From Octopus sinensis (taxonomy: Eukaryota), in assembly GCF_006345805.1 (NCBI RefSeq), contig NC_043007.1, forward strand, positions 24,056,001 to 24,120,000: a stretch of DNA of 64,000 nt, written 5' to 3'. This document shows positions 1-64,000 of this stretch, in pieces. Position 1 is the first letter of the stretch. Every line of letters starts with the position of its first letter. The translations under genes were made by a program, and so were the position numbers. The notes under the pieces are model-generated. The model saw only the letters and a list, made by a program, of their open reading frames with translations, was not told where the DNA came from and did not search any database.

Positions 1-1082
1 GGGGGTGGGGCCATACTATAGTTCCCCCTGTTCTGTGAGCCAAAAAGTAAGGGGCGCCACTTCTATGCGTACCTCTCCCATTTCTGTTACTTCTCGTCTG
101 TTAACTGCAATTAGAAATCATTTGGGGTTTTCGGTTGTGTGATGCCAATGGTTACTTTAGGACATGCAGTTTCTCCGCACAGGTAGGGTCTTGTTTTATG
201 CAATGGACAATCTTTAGAGTACGGGGAGGCTCTATCCATTAATCCATCTTCTTTGCCCACCATTCCGGAGAAGGTAGCTAGGGTAGGGTCATAAGGTGCC
301 TCATCCATAGGGTCCTATTAGAAGCAACCGTCATTACACTTTCCAATTAGATACCCAACCCTAACCAACTGAAGACAATGGATATTATCCATCCATCTCG
401 TTCTTGATCTACCTATTGGACCTTTGCCGGTTGGTTCGGCATGAAGGCTCCATCTTGCGATTCTTTCATGCACCTTTCCTATCATATGTCAGTGGGACCA
501 GAGCTATGGCCTCCTGGTGTTGATAAGTGGCGGCTCAACCTGGAGACACTCCCTATCGTCTCCGAACGTCTGTTATCCTTTATCTTTTCTATGTTTCAGT
601 CATTAGACTGCGGTCATGGTGGAGCACAACGTCAAGGAATTTTAGTGGAACGAATCATCTCCAGAACTAATTTTTAAAGCCTGGTGCTTCTTTTATCTGT
701 CTCTTCAGCCGAACCGCTAATGTTACAGGGACGTAAACACAACAACGCCGGTTGTCACGCGGTGAGAAAGGGACAAATGCAGCACAAAGACACACATACA
801 CCCCCACATATATAATTAATTTAAAAAAAAAAAACGGAGAAAAAAAGACAACAGGAAAACCTTGGAGCCCTAGTAATCCGTTACAGCACTTATCTAGCGA
901 ACTAAACTCCCATACTTGTATGTATAAGTGTATGTATTTATTGACAGAAGGCTACAGTATACATAGATTAGAATTTGGCCCTTAGGCCTGTGAGAACCCT
1001 CAGATAACTACCCAGTGTGCCTTTGCCTTTTGAAGACACTACTTAGTTTGTCCTTAACTACTTTTAATGTACACACTGTAAA

Positions 1083-1480
1083 GGCGGCGAGCTGGCAGAA
1101 TCGATAACACGCCGGGCGAAATGCTTGGCGGTATTTCGTCTGCCGTTACGTTCTGAGTTCAAATTCCGCCGAGGTCGACTTTGCCTTTCATCCTTTCGGG
1201 GTCGGTAAATTAAGTGCCAGTTACGCACTGGGGTCGATGTAATCGACTTAATCCCTTTGTCTGTCCTTGTTTGTCCCCTCTATGTTTAGCCCCTTGTGGG
1301 CAATAAAGAAATAAGAATCGTTAGCACGCGGGGCAAAATGCTTAGCAGCATTTCGTCGGTCGTTGTGCTCTGAGTTCAAATTCCACCGGGATTGATAAAA
1401 TAAGTACCCAGTTGGGTCGATGTAATCGACTCCCCGCAACGTCCCTCGAAATTGCTGGCCTTGTGCCAAAATTTGAAACC
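1083..1480 (+). mobile_element. SINE-A followed by a SINE-A' unit with a different tail
   Basis: tRNA-like head GGCGGCGAGCTGGCAGAA (A box) and GAGTTCAAATTCC (B box), core GGTCGACTTTGCCTTTCATCC, tail AAAGAAATA. Confidence 0.85.
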
Positions 1481-1974
1481 AATACACGCACACGTACACA
1501 CACACAAATACACGCGTGCGCATATCCTCTTAAGCTAATGCATCAAAGTTCTTGCTCATTATCTCCCTTGACTAAAAAAAATATCTTCTGACAAATATCT
1601 CTCTGTTCTCTGTTTCTACTACTCTCCACCACCTGATTATTTTTGCTGTTTATTCATACTTTTTGTTTCAAAAACCCTTTGGTTAATTTCAACAGAGTTT
1701 GCTTTGAACTCTATAGCAATGGCAATCATTTGAATCAACCCACCTGTTCCTTTCCTGACCATGTCTTTCTTTAAAATGTTCGGGCAGGTCATCAGTTACG
1801 TGAGTCTTGCTATAGTCTTGGAGGAAGGTCTTACCAAGGTCATAAACACCGCCTCATTCCCATATCATTTATTAATTAAAGAAATAAAAGAAAAAATGAC
1901 ACATTTTGAAATGTCCCACTTAAAAGTCATTTGAACAATGCCAGGCTCATCGTATTTGAATTCAGAAATCGGTC

Positions 1975-2178
1975 ATGCATGTGTGTGTGCGTGTGTGTGC
2001 GTACGTGTGCATGCGAGTGTACGTGCGTGCGTGTAAGTTTGTAAAAGTATATGTATAAGTGTATGTATGAAGCTAAGTTCGTGTGTGTTTGTGTGTGTGT
2101 AAGCATATGAATGTTGTTTACACTGCCGCTTGAATGAAGTATCTAATAAGAGAGTGAGGATGGGAAAGAAGCAACAAA

Positions 2179-2213
<35 letters not shown>

Positions 2214-2235
2214 AGACAGAGACAAACAGAGAGAC

Positions 2236-2270
<35 letters not shown>

Positions 2271-3150
2271 GACAAATAGAGAGAGAGAGACAGAGAGACA
2301 GACAGACAGACAGACAGAGACAAATAGAGAGAGAGAGACAGAGAGACAGAGAGAGACAGAGACAGAGACAAATAGAGAGAGAGAGAGAGAGAGGTAGACA
2401 GAGACAAACAGAGAGAGAGAGTGAGGGAAAGAGAGAACAGCTGCTGTCAGGGGTGAGAGGAGGAGGGAGGGAGGAGAAAGGGATCTGTTCATTCTCAGTC
2501 ACAGATTTTCAAATTTAATTTTTTTAAACTAAACAGTTTGAAACTTCGGATACGAACAACCTGTTGTTTATCATTCATTTCGAAAGAATAATGCAAAGTC
2601 CGAGATCTATTTAATCCCAGTCACAGATTAATTTAAAAAATTTTTTAACTAAACATTTTGACTGAGATTGAATAGATCCGGTTGTTCTTATTCTTGTTGC
2701 TCTTCTTTTGTGGTGGTGGTGGTGGTGGTGGTGGTGGGGATTATGGTGGTGGTGATTGTAGTGATGAGGAGTGATAGCAGTGATGGCAGCAGAGACAGTG
2801 GTAGTGGTGGTGGTGGTGGTGGCAGCTGTGGTAATAGGCTTTTGGAAAGAGCTACAGTAAGAGGAGGATGAGTACATAGAGGAATGAGAGAAGAGAAAGA
2901 GAGAGAGAGAGAGGGAAATAGAGATAGAGAGATAAAGAAAGAGGGAGAGACAGAGGGAAATAGAGATAAAGAGAGAAAGAAAGAGAGAGAGAGAGGGAAA
3001 TAGAGATAGAGAGAGAAAAACAGAGAGGACACGGGGAAAGAGAAAGACTAAAAAACTAAAATAAGGAAGGGAAGGAGTGGAAGAGAGAATGAAAGTAAAA
3101 GAAAGAGAGACAGTGAAAGAGAAAGAAAGAGAGAAAGAGAGAGGAACAGA
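1975..3150. repeat. Compound microsatellite block: (TG)n, (GA)n/(GACA)n, (GGT)n and GA-rich
   Basis: Direct reading. Confidence 0.95.
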
Positions 3151-3284
3151 AAAATGTTGATAGCATAAAAGATGGAGATAATAAACAGATAATAAACGAA
3201 ATGAAATGAATTAAGAGGAATCATTCCAATCAATGGACCAACGATGTGAACTACAATAGTTAACCCTTTAGCATTCAGATTACG

Positions 3285-3845
3285 TCTGCCGTTACGTTCT
3301 GAGTTCAAATTCCGCCGAGGTCGACTTTGCCTTTCATCCTTTCGGAGTCGATTAAATAAGTACCAGTTACGCACTGGGGTCGATGTAATCGACTTAATCC
3401 GTTTGTCTGTCCTTGGTTGTCCCCTCTGTGTTTAGCCCCTTGTGGGTAGTAAAGAAATAGGTATTTCGTCTGCCGTTACGTTCTGAGTTCAAATTCCGCC
3501 AAGGTCGTCTTTGCCTTTTATCCTTTCGGGGTTGATTAAATAAGTACCAGTTTCGCACTGGGGTCAATATAATTGACTTAATCCGTTTGTCTGTCCTTGT
3601 TTGTCCCCTCTATGTGTAGCCTCTTGTGGGCAATAAAGGAATAAAAAAAAACGTTAGTATGCCGGGCGAAATGCTCAGCAGTATATCGTCTGTCTTTATG
3701 TTCTGAGTTCAAATTCCGCCGAGGTCGACTTTGCCTTTCATCTTTCGGGGTCGATAAATTAAGTACCATTTGCGTACTGGGATCAATCTAATCGACTGGC
3801 CCACTCCCCCAAAATTTCGGGCCTTGTGCCTAGAGTAGAAAAGAA
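3285..3845 (+). mobile_element. SINE-A tandem array (2 A units plus an A' unit)
   Basis: Repeated core, junction aaagaaatag|gtatttcgtc at 3460/3461. Confidence 0.85.
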
Positions 3846-4618
3846 TAAAGCAAGAGATAAAAGATAAAAAGATTAATTTCTGAGTGTATGTCTGTATATT
3901 TAGAAGAAGGAAAGTTTTATTTGTCTGCAGGCAAGGACCAATGTGATTCTCTGAGGGATGAGAGGGAGATATAGTCAAGCAGAGACAGACAATCAGAAAG
4001 AGGGAGGCAGAGAAAGAGCGGGGTAAAGAGACTGGTTCAACAAGTTAGACCAGTATTTCTCTTCAGAAGTGAACTGTCAGGATTGAAAAGATAAATTGCA
4101 ATGTAAAATGAAAGTGCTTTTCGCCATTTTTTAAACATGTCTAACATGTCTATGACGAAAAAAGAATTATACAGATGCAGGTTCTGTTTGGTCTTAATTA
4201 TTGAGAGGTACACGTGTCCCACCACCGCTACCATAAAATGAGAAGAAGAAATAAAATTCATTTATAGGTGGCTGTGTGGTAAGAAGTTTGCTTCCCAACC
4301 ATACGGTTTTGGGTTCAGTTCCATAGCGTGGCACCTTGGGCAAATGTCTTCTACTATAGACTCGCGGCGACTAAAGCCTTGTTAGTGTATTTCATAAATA
4401 GAAACTGAAAGAAGCCCGTCGTATATATATATACATACATATATATATATGTATGTATATTAGAAGGTTTGGAGATGATGTACAGGTATTATCTATTAGA
4501 AGAAATGAGGTACTCAGAAATCTGGATGGTTTTATATTTACAGATATTTACTAATATGTCACATGTTTTTATAAATCATATATCAGCGCTTGCGTCCACT
4601 CTAGTGGAGTCTTCAGAA

Positions 4619-4660
4619 TCTGAAGAGTCCACTAAAGTGGACGCAAGCGCTAATATATAT
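4619..4660 (+). ncRNA. Minimal type-I hammerhead-ribozyme-like motif (variant core), one arm of an 81-bp palindrome
   Basis: CTGAAGA, stem II GTCCAC-TAAA-GTGGAC, GCAA (canonical GAAA), palindromic stem III AGCGCT, CUA triplet. Stem I is mostly lost at the palindrome centre. Confidence 0.4.
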
Positions 4661-4661
4661 A

Positions 4662-4719
<58 letters not shown>

Positions 4720-6937
4720 TTTTATTTGTTTCAGTCACTTGACTGCGGCCATGCTGGAGCACCGTCTTTAGTCGAACAAATCGGCTCCAGGACTTATTCT
4801 TTGTAAGTCTATCGGTCCCTTTTGCCGAACCGCTAAGTTACGGGACATAAACAAACCAATATGGTGGGGGAACAAACGCACACACACATATATATATATA
4901 TGTACATATATATATCATCAGTAAGACATAAATCCGAAAAAGAAGCACACTCTAAGTTATAAAGCATTATATAATATAAGTATAAAGCCAGATAAGGCCG
5001 TGTGTGAGTGTGTGTGTGTGTTTGTTTGTTCTCGCTTGAAAACCGGTATTGGTGGGTTTACGTCCCTGTAACTTGGGAGTTCGGCAAAAGAGGCCGATAG
5101 AATAAGCACCAGGCTTTAAAAAATAATACTGGGATCGATTCATTCGACTAAGATTGTTCAAGGTGGTGCCCCAGCATGGCCAGAGTCTAATGACTGAAGC
5201 AAGTAAGAGATAAAAGATGAAAGAAGTAGTGGGGGGGGGGGTTAATTCGAAGGCCGTTATGTTTATACTGAAGTGACAGAATACATAAATATTGTTAAAA
5301 GGACCAGAGTATATGGTAGTTTGTGATGTGTGAGGCGTACAAGGAAGAAAGGGAAGATTATAAAGCTGATACTCAAAAGAGAAAAGAATTAAGTTTATTA
5401 AAGCCATATTTTAAATTCACCAAGGATACACGCCAGAATCCAACAAAAGTGGCGAAAATCTATGTCGGTAATAATGGTTTAGCAATAAACGAATGGGATG
5501 TATGGAAAGTTGGATGAATGAGAAAAACAGTCATTCGTTTTCGACTCATCGTCTGTTCATTATTAAAACCCAGTATCGGACGCGACGGTCCGAAGAAAAA
5601 TAACAGCAATATCGGAAAGTTCTGTTCATAGTAGTTATGTGTTTGTTAAGAGAGAAACACGAATATTCCGGTGATAGTGGTGAGTGTACTAGTGACAATA
5701 TGTAGATGGCTCGATTTTCATAGTTCAGCATTTTGATAGATGTATTTGTGGAGACCTTGCTCCAAATAAGAATCTCTTTGCCGATCACGTCGCTGAGCTT
5801 CTGATACAGATCCACTCAGAAATTCAGGAAATGTTTACATATAATTTTGTTGACAAGATGTTTGCTAACACCATTAATCAATCTGACAAATATTCTGATT
5901 GTTTAAACCAAAGTAAAGATCTGCTACAATAATTATAAAAGCCAAAAGAATTTCTATCAGTGAGTTTAATTTGTTATGACGAGTAAAACAGTAAAAAAAG
6001 AAACGTCACCCATCATGAAAATCAAACATATTAATACCAATCTCTTAGCTTATATTTTCCCAAAGGATAAAGGTTATTCACTAAACCTCTGAAACCACGT
6101 AACTTCAACATGATAGTTCTCGACTATAAAATAATCACGTCTTATCTTATTCTGTAGCCTTAAATTAGCCTTGCGAGTATAAGGCTTCCAGTTTATTAAT
6201 ACGTAATTAGTTATGGGGTTTACACAATTTCTTGTGTAATTAACGACATCAAAATTACGACCTGAATCGTTCGGGTTATTATAAGCTTGACACACGTCTG
6301 ACCAAATGTTTACTGAGCGTGTTACTGATTTAGTAAATCTAGTGAGTAAAACGATTTCAGTTAAATGAAATTAACATTGCAATGAGAAGAATACCTAAGT
6401 TCAACGACTGATGTTAATGAAATCTGGTCGTGAAAAAGGGGAGGTAACTCCAAAATTGAATTACACGTGATGAGGTGATTGTTCAGATGCTTTTAGATTG
6501 TTCGGAAAATAATGGCCGATTTTAAAAATAAGCCTATGTTCTTGAGAAACCGAACTCCTACAAAGGTTTAATTATTCAAAATATGACCTCTGAACAGCTT
6601 CGCATTTCTCCCATCGATTAACAAGGTCATTTATGCCTTTTTGATAAAAATCCAACGGATTAAATGCCAAGAAATGCTTGCATTCAGTTTCGACCTCGTT
6701 TTTTTTTTTCTTGTATTATAAAATAAATCAACAAACTGTGATGGAAATGGGTTATTAAGAACTAAGGGCACACTTGTGTGGGAATAGACACAATAAGTCG
6801 TTCCTCTCTGTGATATATGAATGGTATTATTCAATTTTATTTCAAGATTTCTTGCCAATAGAGAAAAAGCCGGTTTCTAATCTAAACCCAAGGCTCCTTC
6901 ATTGGAATTTCAGCAACATCAACAGAGTCTTTTTGCA

Positions 6938-7625
6938 TGTATGTATGTATGTATGTATGTATGTATGTATGTATGTATGTATGTATGTATGCATGTATGC
7001 ATGCATGCATGCATGTATGTATGTATGTATGTATACTCTTTACTCTTTTACTTGTTTCAGTCATTTGACTGCGGCCATGCTGGAGCACCACCTTTAATCG
7101 AGCAACTCGACCCCAGGACTTATTCTTTTGTAAGCCCAGTACTTATTCTATCGGTCTCTTTTGCCGAACCGCTAAGTAACGGGGACATAAACACACCAGC
7201 ATCGGTTGTCAAGCGATGCTAGGGGGACAAACACAGAAACACAAACACACACACACGTATATATATATACATATATACGACGGGCTTCTTTCAGTTTCCG
7301 TCTACCAAATCCACTCACAAGGCTTTGGTCGGCCCGAGGCTATAGTAGAAGACACTTGCCCAAGGTGCCACGCAGTGGGACTGAACCCAGAACCATGTGG
7401 CTGGTAAACAAGCTACTTACCACACAGCGTATGTATGTATGTATGTATGTATGTATGTATGTATGTATGTATGTATGTATGTATGTATGTATGTATGCAT
7501 GCATGTATGTATGTATGTATGTATGTATGTGTGTGTGTGTGTATGCATGTATGTATGTATGTATGTATGTATGTATGTATGTATGTATGTATGTATGTAT
7601 GTATGTATGTATGCCTGTATGTATG
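6938..7625. repeat. (TATG)n microsatellites on both sides of a SINE-B
   Basis: Direct reading (6938-7035 and 7428-7625). Confidence 0.95.
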
Positions 7626-7741
7626 TATGCAGTTTTATGGAGTCAGTGTATGAGCAGATTTGTATGTTTGCTTTATGTATATATTCTCATATATATAGTT
7701 GCGTATATACTTAAATGATAAACTTCTGGGAAGTTTATGTA

Positions 7742-8442
7742 CGAGGTGGTAACAATAGGTTCTGAGACTAATTATGTTCAATAAAAAAATAACTTATTTA
7801 CCTAGGTTTTAATTTAATTTCCTTCGAAATAGTCTCCTTGCGCAGCAATACACTGGTCCGAGCCTTCATCCAATTTTGAAATCTGACCTGGAAATCGTTT
7901 TCCGTACGCGAGTCGAGAACCTTCTACGATTCGCTCCGGATCTCGACAACGGTGTTAAAATGGCGACCTTTGAGCTGCATTTTCATCTTAGGGAAGAGAT
8001 GGAAGTCTGCAGGTGCTAAATCTGGCGAATAGAGCGAATAGGGCTGAAGTGATACCACGTTGTTTTTGGCAAGAAACTCGCGAGAACTCAGTGACAGGGT
8101 GTGGTGTTGTCGCGAGGAATCCAATTCTTTGTGAGCCACAGATCTAGTCGCTTTCGCCGAATGTCCTCCCTCAAACGCTTCAAAACCTCGCAGTGGAACT
8201 CTCGGTTGACGGTCTGGCCCTGGGCGACGAATTCGCGATGCACAATACCGCGGATAAAAATTTTTTTTTTTAAAACATGAACATAGACGCAGGAGTGGCT
8301 GTGTGGTAAGTAGCTTGCTTACCAACCACATGGTTCTGGGTTCGTTCCCACTGCGTGGCACCTTGGGCAAGTGTCTTCTACTCGGGCCGACCAAAGCCTT
8401 CTGAGTGGATTTGGTAGACGGAAACTGAAAGAAGCCCGCCGT

Positions 8443-8531
<89 letters not shown>

Positions 8532-9268
8532 TGTATGTATGTATGTGTGTGTGTGTGTGTGTGTATATATGCTTGAGTGTCTGTGTTTGTCTCCCCAATA
8601 TCGCTTGACAAATGATGCTGGTGTGTTTACGTCCCCCGTAACTTAGCGGTTCGACAAAAGGAAACCGATAGAATAAGTACTAGGCTTACAAAGAATAAGT
8701 CCTGGGGTCGATTTGCTCAACTAAAAGGCGGTGCTCCAGCATGGCCGCAGTCAAATGACTGAAACAAGTAAAAGAGTAAAAGAGTAAAGAGAGTATGCTC
8801 TTGATCGAGCAGCGGCTCTGGGCGTGCCTTCTTCGGTCGTGGAAATTAAGGCTTCTTCCATTGTGACGACTGCTGCTTCGTCTCAGTGTGTCGTACTCGT
8901 AGACCCAACTCTCATCACCGGTGATGACCCTCGACATGAAGAATGGGTCAACAGCGGTACGCTGACGTACACCTTGACAGACTTCGACGCAATGTTCTTT
9001 CTACCCAGTGGTCAGCAGGCGGGGGACAAACTTGGTAGTGTCACGCCACATGTTCAATTCAGACGCTAGGATTGCCTGCACCGACCCATACGACAGATCA
9101 ACAACATCAGCAATGTCGTTGAATGTCCTCCGACGATCCTCATATACAAACTGATGGATTTTCTCCCCATTTCCGGCGGTGACGCTCGTGGCAGGTCTTC
9201 CAGATCGCTTATCGTCTTGCAGGGACTTTTCTTCCATTTTTGAAGTGCCAATGCAACTCGAAAAATTC
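7742..9268 (-). mobile_element. Decayed mariner transposon, interrupted by a SINE-B at 8286-8792
   Basis: Minus-strand fragments DDKRSGRP, KFVPRLLT, ITGDESWVY and YSPDLAPADFHLFPKMK. TIR-like end TA|CGAGGTGGTAACAATAGG at 7740. Confidence 0.9.
8286..8792 (+). mobile_element. SINE-B, full length: tRNA-like head, central (TA)n(TATG)n(TG)n tract, 3' module ending (GAGTAAAA)n
   Basis: Near-identical copies at 7033-7428(-), 23608-23992(-), 28979-29400(+), 34697-35070(-), 48578-49062(-) and 61036-61440(+), plus many partials. Confidence 0.9.
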
Positions 9269-9387
9269 CTTTGGAAACAATTTAGTTTGTATGAGTCCAT
9301 ACCTCATAGAATTCAAGCTGTAATTACTACCAAAGGCGGTCCTATCCCATATTAATGGTGTTTCCATTATTTTGTCCAACCCCTGTA
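9265..9387 (+). mobile_element. Tc1-type transposon 3' end
   Basis: ESIPHRIQAVITTKGGPIPY* followed by the TIR ttttgtccaacccctg|TA. Confidence 0.7.
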
Positions 9388-9701
9388 TATTTAAATGATA
9401 AACTTTTGGAAAGTTTTACAGAATTTTACAGTTCCAGTGATGGATTGGATCTGTAGTCTTCAATTAGCTTTCTCCTTTCTGGTTTTGAGAAGCCTAATTT
9501 CTGAAGATTGTTATTTAGGCAGTGCCCCAATAATTACAGGTATAAACATGGACTTGTAATCTTGATAGAATAGCTGCAGATTTCTCAATAGTTTAGCGTA
9601 GATATTCTATTTTTCCCTGATCTTCAGCTTTATGTTAACAATCGCTGGGCAGATAATTTCCACAACGGTACACAGTTTTTCTTCTCTATCCCAAATAATT
9701 A

Positions 9702-10267
9702 TTGGATTGTTCGGAAAGTTCGTGCCGATTTATAGTAGCTCACCTTTCGGCTTATTTTAGAACATGGCTGAGACCATAAAATAGGATTTGACTACACCTT
9801 CATTTAGAGCACAGTTTAAGCTATCTTTTCGTGGAAGAAGATTTATGTTCCTATAACCTGTGTTAATTCTGTAACCCTTTAAAATGGAAGATAAGAAAGT
9901 TCATTTTCGGCACTTGATGCTTTGGGAACCAGACAAAAATTGCTGCAGCCCGGATGGGATGTGTTACCCCACCCTCCATATTCACCAGATATTGCTCGTT
10001 CGGATTTCCACTTATTCAGGTCTCTGCAGAATAGTCTTAATGGTAAAAATTTCAATTCCTTGGATGACGTAAAAAGATACCTTGATGAATTCTTTGCCAT
10101 GAAACCACCACGATTCTGGGAAGAGGGTATCTTCAAGTTAAAGGAAAGATGGAGATGCATTGTGCAACAAAATGGTTCATACTTGGTTGATTAAAAATAT
10201 AATGGCAAGTATTTATTGACCTTTTTCTTTCCTTTAAAAATCGGCACGAACTTTCCGGACAACCCAA
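9702..10267 (+). mobile_element. Internally deleted mariner (566 bp) with both TIRs and TA TSD
   Basis: TIRs TTGGATTGTTCGGAAAGTTCGTGCCGATTT and AAATCGGCACGAACTTTCCGGACAACCCAA, TA on both sides. N-terminus MEDKKVHFRH joined out of frame to the C-terminus HPPYSPDIARSDFHLFRSL...GSYLVD*. Confidence 0.95.
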
Positions 10268-10305
10268 TATATCAGGTCTGTTGAACTTACATTTTATTGA
10301 AGTTT

Positions 10306-10310
10306 ATGTA

Positions 10311-10343
<33 letters not shown>

Positions 10344-10405
10344 ATGTATGTATGTATGTATGTATGTATGTATGTATGTATGTATGTATGTATGTTGTAT
10401 GTATG

Positions 10406-10444
<39 letters not shown>

Positions 10445-10497
10445 ATGTATGTATGTATGTATGTATGTATGTATGTATGTATGTATGCATGCATGCA
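10306..10497. repeat. (TATG)n/(TG)n microsatellite
   Basis: Direct reading. Confidence 0.95.
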
Positions 10498-11053
10498 TTT
10501 GTATTTCACTTAGGCGAAGCGATAATGACGGCCTGGTGTTAGAACTCAGTCTAAATATTCAGAATAAAGCGTCAGTCGAGCATTGTGTAGTAATGACAAA
10601 AGAAAAAGAAATTATCTCAGAATGCATGAGTGTACTTTTAATACTACATTTTTTATTTGTTTCATCCGATGAAATCTTGCCCACCTGGGGCATCGCCATT
10701 GACATGGATTCCAACTTTATGTCATTTCACTACAACGGTTCTCCCTCCGTGTTTAGTTCTAGTGAATCAGTGACTTCGACAACGTAGCCCTTATTTGTAT
10801 TTCTTGCCCTGATTTAGGTTCATCCCGTGCTTGTTTTGTTTTTTACAACATCTATCTGCACTTCTGGGTTATCTCCTTTTTATATATTTTTGTTTTGCAA
10901 GGAATTGAAAAACTGTGGGCCCTTGAACCCTAAGCTGTTTTAGTATTGGGCCTTTTTTTTATAGACGTGCGTGTGTGTTGTATGTGTGTATCCTCGTGTG
11001 TGTATTCGCTATAAGCAGGCTTTTCATTAATATTTCTTATGCACACTGGGCGT

Positions 11054-11345
11054 GGAGGCGCAATGGCCCAGTGGTTAGGGCAGCGGACTCCCGGTCGGAG
11101 GATCGCGGTTTCTATTCCCAGACCGGAATTTATTGAGCGAAAACACCTAAAAGCTGCACGAGCTCCGGCAGTGGGGGGAGGACCCCTGTTGTACTCTTTC
11201 GCCCCAACATTCTCTCAATCTTTCTTCCTGTTTCTTGAGTAACGCTGCGATGGACTGGCGTCCCATCCAGCTGGGGGGAACACATACGCCACAGAAACTG
11301 GGGAACCGGGCCCACGAGCCTGGTTAGGCATGAAAAAGGGCGCAA
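11054..11345 (+). mobile_element. SINE-D (tRNA-derived; also 37535-37822 -, 50236-50543 -)
   Basis: GGAGGCGCAATGGCCCAGTGGTTAGGGCAGCGGACTC head shared by three copies. Confidence 0.85.
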
Positions 11346-11379
11346 ACACACATACACACACACTGGACTAAATTCAACC

Positions 11380-11645
11380 GTAACTAATTTGCACATCCTC
11401 TGGTAACTCACGGATGGTGATTTGACGACTTCCCCTCACAGCTGCGCGCACATCTGCGATGTTTTACTCAGTTTTGCTGGTTGCGGGTCTCCCAGAACGT
11501 TCGTGACTATTGACATTTTTTCAGCTCTTTTGAAACGTCTGAACGACTCGTACACGTGTATGCGGCTCATACACTCCTCTCCATACACTTTCTGCAACTT
11601 CGCGTAGGCCTCTGAGCAGGTATCGCCATGACAACTTTGTCATGG
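11380..11645 (-). mobile_element. Mariner transposase N-terminal (HTH) fragment
   Basis: Minus translation AYAKLQKVYGEECMSR..FRRFK..RSGRPATS..QITIREL. Confidence 0.8.
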
Positions 11646-12349
11646 TCAATTCGACGATCAGACGCCACACACCTTCCTTCCAAATACTGCTGTTACCAGC
11701 AGTTAAAACTTAGTGTGCATGCACAGTCCCACTGCGTAGCATCTTGGGCAAGTGTTTTCTACTGTAGCCTAGGGCCGACCAAAGCTTTATGAGAGGATTT
11801 AGTAGATGGAAACTAAAAGAAGCCCGTCGCGTATATATATATATATTCCACGGTATATGGATTCAATTAATCCGGCAGTATTCATGTAAAAGCTCCTTAG
11901 TTTGTCACCATAAACTACATAGAGTATAAGGTAATATACATGAGAAAAGAATAAGGAGAATGTAAAGATATAAATGATAAAGAAATATGATGAACTTTAT
12001 GAAGTTCATATTTCTCTATCATTTATATCTTGACAGCCGGTGTTGGTGTTTTACGTCCCCGTTAACTAGAAGTTAGGCAAAATAGACCGATAGAATAAGT
12101 ACTAAAAATAATGTACTGGGGTCGAGTCGTTCAGCTAAAATCCTTCAAGGTGGTGCCCCAGCATTGCCACAATCTAATGACTGAAGCAAGGGAAAGATAA
12201 AAAAATATGCGCAATAACTGGAATTTCGGTGGGAGAGGGTTAACGGATTACATTGACCCTAGCGGTCAAATGTTATTTTATCTACCCCGAAAGGATGGAG
12301 AACAAAGTCGAGTCGGACGAAATGCCGCTGAGCGTATTTTGCCTGTCGC

Positions 12350-13114
12350 AGTGGCAGAAACATTAGCCCGCCGGGCGAAATGCTTTGCGGTATTTCATCT
12401 GCCGCTACGTTCTGAGTTCAAATTCCGCCGAGGTCGACTTTGCCTTTCATCCTTTCGGGGTCGATTAAATAAGTACCAGTTACGCACTGGGGTCGATGTA
12501 ATCGACTTCATCCGTTTGTCTGTCCCCTCTGTGTTTAGCCCCTTGTGGGTAGTAAAGAAATAGGTATTTCGTCTGCCGTTACGTTCTGAGTTCAAATTCC
12601 GCCGAGGTCGACTTTGCTTTTCATCCTTTCGGGGTCGATAAAATAAGTACCAGTTACGCACTGAGGTCGATATAATCGACTTAATCCGTTTGTCTGTCCT
12701 TGTTTGTCCCCCCTGTGTGTAGTCCCTTGTGGGTAATAAAGAAATAGGTATTTCGTCTGCCGCTACGTTCTGAGTTCAAATTCCGCCGAGGTCGACTTTG
12801 CTTTTTATCCTTTCCGGGTCGATTAAATAAGTACCAGTTACGCACTGAGGTCGATGGAATCGACTTAATCCGTTTGTCTGTCCTTGTTTGTCCCCTCTGT
12901 GTTTAGCCCCTTGTGGGTAGTAAAGAAATAGGTATTTCGTCTGCCGCTACGTTCTGAGTTCAAATTCCGCCGAGGTCGACTTTGCTTTTCATCCTTTCGG
13001 GGTCGATAAAAAAGTACCAGTTACGCACTGGGGTCGATGTAATCGACTTCATCCGTTTGTCTGTCCTTGTTTGTCCCCTCTGTGTGTAGCCCCTTGTGGG
13101 CAGTAAAGAAATAG
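12350..13114 (+). mobile_element. SINE-A head plus four tandem units (174, 184, 184, 183 bp)
   Basis: Units start at 12390, 12564, 12748 and 12932 with identical junctions. Confidence 0.92.
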
Positions 13115-13839
13115 AAATATGTAATGGTTCTTCCAGCTTGTCCTCTAACATTCCTGAAATGTAAATAGAATTTCGATAGACTTCTTAGTCGACACTTTGT
13201 CCTTTAATTTGTGAACCCACGAAGAATGAACGGCAAAGTCAACTTCAGCAGGATTGGAAAGGAAAATATAAAGGAACGCTCGATTTTTCTTTGTATAATT
13301 ATCGATGTAAACAACGAAAGAATCTCCTACGCGGTCATTTGAGCAGTCAAATCTCCTTCAAAATCACAGGTCTTAAGAAAGCAAAGACATCAGATGATGT
13401 GCTCTTGGAATTATATTTTGGGGGAAAAAAAACCATAATAAAACAGCCAGGATAGTCATGGTTGGAGTACCTATTCACCAAAGATTTGAAACTATAAACA
13501 ACAGACGATCCAACGGTGTAGCCTCTGAATGGTCGCCTATCTTGCTAGAAATCACAGCCAAATCTCTCTCAAATTACTCTACCGTCTAAAAAAGGATCAC
13601 ATTGAATGAGGTATAAACTATTTGGTGGGGAAAATGGGGTGGTCATAATCGGAATGCCTTTTGATCAAGTAAATCTGCTCGATCTGCAAATGAATCAGGG
13701 GATAAACTAGTACTACGTGTTTATGGTGGGAGTAGAAGACAAAAGAAAGGAAGGAAGGAAGGAAGAAAGAAAGAGAGAGAGAGAGGGGGGGGGAGTAAGA
13801 AAGAAGCGTATAGTAGTAGAAGCATTTCAATGGTTGAAA

Positions 13840-13903
13840 GCGCGCGTTGCGTAGTTTCCCGCCATATCTAACGAGCTACGCATGCGCGCCGTTTAAGTCA
13901 GTC
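13840..13903 (+). promoter_or_regulatory. CpG-rich ADSS core promoter / 5' UTR with E2F-like and NRF1-like motifs
   Basis: GCGCGCG, TTTCCCGCC (13855-13863, E2F consensus) and CGCATGCGCG (about 13879-13888, NRF1-like) immediately upstream of the ATG. Confidence 0.6.
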
Positions 13904-14155
13904 ATGGAGCTAGATAGAGCTAAGGTGAACTCGAGCTTTAATAAGGTAGCGGACACGAACGGAGGGACATCACAAGCAGCCGAGTTCAATGGAGACGTAG
14001 ATTGCCTACAGCAGCAGCAGACGAAGACTAAGAAACCGAAGATGACCAACGACGATCTGGTCACTGTTGTTGTAGGAACGCAATGGGGAGACGAAGGAAA
14101 GGGAAAAGTGGTCGACATCCTTGCTACGTCGGCCGATGTGGTGTGTCGTTGCCAG
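13904..14155 (+). CDS. ADSS: Adenylosuccinate synthetase, coding exon 1 (84 codons, MELDRAK...[29 protein letters not shown])
   Basis: ATG in gtcATGG context. Contains the AdSS P-loop signature [11 protein letters not shown]. Ends CAG|gtaagt (phase 0). Confidence 0.97.
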
Positions 14156-17100
14156 GTAAGTGTCATCATCGTTAAACCATTATCGTTGTTACTTACTGAC
14201 AAATAACCTTTCTTCCTTCCATCACATTCGGCACGTTCTTCTCTTTACACATCCTACTTGGGCTTTCGCATATTTCCCACGAAGGAGCGAACTTCTAAGC
14301 GGATATTAGATCGGCTAGAAATAACAGCCAAATCTCGCATCTCAGTCTACTAATTATTATCTTCATGAAACAAGGACACACTGGATAATGTAATGTCAGA
14401 TACATTATGTATACTGTATATATATATAGCTATATATATGTATATATATAGCACGTGTTCGATCCGTTAGAAGTAGCAGCCAACTCTTAGATTCCAACTC
14501 CTTCCACCACTGTCTTCATTAAGGAAGAGAAGACACATTGGATGATAGATTTTCTAAAAGTGTAGGAAGAAGACGTTTGCGATGGCTGGAATGCTTTTTT
14601 TTTATTTTTATCATAAGTCTACTCGGTGTTTGCCTGAACTAAACAGCTTTATTAGCCCCCGCCACCAGTATTATATATTCACCTCTGACTGGAAACAAAA
14701 GTGGATTGTCATGCTGCGAGTCATTTGATCACAGGTCTGCTGATCTAATAAAAAAAATCTCCATATATATAAATGTATATATATGTGTGTGTGTATATAT
14801 ATATATAGATAGAAAGATAGGGTAAATTTTTACCGAAGATAAATTTATATGTATGTGTGTGAGTGGTTTATTGTAATATTCATATTTAGTAATCGTTTGT
14901 TAGCGCGATGTGGTTTGGCAGAATCGAAGCGTTGGTATTTGTTTTGGCTCTTTTACTTTCTCAGTTCAGATCATGCTGAGGTCAACTTCATCCTTCACCC
15001 AAATGATAAAATATTGTAATATATTGAAGTACCAGGGCCGTTTGATATATTTCGCTTCCGATCCTTTCTAAAAAATACATCAAGCTCGTAATGGTTGTAT
15101 AACGGATCCCAAATCCCTTGTCCAACTATGAGGCTCTGCTTACGAGCGAAGAAATATACCGATTGTAGTACACTGTCGTCACATCAATAATGATAGCATC
15201 TATAACACCCTATATCACTTTCTATTCAACACTCACCCATTCTATCATTCATTTGTATTCACACACACACACACACACACACACCCTGTCATTCACTCAT
15301 GTGCCCTCTCTAAATAGGACCCCATCAAAAATGAATCGTGCTAAATAAATAGATATGGGTACAAGGCATGAAATTTGGTGGGAGGTGTAAGTCGATCAAA
15401 TCGACTCCACTTCTTGAAGGGTACTTTATTTTATTGGTCTCAAAAAGAGGAAAAGCGAAACTGACCTAGGCCGGACTTGAACCCTGAATACCACAAGGCA
15501 TTTTATCCGATTTTTTAACGATTCTGACAAGCCACCATCCTTTATAATATTAATAACATGAATAATAATAATAATATCCTTTCTTTATTAGTCATCAGGG
15601 CCGACAAAAATAAAATTGGACATTACAAAACATGAATAATAATATCGAACAATATGTGTGTGTGTGTGTGTATTGGAGTGTGGAAGCGTTGAGAACGGTG
15701 TCAAGCGTCTTGAGTAACCAATACATAAAATAATCCATTTATGTCTCTGTTCAGTGCTAAATGCTTATATTTAATATATATATATATACAAGGCGTACCC
15801 AATATGGGTATCCCGTACTTTAAAGCCTGAAATAAACTATACTCTATACCAAGGACTGAGTATTCTCTTTCGTTGACAAACTGTAACATTTTAAAAATTG
15901 AATATGTGTGTATATGTATGTACACACATATATACCCATCCTTCTGTTAAGGTCGTTCGTTTTGTAAGTGGTTTTTTTTTTTTTTGGAATATACCATTTT
16001 GCACTCTTTATTATATATTCGGTGGGTGTATTTTTAGTTGATGCCAGAATCGACAGGGATGCCCAGCAAAGCGTCATACTTAGCCTAATTAGTTTTATTC
16101 CCTCCTCATTCTGAAATTGGAATTCTGCCTAAGATCGTCTTGGATTTTCATTTCTCTTGGTCGATTAAATAATGCACCCATTTTGTTCTTGGGGCGCTAA
16201 ATGTTCAAAACTACAATCCATCCACCTAGTTCTAACTTCCTAATTGCCACTGATAAATTAACTAGCCCCAACACCTGGAGTGTTTGATAAATCGCCTGTT
16301 CCCAACTCCTTCCTCAATCTGTGGCCTTGTGACTGTTGTTATGAAAATCAATATTTTTAAAATTTTTATTCTTTATTACAAAGGCACTTGATTGGGCAGA
16401 ATAATGCCTGGCAATATTTGTTCCGGTTCTCTTAAGTTCTGAATTTAAAGTACCAATGAAGTACGGAATCAAATAATCGATTATTTCTTTCCCTCCAATT
16501 TCTGGCCTCCTGCCAAATTTAAGAAATCGTCATCACTGCTCATCTCTTTACTTTTGAGTTCAAATGCTTTAAGGTGGTTGAGTAGCTGGGGTTGACTTCG
16601 TTAACTATCCATCCGTCTAGTGTTGTTTTATCTCTCTCTGGGTCTGTCCTAATCGAACTGACTTTAATCAATATCATTCTAGCCATAACCATTTCGTTTA
16701 GTTTCGACGACTACATAATCCAGTGGTTCTTTGAGACGGTAAGATATGATGCGAAGAAGATTGGTTGCTATTTCTGGCAGCTCGAACGACTACGGCATTC
16801 GTGCATTCACTGACGATGGAGATATTTAACCCCAGACCAACCTTGATTGAGTAGGTCTGTGTTGAAAGGGCTTTCCATGGCCGTGATTATCTAGTTCTTT
16901 GTTTAAATGTAATGTTACCAGGACTACGTTACCCCGCTTATAAATAGATACCAGACTAATAAATATTGGATCATTTAAGAGACTTGTGATATTGGGCTTA
17001 TGTTAATAACTAATATTACATATTCGTATGTCGTAAACTTTCTGTACAGTAATTTGTCCTGATGTCTTTGTGGAAACGGCATCGTACTTTTATTTTTGTT

Positions 17101-17639
17101 GCAGGATGTATAAATGTATGTGTGATATATGTGTTTGTGTGTGTAAGTATATATAAATAGTGTGTAGTTTATGTGTGTATGAAATAGTCAAGATATATAG
17201 AACCAGTAATTCTACGTGTGTTATTAGATAGATATCTTTTGTATATCTTGCTAGTTACTCTTACAACTAGCACACATCTCGCATTTCTGGATATCTGGGG
17301 CTTCCTCAACATAAAGGATGACCTCGTGCATCGCACTAAAATGTATGAAATGGGCGCGTACACATGCACTGTTCCACTTACGTAATGCCAACTAGTTATT
17401 GTCAGCGGATGTGTTTATGCTTTTATATAATTTACCAGATAAAACCCTCTCTCTCTCTCATACACGCACGCACATTTTTTTTCTCTCTCATCCATCTATT
17501 CACCTGTCTCTATATCCACCGGTATATCTCTCTACTGCTTGCGATGTGCCTTCTCTGTCTCCCATGTATATATATTTGATTTGCTGCTCTTGTTACACCT
17601 TGTTATTTTTATGTCATAAGTTTTTTTTTTTCTATTAAG

Positions 17640-18060
17640 TCTTCCTCTTGGCTTTTTTTCCAGGAGCTTTTCCAACAACCAACAACTTTTGTAGACCATT
17701 TTATTTACCCTGTGACACGTTCAAAATATCTTAAGTTTTCGCTAGTCCAGTTTTGTGCTTTTTTTTTTTTACAAGACTCCATTCAATTCTAGTTTCGTCC
17801 AACGCAAATGGCTTTGTCCTCTTTTTCTGTGTAACTAATTCTCAGAATTCTTCAACAGTACCAAAGTTGGAAACTGTCTTTTCTCTCTATCAGCTTTTTT
17901 AAGAGTCCAGCACATAGATTCGTGTTATTATCTATCTTTTGTTTCTTCCTTCATTCTTACTACCGTTTCTTCCTCGCAAGGTACATCTGAGATGCCATAC
18001 CGAAGTGTCAGGTTTCGTTTCACTGCTATTTTTTAATATATTTGATATCTTCTGTATTGT
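17640..18060 (-). mobile_element. RTE-clade LINE, decayed RT C-terminal fragment
   Basis: Minus translation CWTLKKADRE, RILRISYTEK, RYF and GKAPGKKPRGR, typical of RTE/BovB ORF ends. Confidence 0.7.
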
Positions 18061-18172
18061 TATTACCACTTAAGTTCAGTGTCGATGCTCCACAACTGCT
18101 TTCAGCCTACCTTATTCTATTTCTCATTCATATATAACTTCTGAATGTGCGTACGCGCGTGTGTATTATGTA

Positions 18173-18398
18173 AGAGAGGGGTAACTGAAAAGTTTCTGGC
18201 TTTGGGGAAAAGAAAATACAGGAGGATCAGTTAATTATGATTTTATTATTGAACGTATTTCCTTCTCAGATTCACACACTTATTGCAGCGGCCCCTCAGT
18301 TTAAATTTAAGCCCTGTGAAAGAACTCGGAAGGTTAGGCCTCCAACCGTGCCGTTCGCGACACCCTTAAGGCCAGGAACTTTTCTGCACCACCCCTTC
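18173..18398. mobile_element. Mariner-derived MITE
   Basis: Imperfect TIRs GAGGGGTAACTGAAAAGTTTCTGGCTTT and AAGGCCAGGAACTTTTCTGCACCACCCCTTC, in TA context. Confidence 0.6.
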
Positions 18399-18681
18399 AT
18401 ATATACTCGTTTTCGTGGATATTACATATGAATTTTACGTATATATACATGCATATATATACATATTATATATATATATATATATATATATACACAAAAA
18501 TGACCCGGACAGTAGGTAATCCAGTGTGGAGTTCATAGTTGGAATTCCGAGGTCAAATCCTGACGTCTCCAGATACAAATACACTCAAACTTTTATCTCA
18601 TCAACTTACCTGTCGCTTCTTCCCTTCTTAACCACCCCACTCTCATAGAAAAGCATTCCAACCTGGTTTCTAACCGTTCAC

Positions 18682-19245
18682 TCCTTTGTTATCGTTTGGT
18701 TTAGGTTTAAGAGTTCAAAGTGGACTAAACCTTTCATATCCCACCAAACAGATAACAACTTACGTGGGTGAAGACCTTTAACATGGGGTACCGGTGTTTC
18801 TCCTTTCCCTACCCATTGTCTTCGGCGCTTGACATTTTTATAGGGAACTCATTTCTCGTCACCAGTCACTATTCGGTCGAAAAAAGGTTCATTTGTGAGA
18901 CATAACAGCAAAGAAGAACACACATTCACTCTCTGCGTACGATTAGACTCGGAAAGTTTGTGAGAAATCCATTGACCCAGTTTGCTGACTTTCCGATTGT
19001 ACGCAGGTGTCGATGAATGGTTGAATGAGCAAATCCAAGCTTTTCTGCTAGTTCCTCAACAGTTACAATGGGATTTTGTTCCACCGGGATTTGCTGGATG
19101 TTCTCGTCGAGCTCTATAGATCTTCAAGGACGAGACTCGTCTTCTAGGTTGTAGTTTCCGGTTCGTAATTTCTGGAGGCACCGTTGACACTGGCTTACGC
19201 TTATTGTCCGATCCCCATATGCTGCATTAATATGTTCCAGCCTCG
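18682..19245 (-). mobile_element. Decayed mariner transposase fragment
   Basis: NAAYGDRT, LEDESRP, EELAEKLGFAHSTIHRHL, DRIVTGDEK, LSVWWDMKGLVHFELL. Confidence 0.9.
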
Positions 19246-19249
19246 TTGT

Positions 19250-20310
19250 TTATCATTGATAAAATGACAGAGGACGATTCAGTGTAGAATTTATAGTAAA
19301 AAAATGTAAACAAACAGAAAACGAAAACTCCCCCAAAGCGGGGAGACATTGGGTGAATATTTGAGGAAACCTCACAGCCATGGTAACTCTGAACACTAAG
19401 ACAAAATGCCCTCTTCCAGTTATCTTTTTCCAATGTACAGGTGCATGCTCAGTGTAGGCCCGTTCACTCGGACCATGCTAACCATTCTGATATTTGCTAG
19501 GAGGCAACATTTGGTCCTCTAACTTTATTTTCCTTTTCAAGTAAAACTTGCAAAAGCTGACCAAAGAAGAAGGTCCCTGCCTTCAGGCCTTTCAATCGCA
19601 TCCATCACAACTTCTTCCTCCAAAGCTACAAGTCAAAAACTGTCAGCCCTTTCCAGCCAAAGGAAGGTGGCGGGACGATCTTCATTATGAATTCAGCTGA
19701 TAGCCAGATCTGTCCAACACGGGATGGCAGCTGTTCGACGTAACTCCACAAGTGAGCAATGTGTACAAAACGGTTTCGTCTCCTGTGCGTATCTCGGGCA
19801 GACCTGGCTTACAGTATTTTCTTTTTTGTAGAGTTTATCTCGGATCCATAAGTTCCGGCTCGAAAGCCCTGAACAAACCGGGTGTTTGATTTCCATCGAC
19901 GCTCAGAAATTCCCAGAGAACGATATCGCTTTTGCTCTCCCCCAATCATCTCGTAAACGCCAACGTGAAATTTCCACCTCCGGCTATTGCTCGATTGGTA
20001 GAGGGCTGTGAGCACGATAACATTCTACATACTAAATGTCCTGTCTCAGTCTTCACTTGATCCAAGACTAGAACTGTGTTAAGGAGACGAGCTATAGGCA
20101 ACTGTATCTGTTCACCGTCAAGTAATCTCTGGAGATGTCTGTCGCAGCCTCAGCGCTTGCCTGTACATCATCAGCGACGGGATGCCCAGTCCTCCACGCA
20201 GTGGCTATTGACAGCAAAAGCAGCGCCTGACTAGATTCGGTTATGATTGGAACACTGATCAACAGGTTTGCCCTGCTCGTCTCGTGTTGGTGATCAAGGT
20301 TAACCTCGAT
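19250..20310 (-). mobile_element. L1/Tx1-like LINE 3' fragment adjoining the mariner relic
   Basis: Frameshifted C-terminal zinc-knuckle-like stretch IRDKLY..VSQVCPR..DETVLYTLLTC at about 19730-19850, followed by a probable 3' UTR. Confidence 0.55.
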
Positions 20311-20733
20311 CTATAAACACATCACACACACACACGCACGCAAACAAAATACATTTTAATAAATACATATAAGATTGGTTGTTTTTTTTAGCTTTTCCGT
20401 CTCCATTTAAAATTTTTTTATACTACTGTATATAACTTTTTCTGACATTACTCGCGCAACACTTGTATACGTAAAAACAAAGGCATTAACGTTGAAGCAG
20501 AACTTTTATATAAACAAGTGATTCAGGAACAATAGAAAGGAAAAAAACACTGATAGATCTGAAGAATAAACTTATCAAATTACGTAAACAACATACATTA
20601 TAGCCTGATCAGGGAAAACCCGTGATCTCATTGAACTATATGGTCCAATTCATGTTAGCATTAGTGATTCATGCATATGTGTGCATGCGCAGCCATATCT
20701 TTCTAATTGTCTTGTATTATTTGTACACGTTAA

Positions 20734-21232
20734 GGCGGTGAGCTGGCAGAAACGTTAGCACGCCGGGCATAATGTGTAGCTATATTTCGTCCGCCGTTAC
20801 GTCCTGAGTTCAAATTCTGCCGAGGTCGACTTTGCCTTTCATCCTTTCGGGGTCGATAAATTAAGTACCAGTTACGCACTGGGGTCGATGTAATCAACTT
20901 AATCTGTTTGTCCCCTCTTTGTTTAGCCCCTTGTGGGTAGTAAAGAAATAGGTATTTCCTCTGCCGTTACGATCTGAGTTCAAATACCGCCGAGGTCGAC
21001 TTTGCCTTTCATCCTTTCGGGGTCGATAAATTAAGTACCAGTTACGCACTGGGGTCGATGTAATCAACTTAATCTGTTCGTCTGTCCTTGTTTGTCCCCT
21101 CTTTGTTTAGCCCCTTGTGGGTAGTAAAGAAATAGGTATTTCGTCTGCCGTTACGATCTGAGTTCAAATACCGCCGAGGTCGACTTTGCCTTTCATCCTT
21201 TCGGGGTCGATTAAATAAGCACCAGTTACGCA
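20734..21232 (+). mobile_element. SINE-A head plus tandem units (third unit truncated)
   Basis: Junctions at 20951/20952 and about 21135. Confidence 0.9.
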
Positions 21233-21731
21233 CTATATAAAGACACACACACACACACACGACAGGCTTCTTTCGGTTTCCGCCTACCAAATCCACTCAC
21301 AAGGCTTTGGTCGGCCTGAGGCTGTAGCAGAAGACACTTGCTCAAGGTGCCACGCAAGCTTCTTACCACTAGCCACGCCTTCTTTTACTCGTTTCAGCCA
21401 TGCGGATGAAGGCGCATGGCTCAGTGGTTAGAGCGTGGGGCTCACAATCATGAGGTAGTGAGTTCGATTCTCGTACCAGGCCGTATGTGTGTGTGTGACA
21501 CTTTTTTCGCGTTGCTCCAGTTCACTCAGCTGTAGAAATGAGTTTGATAACATCACTGGTGTGGAGAGGAGAGGCTGGTATGCATGGGCGACTGCTGGTC
21601 TTCCATAAACAACCTTGCCTGGACTTGTGCCTTGGAGGGTGACTTTCTAGGTGCAATCCCGTGGTCAGTCATGACCGAAGGGGGTCTTTATATGTATATA
21701 TATGTATTTATATAATACACACACATACATA

Positions 21732-21958
21732 TAGTGGCGTAGGCCGGTTTATGGGGTTACCCTGGGTTTCTCGCTCATAAGAGGTTTAGCCTTACGGAGT
21801 ATCTTCAGACCCCAAACACTGCTGGCCTGAGACCTCTTTAAAATAATTTAAAGACGTCTCAGGCCAGCAGTGTTTGGGGTTTGAAGATATGCCATAAAGC
21901 TAAATTCCTTATGAGCGAGAAACCGAAGGTAACTTCATAAACCGGCCTACTCTACTAC
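21732..21958. repeat. Fold-back palindrome (about 110-bp arms, 4-nt loop), probable MITE
   Basis: Left arm ...cagaccccaaacactgctggcctgagacctctttaaa mirrors tttaaagacgtctcaggccagcagtgtttggggtttg... over the whole length with scattered mismatches. Confidence 0.85.
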
Positions 21959-24149
21959 AGGGGCAGACTGAGTCGTCAGTCTGTAGGGCACTGCCCGAAG
22001 GGCCAGAGCTCTGAGGGCCCCGCACTGTATATGTTAACTCTACTAAAACGCACATTCAAGGGGGCCCGGTAAACAGTTATGCCCGAGTGCCCTTAATACT
22101 CCGAATCCACCTCTGCCCCATTATAGTATTAACTGCTTTAGATCTTAGAGTGTGCTTCTCCAGATTTATGTTTTTCTATAAACTAATATATATACATAAT
22201 GTTTGGCATATATACACACACATATATATATATACATAATGTTTGTGTGTAAGCGTGTGTGTCTGTTTGTCCCCACTACCACTTGACAACCGTTGCTGGT
22301 TTGTTTACTTAGTAGTTTAGCAAAAAGAAGCTGATAGAATAAATACAAAGCTTTAAAAAAAATAAGTACTTAGGTTCGAGTAACCCTTCAGGGCGGTAAC
22401 CCAGTATGACCACAGTGCAATAACAAAAACAAATAAAAGATACCCTTTTCCTTTCCCATGATTTCAAGAGGCAGCTGTATGTCTCTTGTTGACGCCATCC
22501 TACAATTTTCACAGTTAAAGTACAAGATGGTTCTATAATAGACACGAAAACGTACTTAATATCCCATTCACTAAGCTGTTATCACTTTCCCCTCTCAAAA
22601 TTCACAATTTTAGTACAAGTTAGCTCCTGACACGAACGCATTGTCAATGGATAGAATTGAGCGAAGGTCAGGAACTTAATTTCCCTGTCACTGCCCGCCG
22701 TGTGAAAATTTCTGGCCCTAAAACGAAAGCTTTTTGCCAAACTGAAAATTTGTGGTTGATGTGAATATTATTTTATTTATTTACTGAAAAAATGATAGTT
22801 TCTAGGAAAGTGAAAGCGTCGTCAGAGATGCCTACGATAAAACGATGCCTGTTTGCACTAAACTGATATAAATACATATCCTGAACTAAACATTAAACCA
22901 CATCCGTTGGCGAGTCTCCAGCACGAAATTTAGAAGTTTCGAAGGCTATAGAGATATGCTTTAGTCTCTACAATTCCTGGATCTACTCCGGCTCGGGGTG
23001 GTAGTACCTGTCAAGGGTCTCAACTAATAGCAGAAAATTGTTCTGTGGTTAAGAGATACGAGCTTGACGTAGGATTGACTATAGATGTATGTGGCATAGA
23101 TCCAATGGTTTGTGAATATGCCCTGATATTATGTAAACCAGTGCCTCCTGTCTAAGGTCTAAATAGGCCTTGTGCTTCAAAGTTTAAGCTCAGAGGAGCA
23201 CAAGACGAGCAGAGCAAATAGTAAATAAGCCAGTAGAAGGTAATGGGGTAACCCACTGCTGTATTTTTACCGAGAAAAATCACGATTCTTCTTACTCTAG
23301 CATAGATGCCTAAAGACATGGGTGGATAGAAAGAGAGATGTATTTTTAATATATATTCGTGAACTGAAGGCGGCGAGATGGCAGAATTGTTACCGTCCCA
23401 GACAAAATGCTTAACGGCATTTCGTCCGTTTTCCCGTTCTGAGTTCAAATTCCGTCGAGGTCGACTTTGCTTTTCATCTTTTCGGAGCCGATAAGATATG
23501 TATCAGTTGAGGGCTGGGGTCAATTTAAACGATTTACTCCCTCCCAGGAATTTGCTGGCCTTGTGGCAAAATTTGAAATCAATGTTTATTCGCATGTTTT
23601 TTTTTTTAATTTCTTTACTTTACTTGTTTCAGTCATTTGACTGCGGCCATGCTGGAGCACCGCCTTTAGTCGAATCAAATCGACCGCAGGACTTATTCTT
23701 TGTAAGCCTAGTACATATTCTGTCGGTCTCTTTTGCCGAACCGCTAAGTTACGGGGACCTAAACACACCAGCATCGGTTGTCAAGCGATGTTGGGGGGAC
23801 AAACATATACACACACATACGTATACATATATACGACGAGCTTCTTTCAGTTTCCATCTATCAAATCCACTCACAAGGCTTTGGTCGGCCCGAGGCTATA
23901 GTAGAAGTCACTTGCCCAAGGTTCCACGCAGTTGGACTGAACCCAGAACCATATGGTTGGTAAGCAAGCTACATACCACACAGCCACCCCTGCTAATAAT
24001 TTACATTTCTGATATACAGTAATCTCTCGACTGTCGCAGCTGTTATGTTTCAAAACCACCCGCGAAGTAGAAACAATACAGTATGTATTTATTTCATTAT
24101 AAATGCAAAACAACACCACGGAGGAATCGACGTAAGCTTAAATAATCCT

Positions 24150-24548
24150 TTTTACTATAGGCGCAAGGCCTGGAATTTTGGGGCAGGGGATTAGTCGATA
24201 ATATCGATCCCAGCATGTAACTGGTACTTAATTTATCGACCCCGAAAGGGTGAAATGCAAAGTCAACCTAAGCAAAATTTGAACTCAGAACGTAACGGCA
24301 GACGAAATACCTATTTCTTTACTACCCACAAGGGGATAAACACAAAGGGGACGAACAAGGACAGACAAACGGATTAAGTCGATTACATCGACTCCAGTGC
24401 GTAACTGGTACTTATTTAATCGACCCCCGAAAGGATGAAAGGCAAAGTTGACTTCAGCAGAATTTGAACTCAGAACGTAGCGACATGCGAAATATCGCTA
24501 AGCATTTTTCGTCCGGCGTGCTAACGGTTCTCCCAGCTCGCTGCCTTT
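24150..24548 (-). mobile_element. SINE-A dimer ending in an A' tail
   Basis: Reverse complement of the same junction at about 24311. Confidence 0.85.
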
Positions 24549-25921
24549 CAATATGGTTAAATAATACACCGCGATATGGCGAGAAATTACTGTATACCCT
24601 AGTATATACTGATGTTTGCAGACAGTTAAAAACGGTTTTGTTTTGTCCTAGCTAAACTCCAAACATACTTAATTAACTATTCACTTTAATTTTATTTATT
24701 CCTCAACGGAGAAGCGTTCAGTTTAGCCCGGGAAGCGGGATTCTAAATTCCCGAACCGCTTTCCCATAGCCCGGCAATTATGAAACAAAGTGACCTTATC
24801 AGACACTTTCTGTGGACGTTGTTAATCAAAAAAAAAAAAAAAATCCGAATAGATTTTGAACAAATCGATAAATCGAAAACGAAAGTACACAAATACTTAC
24901 TGGAATATTTGGCATTCACACAAGTTTCATTATCGAATACTTTCGGATCTTTTTTTTTTATATCATGTGTGTGTGTGGTGTACTTTACAAATGTGCCAAA
25001 GTTATCTTATAACTTATATTATATAATAACTGTGTTGTGTAGGAAAAGTCAAACCAAGCCATAATTCTAAGCAGGTCCACCTTAATTCACCTTGACTGTC
25101 GCTGATGTGGGTTTTTTTAAATCCTTCGCCAGCATACGCACTCGTAGACACTATGTAACGAAAATGAATACCTTTACAAGCGTCGTCCCCCCTCGACTTT
25201 GTTTCCTCATACGTTTCAGAAAAATAGGTATCTTTTAATGAAATTTGCTACAAATACCTTTCACATAGTGCTGACTACGATTATATAGGGATTTTGTTGT
25301 GAAGAATTTCTTTTTCGGAGGCGGTAGTTTCGGATAACTCGCACGGATTGACTTTGTTTTCCCATATCTTTCAGAAAAATCGGTATTTTTTTAATGAAAT
25401 TTCCCACAAATACCTTTCAGATGGTGTAGATTACAATCACTGGCACACATCACATATATTACAAAATGAAACTTAAACTTTTGAAAAAAAATGTGACCAT
25501 GTCAGAATTATATGGTTGGCCGCCCACCATTTTCTTCCCCCTCGCATTGTGGTGCGCCTGAGCACTGTATGCAATAATTTCATTATTATTATTATTATTA
25601 AATTTCGATGTAATCTACGCTATCTGAAAGGTGTTTGTAGAAAATTTTATTTGAAAAAGATACTCATTTTTTTATTCTGAGAGCTCTGAGGTAACAAGGT
25701 AGGATGGGGGCACGTTTGTGTAGGTATGCCTATGGTTTTGTTCATAGCCCAATCCATATGCCCGTCAATCACCAGTAACTGTATTGGCACCTGAACAATT
25801 GATGTATTGCCACTGCATTCCATATTAATTTACTTGTCTGAGCATGTTTTTTTAACATAATTCTTTCTGTTCACTCAAATAACAACCGTTTTCCTGTCTT
25901 TGGTTTCCACAATTAAAGATA

Positions 25922-26352
25922 TTGGCGATCTTTCGTCTCTAGTAGACCTTTCCGTCGATTTCCGTAAAATTTTTTTTTTTTTTTACATATGGGCTTGCGG
26001 GAACTTTTGAAGTAATGAGAGCGAAAGAGACTAAGAGAAAGCGATTGTATGACGAGGGAAGTTCTTTTGAAGTTACCGTGCATGGGAAGCATTGATGTAC
26101 ATGTGTGTGTGTGTGTTTGATGGGGTGTGGGAGACAGACAGTATGTTGTGTAAGTGAAGTGCTTTTGTTAGTGTGTGTGAAGAGACAGAGAGTAATGTGT
26201 GAAAGAGAGAGATAACTGAAATTTTTTACTCGGTGTATGTGTATATGTATGTATATTACTTCAAAAGTTCCCGCAAGCCCATATGTAAAATAAAAAAAAA
26301 ATTTTTTTACGGAAATCGACGGAAAGGTCTACTAGAGACGAAAGATCGCCAA
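25922..26352. mobile_element. MITE with about 95-bp TIRs and a 4-bp GATA target-site duplication
   Basis: TTGGCGATCTTTCGTCTCTAGTAGACC...GGTCTACTAGAGACGAAAGATCGCCAA, with GATA at 25918-25921 and 26353-26356. Confidence 0.9.
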
Positions 26353-26695
26353 GATATTTCTATCACACACCGTGGAGATTATTATCAATAAATATAACTT
26401 TGATTTAATAGTTTCCTCGTTTGTGTGTATTAATTAATATAACATTGAAGTTCCTCATTTCGTTTATTATTTTTCCTTTTAATAAATTAACCTGCAATTG
26501 TTCAGTATCTGTTCCAGATAGAAAAAGGCTGTCCTTATGTCGTTCGGTCATTCGTGAATCTTTTTATGGTCTGTGACGAAACCCTGTGCTTATGCATGTC
26601 TCTTAGAGGGGAGAATGTGTACCTACACAAACACGTATTCATCTCCTTGCCTTCATTCGTTTTGCATTTTTGTGTTACACACACATGCACATACA

Positions 26696-26765
<70 letters not shown>

Positions 26766-27753
26766 GGGTTTTTTCCTTGTGTTATTTGTCCTGTACTCTA
26801 TTTTTTTGTTGTTTAAGAAAAATGTCCAGTTCCTTGGGTAATATATTTATTACATCCGTGACCATCACGTCCTTCAAAGGACAGGATAGTCCACGCATGG
26901 AATGCTTTTGTTATGTATAGGACTACATGTCGAACATCCCACCCCTACCTCATTTAAAACACTTGGATGTGATTTGAGGGCGACTTTACTGCTATTTCCA
27001 CGAGGTCGGTCGACCAAGTTAAAGATTCCTCTCATTGATCCGACTTTTCGTTAGTCTTCAAACAGGATCGAAGTTCCAGAAAAATCTGGAATATTCAAAT
27101 TTATAGAAAACATTAAAAAAAATATCATCATTGGTTGGCGTGTCCTTTGAATGTCCTCTTCATTTATTTATTTTTTTTTCTTTTTTACAACTGACCTGTG
27201 TGTATATGTATGTGTGTGTATATATTTTTATAGATATATAGATAGATATATAAAATAACCTTCACAGTTATCTAACCTATTAGAAATTGCGTTTGAAAGC
27301 AAACACGTGTGTGTCTTTTACACCCCCTCGTGTTTATTATGTATGTATATATATATATATATATATATAGTGTATCTCTCTCTTCTCCAGCACTCTCTAA
27401 CTTCTGCTGTCCTCTTCGTTGCGTGGTTTAACTTCCTCTGCCTAATATCATCCATCATCGCTCTCTTTCTCCCTATCTGACCCTTCTCTTAGAGGGGTAG
27501 AATGTGTACCTACACACACACGTATTCATCTCCTTGCCTTCATTCGTTTTGCATTTTTGTGTTACACACACATACATATACAGTGTGTGTGTGTGGCATT
27601 TATGTGTAATAAAGCCCTCTCTATATAATATAAAAAAATATTTTCAAGTGAAAAACATTTTCAGATTTTTTTTCTCTTATGAGGTTATTCACGCTAACTA
27701 CCTGATAATTTCTTGTTAAGATTTCTTATTAAGATTTTATCCTTAATTGTTAA

Positions 27754-27790
<37 letters not shown>

Positions 27791-28359
27791 TAGGTAACAC
27801 ACTCCCATTCATCCACGTGCTCGAAATCTGGCATTTTTATAGAATAAAGTTGGAAATTATCTAATGGTCCGAAAACTGTAATTCTTCGGATGTGTATGTT
27901 GTTAGGGCCGTAGATTACGATTCAGAAAAGAATATACAAATAATGATAATAATAATATTAAAATTGAAATTATGTTACGCATATGATCGAAATATAAACA
28001 TAAAAATATCGGGCCAAAATATCTTCAAAAGTAGGTCGAAACTAAAAAAAAATTACAAAAGCGAAGGAGAGAAAAACCACACACACACACACCACTTTTT
28101 TCTTTATTTCTTTGTAAAATCATAATCTACGACGTTTGATTTTGAGCCCTAAATAATCTTCATCTGTATCCTGTATGAATAATACTCAAAAATCCCGTTA
28201 TCCAGCTCCACATCGCCTCTTCCCAGCCTTGAAATGTCCGAATCCTGTGTTTGACAGCACAAGGCTAGTTCACCGTCCTGTTGTATAATTTTCTTGCTTC
28301 CGTCCTGTATTCCGAGACATGAAGAAAGATTTATAGCCGCTATTTTGCCCACACTTTCA

Positions 28360-28655
28360 TACATACAAACACGTACGCAACACGCATAGACATAACACAA
28401 TACACACGCGCGTACACTCACTTATACTGTGTAACTGTGACGCACTAACATTTCTAATACTGTATTCCATGTGATGAAATCTGCTACAGTCGTCGGCCAC
28501 TCCCCGCCGCCGTCTTCCTCTTCCTAGTCGTAGCCCATCCATCTCGTCTGTCCGACAGAAGCGAAAGCAAAAAAGTGAACGGCTGTTTAGAAGAAAGTGA
28601 AAGCTGAGCAAAGTGAAAGAGTTGTTTTTGATAATTTTGCTTTATACAAAGGTTA
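28360..28655. promoter_or_regulatory. CpG-island-like segment in ADSS intron 1; putative internal or bidirectional promoter / first exon
   Basis: Non-repeat CpG/GC-rich stretch (gtcgtcggccactccccgccgccgtc...). GTGAGT donor on the - strand at 28421. CpG content appears to fall to its right. Confidence 0.5.
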
Positions 28656-29140
28656 AATGATAAATTGATATTCATTTCTTAGTGTATATAACCACTAACA
28701 TTTCTGATATATATCCAGTTGAGAGCAAAGTTTTCTATATACCCTTCGTTGTACTCTTCTTCTCCAGTCTGGACCCTAAGCATACCATTTGCCATAATGT
28801 ATAAGTTTCATTATATATATATAATCAAAGTAAGCAACAAGAATATCTCCGGTTACTTTGATTATAATCACCCCATGGATTTATATGGATAACACCGTAC
28901 AAAATTCTGGTGCATCTGACTTAAGTACCATATTCATTTGAATCTAAATTTTGCTGAACTTATATATATATATATATAGGCGCAGGAGTAGCTGTCTGGT
29001 AAGTGGGTTGCTTACCAACCACATGGTTCCAGGTTCAGTCCCACTGTGTGGCAACTTGGGCAAGTGTCTTCTACTCTAGCCTCAAGCCAACTAAAGCCTT
29101 GTGAGTGGATTTGGTAGACAGAAACTGAAAGAAGCCTGTT

Positions 29141-29173
<33 letters not shown>

Positions 29174-29689
29174 CATGTGTGTGTGTGTGTATGTATATGT
29201 TTGTGTCTGTGTTTGTCCCCACAACATCGCTTGACAACTGATACTGGTGTGTTTACGTCCCCGTCACTTAGCAGTTCGGCAAGAGAGACTGATAGAATGA
29301 GTACTAGGCTTACAAAGAATAAGTCCAGGGGTAGATTTGCTCGACTAAAGGCAGTGCTCCAGCATGGCCGCAGTCAAATGACTGAAACAAATAAAAGAAA
29401 AATATATATATATATATAGCAAATGAAAGACACAAGATGGAATATAAGAGAATTTATTGTTAACCACGACAATTGTTTCGACACATTCCTCTTGGGTGGG
29501 ACACTCAACAACTGGTTCAGGAGCATCCGGTGGTGTAGATGTATCTCCTCGGGTGATAAATAAATACAACTCGTTAAAATGACTGTTCCGCCGTGTAACT
29601 TTCCGTTTTGTAGAGAGAAAAGCAGCCAGACGGAGAAAAATATTTTCATTTATACAGAATAATCCCATGGATTATTATGTGTGTGGGGT

Positions 29690-29830
29690 CCAGTTAAGAA
29701 AGACACCAACCACAAGATGGCATTCGAAGATCTTCCTAAGGACATAGTGTGGAACACATGCACCAGGTTCTGGAACCATCTTCAAGGTCATGGTGGAAGT
29801 GAGGGCAACTATAGATCATTCAATGAATAT
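29690..29830 (+). mobile_element. Tc1/maT-type transposase C-terminal remnant
   Basis: LPKDIVWNTCTRFWNHLQ...EGNY resembles the end of DD37D/Tc1 transposases. Confidence 0.45.
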
Positions 29831-31361
29831 TAATTTTTCATTTTACTCAATGTAATATACCTTATTTGATGCTATGTAAAATGTACATTTTTTATAAAAA
29901 AAAAATCTCAAAAACTCTGCTCCAGTTCTTTTCTGTGACGTTGGGCATTCCACACTGTGTGATAACTCGTCAACTCAGCAGTACATCTTGGCTCTTCTGT
30001 AATTGGCAAAAAGGCTTGACGAATAATTATTTATAATTATGAATAATTTGGAGTTGTGTCATTAGCATAAAGTGAAAAATAAAAGAACAAAGGAATTTTC
30101 GATATGCTACATTAAATATGATTGGCTCTATTTCACAACTTTACAATTCTCTCTCACAATAAAATACTGTGTCTCTGTTACTCCTTTCATCATGTGAGCC
30201 CCAAAAAACCAACCCCCAGTGACCTGTTGACATATATTTTGTTGGGGGGCTTATGTTAACCCTTTAGTATTTAAACCGGCCATATTCAGCCCAAATATTC
30301 TTGTTCAAACTGGCCAGATCCAGCCTTTCACACCCTTGTTACAATGTCATTCTGAAAATAATCACATCAATTATCAACATCTCAAAGCTATAAGATAATG
30401 CTTAATTTATTCTACAAAATGTGAATAAATAATCATGACATTTGACAGAACAATCTGAATGCTGAAAGGTTAAAGTAGTGAACTGACAAAATTGTTAGAG
30501 TGCCAGATTGCCTTGTGGTTTTTGCTCTCTAGATGCAAAAAATCACTGAGATCAACTTTGCCTTTTTGTCTTCCCTGGGTTGGTAAAGCACCAGTCTTGT
30601 ACTAGGATTCATTCTCCTCCCTCTGGAAGAAATTGGCCCCTGGTGAGAAAAGGGCTTCAGTAGGTCTGTCTTTCAATTGGGGTTCATATGGCCCTTGGGA
30701 GTCCATATAAAATTTATGTGCAATGAATTGGTTTTACAATACATAAAATATTAAATTTTTTTAATACAATACTTAATACTACGTAATTATAAAAATATAA
30801 TGGGATTTTTTAAACGTCAAATAGCTATGGAGGTCCAGTAGGGTTAAATAGGAATCAAAGTGGTCCACAGGCAAAAAAGTGGTTGGAACCCACTAGTCTA
30901 AGACATAAGAGTAACACCATCAGAAGTTGAGCCTAATGCCATATATGTTTGTTTGAATGTGTATGTGTGTAAGGTTAAAGACAGTTCATCCAAACAGCAG
31001 ATCCATTCAGTTGGATTTTTTTTTATCAACTGTGTACATCGTTGAGTCTAGAAGGAAAAATCCTGTGATATCTATAGACAATCAAAGAGAACCGATTGAT
31101 CAAAACCTTGATTAGAATGTAATCCTGTCTGTCTTGTGTCTAAATAAATACGTACATTGATTTTTGTTGCTAACATGTTGGTGTGATTGTATGTTTAAGT
31201 GTGAGAGAAGTGACAATCATTTGAACTTAGTACATTTATAAGCTGACAAACCCTGTAACAGCAAACTGCATTGATTAAAAGTAAACAAAAATCTAGCACA
31301 CTTCAGTAGTATTCAATGGGAAATGCAGTTATCATACATACCTGATTGTGTGTGTATGCAT

Positions 31362-31680
31362 ACAAGGTGCAGTGAATATATTTTCAAAATCATGCAAAAA
31401 TGAAAACAACACTGACATTTCATTTTAACAGATATATTTACCAAAGTTGCATAAGCATATCTTGAAATACTAAAGAGTAAATTTATTCAATAAAATCGCC
31501 ATTGGCTTCAACTATGGCCTCCAGACTCTTCTGGACAGTCTCCTTGTTTAAGGTGGTGAATGCTGCCATAATCCTTGCCTTCAGTTCATCTTTGGTGTTA
31601 TAAGGAGTTTTGTTGGTCTCTCGCTCTACTGCACCCCACACATAATCAAGTGGGTTGCAGTCTGGGGAATATATATATAT
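31362..31680 (-). mobile_element. maT (DD37D)/Tc1-type transposase C-terminus plus end
   Basis: YSPDCNPLDYVWGAVERETNKTPYNTKDELKARI...VEANGDFIE*, with a TIR-like TA|CAAGGTGCAG end near 31362. Confidence 0.8.
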
Positions 31681-31699
31681 ATTATGTACATACACAAAA

Positions 31700-31898
31700 T
31701 ATATATGTATGCATATTAATATTTTTACAGTATATCAGGTTGAGTGAGAAGTAAGCAATGTTTTGAACCATGAATTTGTACAAGATTTTTACAGAGTTTT
31801 GAATTTTTTTTAAAACATTTTTTTGCAATTGTCTCATAATATAGAGTATGTTTTTGCTGAATAAAATTTGTTGAAAAAAAGCTGCAATAATTATGCAC
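31700..31898 (-). mobile_element. Hsmar1-like mariner 5' end
   Basis: Reverse complement TA|TTGGGTTGGTGCATAATTATTGCAGCTTTTT resembles the Hsmar1-type TIR. Confidence 0.6.
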
Positions 31899-34800
31899 CA
31901 ACCCAATATATGTGTGTGTGTGTCTAGCATGGAAAACGGACATTCAATGATGATGATGATATATATAATGTATGTATGATGTGTGCATGCATAAACAAGA
32001 ATTTCTTTTGTGAAATTCATCAACCCAGTGGGGTAGCTTTACAAGATTGCAGCACTGCAGTGTCTCAAAGTCCTTTTATGCTGGTGAATCACATGAATTA
32101 TGAACATATATCCTGTAAAGAGAAGAGGTGTCCTCCAGTGACAAACAACAGCAATAAAATATTCATGGTTAAACTTATCAGAACATGTTAAGAATGAAGA
32201 GTTACACTATTGTTTGGATTTTTGCTCTTCTGCTTGCAACCCATAAATTATTGTATTTTAGTTCCAAGATACAGCCCACGGACGCTCTAGAATGCTTCAT
32301 CACTTAGGTTTCTGGGATCTCAGTGGTTTCAGGTCTTTCAACATTAGACCCACTCAGCCTACATTGATCAAGACCCTGCTTGAATCCTAGTTGCTGCAAA
32401 CCACTGGGTCTGCCTGGAATCTTTGATCCTCTTATTTATTTATCTTTTTTCTTTTTGATTGGCCATAAGTAGCTGCGGGCTGGACAAGGACATTAATGTG
32501 ATGAGGACGATAACGATAAAAATGAATAAAAATGGGAGGGGCACTGGTGCCCGCTGACCGATAACTCCTCGAAAACACTGTTCAATTTAAAATCAAGAAA
32601 AATTAATATACAGTAATTAGATACAAGTATAAAAATTCCCAAAAACAAAAATTCGTTTTCCATTCATCTTCCTTGTCCGGGCCCCTAAGTAAGTTTCCTG
32701 CTGCCTGCAGGAAAGCCTGCATTGGCAGGCCCAGACGAAGGGACACAAAATCTTCATTATTACAGGTCCTCCTCACCTCAATTAGTTCTTCTTGGGTGAT
32801 GGCCTCCGTAGCCACCTGCGGAGGCCAACATGGATCGTCTATACAGACCGAGTCGTATCATTCTCGGTCTAAAAGACTATCTGTGATCCTCTTATTTGCT
32901 GCACCAATAACTCCAAGCCCAGTTGGAGCCATATATAAAAGAAAACTTGAATAAATCAAGGTATTTTACAACTGCTAAACACTGATTTCAGATGTTGGCC
33001 CAAAGCCAGCAATTTTGGGGGAGTGTTCAACTGGTACTTATTTTATTGACCCCAAAAGGATGAAAGGCAAAATTGATCCCTGCAGCAGTTGGACTCGGAA
33101 CATAAAGTCAGAAGAATGCTGCTAAGCATTTTTCCTGGTGTGGTGATGATTCTGCCAGCATGCTACCTTAAATAGTTTCAAATTTTGGCACAAGGCCAGC
33201 AATTTCAAGGGAGAGGATAAGTCAACATCAACCTCAGTGCTCAACATGTACGTACTTCATCGACCCCAAAAAGATGAAAGGCAAAGTCGACCTCGGCGGA
33301 ATTCGAACTCGGAACACAAAGACGGATGAAATGCTGTTAAGCATTTTGCCCGGCATATTAATGATTCTGCCAGCTTGCTGCCTACACGACTGCTGAATAT
33401 TAGAGTATGTTTTACTTTATGCTTTCATTCAAACAATACAGTTTGTTTCACTTTGCCAACTTGTATGTCGTGATCATCGTCGTCATGTATGTCTGCACCA
33501 CATAATATGTACAAAGTTTGGAAGATCTTAACAATTTCCTTTAATCAGCCCTGTAATCCTTGATTATCTCATCCTTAAAACACAAGGTATTGAGTACTTT
33601 TATGGGTTTTTTTTTTATATCACAATAAATAAAAACCTAGTACAAATGCATATTACATAGATATTTAGATTATCAAAATACAGAACAAATTATGTCGTGG
33701 GAATTGTATTTTTTTTTTTTTAGTATTTTTGTCACCAAAACTTCAGATATGCTAGGTTTTTGTGTTTTTTACTTTGTGTGTTTTCCTTTGCTTTTTATCT
33801 TTTGTGTTGATATATAAAGCTTATTTATCAATGACTCCTTCTGCTACTCCACCTCTTTATATAGATAATTTCCCATTTTTTTCTCACCATACTATTATAT
33901 CACCAGTTTCAACTGGAGGTCAACATAGTTTCATACATCTTGTTTTGCTAGTTTTTTTTTTGTGTTTTTTAAGAACTCTTGAGAACTCTTCTAGATAACT
34001 TTTGGGGGTTTCTTCTCCTTATCTGACCTCTTCATTGATCTCAAATATCAAAGGAACTTCTTCACTTTAGAGATTTATTTTTGATTAGTTGTTTTGTAAT
34101 AAGATTACATGTAATTTTTTTTTTTTAGTTTCCAGGTTATTAACCTTCCTTTTTAGATATGAAACATAAAGTTGGTGGCTTTGGATTAGTTTCATCTCAG
34201 ATCTTCATTGTGTATCTTATTTGTAAATGTGTTCATCATACCAGGCTTAATTTGAACTGAGATCCTCTATTTCCAAACTAAAGGTAATAATACCAGGCCA
34301 ATTATCCCAGCTTATGTCCATCATGGGGTAATGTGTGCATCCAGGAATAAGATACTTGATGGATGCCCTCTTAGACTTGTGGAGCCAATGTCCTCATTCT
34401 CTTAGACTTACGTAGTTCATGTCCATGCCTTCTCAAAGATCAAAACACAACAGAAATATTGGCATCAAATTTTGGCACAAGGCCAGCAATTTTGGGGAGG
34501 CTAGTCGATTATATTGGTTCTCTTCCTCCCAGTACTCAATTGGTACTCATTTTATCAATCCTGGAAAGATGAGGGGCAAAAATCTACCCCAGTGGCATTT
34601 GAGCACAGAATGTAAAGTCAGAAGACTTGTCCCTAATCATTCTGACAGACATGGTGACGCTTCTGCTAACTTGTTGCCTTACAGCATAGAAATCTCTCTT
34701 TTACTTGTTTCAGTCATTTGACTGCAGCCATGTTAGAACACCACCTTTAGTCGAGCAAATTGACCTCAGGACTTAATCTTTGTAAGCCTAGTACTTATTC

Positions 34801-37462
34801 TATTGGTCTCTTTTGCCGAACTGCTAAGTTACAGGGACGTAAACACACCAGCATTGGTTGTCAAGCGATGTTGAAGGGACAAACACACACACACATATAT
34901 ACATATATACAACGGGCTTCTTTCAGTTTCCGTCTACCAAATCTACTCACAAGGCTTTGGTCGGCTCGAGGCTATAGTAGAAGACACTTGCCCAAGGTGC
35001 CACGCAGTGGGACTGAACCCGAAACCATGTGGTTGGTAAGCAAGCTACTTACCACACAGCCACTCCTACACCTATTGAGAAACATTTCGTATCTGAAGCT
35101 GAGGTTAATAGTTTAAAAAATTTTAAGTCTAAGTAATTGGTTATTGAAATGAACTTTTCATTGAGTTCCCTTCTGTGCCATCACTGATTGTTAGAAGGTT
35201 TAATGTCCAGCCTGTCAGACTGGTAAGGAAGTAATGTCCACTCTCACAGACTTGTATAGTCACTGACCATGGCCTCTTAGACTAGATTCGTGGAGCCAGT
35301 GTTCTGCGGGTAAATAAAATAAGTAACAGCCGAACACTGAGATTTAGATGAATGGCTTCCATCTCCCGCTGAAGATTTCTGGCCCTGTGTCAAAAAAATT
35401 ATAAAGAATTATTATGATGATGATGATGATGATGATAATTATGAGAAATAGGTTTTTAACTTCATTATTAATATAAACAAAAATCTATTTACAGCCCCCC
35501 TCCCTCCCTCACCCCAAACTAACAAACAAAACCAAAACCAAATTTCCTGCAGATTAACTCAGCGTGGAATTAGATTTTTTCTGTTTTTGAGCATGAGAAA
35601 AACAACAAAAGTAAACAAGAAAAAGTGAACCAAAAAAAAAAAAAACCCAATTCCCCGTCACCACCACTACCACCAAATACTTTTCTCACCCAGCTGGAAT
35701 TTGTTAATTACCTCTCCTCCCATTTCTCTAATTTCAAAATTATATATATAATTATATACCATCTGTTATTATAAAATCGAGGATGTTGCTTGTGAAGGCA
35801 CAGGAGTTAGTGTTCATCTAGCGGTTGTAGGTTCAATCCTAGATGAAGCTTTGTCTTATAGGACCCCACCTTTCAGTCATAAAAATGACCGAGGGATTGC
35901 ACCTAGAAAGTTACCTTCTGAGGCACAACTCCAGGCAAGGCTGACAATGGAAGACCAGCAGTCACCCATGAACACCACCCTTCCTTCTCCATGCCAATGA
36001 TGTTAACCAAGGGAAAGGCAAAGGCCGATACCAGGGAAGAGATGACAGAGTTGAGACAATCATGGAAATATATACTGTAAGATACACCAAATTAATTTGC
36101 TTCTTTGGAAAACATATAAACAGATTATTGCCTCCGCCTTAGCGGGTGAGTGAACTGGAGCAACATGAAATAAAGTGTCTTGCTCAAGAACACAACACAC
36201 AGCTCAGTTCTGGAATCGAACTCACTACCTCATGATTGTGAGCCCACTGCTCTAACAACTGAGCCATGCGCCTTCTCTCTCTCTCTCTCTCTTTATATCA
36301 TCATCATCATTTAATGTCCGCTCTCCATGCTGGCATGGGTTGGACGGTTCAACTGGGGTCTGGGAAGCCAGAAGGCTGCACCAGGCCCAGTCTGATCTGG
36401 CAGTGTTTCTACAGGTGGATGCCCTTCCTTACGCCAACCACTCCATGAGTTTAGTGGGTGCTTTTTACGTGCCACTGGCACAGCCAGACGAGGCTGGCAA
36501 ACGGTCATGATCGGATAGTGCTTTTTATGTGCCACCGGCACGGGGACCAGACGAAGCTGGCAATGGCCACGGTCGGATGGTGCTTTTTACGTGACACACA
36601 CACACACACACACACACAGATGGCCTTGTATACGTGTGTGCGGATAGATAAATACATAATGGGCTTCCACACAGTTTCTGTCTACCTAATTCTGCCACAA
36701 GCCATTGGTTGACCCAGGGTTATAGAGGAAGACACATGCTCAAAGATGCTGAGCAGTGGGACTGAACCAGAAACCCCAACATTGCAAAGTGAGCTTCTTA
36801 AAACCACAGCCGCAAAATAACCTTCTTAACATGTCCATGTCCTTATGTAACATCTGCGCAGCACAGAATCATAAGTTGATCCCAAATGATCCTGTAAGCT
36901 ATTTACAGTCCAAGCTGGCCAGACCAGCCATGCTGGCTGTTGACTACGACTGTTGACAGCCCATGTATTAGATTTTGCGGTGGAATCAGTGTTGCTATAG
37001 GGCCAGTTGTTATGGGAGAAAACAAATCTGGTGTTTGCAGTGAAAGCTGTAATAGAGTGGGGCGTGTGCAGCTTAGCTCACTTATCAAGACTGGATGTTT
37101 GACAAGTGGTTTTGCAGCTTATAGGAGATTTCAGTTAGTGAACAGCCAAGTTGCACCTGCAGACGTTTGGTAAACTGCTGGACAATGTCTTACTATGGTT
37201 TACTATGGCTGTAAAGGGAAATATATATATATATAGCATAATCAATATGTGTATGTGTGTGTGTAAAACTGATGATGGTTGGTGATAAAAGGGACCAGAT
37301 GCCTTTCCCATTGCCAAAGCTAAACTGTGATGGCATGGTGAAATGGACATTGAATAAATGAGCTTATATTTGTGCATATATTTATTCATGTGTCCATATG
37401 TGTGTGTGTGTGCCTGTGTGTATGCATATACTTATGTTTATATGTATCTACATGTATGTGCA

Positions 37463-37501
<39 letters not shown>

Positions 37502-40500
37502 GTACATATGTATATATATATATAAAATGATAAACGCTGCCCTTTCAAGCCTAGCCAGGCTCATGGGCCGGGTTTCCCGGTTTCTGTTGCGTATGTGTTC
37601 TCCCCAGCTGGACGGGACGCCAGTCCATCGCAGCGTTACTCAAGAAACAGGAAGACAGAGTGAGAGAATGTTGTGGCGAAAGGGTACAACAGAGGTCACC
37701 ACCATGCCCTGCCGGAGCCTTGTGGAGCTTTTAGGTGTTTTCGCTCAATAAACACACAATGCTCGGTCTGGGAATCGAAACCGTGAGTCCGCTGCCCTAA
37801 CCACTGGGCCATTGCGCCTCCGCACACACACACACACATATATAAATACATACATATATACATACATACATACATACATACATAGATGTATGTATATATA
37901 TATATATATATACATATATACATAGATGTATGCATTTGATTATATGTGTGTATGTATGCATATGTGTATTTATACATGCACAAACATGCATACAAATAAT
38001 CACGTATCACGTATATCTAAGAATAGTCAGGTAGTGTCTTGGATAATTTCCAGAAGCGTACCTCACAGGATGTTGTGTCCTATGCCCTCTGCTTGCGAAA
38101 CTTGAGTAAACCTGTTAAGAGATCTCATTCATGACAGCAGGTGGTTTTTATACATCGCATTGCAGTTACATATGTCATTTCCTGCAATCCATTTAAATGT
38201 ATGTTTTGTATAATTAAGACAAACTTCAGCTAGGGAAGCTCCACATTTGATATGGGCAGTAATAGTAAAGGAGACAAGCGTTTGTTTGTTAGAGGCTTGC
38301 ATGCCTGCCTTACCATGTGTCTTTTGTGCCTGACATGTGGTATATTGCTCACTGGTTTCAGGTTACGTAATTAGGACTAAAGAGTTGGGTGAACTCTGAG
38401 CAAACTTGAAATAAACCTTTTATGAAGATTCTTAATTAACAATGCGTTTTTTCTTTCTTGTATCTAAGTTTTGTAGCAGGAAAATTCAGATGAATGGAAC
38501 AAGGATGAAGTATGTTGCTAGTGATCCCTTAGGGCTTTGCACATGGGAAACTTATTATTCAATGCTCACATGTTCTCATTGGGAGTCTGTGTGTGTGTAT
38601 GTATGTACGTATATCCCTCTCACTCACTCCTTCACTTACACACACACACTATGGGCTTCTTTCAGTCTCTATCCAACAAATCCATTCTCAAGACCTTGGT
38701 TGGCTTGAAGCTATAGCAGAAGACACTTTCCCAAGCTGCTGTACAGAAGAACTAAACCCCAAACCTAATGGTTGGGAAGTGAATTTAACAACGCAGCCAT
38801 TCCTGCACCTTATTATCAATAATCTATATGTGCATGCGCAAATTACATGGGTCACAAAAGTGTTCAGCTTTCTCCAAATCCATTGATTTAATTAAATTGA
38901 ATTAATTATATATCAATAATAATAATAATATCATAGCAAATACTGGGTTAAATTAATTATATATATATATATTTCTTTACTACCCACAAGGGGCTAAACA
39001 CAGAGGGGACAAACAGATTAAGTCAATTACATCGACCCTAGTGTGTAACTGGTACTTAATTTATCGACCCCGGAATTTGAACTCAGAACGTAACGGCAGA
39101 CGAAATATGGCTATGCATTTTGCCTGGCGTGCTAATGTTTCTGCCAGCTCGCCGCCTTTAAATTAATTATATATATATATATAATCTCACTGGTGATGGC
39201 TAGTGGTTAGCTGGGACGTCTAACCACTCATTCCAACTATATAACTATGTTGTCTATAGCTATGTAAAATGGATATCAAACAGCAGAACAAAGTACCAGT
39301 CATATAGGGGTATTGACTAGCCCCCTCTTTTCAAACTGTTGACCATGTGCCTAAATTAAAAACTTATTATTATTATGGCAGATTTGTTTAGTATTTGCCA
39401 TTATTATTATTATTTTGTTGGCCTTGCCACAGCAGTACAGTGCAGTGCAAAATCTAAAACCAGATTAGCATATAATCCAGATATTGGTGAGTTGATCTTA
39501 AAAAAAAAAGTTTTAAACAGCTAAATATAGGATAACACAAATTGTTGTGATGTAGCCACAAATAAGTCCTGATCTAGTTCTGCTACAGCAACCAGCTAGT
39601 TGTAGCAACATAGCCTGGGGTAAGCCCTAATCAAGATATCCCTGATCAAGCCGTTCTAAGCTATGCAATTAACAAGTCAAGCGATGCGGCATTATTCACA
39701 GATCTTCTTTTCAGTTCTTCCATGCCTTCTAGCTTAGGAACCATTCTATGCTTTCTAATCTGCAATGACGTATCCATATGGGATGCAGTGTGATATCTTA
39801 GACTTATTGCGCTCTGTTTCTTGTACACCCAAAGAATTTGGTGGTGACGAAAATGAGTTGAGCAAGGTAAACTCTCAGAACACTATAGTTGGTGTTCTTC
39901 TGAACTTATGGGTGGTGTATATCCCACCACTGTTTTTGTTTTTTCTGTGTGGCTATTGATATTTTGTATGTGTTTGTACATGTTCCATTTGTTTAGTAGA
40001 GCAGTGTGGGAGATATGTTTTTATTGTAATAGTACATCAGAGATGTGTGTCAGTGTTTAAAAGTAGTTTTTTTGTAAGCTTTTAAGCATTAAGTCTTTGC
40101 TGTAAAAACATACTGTTTCTTGCATTTCCCCGGTAGATATTTTTTTTAGTGTTTTACATATAGTCAAGTTGTCCCTAGGCCATAGTTTGATATCTGCCCT
40201 TCTTTCCACTCAGCACAAAGCCTGGAGTCATGTGATTCTAGAATAAACTTGTGATCGCACAGCCACACTTCTGCTAAACACACACACACTGTTGGAAAAT
40301 GAAAATTTTTCTGAACATTATTAGTTGGAAATTCTTGTTTCCTCTCTTATATATCAATCCATGCCAACATAATTGGCAGAGCACGGCAGAATCAATAGAC
40401 CATCGATCTTTATGGTATTGAGTTTTATTCTGATTGTATGCTTTTATGCCCTGGTCAACTTTTGCCTTTCACCTTCCACAAGGTCAATAAAGTGAGTAGC

Positions 40501-40805
40501 AAACAGAAAGCACAAGGGTGGCAGGGTGAATGTAATCAATTTAAACCTTAAAAGTTGGTGCCCCAGTTATGACATGACCACAGTCCAGAAGCTGGAAACG
40601 GTGAAAGAACAATTCTCTTTCTATCTCTTTCACCTATTTTCAATATATATATATATTTAATCTCTCTGTGCAAACAGATCCTGTTCAGGATACAGAAAAG
40701 GAAAGAGTGGAAGGAGGCTCTCAGCTTGATATTAAGAAAAAAAATCTGAACATTTGTTGGCAATGTAGATTAATTAACTGGTGGTGAAACTGTATGTATG
40801 TATGA

Positions 40806-40852
<47 letters not shown>

Positions 40853-42182
40853 CTATAAATACATTTACAATAAGTCTTGACAGCTTGGCTAAATATTGAT
40901 TTATTAAGTTTATAAATGTTAATTTATTTACTTAACTATACCAGAGTCAATGACACAGTACTTTAGTGTGTGTGTGTGTGTGTACTTGCTACATATACAC
41001 TCGTAAAGTAAATGTCTCTCTCTACAGAGGACAGGCCAAAGTAGGGTGATCTCAGGTCTCCGCAGAGGAAATAACTGGTGAACTCTGGGAAGACACAAGA
41101 AGTGCTGTTGTTGTCAGCTCTCAAAGGAGGTAAAAATAACACAGGGGGATGTGGGTAATCAGCATTTGTTTTGATGTACTAATCTGTCGGTGTTGAGTGC
41201 AGGGTGAGGGAAAATGTACTTTTAACTAGCTCTGTGTGATTGTGTTCACGTGCTCCCGCATGCGCACACACACATACACACACATACACACGTGGTTCTT
41301 CCTCTCTTCAAGCAAACAAGAGAAACTTTACATAGACTTATTAATTAAAAATTGCATCCATATTCTCAGCAAACCCTAGTATCATAAAAGTGGGGTGGGT
41401 TAAAAAGATAGAAGACCATGATGGATAATTTAGTTTTAAGTATATTGCTTTTTTTTTTTTGTTTTATTGTAGTGTTTTAGTCTTCAGTTATGGCCAAGGG
41501 TTTTCAATTGATTTTTTTTTTTTCAATTTTTCTGGATTTTTTTTTTTTTTGTTTTTTTGTCTGAAAATCGGAAGTAATGGTCACAGCTGGAACACATTGA
41601 TTGTTTGTAGACTCGTCTGTCGACTGACATTTGTATTGTAACAACACAGATTCTAGGTTTCATCCTCCAGCGTTGGCTTCTTGGGAGAGTTTTCTACCAT
41701 AACTTTGAGTTGATTAATATCGCGTGAAAAGAGATGACATTGTCCAGAAACCTGCTGTGATATCATCATCATCATCGTCTTAATGTCCACTTTCTCTATG
41801 CTTACGTGGGTCAGTTGGAATTTTTTGAGGCAAATTTTTCTATACCTAGATCCCCTTCCTGTTGTCAACCTTCACCTTTTCCCCTGCAGCCAGACATATT
41901 TTCACTGAAAACTGGAAACAAAGGACACCACTTGTATGATGGTGGCACTTGTTTACAACTATCATCCAATTTCAAAACAAGGAGGCTCATGCGTGCCCGC
42001 ACACACGTAATCGTGTTTCACTAAGAAGCAGTGCATGTTACCTGAATTTTCAACTCTAGTCAAATATAACAAACTCTTCCTAATCATCATCAAGACTGGC
42101 TAATTTGTACTGGCATTGAGTCAGCCTTTGACAGGGTCCCCTGATCCCTTATCTGGTGGTCAATGAGGAAATTCGATGACTG

Positions 42183-42633
42183 GCATCCATGCTAGTGGAG
42201 CTCTACAAGCACCATCTGAGCGTGACTGTTGCCAGAGTATCTGACTGGCTTCTGTGCCAGTGGCATATAAAAATCACCATTCAAGCGTGATTACTACCAG
42301 CGTCGCCTTACTGGCACTTGTGCTGGTGGCATGTGAAAAAGCATTTGAGTGAGGTCGTTGCCAGTGCTGCTGGACTGGCTCCTGTGTAGGTGGCACGTAA
42401 AAAACACCATTTGAGCATGGCCATTGCCAATACTGCCTGACTGGCCTTCGTGCCGGTGGCATGTAGAAGTACCCACTATACTCTTGGAGTAGTTGGCGTT
42501 AGGAAGGGCATTCAGCTGTAGAAACTCTGCGAGATCAGATTGGAGCCTGGTGCAGCCATCTGGTTCGCCAGTCCTCAGTCAAATCGTCCAACCCATGCTA
42601 GCATGGAAAGCGGATGTTAAATGACGATGATGA
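42183..42633 (+). mobile_element. Family-E retroelement end: about 60-bp internal tandem units and a (GAT)n tail (also 36298-36595 -, 57462-57775 -, partials at 41760, 57060, 60100)
   Basis: GTGCCGGTGGCACGTAAAAAGCACC-type units, GGAAGGGCATCCAGCTGTAGAAAC, and the terminal CCATGCYAGCATGGAAAGCGGA..(GAT)n. Confidence 0.75.
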
Positions 42634-44051
42634 TATTTATGTATCTATCTATCCATATTTATACACACACACATGGCTTCTTTTCATTTTGTATCTTCCA
42701 AATCCACTCAGATTAGCCTGGGGTGATAGTTGAAGGCACATGTCCACAGTGGCTTGCAGTGGGGCTGAACACAAAGTCATGCGGTTGGGCAGCAAGCTCG
42801 TTGACAACACAGTCATGCTGGCAAAAGATAAACAGCAGGAAGGAGGATTGCTGATAAATTGCTGTCTTGAACACACACACACACACACATTTTAAATGGT
42901 GATTATGTAAAGAAAAAAAATGTCTTCTCAACCCATGATGACCCAGTATTTAACAACAACAAAAACAAAGCTTTTCTAGTTTATTTTTATGTATTTGCTT
43001 AAAAAACAAAACAAAACAAAACAAAATCTCTACATCTTCTGATTACATTGCAACATGTTTTCATAGTCTCTGATGGTATCAAAGCAACTGCCTTTTAATA
43101 TTTCCTTCTTCGTTGTTGTTTTTGATCTCCTGCATTTTTACCTGTGATATGTAGTCTACTAATAACATAAGCTAGTAGTGTTTGGTACCATGTCTTTCTA
43201 TTTATTCCTTGTCTCTCCACCCCTCCATATTCTTCTTTTACCAAGAAAGTTCTTTTCCTTTAAAAAAAAAAAAAACGAAGAAAATGGTGTAGTGTTACCT
43301 GAGCAGTTGATACACCTGAATATTAGATTAGAATAGCTGGATGTGAGACCTAGCTTTTGCTAGCAAGCTTGCTTTCTGCTATGTCACTCACATACCAAAG
43401 TGAAGTGATTTAAAAAATATATATATATATCATTTACATACACACGTACAAGCATACACTTGTGGCAACCAGATGGCTGATTTGGTAGAGCATCAAATAC
43501 AATGATACCTTGTGTGCTGTTTGGTTACTTATGTTCTGAGTTCAAATCCTACGCAGGTGTGACTTTATTTTTTTATTCTAAGTTTGGCAAACTAACAACT
43601 TGGTAGTGGAACAGTTAATTTAATTGAAGAAAAGTAAATAGAATTTGACATTTAATACCTTTTCAAATAATGACTGTGATCTGTGCATCGGTGCTTTGAA
43701 CTTGCACCAAAGTTTAGTTTCCTTTGGTCTAGTTCCTACAGAGAACGGACCACAGGGAGTCTCTACAAAGTAGCTTGACCTGCTAGAAATATCAGCTAAA
43801 TCTGTTTAAAATTAGAAACACAGTGGCTACATTGCATAATTTAGTCCTTGTAAGTAATAGCTGGACTGGAGTGCTTTCAATTAATTAAAAATCTGCTTGA
43901 TAGGAGCTTATCAACAATATGCCCCTGAGAAAATACTAGAAAGAGAGAGAACTTATTAAATCAGCTGTTGGTTTAAGCAGGCTACATGAGATATGGCTCA
44001 TCAACAGGCAGGCTGAACTACTGTAAAACTTCTTGGTAATCTTTCATTGTG

Positions 44052-44385
44052 AAGGCGCATGGCTCAGTGGTTAGAGCATCGAGCTTATGAGCGTAAGGTT
44101 GTGAGTTCGAATCCCAGATCGGGCTGCGTGTTGTGTTCTTGAGCAAGACACTTTATTTCACGTTGTTTCAGTTCACTCAGCTGTAGAAATGAGTTGCGAT
44201 GTCACTGGTGCCAAGCTTTATCGGCCTTTGCCTTTCCCTTGGATAACATTGGTGGCGTGGAGAGGGGAGGCTGGTATGCATGGGCGACTGCTGATCTTCC
44301 ATAAACAACCTTGCCCGGACTTGTGCCTGGGAGGGTAACTTTCTTAGTGAAATCCCACGGTCAGTCATGACCAAAGGGGGTCTCA
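44052..44385 (+). mobile_element. SINE-C (tRNA-derived; also 21410-21688 +, split copy about 35862-36270 -)
   Basis: TGGCTCAGTGG A box, GTTCGAATCC B box and a shared body ending GACCRAAGGGGGTC. Confidence 0.85.
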
Positions 44386-44702
44386 ATCTTTCATTAGGCA
44401 TGCCTTTCAGAAACCTCTATGGGTCACAGTTTGTCCATGACTATTAAATCAATGTCTCTCAACCAGTTTCCTTGTCCTGTCTTCTGCCCCCACCTACCAT
44501 TTTGCTGTTCTGATTCCCTCCCACATAAGATTACAAAAAGGTAGTCCTGTATATATCAACACAGTTTTGTATATAGGCTTTGGATGGTTTTACCCCAACA
44601 TGGACAATAACACCCCAAGAGCAATTACCCCTGAGGACAACAGATGATGATTTAAAACTGCTTAATATATTGGAGAGCGGGTAATTAACCAAGTAGGTGA
44701 AT

Positions 44703-44937
44703 TAAAGGTGATGAGCTGGCAGAAACATTAGCACGCCGGGCGAAATACTTAGCGGTATTTCGTCTGCCGTTACGTTCTGAGTTCAAATTCTGCTGAGGTC
44801 GACTTTGTCATTCATCCTTTCGGGGTCGATAAATTAAGTACCAGTTACGCACTGAGGTCAATGTAATCGACTTAATCCCTTTGTCTATCCTTGTTTGTCC
44901 CCTCTGTGTTTAGGCTCTTGTGGGTAGTAAAGAAATA
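44703..44937 (+). mobile_element. SINE-A monomer, about 670 bp upstream of ADSS exon 2
   Basis: Full head, core and AAAGAAATA tail. Short GGTGAATT duplication flanks it. Confidence 0.9.
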
Positions 44938-45361
44938 AGCGGGTGAATTGTCCTGAGGTGTGATTGGGTTTTAATACCATGATCTGGTGCCACCTTACCT
45001 GCCTTTAGCGGAGTCCTCTCTGTTGTATGCATTCAAATAAGCTCTCTCATTTGAGGATATCTTCTTCCCTCTGTCCTTGGATAGAGGGATGAAGATGTTC
45101 TTGGAGGCTCCGTAAAGGGGTGTGGATACAGCCTTTCCCTCTGGTTGTGTGGTTAAGAAGCTCATTTTGCAACCTCATGGTTTCAGCTTCAGTCCTAGTG
45201 TGTGGCACCTAAGATGACGGTCTTCTATGGCCCAAGGCCGACCTTTAATTTGTGAGTGAATTTAGTAGAGGGAAACTAAAATAGCAAGTTATGATTTAAG
45301 GCCAGTTTGACTTGTTTCTAGTAGTCCATGTACCTTAATGTAATCTGTCTATAACTCTGTC

Positions 45362-45362
<1 letters not shown>

Positions 45363-45412
<50 letters not shown>

Positions 45413-45600
45413 TTCTCCTCTCTATCTTGTTCTAATTCTCTCAAAATCTTTCTAAAACTCTCTCTCTCTCTCCAAATCATTTTTCCTCATTCTCTTTCTA
45501 ATTTTGGCTCTCTCTCTCTCCCTCTCCATAACTCTGTCTGTCTCTTCATAACTCTCTATTTCTATACCTCTCTTCCTAACTCCATAACTCACTCTTTCTC
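45363..45600 (+). repeat. (CT)n-rich pyrimidine tract directly upstream of the ADSS exon 2 acceptor
   Basis: Direct reading. Confidence 0.9.
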
Positions 45601-45607
45601 GTTACAG

Positions 45608-45710
45608 GGTGGAAATAACGCAGGCCACACCGTAGTTGTTGATGATGTCGTTTATGATTTCCATCTGTTGCCAAGTGGAATAATTCATCCAACATGTGAT
45701 GTCATTATAG
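45608..45710 (+). CDS. ADSS: ADSS exon 2 ([35 protein letters not shown])
   Basis: ttacag| acceptor, 103 nt, G|gtgagt donor. GGNNAGHT and FHLLPSG are diagnostic AdSS motifs and continue exon 1 in frame. Confidence 0.97.
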
Positions 45711-46034
45711 GTGAGTAATATGTCTTCTCATATAGCATTGCCAAGGTTTCAGCACTGTAATCCTATTCTGATTCTCTCATCACTACTTAAGCAAATACAG
45801 TAAACTCTATACTTTACTGAGTCTGATGGAAAGATGTCAGAAGTTGTCTTTCCTCACTTCCGAAAATATTCAATTATTGACTAAATATCTTCTCAATATT
45901 AAATATATCCACCACAATTTTATGTTAATCATTCCTATGTTTTAATGAGAGATGTCTGATTAATAAATATATTTAACCCTTGAATTACAATGACATTTGG
46001 TATCTAGAGTAACTGCTTGTGCATAATCTATATA

Positions 46035-46990
46035 CACAGATCCATGCAGTACCCACTAGCTTTTCTATAGGTGTAGGTTGTACCTATTCATGGTCCTATT
46101 TTACAATTAGGTCCACATAGTACCCTGCTGGCTATATTAGTGGCATGTACTATTTATAAGTACCTATTTACCATGTCCTTATCGTACCCTGATATTTACA
46201 ATACTAATTTACCATGAAAATCACACAGTACCCCTACTGTCTATATCTGCAATTTGTATCTGCTCATAATACTAATTTGCACCAGGTCTGTACAGTAACC
46301 CTACTGTCTTGATTGACACCTGTCCATGGTATTAATTTACAATAAGGTCTGTATAGTATCCCTGCTATCTTCAGCAATGGCTTATACCTATCTTTGATCT
46401 TAATTTACAACTAGGTTCAGGATCTTTTCGCTTTGACCGGCAGATTTTTGAAATAATTTCTTTGTATCTAAACATTTTAAAACTTCGTATACTGGTAGAA
46501 TGTGTTTATAAAACATCTTTTTCTCTTGGCTTTCTTGAGAAAATTCTGTAGTTTGTAAGCCATTTGTTGTTTAATTTCTTTCATTTCGGCAATCAATGAC
46601 GTCTATTGAGGTGAATACAATTTCTCCAAATCTTTGTCAACAACAATTATTTGTCATATGACACCGCAAATAATTGTTGTTGACAAAGATTCGGAGAAAT
46701 TGTATTCACCTCAATAGACGTCATTGAAATTGCTGAAATGAAAGAAATTAAACAACAAATAGCTTATAAACTACAGAATTTTCTCAAGAAAGCCAAGAGA
46801 AAAAGATGTTTTATAAACACATTCTACCAGTATACGAAGTTTAAAAGAAATTAGTTACAAAGAAATTATTTAAAAAATCTGCTGGTCCAAGCGAAAAGAT
46901 CCCTAGGTTCATACAGTACTCTTGCTCTCTGTACTACAACTTATGGCACCTACTTACCAACCTATGGCACCTACTTACATCTACATAAAT
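46035..46990. repeat. Degenerate minisatellite of about 60-70 bp units, interrupted by the MULE fold-back
   Basis: Recurrent TAATTTACAA..AGGTC..ACAGTACCC(C)T motifs on both sides of the insertion. Confidence 0.55.
46420..46902. mobile_element. Mutator-like (MULE) fold-back element, 483 bp, 9-bp TSD
   Basis: Near-perfect palindrome GGATCTTTTCGC...GCGAAAAGATCC. CTAGGTTCA is duplicated at 46411-46419 and 46903-46911. Confidence 0.9.
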
Positions 46991-47385
46991 ACAAACTATA
47001 TCTGCTGTTTATTGGTGCTGTTCTGTACCTACACATTGTATTTATTTAGTTGGATTGTTCGTACTATTTTGAACAGCAGATGCCTGTTCCCACCTCTGGT
47101 GTTCTTTCATATTCTTATACCTCACGAATCTCACAGCTACCTTTTAATACTTCGATCTGAGTACCATTCATAGTAACGTCTTCCATTTAAAAATATTTTA
47201 AAAAGTGGGTAGGGGTGGGGGTTGAAAGAAAGAAATTTTGACCTAAACCTGTTTTCTGGAGAGGAACTTTTCCATGGGTAGACTCTTGATTTTACAAGAT
47301 ATAAAGGGTGGGTATCACAGACACAACTAACTCCCCCAATCCCAACCTGTATTCATCTGAATAATGTCTTTTTGTTGTGTTTCAG

Positions 47386-47499
47386 GTAATGGCGTTGTTG
47401 TTAACCTGCCTGAATTATTCCATGAAATTGAGAAAAATGCTGCTAAGGGCCTTACAAACTGGCAGAATCGTTTGAAGATTTCAAACCGAGCTCATCTGG
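47386..47499 (+). CDS. ADSS: ADSS exon 3 ([39 protein letters not shown])
   Basis: tttcag| acceptor, 114 nt, phase 1 to 1, G|gtaatt donor. Matches the AdSS GNGVV and ISxRAH motifs. Confidence 0.96.
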
Positions 47500-47523
47500 G
47501 TAATTTATTTTTATGATTATTAT

Positions 47524-47749
47524 TTATTTCTTTTATTGCTCACAGAAGGCTAAACATAGAGGGAACAAACAAGGACAGACAAAGGGATTAAGTCGATTAC
47601 AATGACCCCAGTGCGTAACTGGTACTTATTTAATCGACCCCGAAAGGATGACAGGTAAAGTCGACCTCGGTGGAATTTGAACCCAGAACGTAACGGCAGA
47701 CGAAATACGGCTACGCATTTCGCCCGGCGTGCTAACGATTCTGCCAGCT
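47524..47749 (-). mobile_element. SINE-A monomer just downstream of ADSS exon 3
   Basis: Reverse complement of the SINE-A consensus seen elsewhere in the window. Confidence 0.9.
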
Positions 47750-48851
47750 ATATGGCAGAAGCAGTAGGGTGACAAGAAGCAAAATTCCTTACAATATTTC
47801 TTACAGATATATGGCGCTCAAGAACCATGTGGTCCTCAGTTCTGTCTCATCACATCACTCTTTGAGCAAGTTCCTGTCCTCTGCTATAGTCCTAGGTTGA
47901 CAAAATTGTAAGAGTTTTGGTTCAAATTCTTTGTTTCGGCTCATGTTCTGAGTTTGGTTGCAATGATACTACTGGGAAGCTGTATTATTCTTTGCTGCAT
48001 GGGTAATTGCCATCTTCCATTTAAAAATATTTTTAAAAGTGGGTGGGGGTTGAAAGAAGGAAATCTTGACCTAAACCTGTTTTCTGGAGAGGAACTTTTC
48101 TATGAGTAGACCCTTGATTTTCCAAGATATAAAGACGCCTTTGGTGTGTGTGTGCTATGCATGGCTGTCTTGCTAAGGTGTTAAATTCTTAACCACATAG
48201 TTTTAGGTTCAGCCCCACTGCACAGAACTTAGCCTTGCTTGATCAATGCCAACCATCTATCAAATTTCCTTCTGAAATATATGGAAACTGCAGGAAGCCT
48301 GTTGTTTCTCTCTCTCTCTTTCTCCCTTCCTTCTCCCCACTCTCTCATGTTATTAATAACCAGCAGAAATTACGGAGTAGCTCAAGTGCTGAGAGTTTTA
48401 TGTATCGGCACTCATCACTTGACAAGTGTTAACACACAAAACTCTTGGCTTTTGAATCATTATGCAACTTCAGCTGATCGTTAATAAAACACACACACAC
48501 ACATAGATACTTGTGTTTAGAGTTTTATTTTCCTGTTTGTGTCTCTAATGTACACATATGCATTCATACATATGTCTGTTACTCTCTTTACTTGTTTCAG
48601 TCATTTGACTGTGGCCATGCTGGAGCACCGCCTTTAGTCAAGCAAATCGATCCCAGGACTTATTCTTTGTAAGCCTAGTACTTATTCTATCGGTCTCTTT
48701 GGCCGAACCGTTAAGTTACGGGGACGTAAAAACACCAGCATTAGTTGTCAAGCGATGTTGGTGGGACAAACACAGCAGACACCCAAACATATACACACAC
48801 ACACACATACACATACATATATATATATATATAATATATATATATATTATA

Positions 48852-48919
<68 letters not shown>

Positions 48920-49379
48920 CACATATATGACGGGCTTCTTTCAGTTTCCGTCTACCAGATCCACTCAGCCTGAGGCTATAGTAGACACTTGCCCAAGGTG
49001 CCACGCAGTGGGACTGAACCCGGAACCATGTGGTTGGTAAGCATACAGCCACTCCTGCGCCTATTGTGTTGTGTAAATTTCAAGCTAGTCACAGGTTAAG
49101 CCCAGCAGTGATGATGTTGACAAGACCAGTCATTCTGTAGTTTCAAAAAATAGGAAACTAGAAAAAAAAAATGAAAACAGTTCCTTTATTTGGAAGTGGG
49201 TAAAGGTTGGTAACCAGAAGGACATCTAGCTATTAAACCCCATCTGCAATAATTCCTCTCTAAATTCATGCTAGCAACAGGAAAATGGACATTTAACGAA
49301 CAAAACAAATGCACGCACAGGTTTATGCATGAGTGTATATGTATGAAAGCATAGTGTGTGTGTGTTGCCTATGTATATT

Positions 49380-49792
49380 TATTTCTTTACTACCCACAAG
49401 GGGCTTAACACAGGGGACAAGCAAGGATAGACAAACGGTTTAAGTCAATTACATCGACCCAGTGTGTAACTGGTACTTAATTTATCGACCCCAAAAGGAT
49501 GACAGGCAAAGTCGACCTCGGCGGAATTTGAACTCAAAACGTAACGGCAGATGAAATGCCTATTTCTTTACTGCCCACAAGGGGCTAAACATAGAGGGGA
49601 CAAACAAGGACAGACAAACGGTTTAAGTCAATTACATCAGCTTCAGTGCGTAACTGGTACTTAATTTATCGACCCCAAAAGGATGAAAGGCAAAGTCGAC
49701 CTCGGCGGAATTTGAACTCAGAACATAGCGGCAGATGAAATACGGCTACGTATTTTGCTCGGCGTGCTAACGTTTCTGCCAGCTCACTGCCT
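49380..49792 (-). mobile_element. SINE-A dimer (other A/A' copies: 23369-23580, about 33000-33385, 38970-39158, 50935-51141, 51577-51809)
   Basis: Junction at about 49560. Shared core and tail. Confidence 0.85.
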
Positions 49793-50084
49793 TGTTGCTT
49801 ATGTATATTGGCAAAAGCTGTACTCTAAATATTGAGAAAAACTGAACAGGACGTCCCATTATTTGGCATGCATTGAATTATGTATTGACACTTTGTAGTG
49901 AAATTCAAAAGAACCTATGACTAATGTTTCCATTATTAACCATTTGTGATGTAAATGGCTTTGTGACATGTGCAGGCGTTAGCTGTTTGCTATTTAAAAG
50001 TTAATACAATAAATACACATTTATAAGTGCAGGCACTAAGCATTTGCAATATAAAAGTTTATAAAATAAACACATTTATAGGTG

Positions 50085-50775
50085 CTGGTGTAGCTGTATG
50101 GTAAGAAACTTGCTTCTTAACCACATGGTTCTGGGTTCAATTCTATTGCATGGCACCTCGGACAAGTGTCTTCTACTATAACTTTGTGGAAATTGCAAGA
50201 AGCCCTTCGTATATATATATATACACATATATATATCACCGTCACCGTGACCGATCAGGCTATCAGATGTTGCTACACATCGCTGGTCACAATGCGCTTC
50301 GCATTGTTTTAGCCTTCAAATGACGCCACCCCGCTGACTAAGCGAGCAGGCCAACAGAAGAAAGAGTGAGAGAAAGTTGGGGCGAAAGAGTACAGCAGGG
50401 ATCGCCACCACCCCCTGCCGGAGCCTCGTGGAGCTTTAGATGTTTGCGCTCAATAAACACTCACAATGCCCGGTCTGGGAATTGAAACCGTGATCCTACG
50501 ACCGTGAGTCTGCTGCTCTAACCACTTGGCCATTGCGCCTCCTTATATATATGTATGTGTGTGTGTCTGTCTGTCTGTTTGTCTCCTGCCACTGCTTGAC
50601 AACTGGTGTTAGTGTGTTTATGTCCCCGTAACTTAGTGGTTCGGCAAAAGAGGCCAATAGAGTAAGTGCCAGGCTTTAAAAGAATAAGCGCTGAGGTTGA
50701 TTCATTTTACTATAAACTCTTCCAGCATGGTACTCCAGCATGGCCGCAGTCTAATAATGACTGAAACAAGTGAAA
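50085..50775 (+). mobile_element. SINE-B with a SINE-D (50236-50543, -) nested in its TA tract
   Basis: 5' half and 3' half of SINE-B flank an inverted SINE-D. Confidence 0.8.
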
Positions 50776-51412
50776 GATCAAAGACTCACATTGATGTCAG
50801 ATTTGCTTTTCAAATTTTGAGGGTTGATAAAATAAAAGTACCACAGTCAAGTACTGAGGTTGATTTAATTGGCTTATTATACAGGTGTCTTGTGGACCTT
50901 CTTCAAAGCAAGAAAGAAGCCGAGAATACTTTCTACTCTAGACACAAGGTCTGAAATTTTGGGGGAGGCGGCCAGTCAATTAGATCGACCCCAGTTTGCA
51001 ACTGGTACTTAATTTATCGACCCTGAAAGGATGAAAGGCAAAGTTGACCTCGGCGGAATTTGAACTCAGAACGTAACGACAGATGAAATACTGCCAAGCA
51101 TTTTGCCTGGCGTGCCAACATTTCTGCCAGCTCACCGCCTTTAGAAACAAACTGAGAATGTTGAATCTTTTTTAAGTATTACCTTCGCATAATCTTTTGA
51201 CACTCTCTGAAGATATGTGCCCTAATTAGAAATAACATCACAAAAGTCATACCAATTCAAGCTTGACTTTTATTGCTTGTATAACTATGCCATTTTATTA
51301 TAAGTTGGAAGTGATTACTGTTGAAACGTTCTTGTCCTGTACTTGTTGAAAGTGGGTCGTGTTTACAGTTCTTTATTGCTCTTGTTTCATTACGTTTATA
51401 CATACCTGTTGG

Positions 51413-51829
51413 CACAGGTGTGGCTGCATGGTAAAAAGCTTGTTTCTCAACCACATGGTTCCGGGTTCAGTCCCACTGTGTGGCACTTTGAGCAAGTGTC
51501 TTCTACTATAGCACAGGGCCGGCAAAAAACTTGTGAGTGGATTTGGTAGACAGAACCTTGAAGAAGCCTTGAAGAAAGGCGGCGAGCTGGCAGAAACGTT
51601 AGCACGCCGGGCAAAATGCTTAGCGGTATTTCGTATGCCACTACGTTCTGAGTTCAAATTCCGCCAAGGTCGACTTTGCCTTTCATCCTTTCGGGGTCAA
51701 TTAAGTAAGTATCAGTTACGCATTGGGGTCGATATAATCAACTTAATCCGTCTGTCTGTCCTTGTTTGTCCCCTCTGTGTGTAGCCCCATGTGGACAGTA
51801 AAGAAATAAGAAACTTGAAGAAGCCTGTC

Positions 51830-51861
<32 letters not shown>

Positions 51862-52075
51862 TTGTATCTGTTTTTGTCACCTCCCCCATCACTGTTTGAC
51901 AACTGATGTTGGTATGTTTACATCCCTGTAACTCAGCAGTTCAGCAAAGGAGACTGATAGAATAAGTACTAGGCTTACGAAATAAGTCCTGGTGTTGGTT
52001 TGTTTGACTAAAACCCTTCAAGGCAGTGCTCCAGCATGGCTGCAGTCAAATGACTGAAACAAGTAAAAGAATAAA
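51413..52075 (+). mobile_element. SINE-B with nested SINE-A (51577-51809)
   Basis: AGAA(C/A)CTTGAAGAAGCC duplicated on both sides of the SINE-A insert. Confidence 0.8.
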
Positions 52076-52824
52076 ACCCTTGTCAGCTGGCAAGAGGTTC
52101 TTGTATGTCTCTGGTTAATTTAACCCTTTAGCGTTCAAATTATTCTGTCACAAGTAATGCTTATCTAGTCATTGTTCTGAATTAATCATGCATTATTTTG
52201 TAGCTTAAAGATTTTGATGATGTCATTGTTTACCTTTAAGGATGACATTGTGGGGTAGGTGTGAGGAGCTGGATCTGCCCAGCTTGAAAATAAAAACAAG
52301 TGGAATATTTCAGCTAGATATGGCTGGTTTAAATGCTAAAGGGTTACTCTTTACCTATTCTATCGGTCTCTTTTGCCGAACCGCTAAGTGATGGGGACGT
52401 AAACACAACAGCATCGGTTGTCAAGCAATGCTAGGGGGACAAACACACACACACATACACACATATATATACATATATACGACAGGCTTCTTTCAGTTTC
52501 CGTCTACCAAATCCACTCACAAGGCATTGGTCGGCCCGGGGCAATAGCAGAAGACACTTGCCCAAGATGCCACGCAATGGGACTGAACCCGGAACCATGT
52601 GGTTGGTTAGCAAGCTACTTACCATACAGCCACTCCTGTTAATAAAGCAATTACTAATCAATTAATTATAGTTTCATTAGTTCTGCAAATTATTCAGAGT
52701 ATAATTGAACATTTTATCAACATTTTAATAGGTAAGTATTTTCTCAACATTTTCAAGGTATTAAAATATTTCTTAAATTGATGGCAACTGTTAAAATGAT
52801 GATTTTTCTCTATTTATTTTACAG

Positions 52825-52882
52825 TGTTTGATCTCCACATGAAGTTGGATGGGGTGCAAGAAATGAAAAGAGGAAGAAATTC
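52825..52882 (+). CDS. ADSS: ADSS exon 4 (V-FDLHMKLDGVQEMKRGRN-S)
   Basis: ttttacag| acceptor, 58 nt, phase 1 to 2, TC|gtgagt donor. Confidence 0.93.
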
Positions 52883-53072
52883 GTGAGTAATTTTTTTAAC
52901 AACAAAATTTCAAACTAAGCCAACTCTTGATTTACATGAGGATGTTTTTGGATTTTGTTTCCTTTGTTGGTGCCAACTTGGAAATCTGTATGTATATTGA
53001 CGAGGTTTTGCTGTACGTCAATTTGAATCAGTAATTTTTAAATTTTTTATTGTATTTCACTCCATATATTAA

Positions 53073-53293
53073 CCTTTTCGTTACTGAATTTATTTTGAGA
53101 TGCTCAGTGTTTCTTCCAATTATTTTAAATATAACAAAGAATTAAGTAAAATAACATTGTTATCATTAAGCTAGAGTTAGAGACATAAATTGAGACTAAG
53201 GTTTGGTGGAAGGTTTTAATTCAGAACTTTTGAAAACCAGACATTTGTACTAAAGAGCCAGAGCCGGTTTCGGCCGGGTTGGTAACGAAAGGG
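53073..53293. mobile_element. TTAA-TSD MITE (piggyBac-like ends); second copy at 63904 to the window end
   Basis: TTAA|CCTTTTCGTTAC...GTAACGAAAGGG|TTAA. The related copy TTAA|CCCTTTCATTACC starts at 63904. Confidence 0.75.
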
Positions 53294-53959
53294 TTAAAAC
53301 TCCAGTGCTTTTTTGTCAAGCATAACTGCTATTCATAATCCTTCTTTTCCAGAACATTCGGAGAGGCACTGAGCACCTACACGCACACATATACACACAC
53401 GGGAGTAACTTCCGCCTACCGAATTCAATCACAAAGCTTCGGTCGGCCCGAGGCTATAGTAGAAGACACTTGCCCAAAGTGCCATGCGAACCTGAAAACC
53501 ATGTAGCTAGGAAGCAAGCTCCCTAACCACACAGCTATGCCCGCGCCTCTCTTCAAAATTCCTTCCTTGTCCGTGTTTTCTTGCAATCATTAACTTACCA
53601 ACAACATCAGTTGCATTAAGTCTCACTGCTTTTGAAATGAAAAACATGAAAAAAATTTTCAAGTTGGATTGTCCCTCCCTTCAATTCTACCACTACTAGA
53701 TATTATATTTTCTGATGAGGAAGAAATAATTGTCATTTAACTCATTAACCCTTTAGTATTTGCATTATTCTATCAAAAGTAATGCTTATTTATTCACATG
53801 GTTTAAAATTAATCCTGCTTTGAGATTTTGATGAAGTAACTATTCATTTTTAGAATGATATAGTAGGGCTGGTGTAAGAGGCCAGATCTGGCCAATTTAA
53901 AACAGGAGAGAATATTTTGGCCGGATATGGCCGATTTAAATGCTAAAGGGATATGATAA

Positions 53960-54300
53960 CTCATGGAATTCTCTTCAATGTGGAGAATGTAGAGAAAAAG
54001 TAAAGCTTGGAAAGAAATGAAGCATTCATGGCACTGCTGGAGATGTAATGTTTGTGTGAATGAATGATGGAATGCAAATGAGCTGAGAGAAAGAGCAGCT
54101 TGAAGATGAATCAGATGTAGTGTATAAGAGAGAAGACTGCTTTGATAATGGATATATAATGCAGAAGGTGACGGCTGGGTAGTGAATTGTCAAAGCAGTG
54201 TCCAAGTGGGAAGAACTAAGTGAGCTATAGGAAAAAGTAATGGGAGGCCTGTGGCTGAACCTTAAAAGGAAGATGACAAAATGTGAGAAGATGCTGTCCT
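53960..54300 (+). mobile_element. Highly decayed RTE-like LINE 3' fragment
   Basis: Composition and residual motifs resemble RTE ORF ends. No intact frame. Confidence 0.35.
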
Positions 54301-54307
54301 TGTTTAA

Positions 54308-54519
54308 CCCTTTAGCATTTAAACCGGCCAAAAGTATTCTGCCTGTTTTATGTTCAAACTGGCCATATCTGGTCTCTCACACCAACCCTACAATATCATT
54401 TTAGAAATTAACAGTTACCTCATCAAAATCTCATAGCTACAAGATAATGCATGATTAGTTCAAAACAATGTGGATAAAAAAAGGATTAATTTTGGCAGAA
54501 TAATGCAAACACTAAAGGG
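54308..54519. mobile_element. TTAA-TSD MITE family CCCTTTAGCATT (also 30260-30469, 52124-52343, 53749-53950, partial at 3260)
   Basis: TTAA|CCCTTTAGCATT...ACTAAAGGG|TTAA ends and a shared internal sequence in four copies. Confidence 0.8.
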
Positions 54520-54569
54520 TTAAACCCTTTCAGGTATTGAAAGACAATATAAACTCATGTAATTTTCTC

Positions 54570-54715
54570 CTCTCCATACACACGCAAGCATGTATCTGAC
54601 TCATATACTGTTCACTTCCCAGACATTTGTACATTACTGCATATGCTTTATACGCACTTTTGACAAGTTGTAGTGCACCTGAGCACTGTATACAATAATT
54701 TCATTATTATATTAT
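54570..54715 (+). mobile_element. LINE-like 3' end with (ATT)n tail (also about 25540-25600)
   Basis: Shared GTGC(A/G)CCTGAGCACTGTATRCAATAATTTCATTATTAT terminus in two places. Confidence 0.5.
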
Positions 54716-55308
54716 TGTAATTAGTGAAAGACAGATACTATATTTGAGAGAAAAGAAAATGCCTCAAAAAGAGAAAAATCACCTTGGGTCCTTTAAATAC
54801 TGTGCTTCAATGTACAAAAAACGTTTTACTTAAATACATGCTGCTGAAACTAGGATGTGTTAGATATGGCCCTGTATCCTTTATTCCATCAAAAAATAAC
54901 TGAAGGCCTACTTGGTGAGAAGGGAGATAATGCAGTTGACCATAAATATTGCAGAAATTTATCATCTGTTGTTCCTTTTTCAATTAACCTTACACTGATA
55001 TAAACTCCTGTATAAACTAAATGATGGGTTTCCTCACAGTTTCCACCTATGAAATTTCAATCAATTATATTGGCCAACTTGGGACTATGGTAAGAAGATG
55101 CTTGCCCAAGGTGCTGCACCGTGAGATTGAACTTAGAACCACATGATTGCATAGAAAATTTCTTAATCATATATATGACCATGCCGCTGCTCATCATATG
55201 TTTGTTTTGCTTCAGTATTTTGGTTTGAGCTGTCTTCTCCTTTGATTCAAATTATTTGTCATGTTTTTGTTGTGTGTCTCATTATCTACTTACCTTTTTC
55301 TCTTTTAG

Positions 55309-55354
55309 AATTGGAACCACTAAGAAAGGAATCGGTCCAACATATGCCTCTAAG
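55309..55354 (+). CDS. ADSS: ADSS exon 5 (S-IGTTKKGIGPTYASK)
   Basis: cttttag| acceptor, 46 nt, AAG|gtatgc donor. Contains the IGTTxxGIGPxY IMP-binding motif. Confidence 0.96.
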
Positions 55355-56667
55355 GTATGCAAAATCTGTTGTTGATTCTAAAATTCTAGTAACTTCTGGC
55401 ATTCTAATGATTTTTTATATATATAAGAAAAACAGTTTCATAAAATGAATAGTTTAACCAGAAGTCTAATTTGTAATTGCTTTCTTCACATTTTGATTCT
55501 CCTGAGCAACATCTTGGGAATGTGTGTATGTCGTCTAACATTTTTTGGTCGGCTAAAGCCATCAAAGCGCAATAGAGTTAACAGAAACTGTAGATGACCA
55601 TCAAACAGACTTGAGTTGCTCTTGAGTGGTAGACTGTCTAACATCACCATTTGGCCCGTGTGAGCCTTCAGTGACTAGTCCAAAGCTGCTAGTCTGGGAT
55701 AACTCTACCCCTCATAAATGTTAGAGGTCTATGGCTAACCCATTTATGAGATCTTATATGAGAAGCTATCATTCAGTCTTGTCTTTTATTTAGATATAAT
55801 ATATTATCCAATATCCAGTTTAACTTTTCTTTTTTTTATGGGTGTTTAGCTGCAATTTTTAGCAGGTTGAGTGAGCTTGTAGAGAATCCCTTGTTTGTAT
55901 GTGAAAAGTTTTCTCGTTAGAATTTTGACTGAAGTTTTATTTTTTTTCAATCAAAATGAAAAATGAAAGAGTATTAATCAACCAGTAATCTTCTATATGG
56001 TCAATTAACCTGCTAGAAATAGCAGCTGAATCTCCCATAAAACATATTCTTTTGTCTGAAAAATGATGGACATTGGATAATATCTCTAAATAAAATATAA
56101 AATACTAATGGCTTGAATTTGGTAATGTGTCTGCAGATTCAAGAGATGACTTGGTATTAAACATTACCAGCAGCCAACATATATTGGTCTTTTGTTGAAG
56201 CATTTTCTAAACACCAGTTTCATAATTGCAGTAAAGTTATTCATTCAGAACAATAAACTTAATTATTTTATTAAATATCCTCCAAATTCTTGATAATTTT
56301 TCAAACTTTTTTGCATTTATTTAAAATTAACTGGTTGGTTGCCAAGTTAATATATTCCTTGGTGATATTAACATATCTCCTGTGGGAGCCTCTACATGAT
56401 TGTTTGACCTGCTAAACAGTCACCAATTCTCCCTCAAATCACATCCCTGCTATTTCAAAAGAGAAAATAAAACAGTGGGGTGCATTGGATATATTATCAA
56501 CACTATCCTAGGATAATAAAGGTGGGGTTCTCAAAGCTAGAATTCCTTTTCATGATATCTGTTCAGCCAATGCTGACCTGAAATCTTGAGACTTCTCTAT
56601 ACAATATATGTATATATACACATATTGTATGTACATAAACTAAATAATGTTTTAATATGATTGCTAG

Positions 56668-56729
56668 GCAACAAGGAATGGTCTGCGTATGTGTGATCTT
56701 GTTGGTGATTTTAACCTATTTACAGAAAG
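56668..56729 (+). CDS. ADSS: ADSS exon 6 (ATRNGLRMCDLVGDFNLFTE-R)
   Basis: ttgctag| acceptor, 62 nt, AG|gtaagt donor. Contains the RxGLRMCDL motif. Confidence 0.95.
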
Positions 56730-56844
56730 GTAAGTATTTTCATGTCAATGATTTTGCTGTTGATATTTTCTTTATAACTTTATTAAAATAGAATTGTTAT
56801 ATTTTCACTTTATTGTTGTTTCTGTGGAGCATATTTAATATATA

Positions 56845-58709
56845 CCATATACACTCAAGTTAAAGTCGATTAAAAAAATTTTTTAAAGCAGCTTTTCGGG
56901 GGTGAGTTTAAAAAGTAAGGTGTCAACTATTGCATGAGCCTTAACTTTAAAGGGTCTAAAATTCATATGTGAATCCATAATATATCATTGGTGAAGTTCT
57001 TATTATGTAAATGGTTAAAAAGTATATGAATTGTAGTGTTGATTGTTCATTGAAAAACACATCTTACAATCATCATCGTTTAACATTAATTCTCTATGCT
57101 GGTATGGGTTGGATGGATTGACAGGATCAAGTGAGCTGCAAGGTTGCACCGAGTTCCTGCGTCAGTTTGGCATGGTTTCTTTGGCTGGATGCCTATTCCT
57201 TAATGCCACACTTTACAGTGTGTACTAGGTGCCATCAGGGTTAGTAAGGTTGCTGAGTAACTAGCAAGAGAAGAAAAGAACAAGAAAAAAATAAATAAAA
57301 TAGTTTTCTCAACTAAGTGGGGAATGTACAGTGTGAACCAAAAGTCACGCACAAAATATGTTCAAAATGCTCTGGAGTTGCTAAAGACATGCTTCAGTTT
57401 TTCTAAAATTGAATGAAATAGAATAGTGATGAATACACATGCTTGTACATGATGAATGAATATCATCATCGTTTAACGTCCGCTTTCCATGCTGGCATGG
57501 GTTGGACGGTTCAACTGGGGTCTGGGAAGCCAGAAGGCTGCACCAGGCCCAGTCTGATCTGGCAATGTTTCTACAGCTGGATGCCCTTCCTAATGCCAAC
57601 CACTCCGTGAGTGTAGTGGGTGCTTTTTACGTGCCACCGGCACAGGTACCAGGCAAGGCTGGCAACGGCCACAATCGGATGGTGCTTTTTACGTGCCACC
57701 GGCACGGAGGCTTGTCAGGGCGGCACTGGCTACGACAACGTTTGGATGGTTCTCTTACGTGCCACCGGCAATGGTATCACAGCTACAAATTCCATTAATA
57801 GTAATAATAATAATAATAATTCAACTAAATCGTCACGTTTTGGTGTGTAACTTTTGGCCCACCCTGTATTTGAGAGTAGGGAGTTGGCTTTACACTAGTT
57901 GGGAGGTTAAAGTCTGACATACAAGCACAGGTGTCTTACTATAGAGGAGATGCATGCCTACCCCACATTATATGCGGGTGGACATATATCTCCTGTATAA
58001 GTAACATTTTCAAAAATCACAGGTCACATAACCCTTGGTAAATATTTCGTCTACTTTTTGATTTTGATTTTTTCACTGGTGAAAACCTGCTACTTACCAT
58101 CCAGCACTTGTCTTAAACCTAAAAGTCCAGCCTAGTCTTCTTTAATTCCTGTTATGCATAAATTCAGATGGCTTCATAAATGTGATACATGCTCTATTTT
58201 GACAAAACTATAAAGTACATCTGCATGTACCAGGTAAATAGTACTCAATAAGTGTTCCAAGGAAACTATATCTCAGCTGATCTGTGCACAGAGAAAGACT
58301 GCAAAAAGTGTGAAATATGTAAAATTGGTGGAAGATCTTGTAAAGTAAGAAATCAGTATTTACTTTGAGAAAAATTGTGTGTTGATATAATATAATATAA
58401 ATGAATGTCCAGTTGTTATTGGCCACCAGTGTAGTGGTTACACCGTCAAATGGTAAGTTGACAAAGATTTGGTTTCAGGTTGTAATAATATGTGTCAAAA
58501 AGTATGTGAACCTTATAATATTGTTTAAGAACATTATAAAAAGGAATTTCTGTATCCTGCCCTTATATGTACAAATTCATAGGTTGATCTGTTATTTCTG
58601 AAAAGCTAAGGTTGACTTGTACTTGTGATTTAACAATTAATTTTTAACGAAAGGAAGTGGTGGAGGTAACTTCTTTCAGATGGGGTCGACTTTACTTGAG
58701 TATATATGG
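56845..58709. mobile_element. Tc2/pogo-type non-autonomous element carrying nested repeats (ADSS intron 6)
   Basis: Matching TIRs TA|CCATATACACTCAAGTTAAAGTCGA and TCGACTTTACTTGAGTATATATGG|TA. Confidence 0.6.
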
Positions 58710-59792
58710 TATATAGATATTGTTGGAATGTTGGAATATATTGTTATATGTTGTAGTGTATTGTAAACAATAAGCTCATTTTATATATATATATATATAT
58801 ATATATGTATGAATGTATATTTTATATGCACTGTTTTTACATGTGTATAAGTTGCACTATTTCATACTGGATTCTGAGAAAAGCTAAAACTATGAAGGGA
58901 AAATGTTTTGTACCAAGATTTAACACTAAATTAGGGGTATGACTTATACATGAGTAAGTACAGTATATTACATTTTAATTATATATATGTATATACATAT
59001 ATATATTTTGATGTTATCAGTACCGTTATTAATTTCTCTGGTGATTCAGATAAACAGCCTACTACTGGTACACACTGCTGTGAAACAACACAAAATCTGA
59101 GTAAGCTTTCTCATCTAGTTTGTAACCGAACAAATTTTATTTTAGAAGACTTCTACCTCCAAACAAAAAAAGAAAAAAAAGGAAGCGTTGTTTTGTTAAA
59201 TCAATTTGTTTTTGCCAGTTGCTATATTTTTACATGTTTCTCAGGGTAGTCCTACATGTTTGAGTATGGGGCTTCACATGTGGCCATTGCTTTTTGCAAG
59301 AAAGCAAGTTGCATGCACACACACATACCACACCCTACTCAAATATCTCTTATTCTCCACTTGTGAGTATATCTCTGGCTGACTTAGTAACTCTCTTGCT
59401 TGGCAAGGGTCTTAACATGCTTTTAATTCAGTGTTTTCTTATCTGTGTGTATCTATATTTGGTGGGATGGACAGTCCCTGTGATTAACTATCTTCTCTCC
59501 ATTTTCATTTTTATTCACCTTATTTTTTTTTTTTGTCCTTTCTGAAATTTGATCCATGAGTTTGTAGCAAATGCTGTTATATGAATCACTATTTTTTTTC
59601 TTTCTTTTTCTCACTGTATTGTGACAGATATAAATTCTTTGTTCTGATTTGTTGAAGTTTTGTTTTTAAATATTATACACTCCTTTATATCATTCTTGCA
59701 GGGAGTGCACAGTGAGTATTTCAGCCCCACTCTCATCTCTTTTCCACAAACATTTACACTAAACTTCAACCGTTGTTAATTTTCCATTGTAG

Positions 59793-59874
59793 ATTCAAGA
59801 ATCTCATTGACTATCACAACACCTCATGTCCGGAGCTGGCTTTGAATGTGGAAGAGGAGCTGGAAAAATACAAG
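59793..59874 (+). CDS. ADSS: ADSS exon 7 (R-FKNLIDYHNTSCPELALNVEEELEKYK)
   Basis: ccattgtag| acceptor, 82 nt, phase 2 to 0, AAG|gttggc donor. Length, phase and sequence fit the next AdSS segment. The gene continues past the window end. Confidence 0.9.
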
Positions 59875-60393
59875 GTTGGCACTTAATATTGATCTCTTTG
59901 TAGATAACAGAAAGGCAAGTTGGACAGTAATAACAGCTATGTGTAAACATTACATGCAATTCCTCTACAAGATCCATTTCTGTTCCCCACTTCTCTCATG
60001 CTTTAACCCCCTCATCCCTTAGCATAAAACTAACCCCACCCTTTTGCAGGGTTTGTAGTCTTGTGAGTTGCATGGCAATCTCACTGGTGCCAGTGGCACA
60101 AAAAAAGAGGAAAAGAAAATGACACTGCATATGCTGTGAAATGGTTGGCATTAGGAAGGGCATCAGGTTGTAGAAACCATGCCAAAGCAGGCATTGGAAT
60201 ACAATGCCGTCCTTGGAGGCATCAGATCTTGTCAAACTGCCAAACTCATCCCAGCATGAAGCATCATCATCATCATCCTTTTATGTCTATTTTCCATGCT
60301 GGCATGGGTTGGATAAATAGCTACCATTGCATCAGCCAGGAATCAAACTTGGGCTGCCCACATGACAGGTGAGCATTCTACCAGATGATTATC

Positions 60394-60412
60394 ACACACA
60401 CACACACACACA

Positions 60413-60471
<59 letters not shown>

Positions 60472-60473
60472 AC
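60394..60473. repeat. (CA)n microsatellite
   Basis: Direct reading. Confidence 0.95.
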
Positions 60474-61587
60474 ATATATTACTTTATTTTCCGTTTTTTT
60501 CTCCCTTGTGTAGATCTTGTGCAGCCAAAATAGTGGGATAATTCCTAGTGACATAAAATGGTAGTTGATGCATTAATAAAAATAAGTTTCTAAGTGCAGC
60601 AACAAGACATGACAGGTTTTAAGATTACAACATTTAAGAGCAAGCTTTTATGTGACTGTGAATGCAAGGTCATTTTAAATGCCACACATGTTTAGAGTGG
60701 ATAATTTTGCTGTGGTAAAAATGAGAGAAATAAACAGAGTTTTTAAGTGAACTGACAGAAATGAGTTGCTGTTTGTTGTATTCATTCAGCTAAGCATGTA
60801 CGAAATCTCATGTTGAGGTGAACAACAAAGAGTCTTGCTTGAAGTAGAAATTTTGTTAATGCTACGGATGTGAAAGAATGTGTAGCTAATCTGTGAATGT
60901 TTATATTGGTTTGTAACAGTTATGTAAGCTGCCATGGTTTGTGTCTTTAATAGTTGTGCATTCACTTATCTATCCTTATTCATGCAACCTGTGTGAATTT
61001 GGCTTAGTTATGCTAAAAAACAAAAAAATATGTAAGGCGCAGGAGTGGCTGTGTGGTAAGTAGCTTGTTTACCAACCACATGGTTCCGGGTTCAGTCCCA
61101 CTGCATGGCACCTTGGGCAAGTGTCTTCTGCTATAGCCTCGGGCCAACCAAAGCCTTGTGAGTGGATTTGGTAGACGGAAACTGAAAGAAGCCCGTCGTA
61201 TATATGTATATATATATATATATGTGTGTGTCTGTGTCTGTGTTTGTCCCTCTAGCATTGCTTGACAACCGATGCTGGTGTGTTTACGTCCCCGTCACTT
61301 AGCGGTTCGTCAAAAGAGACCGATAGAATAAGTACTAGGCTTACAAAAGAATAAGTCCCGGGGTCAATTTGCTCGACTAAAAGCAGTGCTCCAGCATGGC
61401 CGCAGTCAAATGACTGAAACAAGTAAAAGAGAGAAAGAGAGCTTGTGGTAGCTGCTGATAAATCTGTAAATGGCTTGTGACAAATAAAACTGTGAATTCC
61501 CAACGTATCATGTTCAGTGGAGAAGTTAGATTTACACGATTACAACACTGGTGTGTAAAGAAGTGGTATGTAACTTCCTGAATAGTT

Positions 61588-61884
61588 TTTTTTTTCATTA
61601 AGAGTAGAGTCCACAGTGATCCATAGGTAGGAGAGGTGCAGCCGGAGGGTAAGTGTCCATAAGAGAATCCGTAAAGGGTAGATAGGTAGAAAGTCCAGTG
61701 GAGAAGTTCGTGTGTGATAAGAGATGACAGGATCAACTGGTGTGACCACGTGAGCGTGTGATATATGGGAAGGGTTCACGAAAAAAACAAGGAAGACAGG
61801 TGGTGTAGAAAACAAACAGATGTATTATCTGTTTGTTTTCTACACCACCTGTCTTCGTCTTTTGTTTTTTTTTTTGTGAACTCT
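61588..61884. mobile_element. Retro-insertion with 13-bp TSD and terminal inverted segment (Penelope-like architecture)
   Basis: TTCCTGAATAGTT at 61575-61587 and 61885-61897. Perfect 30-bp inverted repeat 61792-61821 / 61827-61856. T-run at the left end. Confidence 0.6.
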
Positions 61885-64000
61885 TTCCTGAATAGTTGTC
61901 TATCATGGCTGGTAAATAGTTGTGGTAATTGATCAATTCACTACGCAGGTGTCACCTTATGCACCATACCTTGCAACGATGGTTGAATGAAAAGTGGGAG
62001 CCATCAAAAAAAAGCCACTGCAATGAGAGCTGTCAAGGAAGGGCCCTCAGAATGGGGCAAGGATCTGAAATGTAAGAGCGTTCAATTCTGAGATAAGGAG
62101 CGCTGAAATCCATAAAGCCAAATGTGTGCTCTGTCTTTTATAATAACTATTATAACATACACTTGGAATGGTCCATAGGTTGTAATAAAAATAAGAACTG
62201 CTCTGAATCTGTGTTGTAAACATCTAGGCTATCTTAGCAGCATAGTAGGCCCCTGGGCAAATCTAATGTAATGGGCCCTCTGGTATTTATTTGACAGCAA
62301 GGCAAAGTATACATAGATCAGAATTGGCCCCCTAGATCTGTGGGGCCTTCAGGCAACAACTGTCCAATGTGCTCGTACCTCAAGATGGCACTGACAAACA
62401 GTCTACATTCTTTTGAATATAGCAGTTTTAACAGCATGTGTTCTTGAAAAGGAAAGGCAGACAGTAAATTTTTGGTATGAATTTTATATCTGCGTGCCCT
62501 TCTTGTCACAAATATCATGGTAACATGGACAGATGCGTGTGCTCACACACACATATTATTGCTAAAACATTTGAGATTCTTTAAAGTAGCAGTTGTCTAA
62601 TTTGCAAATATTAAAGCCTCCTCTCCCCATACGATACTGCTTTTTTTTTCTTTTTTGCATCCCTCTTAATGCAAAGACAAATTGAGTTTGCATTGATATA
62701 ATTCTATCTTTGCCAGGATGTTGAATATGTTTAAAAAGTGGGGAAAACACGTTCGTTTTATTAAACATGTCTATTTGTCCACCCATTTTGCTATCTCCAC
62801 AACCTCTGCTCTCAGTAGATTGAAACCCCCTTTTTTCTCACCTTCCTATGAGAAACACATCTTTGGTGTCAGGAAATATTTCACTTTAAGGTCAGTCACT
62901 GATCTTCAAGACACTTCAAATAAGACCCTCCACATAACAGTTCACATTTATAGGACTGCTGTACACACACACCTCAAACTGAATTCCAATTATAATCATT
63001 TGATTGTTTGGTAGAAATTCACTCATTAATATACTACAGCCACTGGCTTAACAACATACAGTTACTTCTTTCAGTGTTGCAATGGCCTCTTTTCCATTGA
63101 AGGAAATGTCACCTGGCTGGTGACTTTGATGTGGTTGGTTTTTAATTTGGATTACTGTCAGCTGATGTTTGAACTTGGATGATGTATGAAGACAGACATT
63201 GAAAAAAAGAAACAAAGAAAGCAACCAGCCTTTGTTTCGTTCTATGTCCATTGGTTTTGTGATGTGGTTCCTGGTGACACTCCTTAAATGTTTAATTGGA
63301 TGCATTTATGCCAGGGTCAAGTCCACTGCTTCGTGTGTGTGTTTGTGCACACACACACACATTAATATTTCACTTAGGCCTTACAATACTAATAATCTGA
63401 TGTTAGAACTCGACTTACAGCTGTAAGTTAATGAAGTTCATAGCATAATTTTGTTTTCCTTTCTTATTTATTTAATTTCATATTACACTCTGTACTCGTG
63501 TGTGTGTGTGTGTGTGTGATATCATTGAACACTATACTCTAAATCATCAACATATTATGTGTGTCTTCTCTTTGTATAAGTAAATACATATCTACTAAAT
63601 GTTTTTTACAATACATAGTATTATTAAATCATTGTATGAGCTGTAGATATTTCCCTCTTTCTATATATTTATCTACTATGCTGTGTGTATGTACATATAT
63701 TTGCTTGCATGTATATATGAATACACACACACACACACACACACACACAATAGACTGAACGTCAACATACATATGCATGCCTAAGTACTTTTCTTATCTT
63801 GGATACATATTTATTTCAAGTTTTGTATGTATGTATATATTTGTATATATCTGTATATGTAACGATAAACTAACTCGGAAATGGATGTGTGGCATTCAAT
63901 TAACCCTTTCATTACCAACCCAGTTGAAACCGGCTCTTTCTCTAAGTACAAATGTCTTGTTTTCAGAAGTTTTGAATTAAAATCTTCCACCAAATCTTAG

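What the first reader, a model, noticed from the sequence alone, without database searches (positions are those of the whole stretch)
28360..29700. CpG-rich to CpG-poor switch in mid-intron 1 points to a hidden internal promoter or nested transcription unit
Seen (by eye, not counted): from 1 to about 28.6 kb unique DNA and even old repeats keep many CpGs, while from about 29 kb to the end CpG is scarce. The SINE-B at 8286 reads actgCGtgg..ctCGggcCGacc..agaCGg..gccCGcCG. The copy at 28979 reads actgTGtgg..ctCAagcCAac..agaCAg..gccTGtTG. Some younger right-hand copies (34.7 kb, 61 kb) keep CpGs. The switch follows a CpG-island-like segment at 28.4-28.6 kb. Established: invertebrate methylation is mostly gene-body, starts downstream of constitutive promoters and erodes CpG. 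Inference: the methylated unit begins at 28.5 kb, 14 kb downstream of the exon with the essential P-loop. I found no second WGDEGKG exon in 28.6-45.6 kb. A transcript from here would be non-coding or give an N-truncated, catalytically dead ADSS (first in-frame ATG in exon 4). Alternatives are an antisense gene ending near 29 kb or an assembly join.
Basis: partly seen in the sequence, partly recalled or inferred. Interest (0 to 1): 0.72.

Follow-up and report, generated by a model that had tools for sequence, protein, structure and literature searches.

The report
Methylation-domain edge inside octopus ADSS intron
The sharp threefold drop in CpG content in the middle of the first intron of an octopus adenylosuccinate synthetase gene is real and marks where long-term germline gene-body DNA methylation begins, a pattern already described for thousands of octopus genes, and nothing found here shows that a hidden promoter sits there.

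Summary
CpG observed/expected falls from about 0.86 to 0.29 in non-repeat DNA. The single best change point is at 28,583, and the step is at most about 0.75 kb wide. G+C content stays unchanged, and the lost CpGs are matched almost one for one by gained TpG/CpA. SINE copies of matched age lose CpG sites about 2.8 times faster on the right of the step.

The window carries exons 1-7 of an octopod adenylosuccinate synthetase (ADSS) gene on the + strand. The edge lies 14.4 kb into its 31.45-kb intron 1. The only exon encoding the P-loop (the catalytic nucleotide-binding motif GDEGKG) is exon 1 at 13.9 kb.

My best reading is that this is the 5' edge of the gene-body methylation domain of ADSS. The promoter, exon 1 and the proximal part of intron 1 are kept unmethylated. 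[quoted passage not shown]

The hidden-promoter idea could not be tested directly, because no transcript data could be reached. The indirect tests lean against it:
- The T>A skew and the shortage of sense-strand poly(A) signals begin at exon 1, not at 28.5 kb.
- The "CpG island" at 28.4-28.6 kb is no denser than about ten other patches in the left domain.
- No exon, ORF family or RNA family was found at the edge.

Overall this is an ordinary instance of a known pattern. What fixes the edge at this position remains unknown.

The parts
1..28580 (.). CpG-rich domain, inferred to be unmethylated in the germline. It covers the upstream DNA, the ADSS promoter, exon 1 and the proximal 14.4 kb of intron 1, and it runs off the left end of the window.
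   Evidence: CpG o/e is 0.81-0.86 in non-repeat DNA and P(G|C) is 0.176. Old SINE copies keep about half of their CpG sites. In the 1-kb alignment with a related octopod, CpG is conserved as well as GpC (67% against 64%).
28326..28580 (.). Last CpG-dense patch before the drop (17 CpG per 250 bp, G+C 46%). It is single-copy within the window.
   Evidence: It has no other copy in the window. Its ORFs have no Pfam hit or protein homologue. A YY1-like AAGACGGCGGC lies on the minus strand at 28506.
28581..29650 (.). Transition zone. 28.6-29.2 kb is already CpG-poor (4 CpG in about 640 bp). 29.2-29.65 kb still holds 16 CpG, in a SINE tail and a neighbouring single-copy stretch of unknown origin.
   Evidence: The change point is 28,583 with all DNA and about 29,645 with repeats masked; the step is at most 0.75 kb wide.
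29651..64000 (.). CpG-depleted domain, inferred to be methylated in the germline as gene-body methylation. It covers the distal part of intron 1 and exons 2-7 and runs off the right end of the window.
   Evidence: CpG o/e is 0.28-0.29 in non-repeat DNA, and TpG and CpA o/e are 1.33 and 1.28. Exons 2-7 have CpG o/e 0.51, against 1.09 for exon 1. SINE CpG decay is 2.8 times faster than on the left.
13826..13903 (+). Probable ADSS core promoter and 5' UTR. It is CpG-dense and has an NRF1-like half palindrome (CGCATGCGCG) at 13879.
   Evidence: Sequence read, motif scan and CpG rank (20 CpG per 250 bp at 13826-14075). It aligns to the related octopod contig L001. The TSS itself is inferred, not shown.
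13904..14155 (+). ADSS exon 1, coding part: 84 codons from the ATG to ...CRCQ. It contains the only P-loop (GDEGKG) in the window and is followed by a GTAAGT donor.
   Evidence: 120 ADSS N-termini all map here. The orthologous ORF P0001 of a related octopod is 91-92% identical in protein.
45608..45710 (+). ADSS exon 2 (GGNNAGHT...DVIIG), in phase with exon 1.
47386..47499 (+). ADSS exon 3.
52825..52882 (+). ADSS exon 4. It holds the first in-frame ATG after exon 1.
55309..55354 (+). ADSS exon 5 (GTTKKGIGPTYASK).
56668..56729 (+). ADSS exon 6.
59793..59874 (+). ADSS exon 7. Its 3' end is less certain because the donor (GTTGGC) is weak.
28979..29400 (+). Octopus SINE copy just right of the edge. 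The head (28979-29145) has lost 7 of 7 CpG sites at only 5% non-CpG divergence. The tail (29200-29400) keeps 6 of 12.

Best explanation
The step is the 5' edge of a germline gene-body methylation domain that belongs to the ADSS transcription unit itself.

**Proposed mechanism**
- ADSS is transcribed from its CpG-rich promoter at about 13.9 kb.
- The promoter, exon 1 and the first 14-15 kb of intron 1 stay unmethylated over evolutionary time and so keep their CpGs.
- From 28.6-29.6 kb onward the transcribed DNA is methylated. This includes exons, unique intron DNA and any transposon copies that landed there. Its CpGs therefore decay to TpG/CpA.

**What is shown and what is inferred**
- Shown: the composition step, its sharpness, the mass balance, the age-controlled SINE decay, the gene model, and that exon 1 is the only P-loop exon in the window.
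- Inferred from established knowledge: 5-methylcytosine deaminates to T, and invertebrate methylation is laid down on transcribed gene bodies by DNMT3 reading transcription-coupled histone marks. It is excluded from H3K4-methylated promoter-proximal chromatin.
- Inferred without a test: the unmethylated promoter-proximal zone of this gene is unusually long, and its end is pinned by a local element, possibly the CpG-dense patch at 28.33-28.58 kb.
For: - **Size of the step:** it is threefold in unique DNA with G+C unchanged.
- **Mass balance:** the CpG loss equals the TpG+CpA gain.
- **Passive methylation of inserts:** SINE copies decay 2.8 times faster per unit of age on the right (p = 0.0005). 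This is what passive methylation of inserts inside a methylated domain predicts (the same was reported for Ciona, PMC3827831).
- **Sharp edge:** the edge is sharp, as in the Ciona sperm methylome (PMC3827831).
- **Exon 1 is a genuine, constrained exon:** exon 1 and its promoter have CpG o/e 1.1-1.3. Between two octopods about 14% diverged, CpGs there are conserved as well as GpCs. Exon 1 is in phase with exon 2 and is the only P-loop exon, so functional ADSS mRNA must start at or before 13.9 kb.
- **Sense transcription starts at exon 1:** the + strand T>A skew starts at exon 1 and is as large in 14-28.6 kb as further right. Sense poly(A) hexamers are depleted in 14-28.6 kb. On the right, TpG exceeds CpA on the + strand (1916 against 1599), as expected if the + strand is the non-template strand.
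- **A known class in octopus:** the O. bimaculoides WGBS study defines a class of 6,545 transcripts with an unmethylated first third and a methylated 3' part. The pattern is stable across tissues (PMC9476566). Nautilus also has a hypomethylated promoter and first exon (PMC12532940).
Against: - In Ciona the unmethylated zone reaches only about 1 kb past the TSS, and promoters are thought to shape the 5' edge. A 14.4-kb offset with a sub-kilobase edge in mid-intron therefore needs an extra, unidentified determinant.
- From my own knowledge of the vertebrate literature, the switch to H3K36me3 is often placed at the first 3' splice site. That would predict 45.6 kb, not 28.6 kb.
- The skew and poly(A)-signal tests rest on small numbers (P about 0.02 each), and the two tests are not independent.
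- Methylation is inferred from sequence decay only.
Confidence: 0.55

Rival explanations
1. A hidden internal promoter or nested + strand transcription unit lies at about 28.4-28.6 kb. It would be constitutively active in the germline. It would produce a non-coding RNA or a P-loop-less ADSS transcript spliced to exon 2, and it would set the start of gene-body methylation.
For: - The methylated domain starts directly after a single-copy CpG-dense patch.
- In Ciona the 5' edges of methylated domains are shaped by promoters (PMC3827831).
- The SINE head just right of the edge has lost 7/7 CpGs at 5% divergence. Under the right-domain decay rate this has a probability of about 0.004 (my calculation from the figures). 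It would fit peak methylation just inside a 5' edge.
- The octopus class with an unmethylated first third has no published mechanism and could partly reflect unannotated internal TSSs.
Against: - The T>A skew and sense poly(A)-signal depletion begin at exon 1, with no increase at 28.6 kb.
- The patch is only about the 11th densest CpG patch and lacks NRF1, ETS, SP, CRE and NFY motifs. Its one YY1-like site points the other way.
- In Ciona the unmethylated zone extends about 1 kb downstream of a TSS, whereas here depletion starts within about 100 bp of the patch.
- Any product would lack the P-loop.
- No supporting homologue or transcript could be retrieved.
Confidence: 0.2
2. A discrete intronic regulatory block or boundary element lies here without being a TSS. 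In this reading 14-28.6 kb is an unmethylated regulatory valley. It could be an enhancer cluster, or a CXXC- or TF-bound region that may belong to ADSS or to an upstream neighbour. The patch at 28.3-28.6 kb would be its edge.
For: - The unmethylated domain is continuous from the window start through the ADSS promoter to 28.58 kb, at least 28.5 kb in all.
- The edge is sharp.
- The patch is single-copy within the window.
Against: - No conservation data could be obtained for 14.8-28.6 kb.
- About a quarter of 14.16-28.58 kb is tandem or within-window repeated DNA, which is not what a dense regulatory block looks like.
- This differs from the best explanation only in what pins the edge.
Confidence: 0.12
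3. An overlapping antisense (minus-strand) gene has its 3' end near 29 kb, and its body, rather than ADSS, carries the methylation.
For: It would explain a domain edge unrelated to ADSS exon structure. Tail-to-tail genes can share one methylated domain in Ciona.
Against: - The right domain has T>A on the + strand (+0.05 to +0.06) and TpG>CpA on the + strand. Both point to + strand transcription.
- No minus-strand ORF with a Pfam family was found, apart from one weak transposase (DDE) remnant.
- ADSS exons 2-7 alone suffice to explain a methylated body.
Confidence: 0.05
4. An assembly join or a recent rearrangement brought together DNA from an unmethylated locus and a methylated locus at about 28.6-29 kb.
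For: The change is abrupt, and the edge is flanked by (TA)n and (TG)n microsatellites and a SINE.
Against: - There are no Ns.
- Exon 1 is on the same strand as exon 2 and in phase with it, and it is the only P-loop exon.
- SINE ages are similar on the two sides (mean divergence 0.10 against 0.12).
- G+C and repeat fraction are the same on both sides.
- A mid-gene start of methylation is common in octopus.
Confidence: 0.04

Closest known systems
Octopus bimaculoides 'Methylation Pattern 3' genes (Macchi, Edsinger and Sadler 2022, BMC Biol, PMC9476566)
   Same: The 5' part of the gene body is unmethylated and the downstream part is methylated. The pattern is reported as stable across tissues, and here it is read from CpG decay in what is evidently an octopod genome.
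   Different: That class was defined by WGBS in 30 bins per transcript, whereas here methylation is inferred from sequence. The 3' end of ADSS is outside the window, so the unmethylated fraction is unknown. The paper gives no single-gene edges or mechanism. ADSS was not found in its supplementary tables.
Mosaic methylated and unmethylated domains of Ciona intestinalis (Suzuki et al. 2013, PMC3827831)
   Same: Domains are all-or-none with sharp boundaries. The methylated domain sits over a gene body with the promoter unmethylated. Transposon copies inside methylated introns are passively methylated, while copies outside are not.
   Different: In Ciona the unmethylated 5' zone reaches only about 1 kb past the TSS. 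Here it reaches 14.7 kb past the start codon and ends in mid-intron.
Intragenic CpG-island promoters (alternative or orphan TSSs inside genes)
   Same: An unmethylated CpG-dense patch lies inside a gene, followed by methylated DNA.
   Different: Here the patch is the end of a continuous unmethylated domain of at least 28.5 kb, not an island in methylated DNA. It is not denser than its left-hand surroundings, and no TSS evidence exists.

Membership tests
Invertebrate germline gene-body methylation domain (inferred from CpG decay) | CpG o/e is strongly depleted inside the domain and near 1 outside, with G+C content similar | tested here: met
   0.28-0.29 against 0.81-0.86 in non-repeat DNA; G+C 35-39% on both sides
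Invertebrate germline gene-body methylation domain (inferred from CpG decay) | A reciprocal excess of TpG and CpA | tested here: met
   -23.6 CpG per kb against +24.6 TpG+CpA per kb; TpG and CpA o/e are 1.33 and 1.28 on the right against 1.07 and 1.06 on the left
Invertebrate germline gene-body methylation domain (inferred from CpG decay) | The domain overlaps the transcribed body of a constitutively used gene, with the promoter and first exon spared | tested here: met
   ADSS exons 2-7 lie inside (CpG o/e 0.51). Exon 1 and the promoter lie outside (1.09-1.29), and their CpGs are conserved like GpCs between two octopods. Constitutive expression is assumed from the enzyme's role and was not measured.
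Invertebrate germline gene-body methylation domain (inferred from CpG decay) | Transposon copies inside the domain are methylated passively and decay; copies outside do not | tested here: met
   CpG-site loss per unit of divergence is 11.1 inside and 4.0 outside; permutation p = 0.0005
Invertebrate germline gene-body methylation domain (inferred from CpG decay) | A sharp domain boundary | tested here: met
   Logistic width at most 0.75 kb; widths of 1.5 kb or more rejected
Invertebrate germline gene-body methylation domain (inferred from CpG decay) | 5-methylcytosine actually present in germ cells | not testable with these tools
   No bisulfite, EM-seq or nanopore data were reachable
Octopus MP3-type gene (unmethylated first third, methylated 3' part) | The 5' portion of the gene body is unmethylated well beyond the promoter | tested here: met
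   By proxy: 14.4 kb of intron 1 has CpG o/e 0.86
Octopus MP3-type gene (unmethylated first third, methylated 3' part) | The 3' part of the gene and the TTS are methylated, and the unmethylated share is about one third | tested here: inconclusive
   Exons 2-7 are depleted, but the window ends after exon 7, so gene length and TTS are unknown
Octopus MP3-type gene (unmethylated first third, methylated 3' part) | Assignment to the class by WGBS clustering | not testable with these tools
   ADSS was not found in the paper's supplementary files, and the species of the window is not established
Internal (alternative) promoter | Transcription initiation at the site (capped 5' ends, or a first exon spliced to exon 2) | not testable with these tools
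   No octopus ADSS transcript or protein was returned. Exact look-ups of ORFs at the patch and of the exon-1 ORF found nothing.
Internal (alternative) promoter | A local CpG or G+C peak standing out from its surroundings | tested here: not met
   17 CpG per 250 bp is about the 11th densest patch in the window; 3% of left-domain windows have 18 or more and 8% have 16 or more
Internal (alternative) promoter | Transcription-linked strand asymmetry begins at the site | tested here: not met
   T>A skew is +0.008 upstream of exon 1, +0.076 in 14.16-28.58 kb and +0.050 in 28.58-45.6 kb. Sense poly(A)-hexamer depletion is seen in 14.16-28.58 kb but not in 28.58-45.6 kb. Both tests have low power.
Internal (alternative) promoter | Recognisable promoter motifs in the sense orientation | tested here: inconclusive
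   No NRF1, ETS, SP, CRE or NFY consensus; one YY1-like site on the minus strand at 28506 and one ISRE-like GAAAGTGAAAG at 28593. Motif matches are weak evidence either way.
Assembly join | Discontinuity in gene structure, repeat age or composition across the point | tested here: not met
   Exon 1 and exon 2 are on the same strand and in phase; SINE ages, G+C and repeat fraction are alike on both sides; no Ns. Read-level support was not testable.

The most novel reading that the evidence does not exclude
The edge may be set by a discrete, unannotated element at 28.33-28.58 kb. This could be either a germline-active non-coding TSS or a methylation insulator. The same kind of element might then explain the whole class of about 6,500 octopus genes whose first third escapes gene-body methylation. 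If so, CpG-decay change points could be used to map such elements genome-wide from sequence alone.
Probability: 0.2. Interest if true: 0.5.

Novelty: new member of a known kind. Interest (0 to 1): 0.3.

Why it matters
As it stands this is a clean single-locus example of a known genome feature. It shows a sharp edge of a gene-body methylation domain, readable from sequence alone. It also shows an essential housekeeping gene whose first 14-15 kb of transcribed DNA has escaped methylation for a long time.

It matters mainly as a worked example. Change-point analysis of CpG decay, combined with age-matched repeat copies, places such an edge within a zone of about 1 kb (28.58-29.65 kb).

What positions the 5' edge of gene-body methylation far from the TSS in cephalopods is unexplained in the papers I read. 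Candidate edges like this one could be tested with CAGE and chromatin profiling.

Tried and rejected
- **Octopus ADSS transcripts or proteins.** I made two protein searches, one with exons 1-2 and one with exons 1-7. The best full hits were only 62-71% identical. The sole octopod hit was a genomic exon-1 ORF from another species (P0001, contigs L001 and L002), which reads through into the intron and so says nothing about splicing.\n- **Exact look-ups.** Two ORFs across the patch and the window's own exon-1 ORF are not on record in public assemblies.\n- **Homologues of the patch.** All stop-free segments of 28.12-28.8 kb in six frames gave nothing at E <= 0.001.
Full report
**What the window is.** The abundant repeat has a tRNA-like head, a (TA)n/(TG)n spacer and a tail of about 200 bp. 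From my own knowledge it is the characteristic SINE of Octopus genomes. The + strand carries the first seven exons of an adenylosuccinate synthetase (ADSS) gene:
- exon 1: 13904-14155
- exon 2: 45608-45710
- exon 3: 47386-47499
- exon 4: 52825-52882
- exon 5: 55309-55354
- exon 6: 56668-56729
- exon 7: 59793-59874

Exon 1 runs from the ATG to ...CRCQ, contains the P-loop GDEGKG and is followed by a GTAAGT donor. All splice phases fit. Intron 1 is 31,452 nt long. A tblastn of 120 ADSS N-terminal sequences and a motif search both find a single P-loop exon. No other convincing gene is present: the long ORFs are SINE or microsatellite read-throughs and decayed transposase remnants. No Rfam family and no tRNA were found.

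- In 1-kb windows, CpG o/e is mostly 0.67-1.3 up to 29 kb and 0.10-0.65 afterwards.
- Treating each C as a trial, the single best change point is 28,583. The log-likelihood ratio is 145.6 and the 2-log-unit support is 28,556-28,765.
- After masking tandem repeats and everything repeated within the window, o/e is 0.81 (upstream), 0.86 (14.16-28.58 kb), 0.29 (28.58-45.6 kb) and 0.28 (45.7-64 kb). G+C is essentially constant.
- The right side has 23.6 fewer CpG per kb and 24.6 more TpG+CpA per kb, which is the signature of 5-methylcytosine deamination.
- A logistic fit shows the step is at most about 0.75 kb wide; 1.5 kb or more is rejected.
- With repeats masked the best edge moves to about 29.65 kb. 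This is because 29.2-29.65 kb, made of a SINE tail and a neighbouring single-copy stretch, still holds 16 CpGs. I therefore describe a transition zone of 28.58-29.65 kb.

**Age-controlled test with repeats.** I aligned 18 SINE heads (7 ancestral CpG sites) and 15 tails (12 sites). For each piece I scored the CpG sites kept against non-CpG divergence from the consensus.
The young copies at 34.9 and 61.0 kb keep 6/7 and 5/7.
- Fitting P(kept) = exp(-k*d) gives k = 4.0 left of the edge and 11.1 right of it (likelihood-ratio statistic 27.7, permutation p = 0.0005).
- For pieces with d > 0.08, the left keeps 30 and loses 26, while the right keeps 9 and loses 47.
- Mean ages are alike on the two sides, 0.10 and 0.12.

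So the difference is one of decay rate, not of DNA age. This matches what was reported for transposon copies inside and outside methylated domains in Ciona (PMC3827831).

**The left domain near exon 1 in a second species.** Logan contigs L001 and L002 come from another octopod. They cover the promoter, exon 1 and about 630 nt of intron 1, and are 86% identical to the window over aligned columns. In that alignment CpG dinucleotides are conserved 67% of the time, the same as GpC (64%) and other dinucleotides (60-73%). CpG is therefore not hypermutable there, as expected for DNA unmethylated in both lineages. The exon-1 protein is 91-92% identical, so the exon is under constraint.

**Is there a hidden promoter at 28.4-28.6 kb?** I could not test this directly.
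- No octopus ADSS transcript or protein was returned by two searches.
- Exact look-ups of ORFs across the patch and of the window's exon-1 ORF found nothing.
- A six-frame search with the patch found no relative.

The indirect tests lean against it.
1. The patch has 17 CpG per 250 bp, about the 11th densest in the window. Between 3% and 8% of left-domain windows are as dense, depending on the cut-off. It is simply the last piece of a domain in which all DNA has CpG o/e near 0.9.
2. It has no NRF1, ETS, SP, CRE or NFY consensus. The real ADSS promoter does have an NRF1-like CGCATGCGCG at 13879. The patch's only notable matches are a YY1-like AAGACGGCGGC on the minus strand and an ISRE-like GAAAGTGAAAG.
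3. In non-repeat DNA the + strand T>A skew is as follows (500-bp block bootstrap):
   - +0.008 (95% CI -0.04 to 0.06) upstream of exon 1
   - +0.076 (0.03 to 0.12) in 14.16-28.58 kb
   - +0.050 in 28.58-45.6 kb
   - +0.060 further right

   P(first intron half <= upstream) is 0.02. If, as in mammals (my own knowledge: Touchon and colleagues), this skew reflects germline transcription of the + strand, then transcription starts at exon 1 and gains nothing at 28.6 kb.
4. Counts of AATAAA+ATTAAA on the sense strand against the antisense strand are:
   - 23/22 upstream
   - 21/40 in 14.16-28.58 kb
   - 30/28 in 28.58-45.6 kb
   - 31/45 beyond

   The depletion of sense poly(A) signals is thus seen just downstream of exon 1, not just downstream of the patch. 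Tests 3 and 4 are low-powered and not independent.
5. On the right, TpG exceeds CpA on the + strand (1916 against 1599). This fits + strand transcription and argues against an antisense gene as the carrier of methylation.

**What the literature says.**
- In O. bimaculoides, WGBS clustering gave four stable methylation patterns. [quoted passage not shown] Another has 8,972 transcripts lacking methylation at the TSS and promoter (PMC9476566).
- Nautilus has a hypomethylated promoter and first exon (PMC12532940).
- In Ciona sperm, domains are all-or-none with sharp edges and the edge is unrelated to the start codon. Intronic transposon copies are passively methylated. A transgene promoter created an unmethylated zone from about 0.8 kb upstream to 1 kb downstream of its TSS, so promoters help to shape 5' edges (PMC3827831).
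- In a cnidarian, re-methylation tracks transcription-coupled marks (H3K79me2/3 and H3K36me3) (PMC13345969).

Together these papers make a methylation start well inside the gene ordinary for an octopus.

**Best explanation and rivals.**
- **Ordinary 5' edge of ADSS gene-body methylation (0.55).** A long promoter-proximal zone of about 14.7 kb from the start codon is kept unmethylated.
- **Hidden germline TSS at the patch (0.20).**
- **Non-promoter boundary or regulatory block (0.12).**
- **Antisense gene ending near 29 kb (0.05).**
- **Assembly join or recent rearrangement (0.04).**

What fixes the edge at this exact place is not explained by anything I found. An offset of this size, with an edge narrower than 1 kb in mid-intron, is the one unusual aspect.

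**Verdict.** This is a new member of a known kind and of modest interest.

Noticed in passing
window 28979-29400: The SINE head (28979-29145) has lost all 7 CpG sites at only 5% non-CpG divergence. Its own tail (29200-29400) keeps 6 of 12, and right-domain heads of similar age keep 5-6 of 7. Either decay is strongest in the first few hundred bases inside the edge, or head and tail have different histories.
   Followed up: partly
window 28443-28459 and 28693-28709: A 17-nt direct repeat, CACTAACATTTCT(A/G)ATA, occurs 250 bp apart. It brackets the CpG-dense 3' half of the patch and the exact change point. By my rough estimate well under 0.1 such pairs are expected by chance in 2.7 kb. It may be a target-site duplication or an old local duplication, but I saw no poly(A) or terminal repeats.
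   Followed up: partly
window 13879-13888: An NRF1-like palindromic half site (CGCATGCGCG) lies about 25 nt upstream of the ADSS start codon, inside the second densest CpG patch of the window (20 CpG per 250 bp). This is typical of a housekeeping promoter.
   Followed up: partly
window 14160-28580: Sense-strand poly(A) hexamers are depleted (AATAAA+ATTAAA 21, against 40 on the antisense strand). C exceeds G (GC skew -0.08) while T exceeds A. The GC skew sign is opposite to the mammalian transcription-linked pattern and is unexplained.
   Followed up: partly
window 29651-64000: In non-repeat DNA of the CpG-poor domain, TpG outnumbers CpA on the + strand (1916 against 1599; on the left 1212 against 1164). 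This suggests more 5mC deamination on the non-template strand of ADSS.
   Followed up: partly
window 49433-53580: A secondary CpG-richer stretch lies inside the depleted domain (P(G|C) 0.134, against 0.05-0.07 around it). It is 66% repeat DNA (several SINE copies), so it mostly reflects inserts that have not yet decayed rather than a second unmethylated domain.
   Followed up: yes
window 7927-10191 and 31486-31734: Decayed mariner/Tc1-like transposase remnants, for example ...PYSPDLAPADFHLF... and ...PYSPDIARSDFHLF..., recognised by eye. Pfam gave only sub-threshold hits: DDE_3 (E = 0.011) at 31.5 kb and an HTH (E = 0.01) at 9.0-9.3 kb.
   Followed up: partly
window 2000-3200: A CT/GA-rich simple-sequence block with extreme skews (GC skew +0.37, TA skew -0.19) and low CpG o/e (0.38). 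The cause is low complexity, not methylation decay. It is the one low window in the CpG-rich domain.
   Followed up: no
protein database searches: No cephalopod ADSS protein appeared among the hits listed by the protein searches, although ADSS proteins from many other animals did. The window's own exon-1 ORF is also not on record. The only octopod sequence found was a genomic exon-1 read-through ORF (P0001, samples SRR11869391 and SRR11869384).
   Followed up: no
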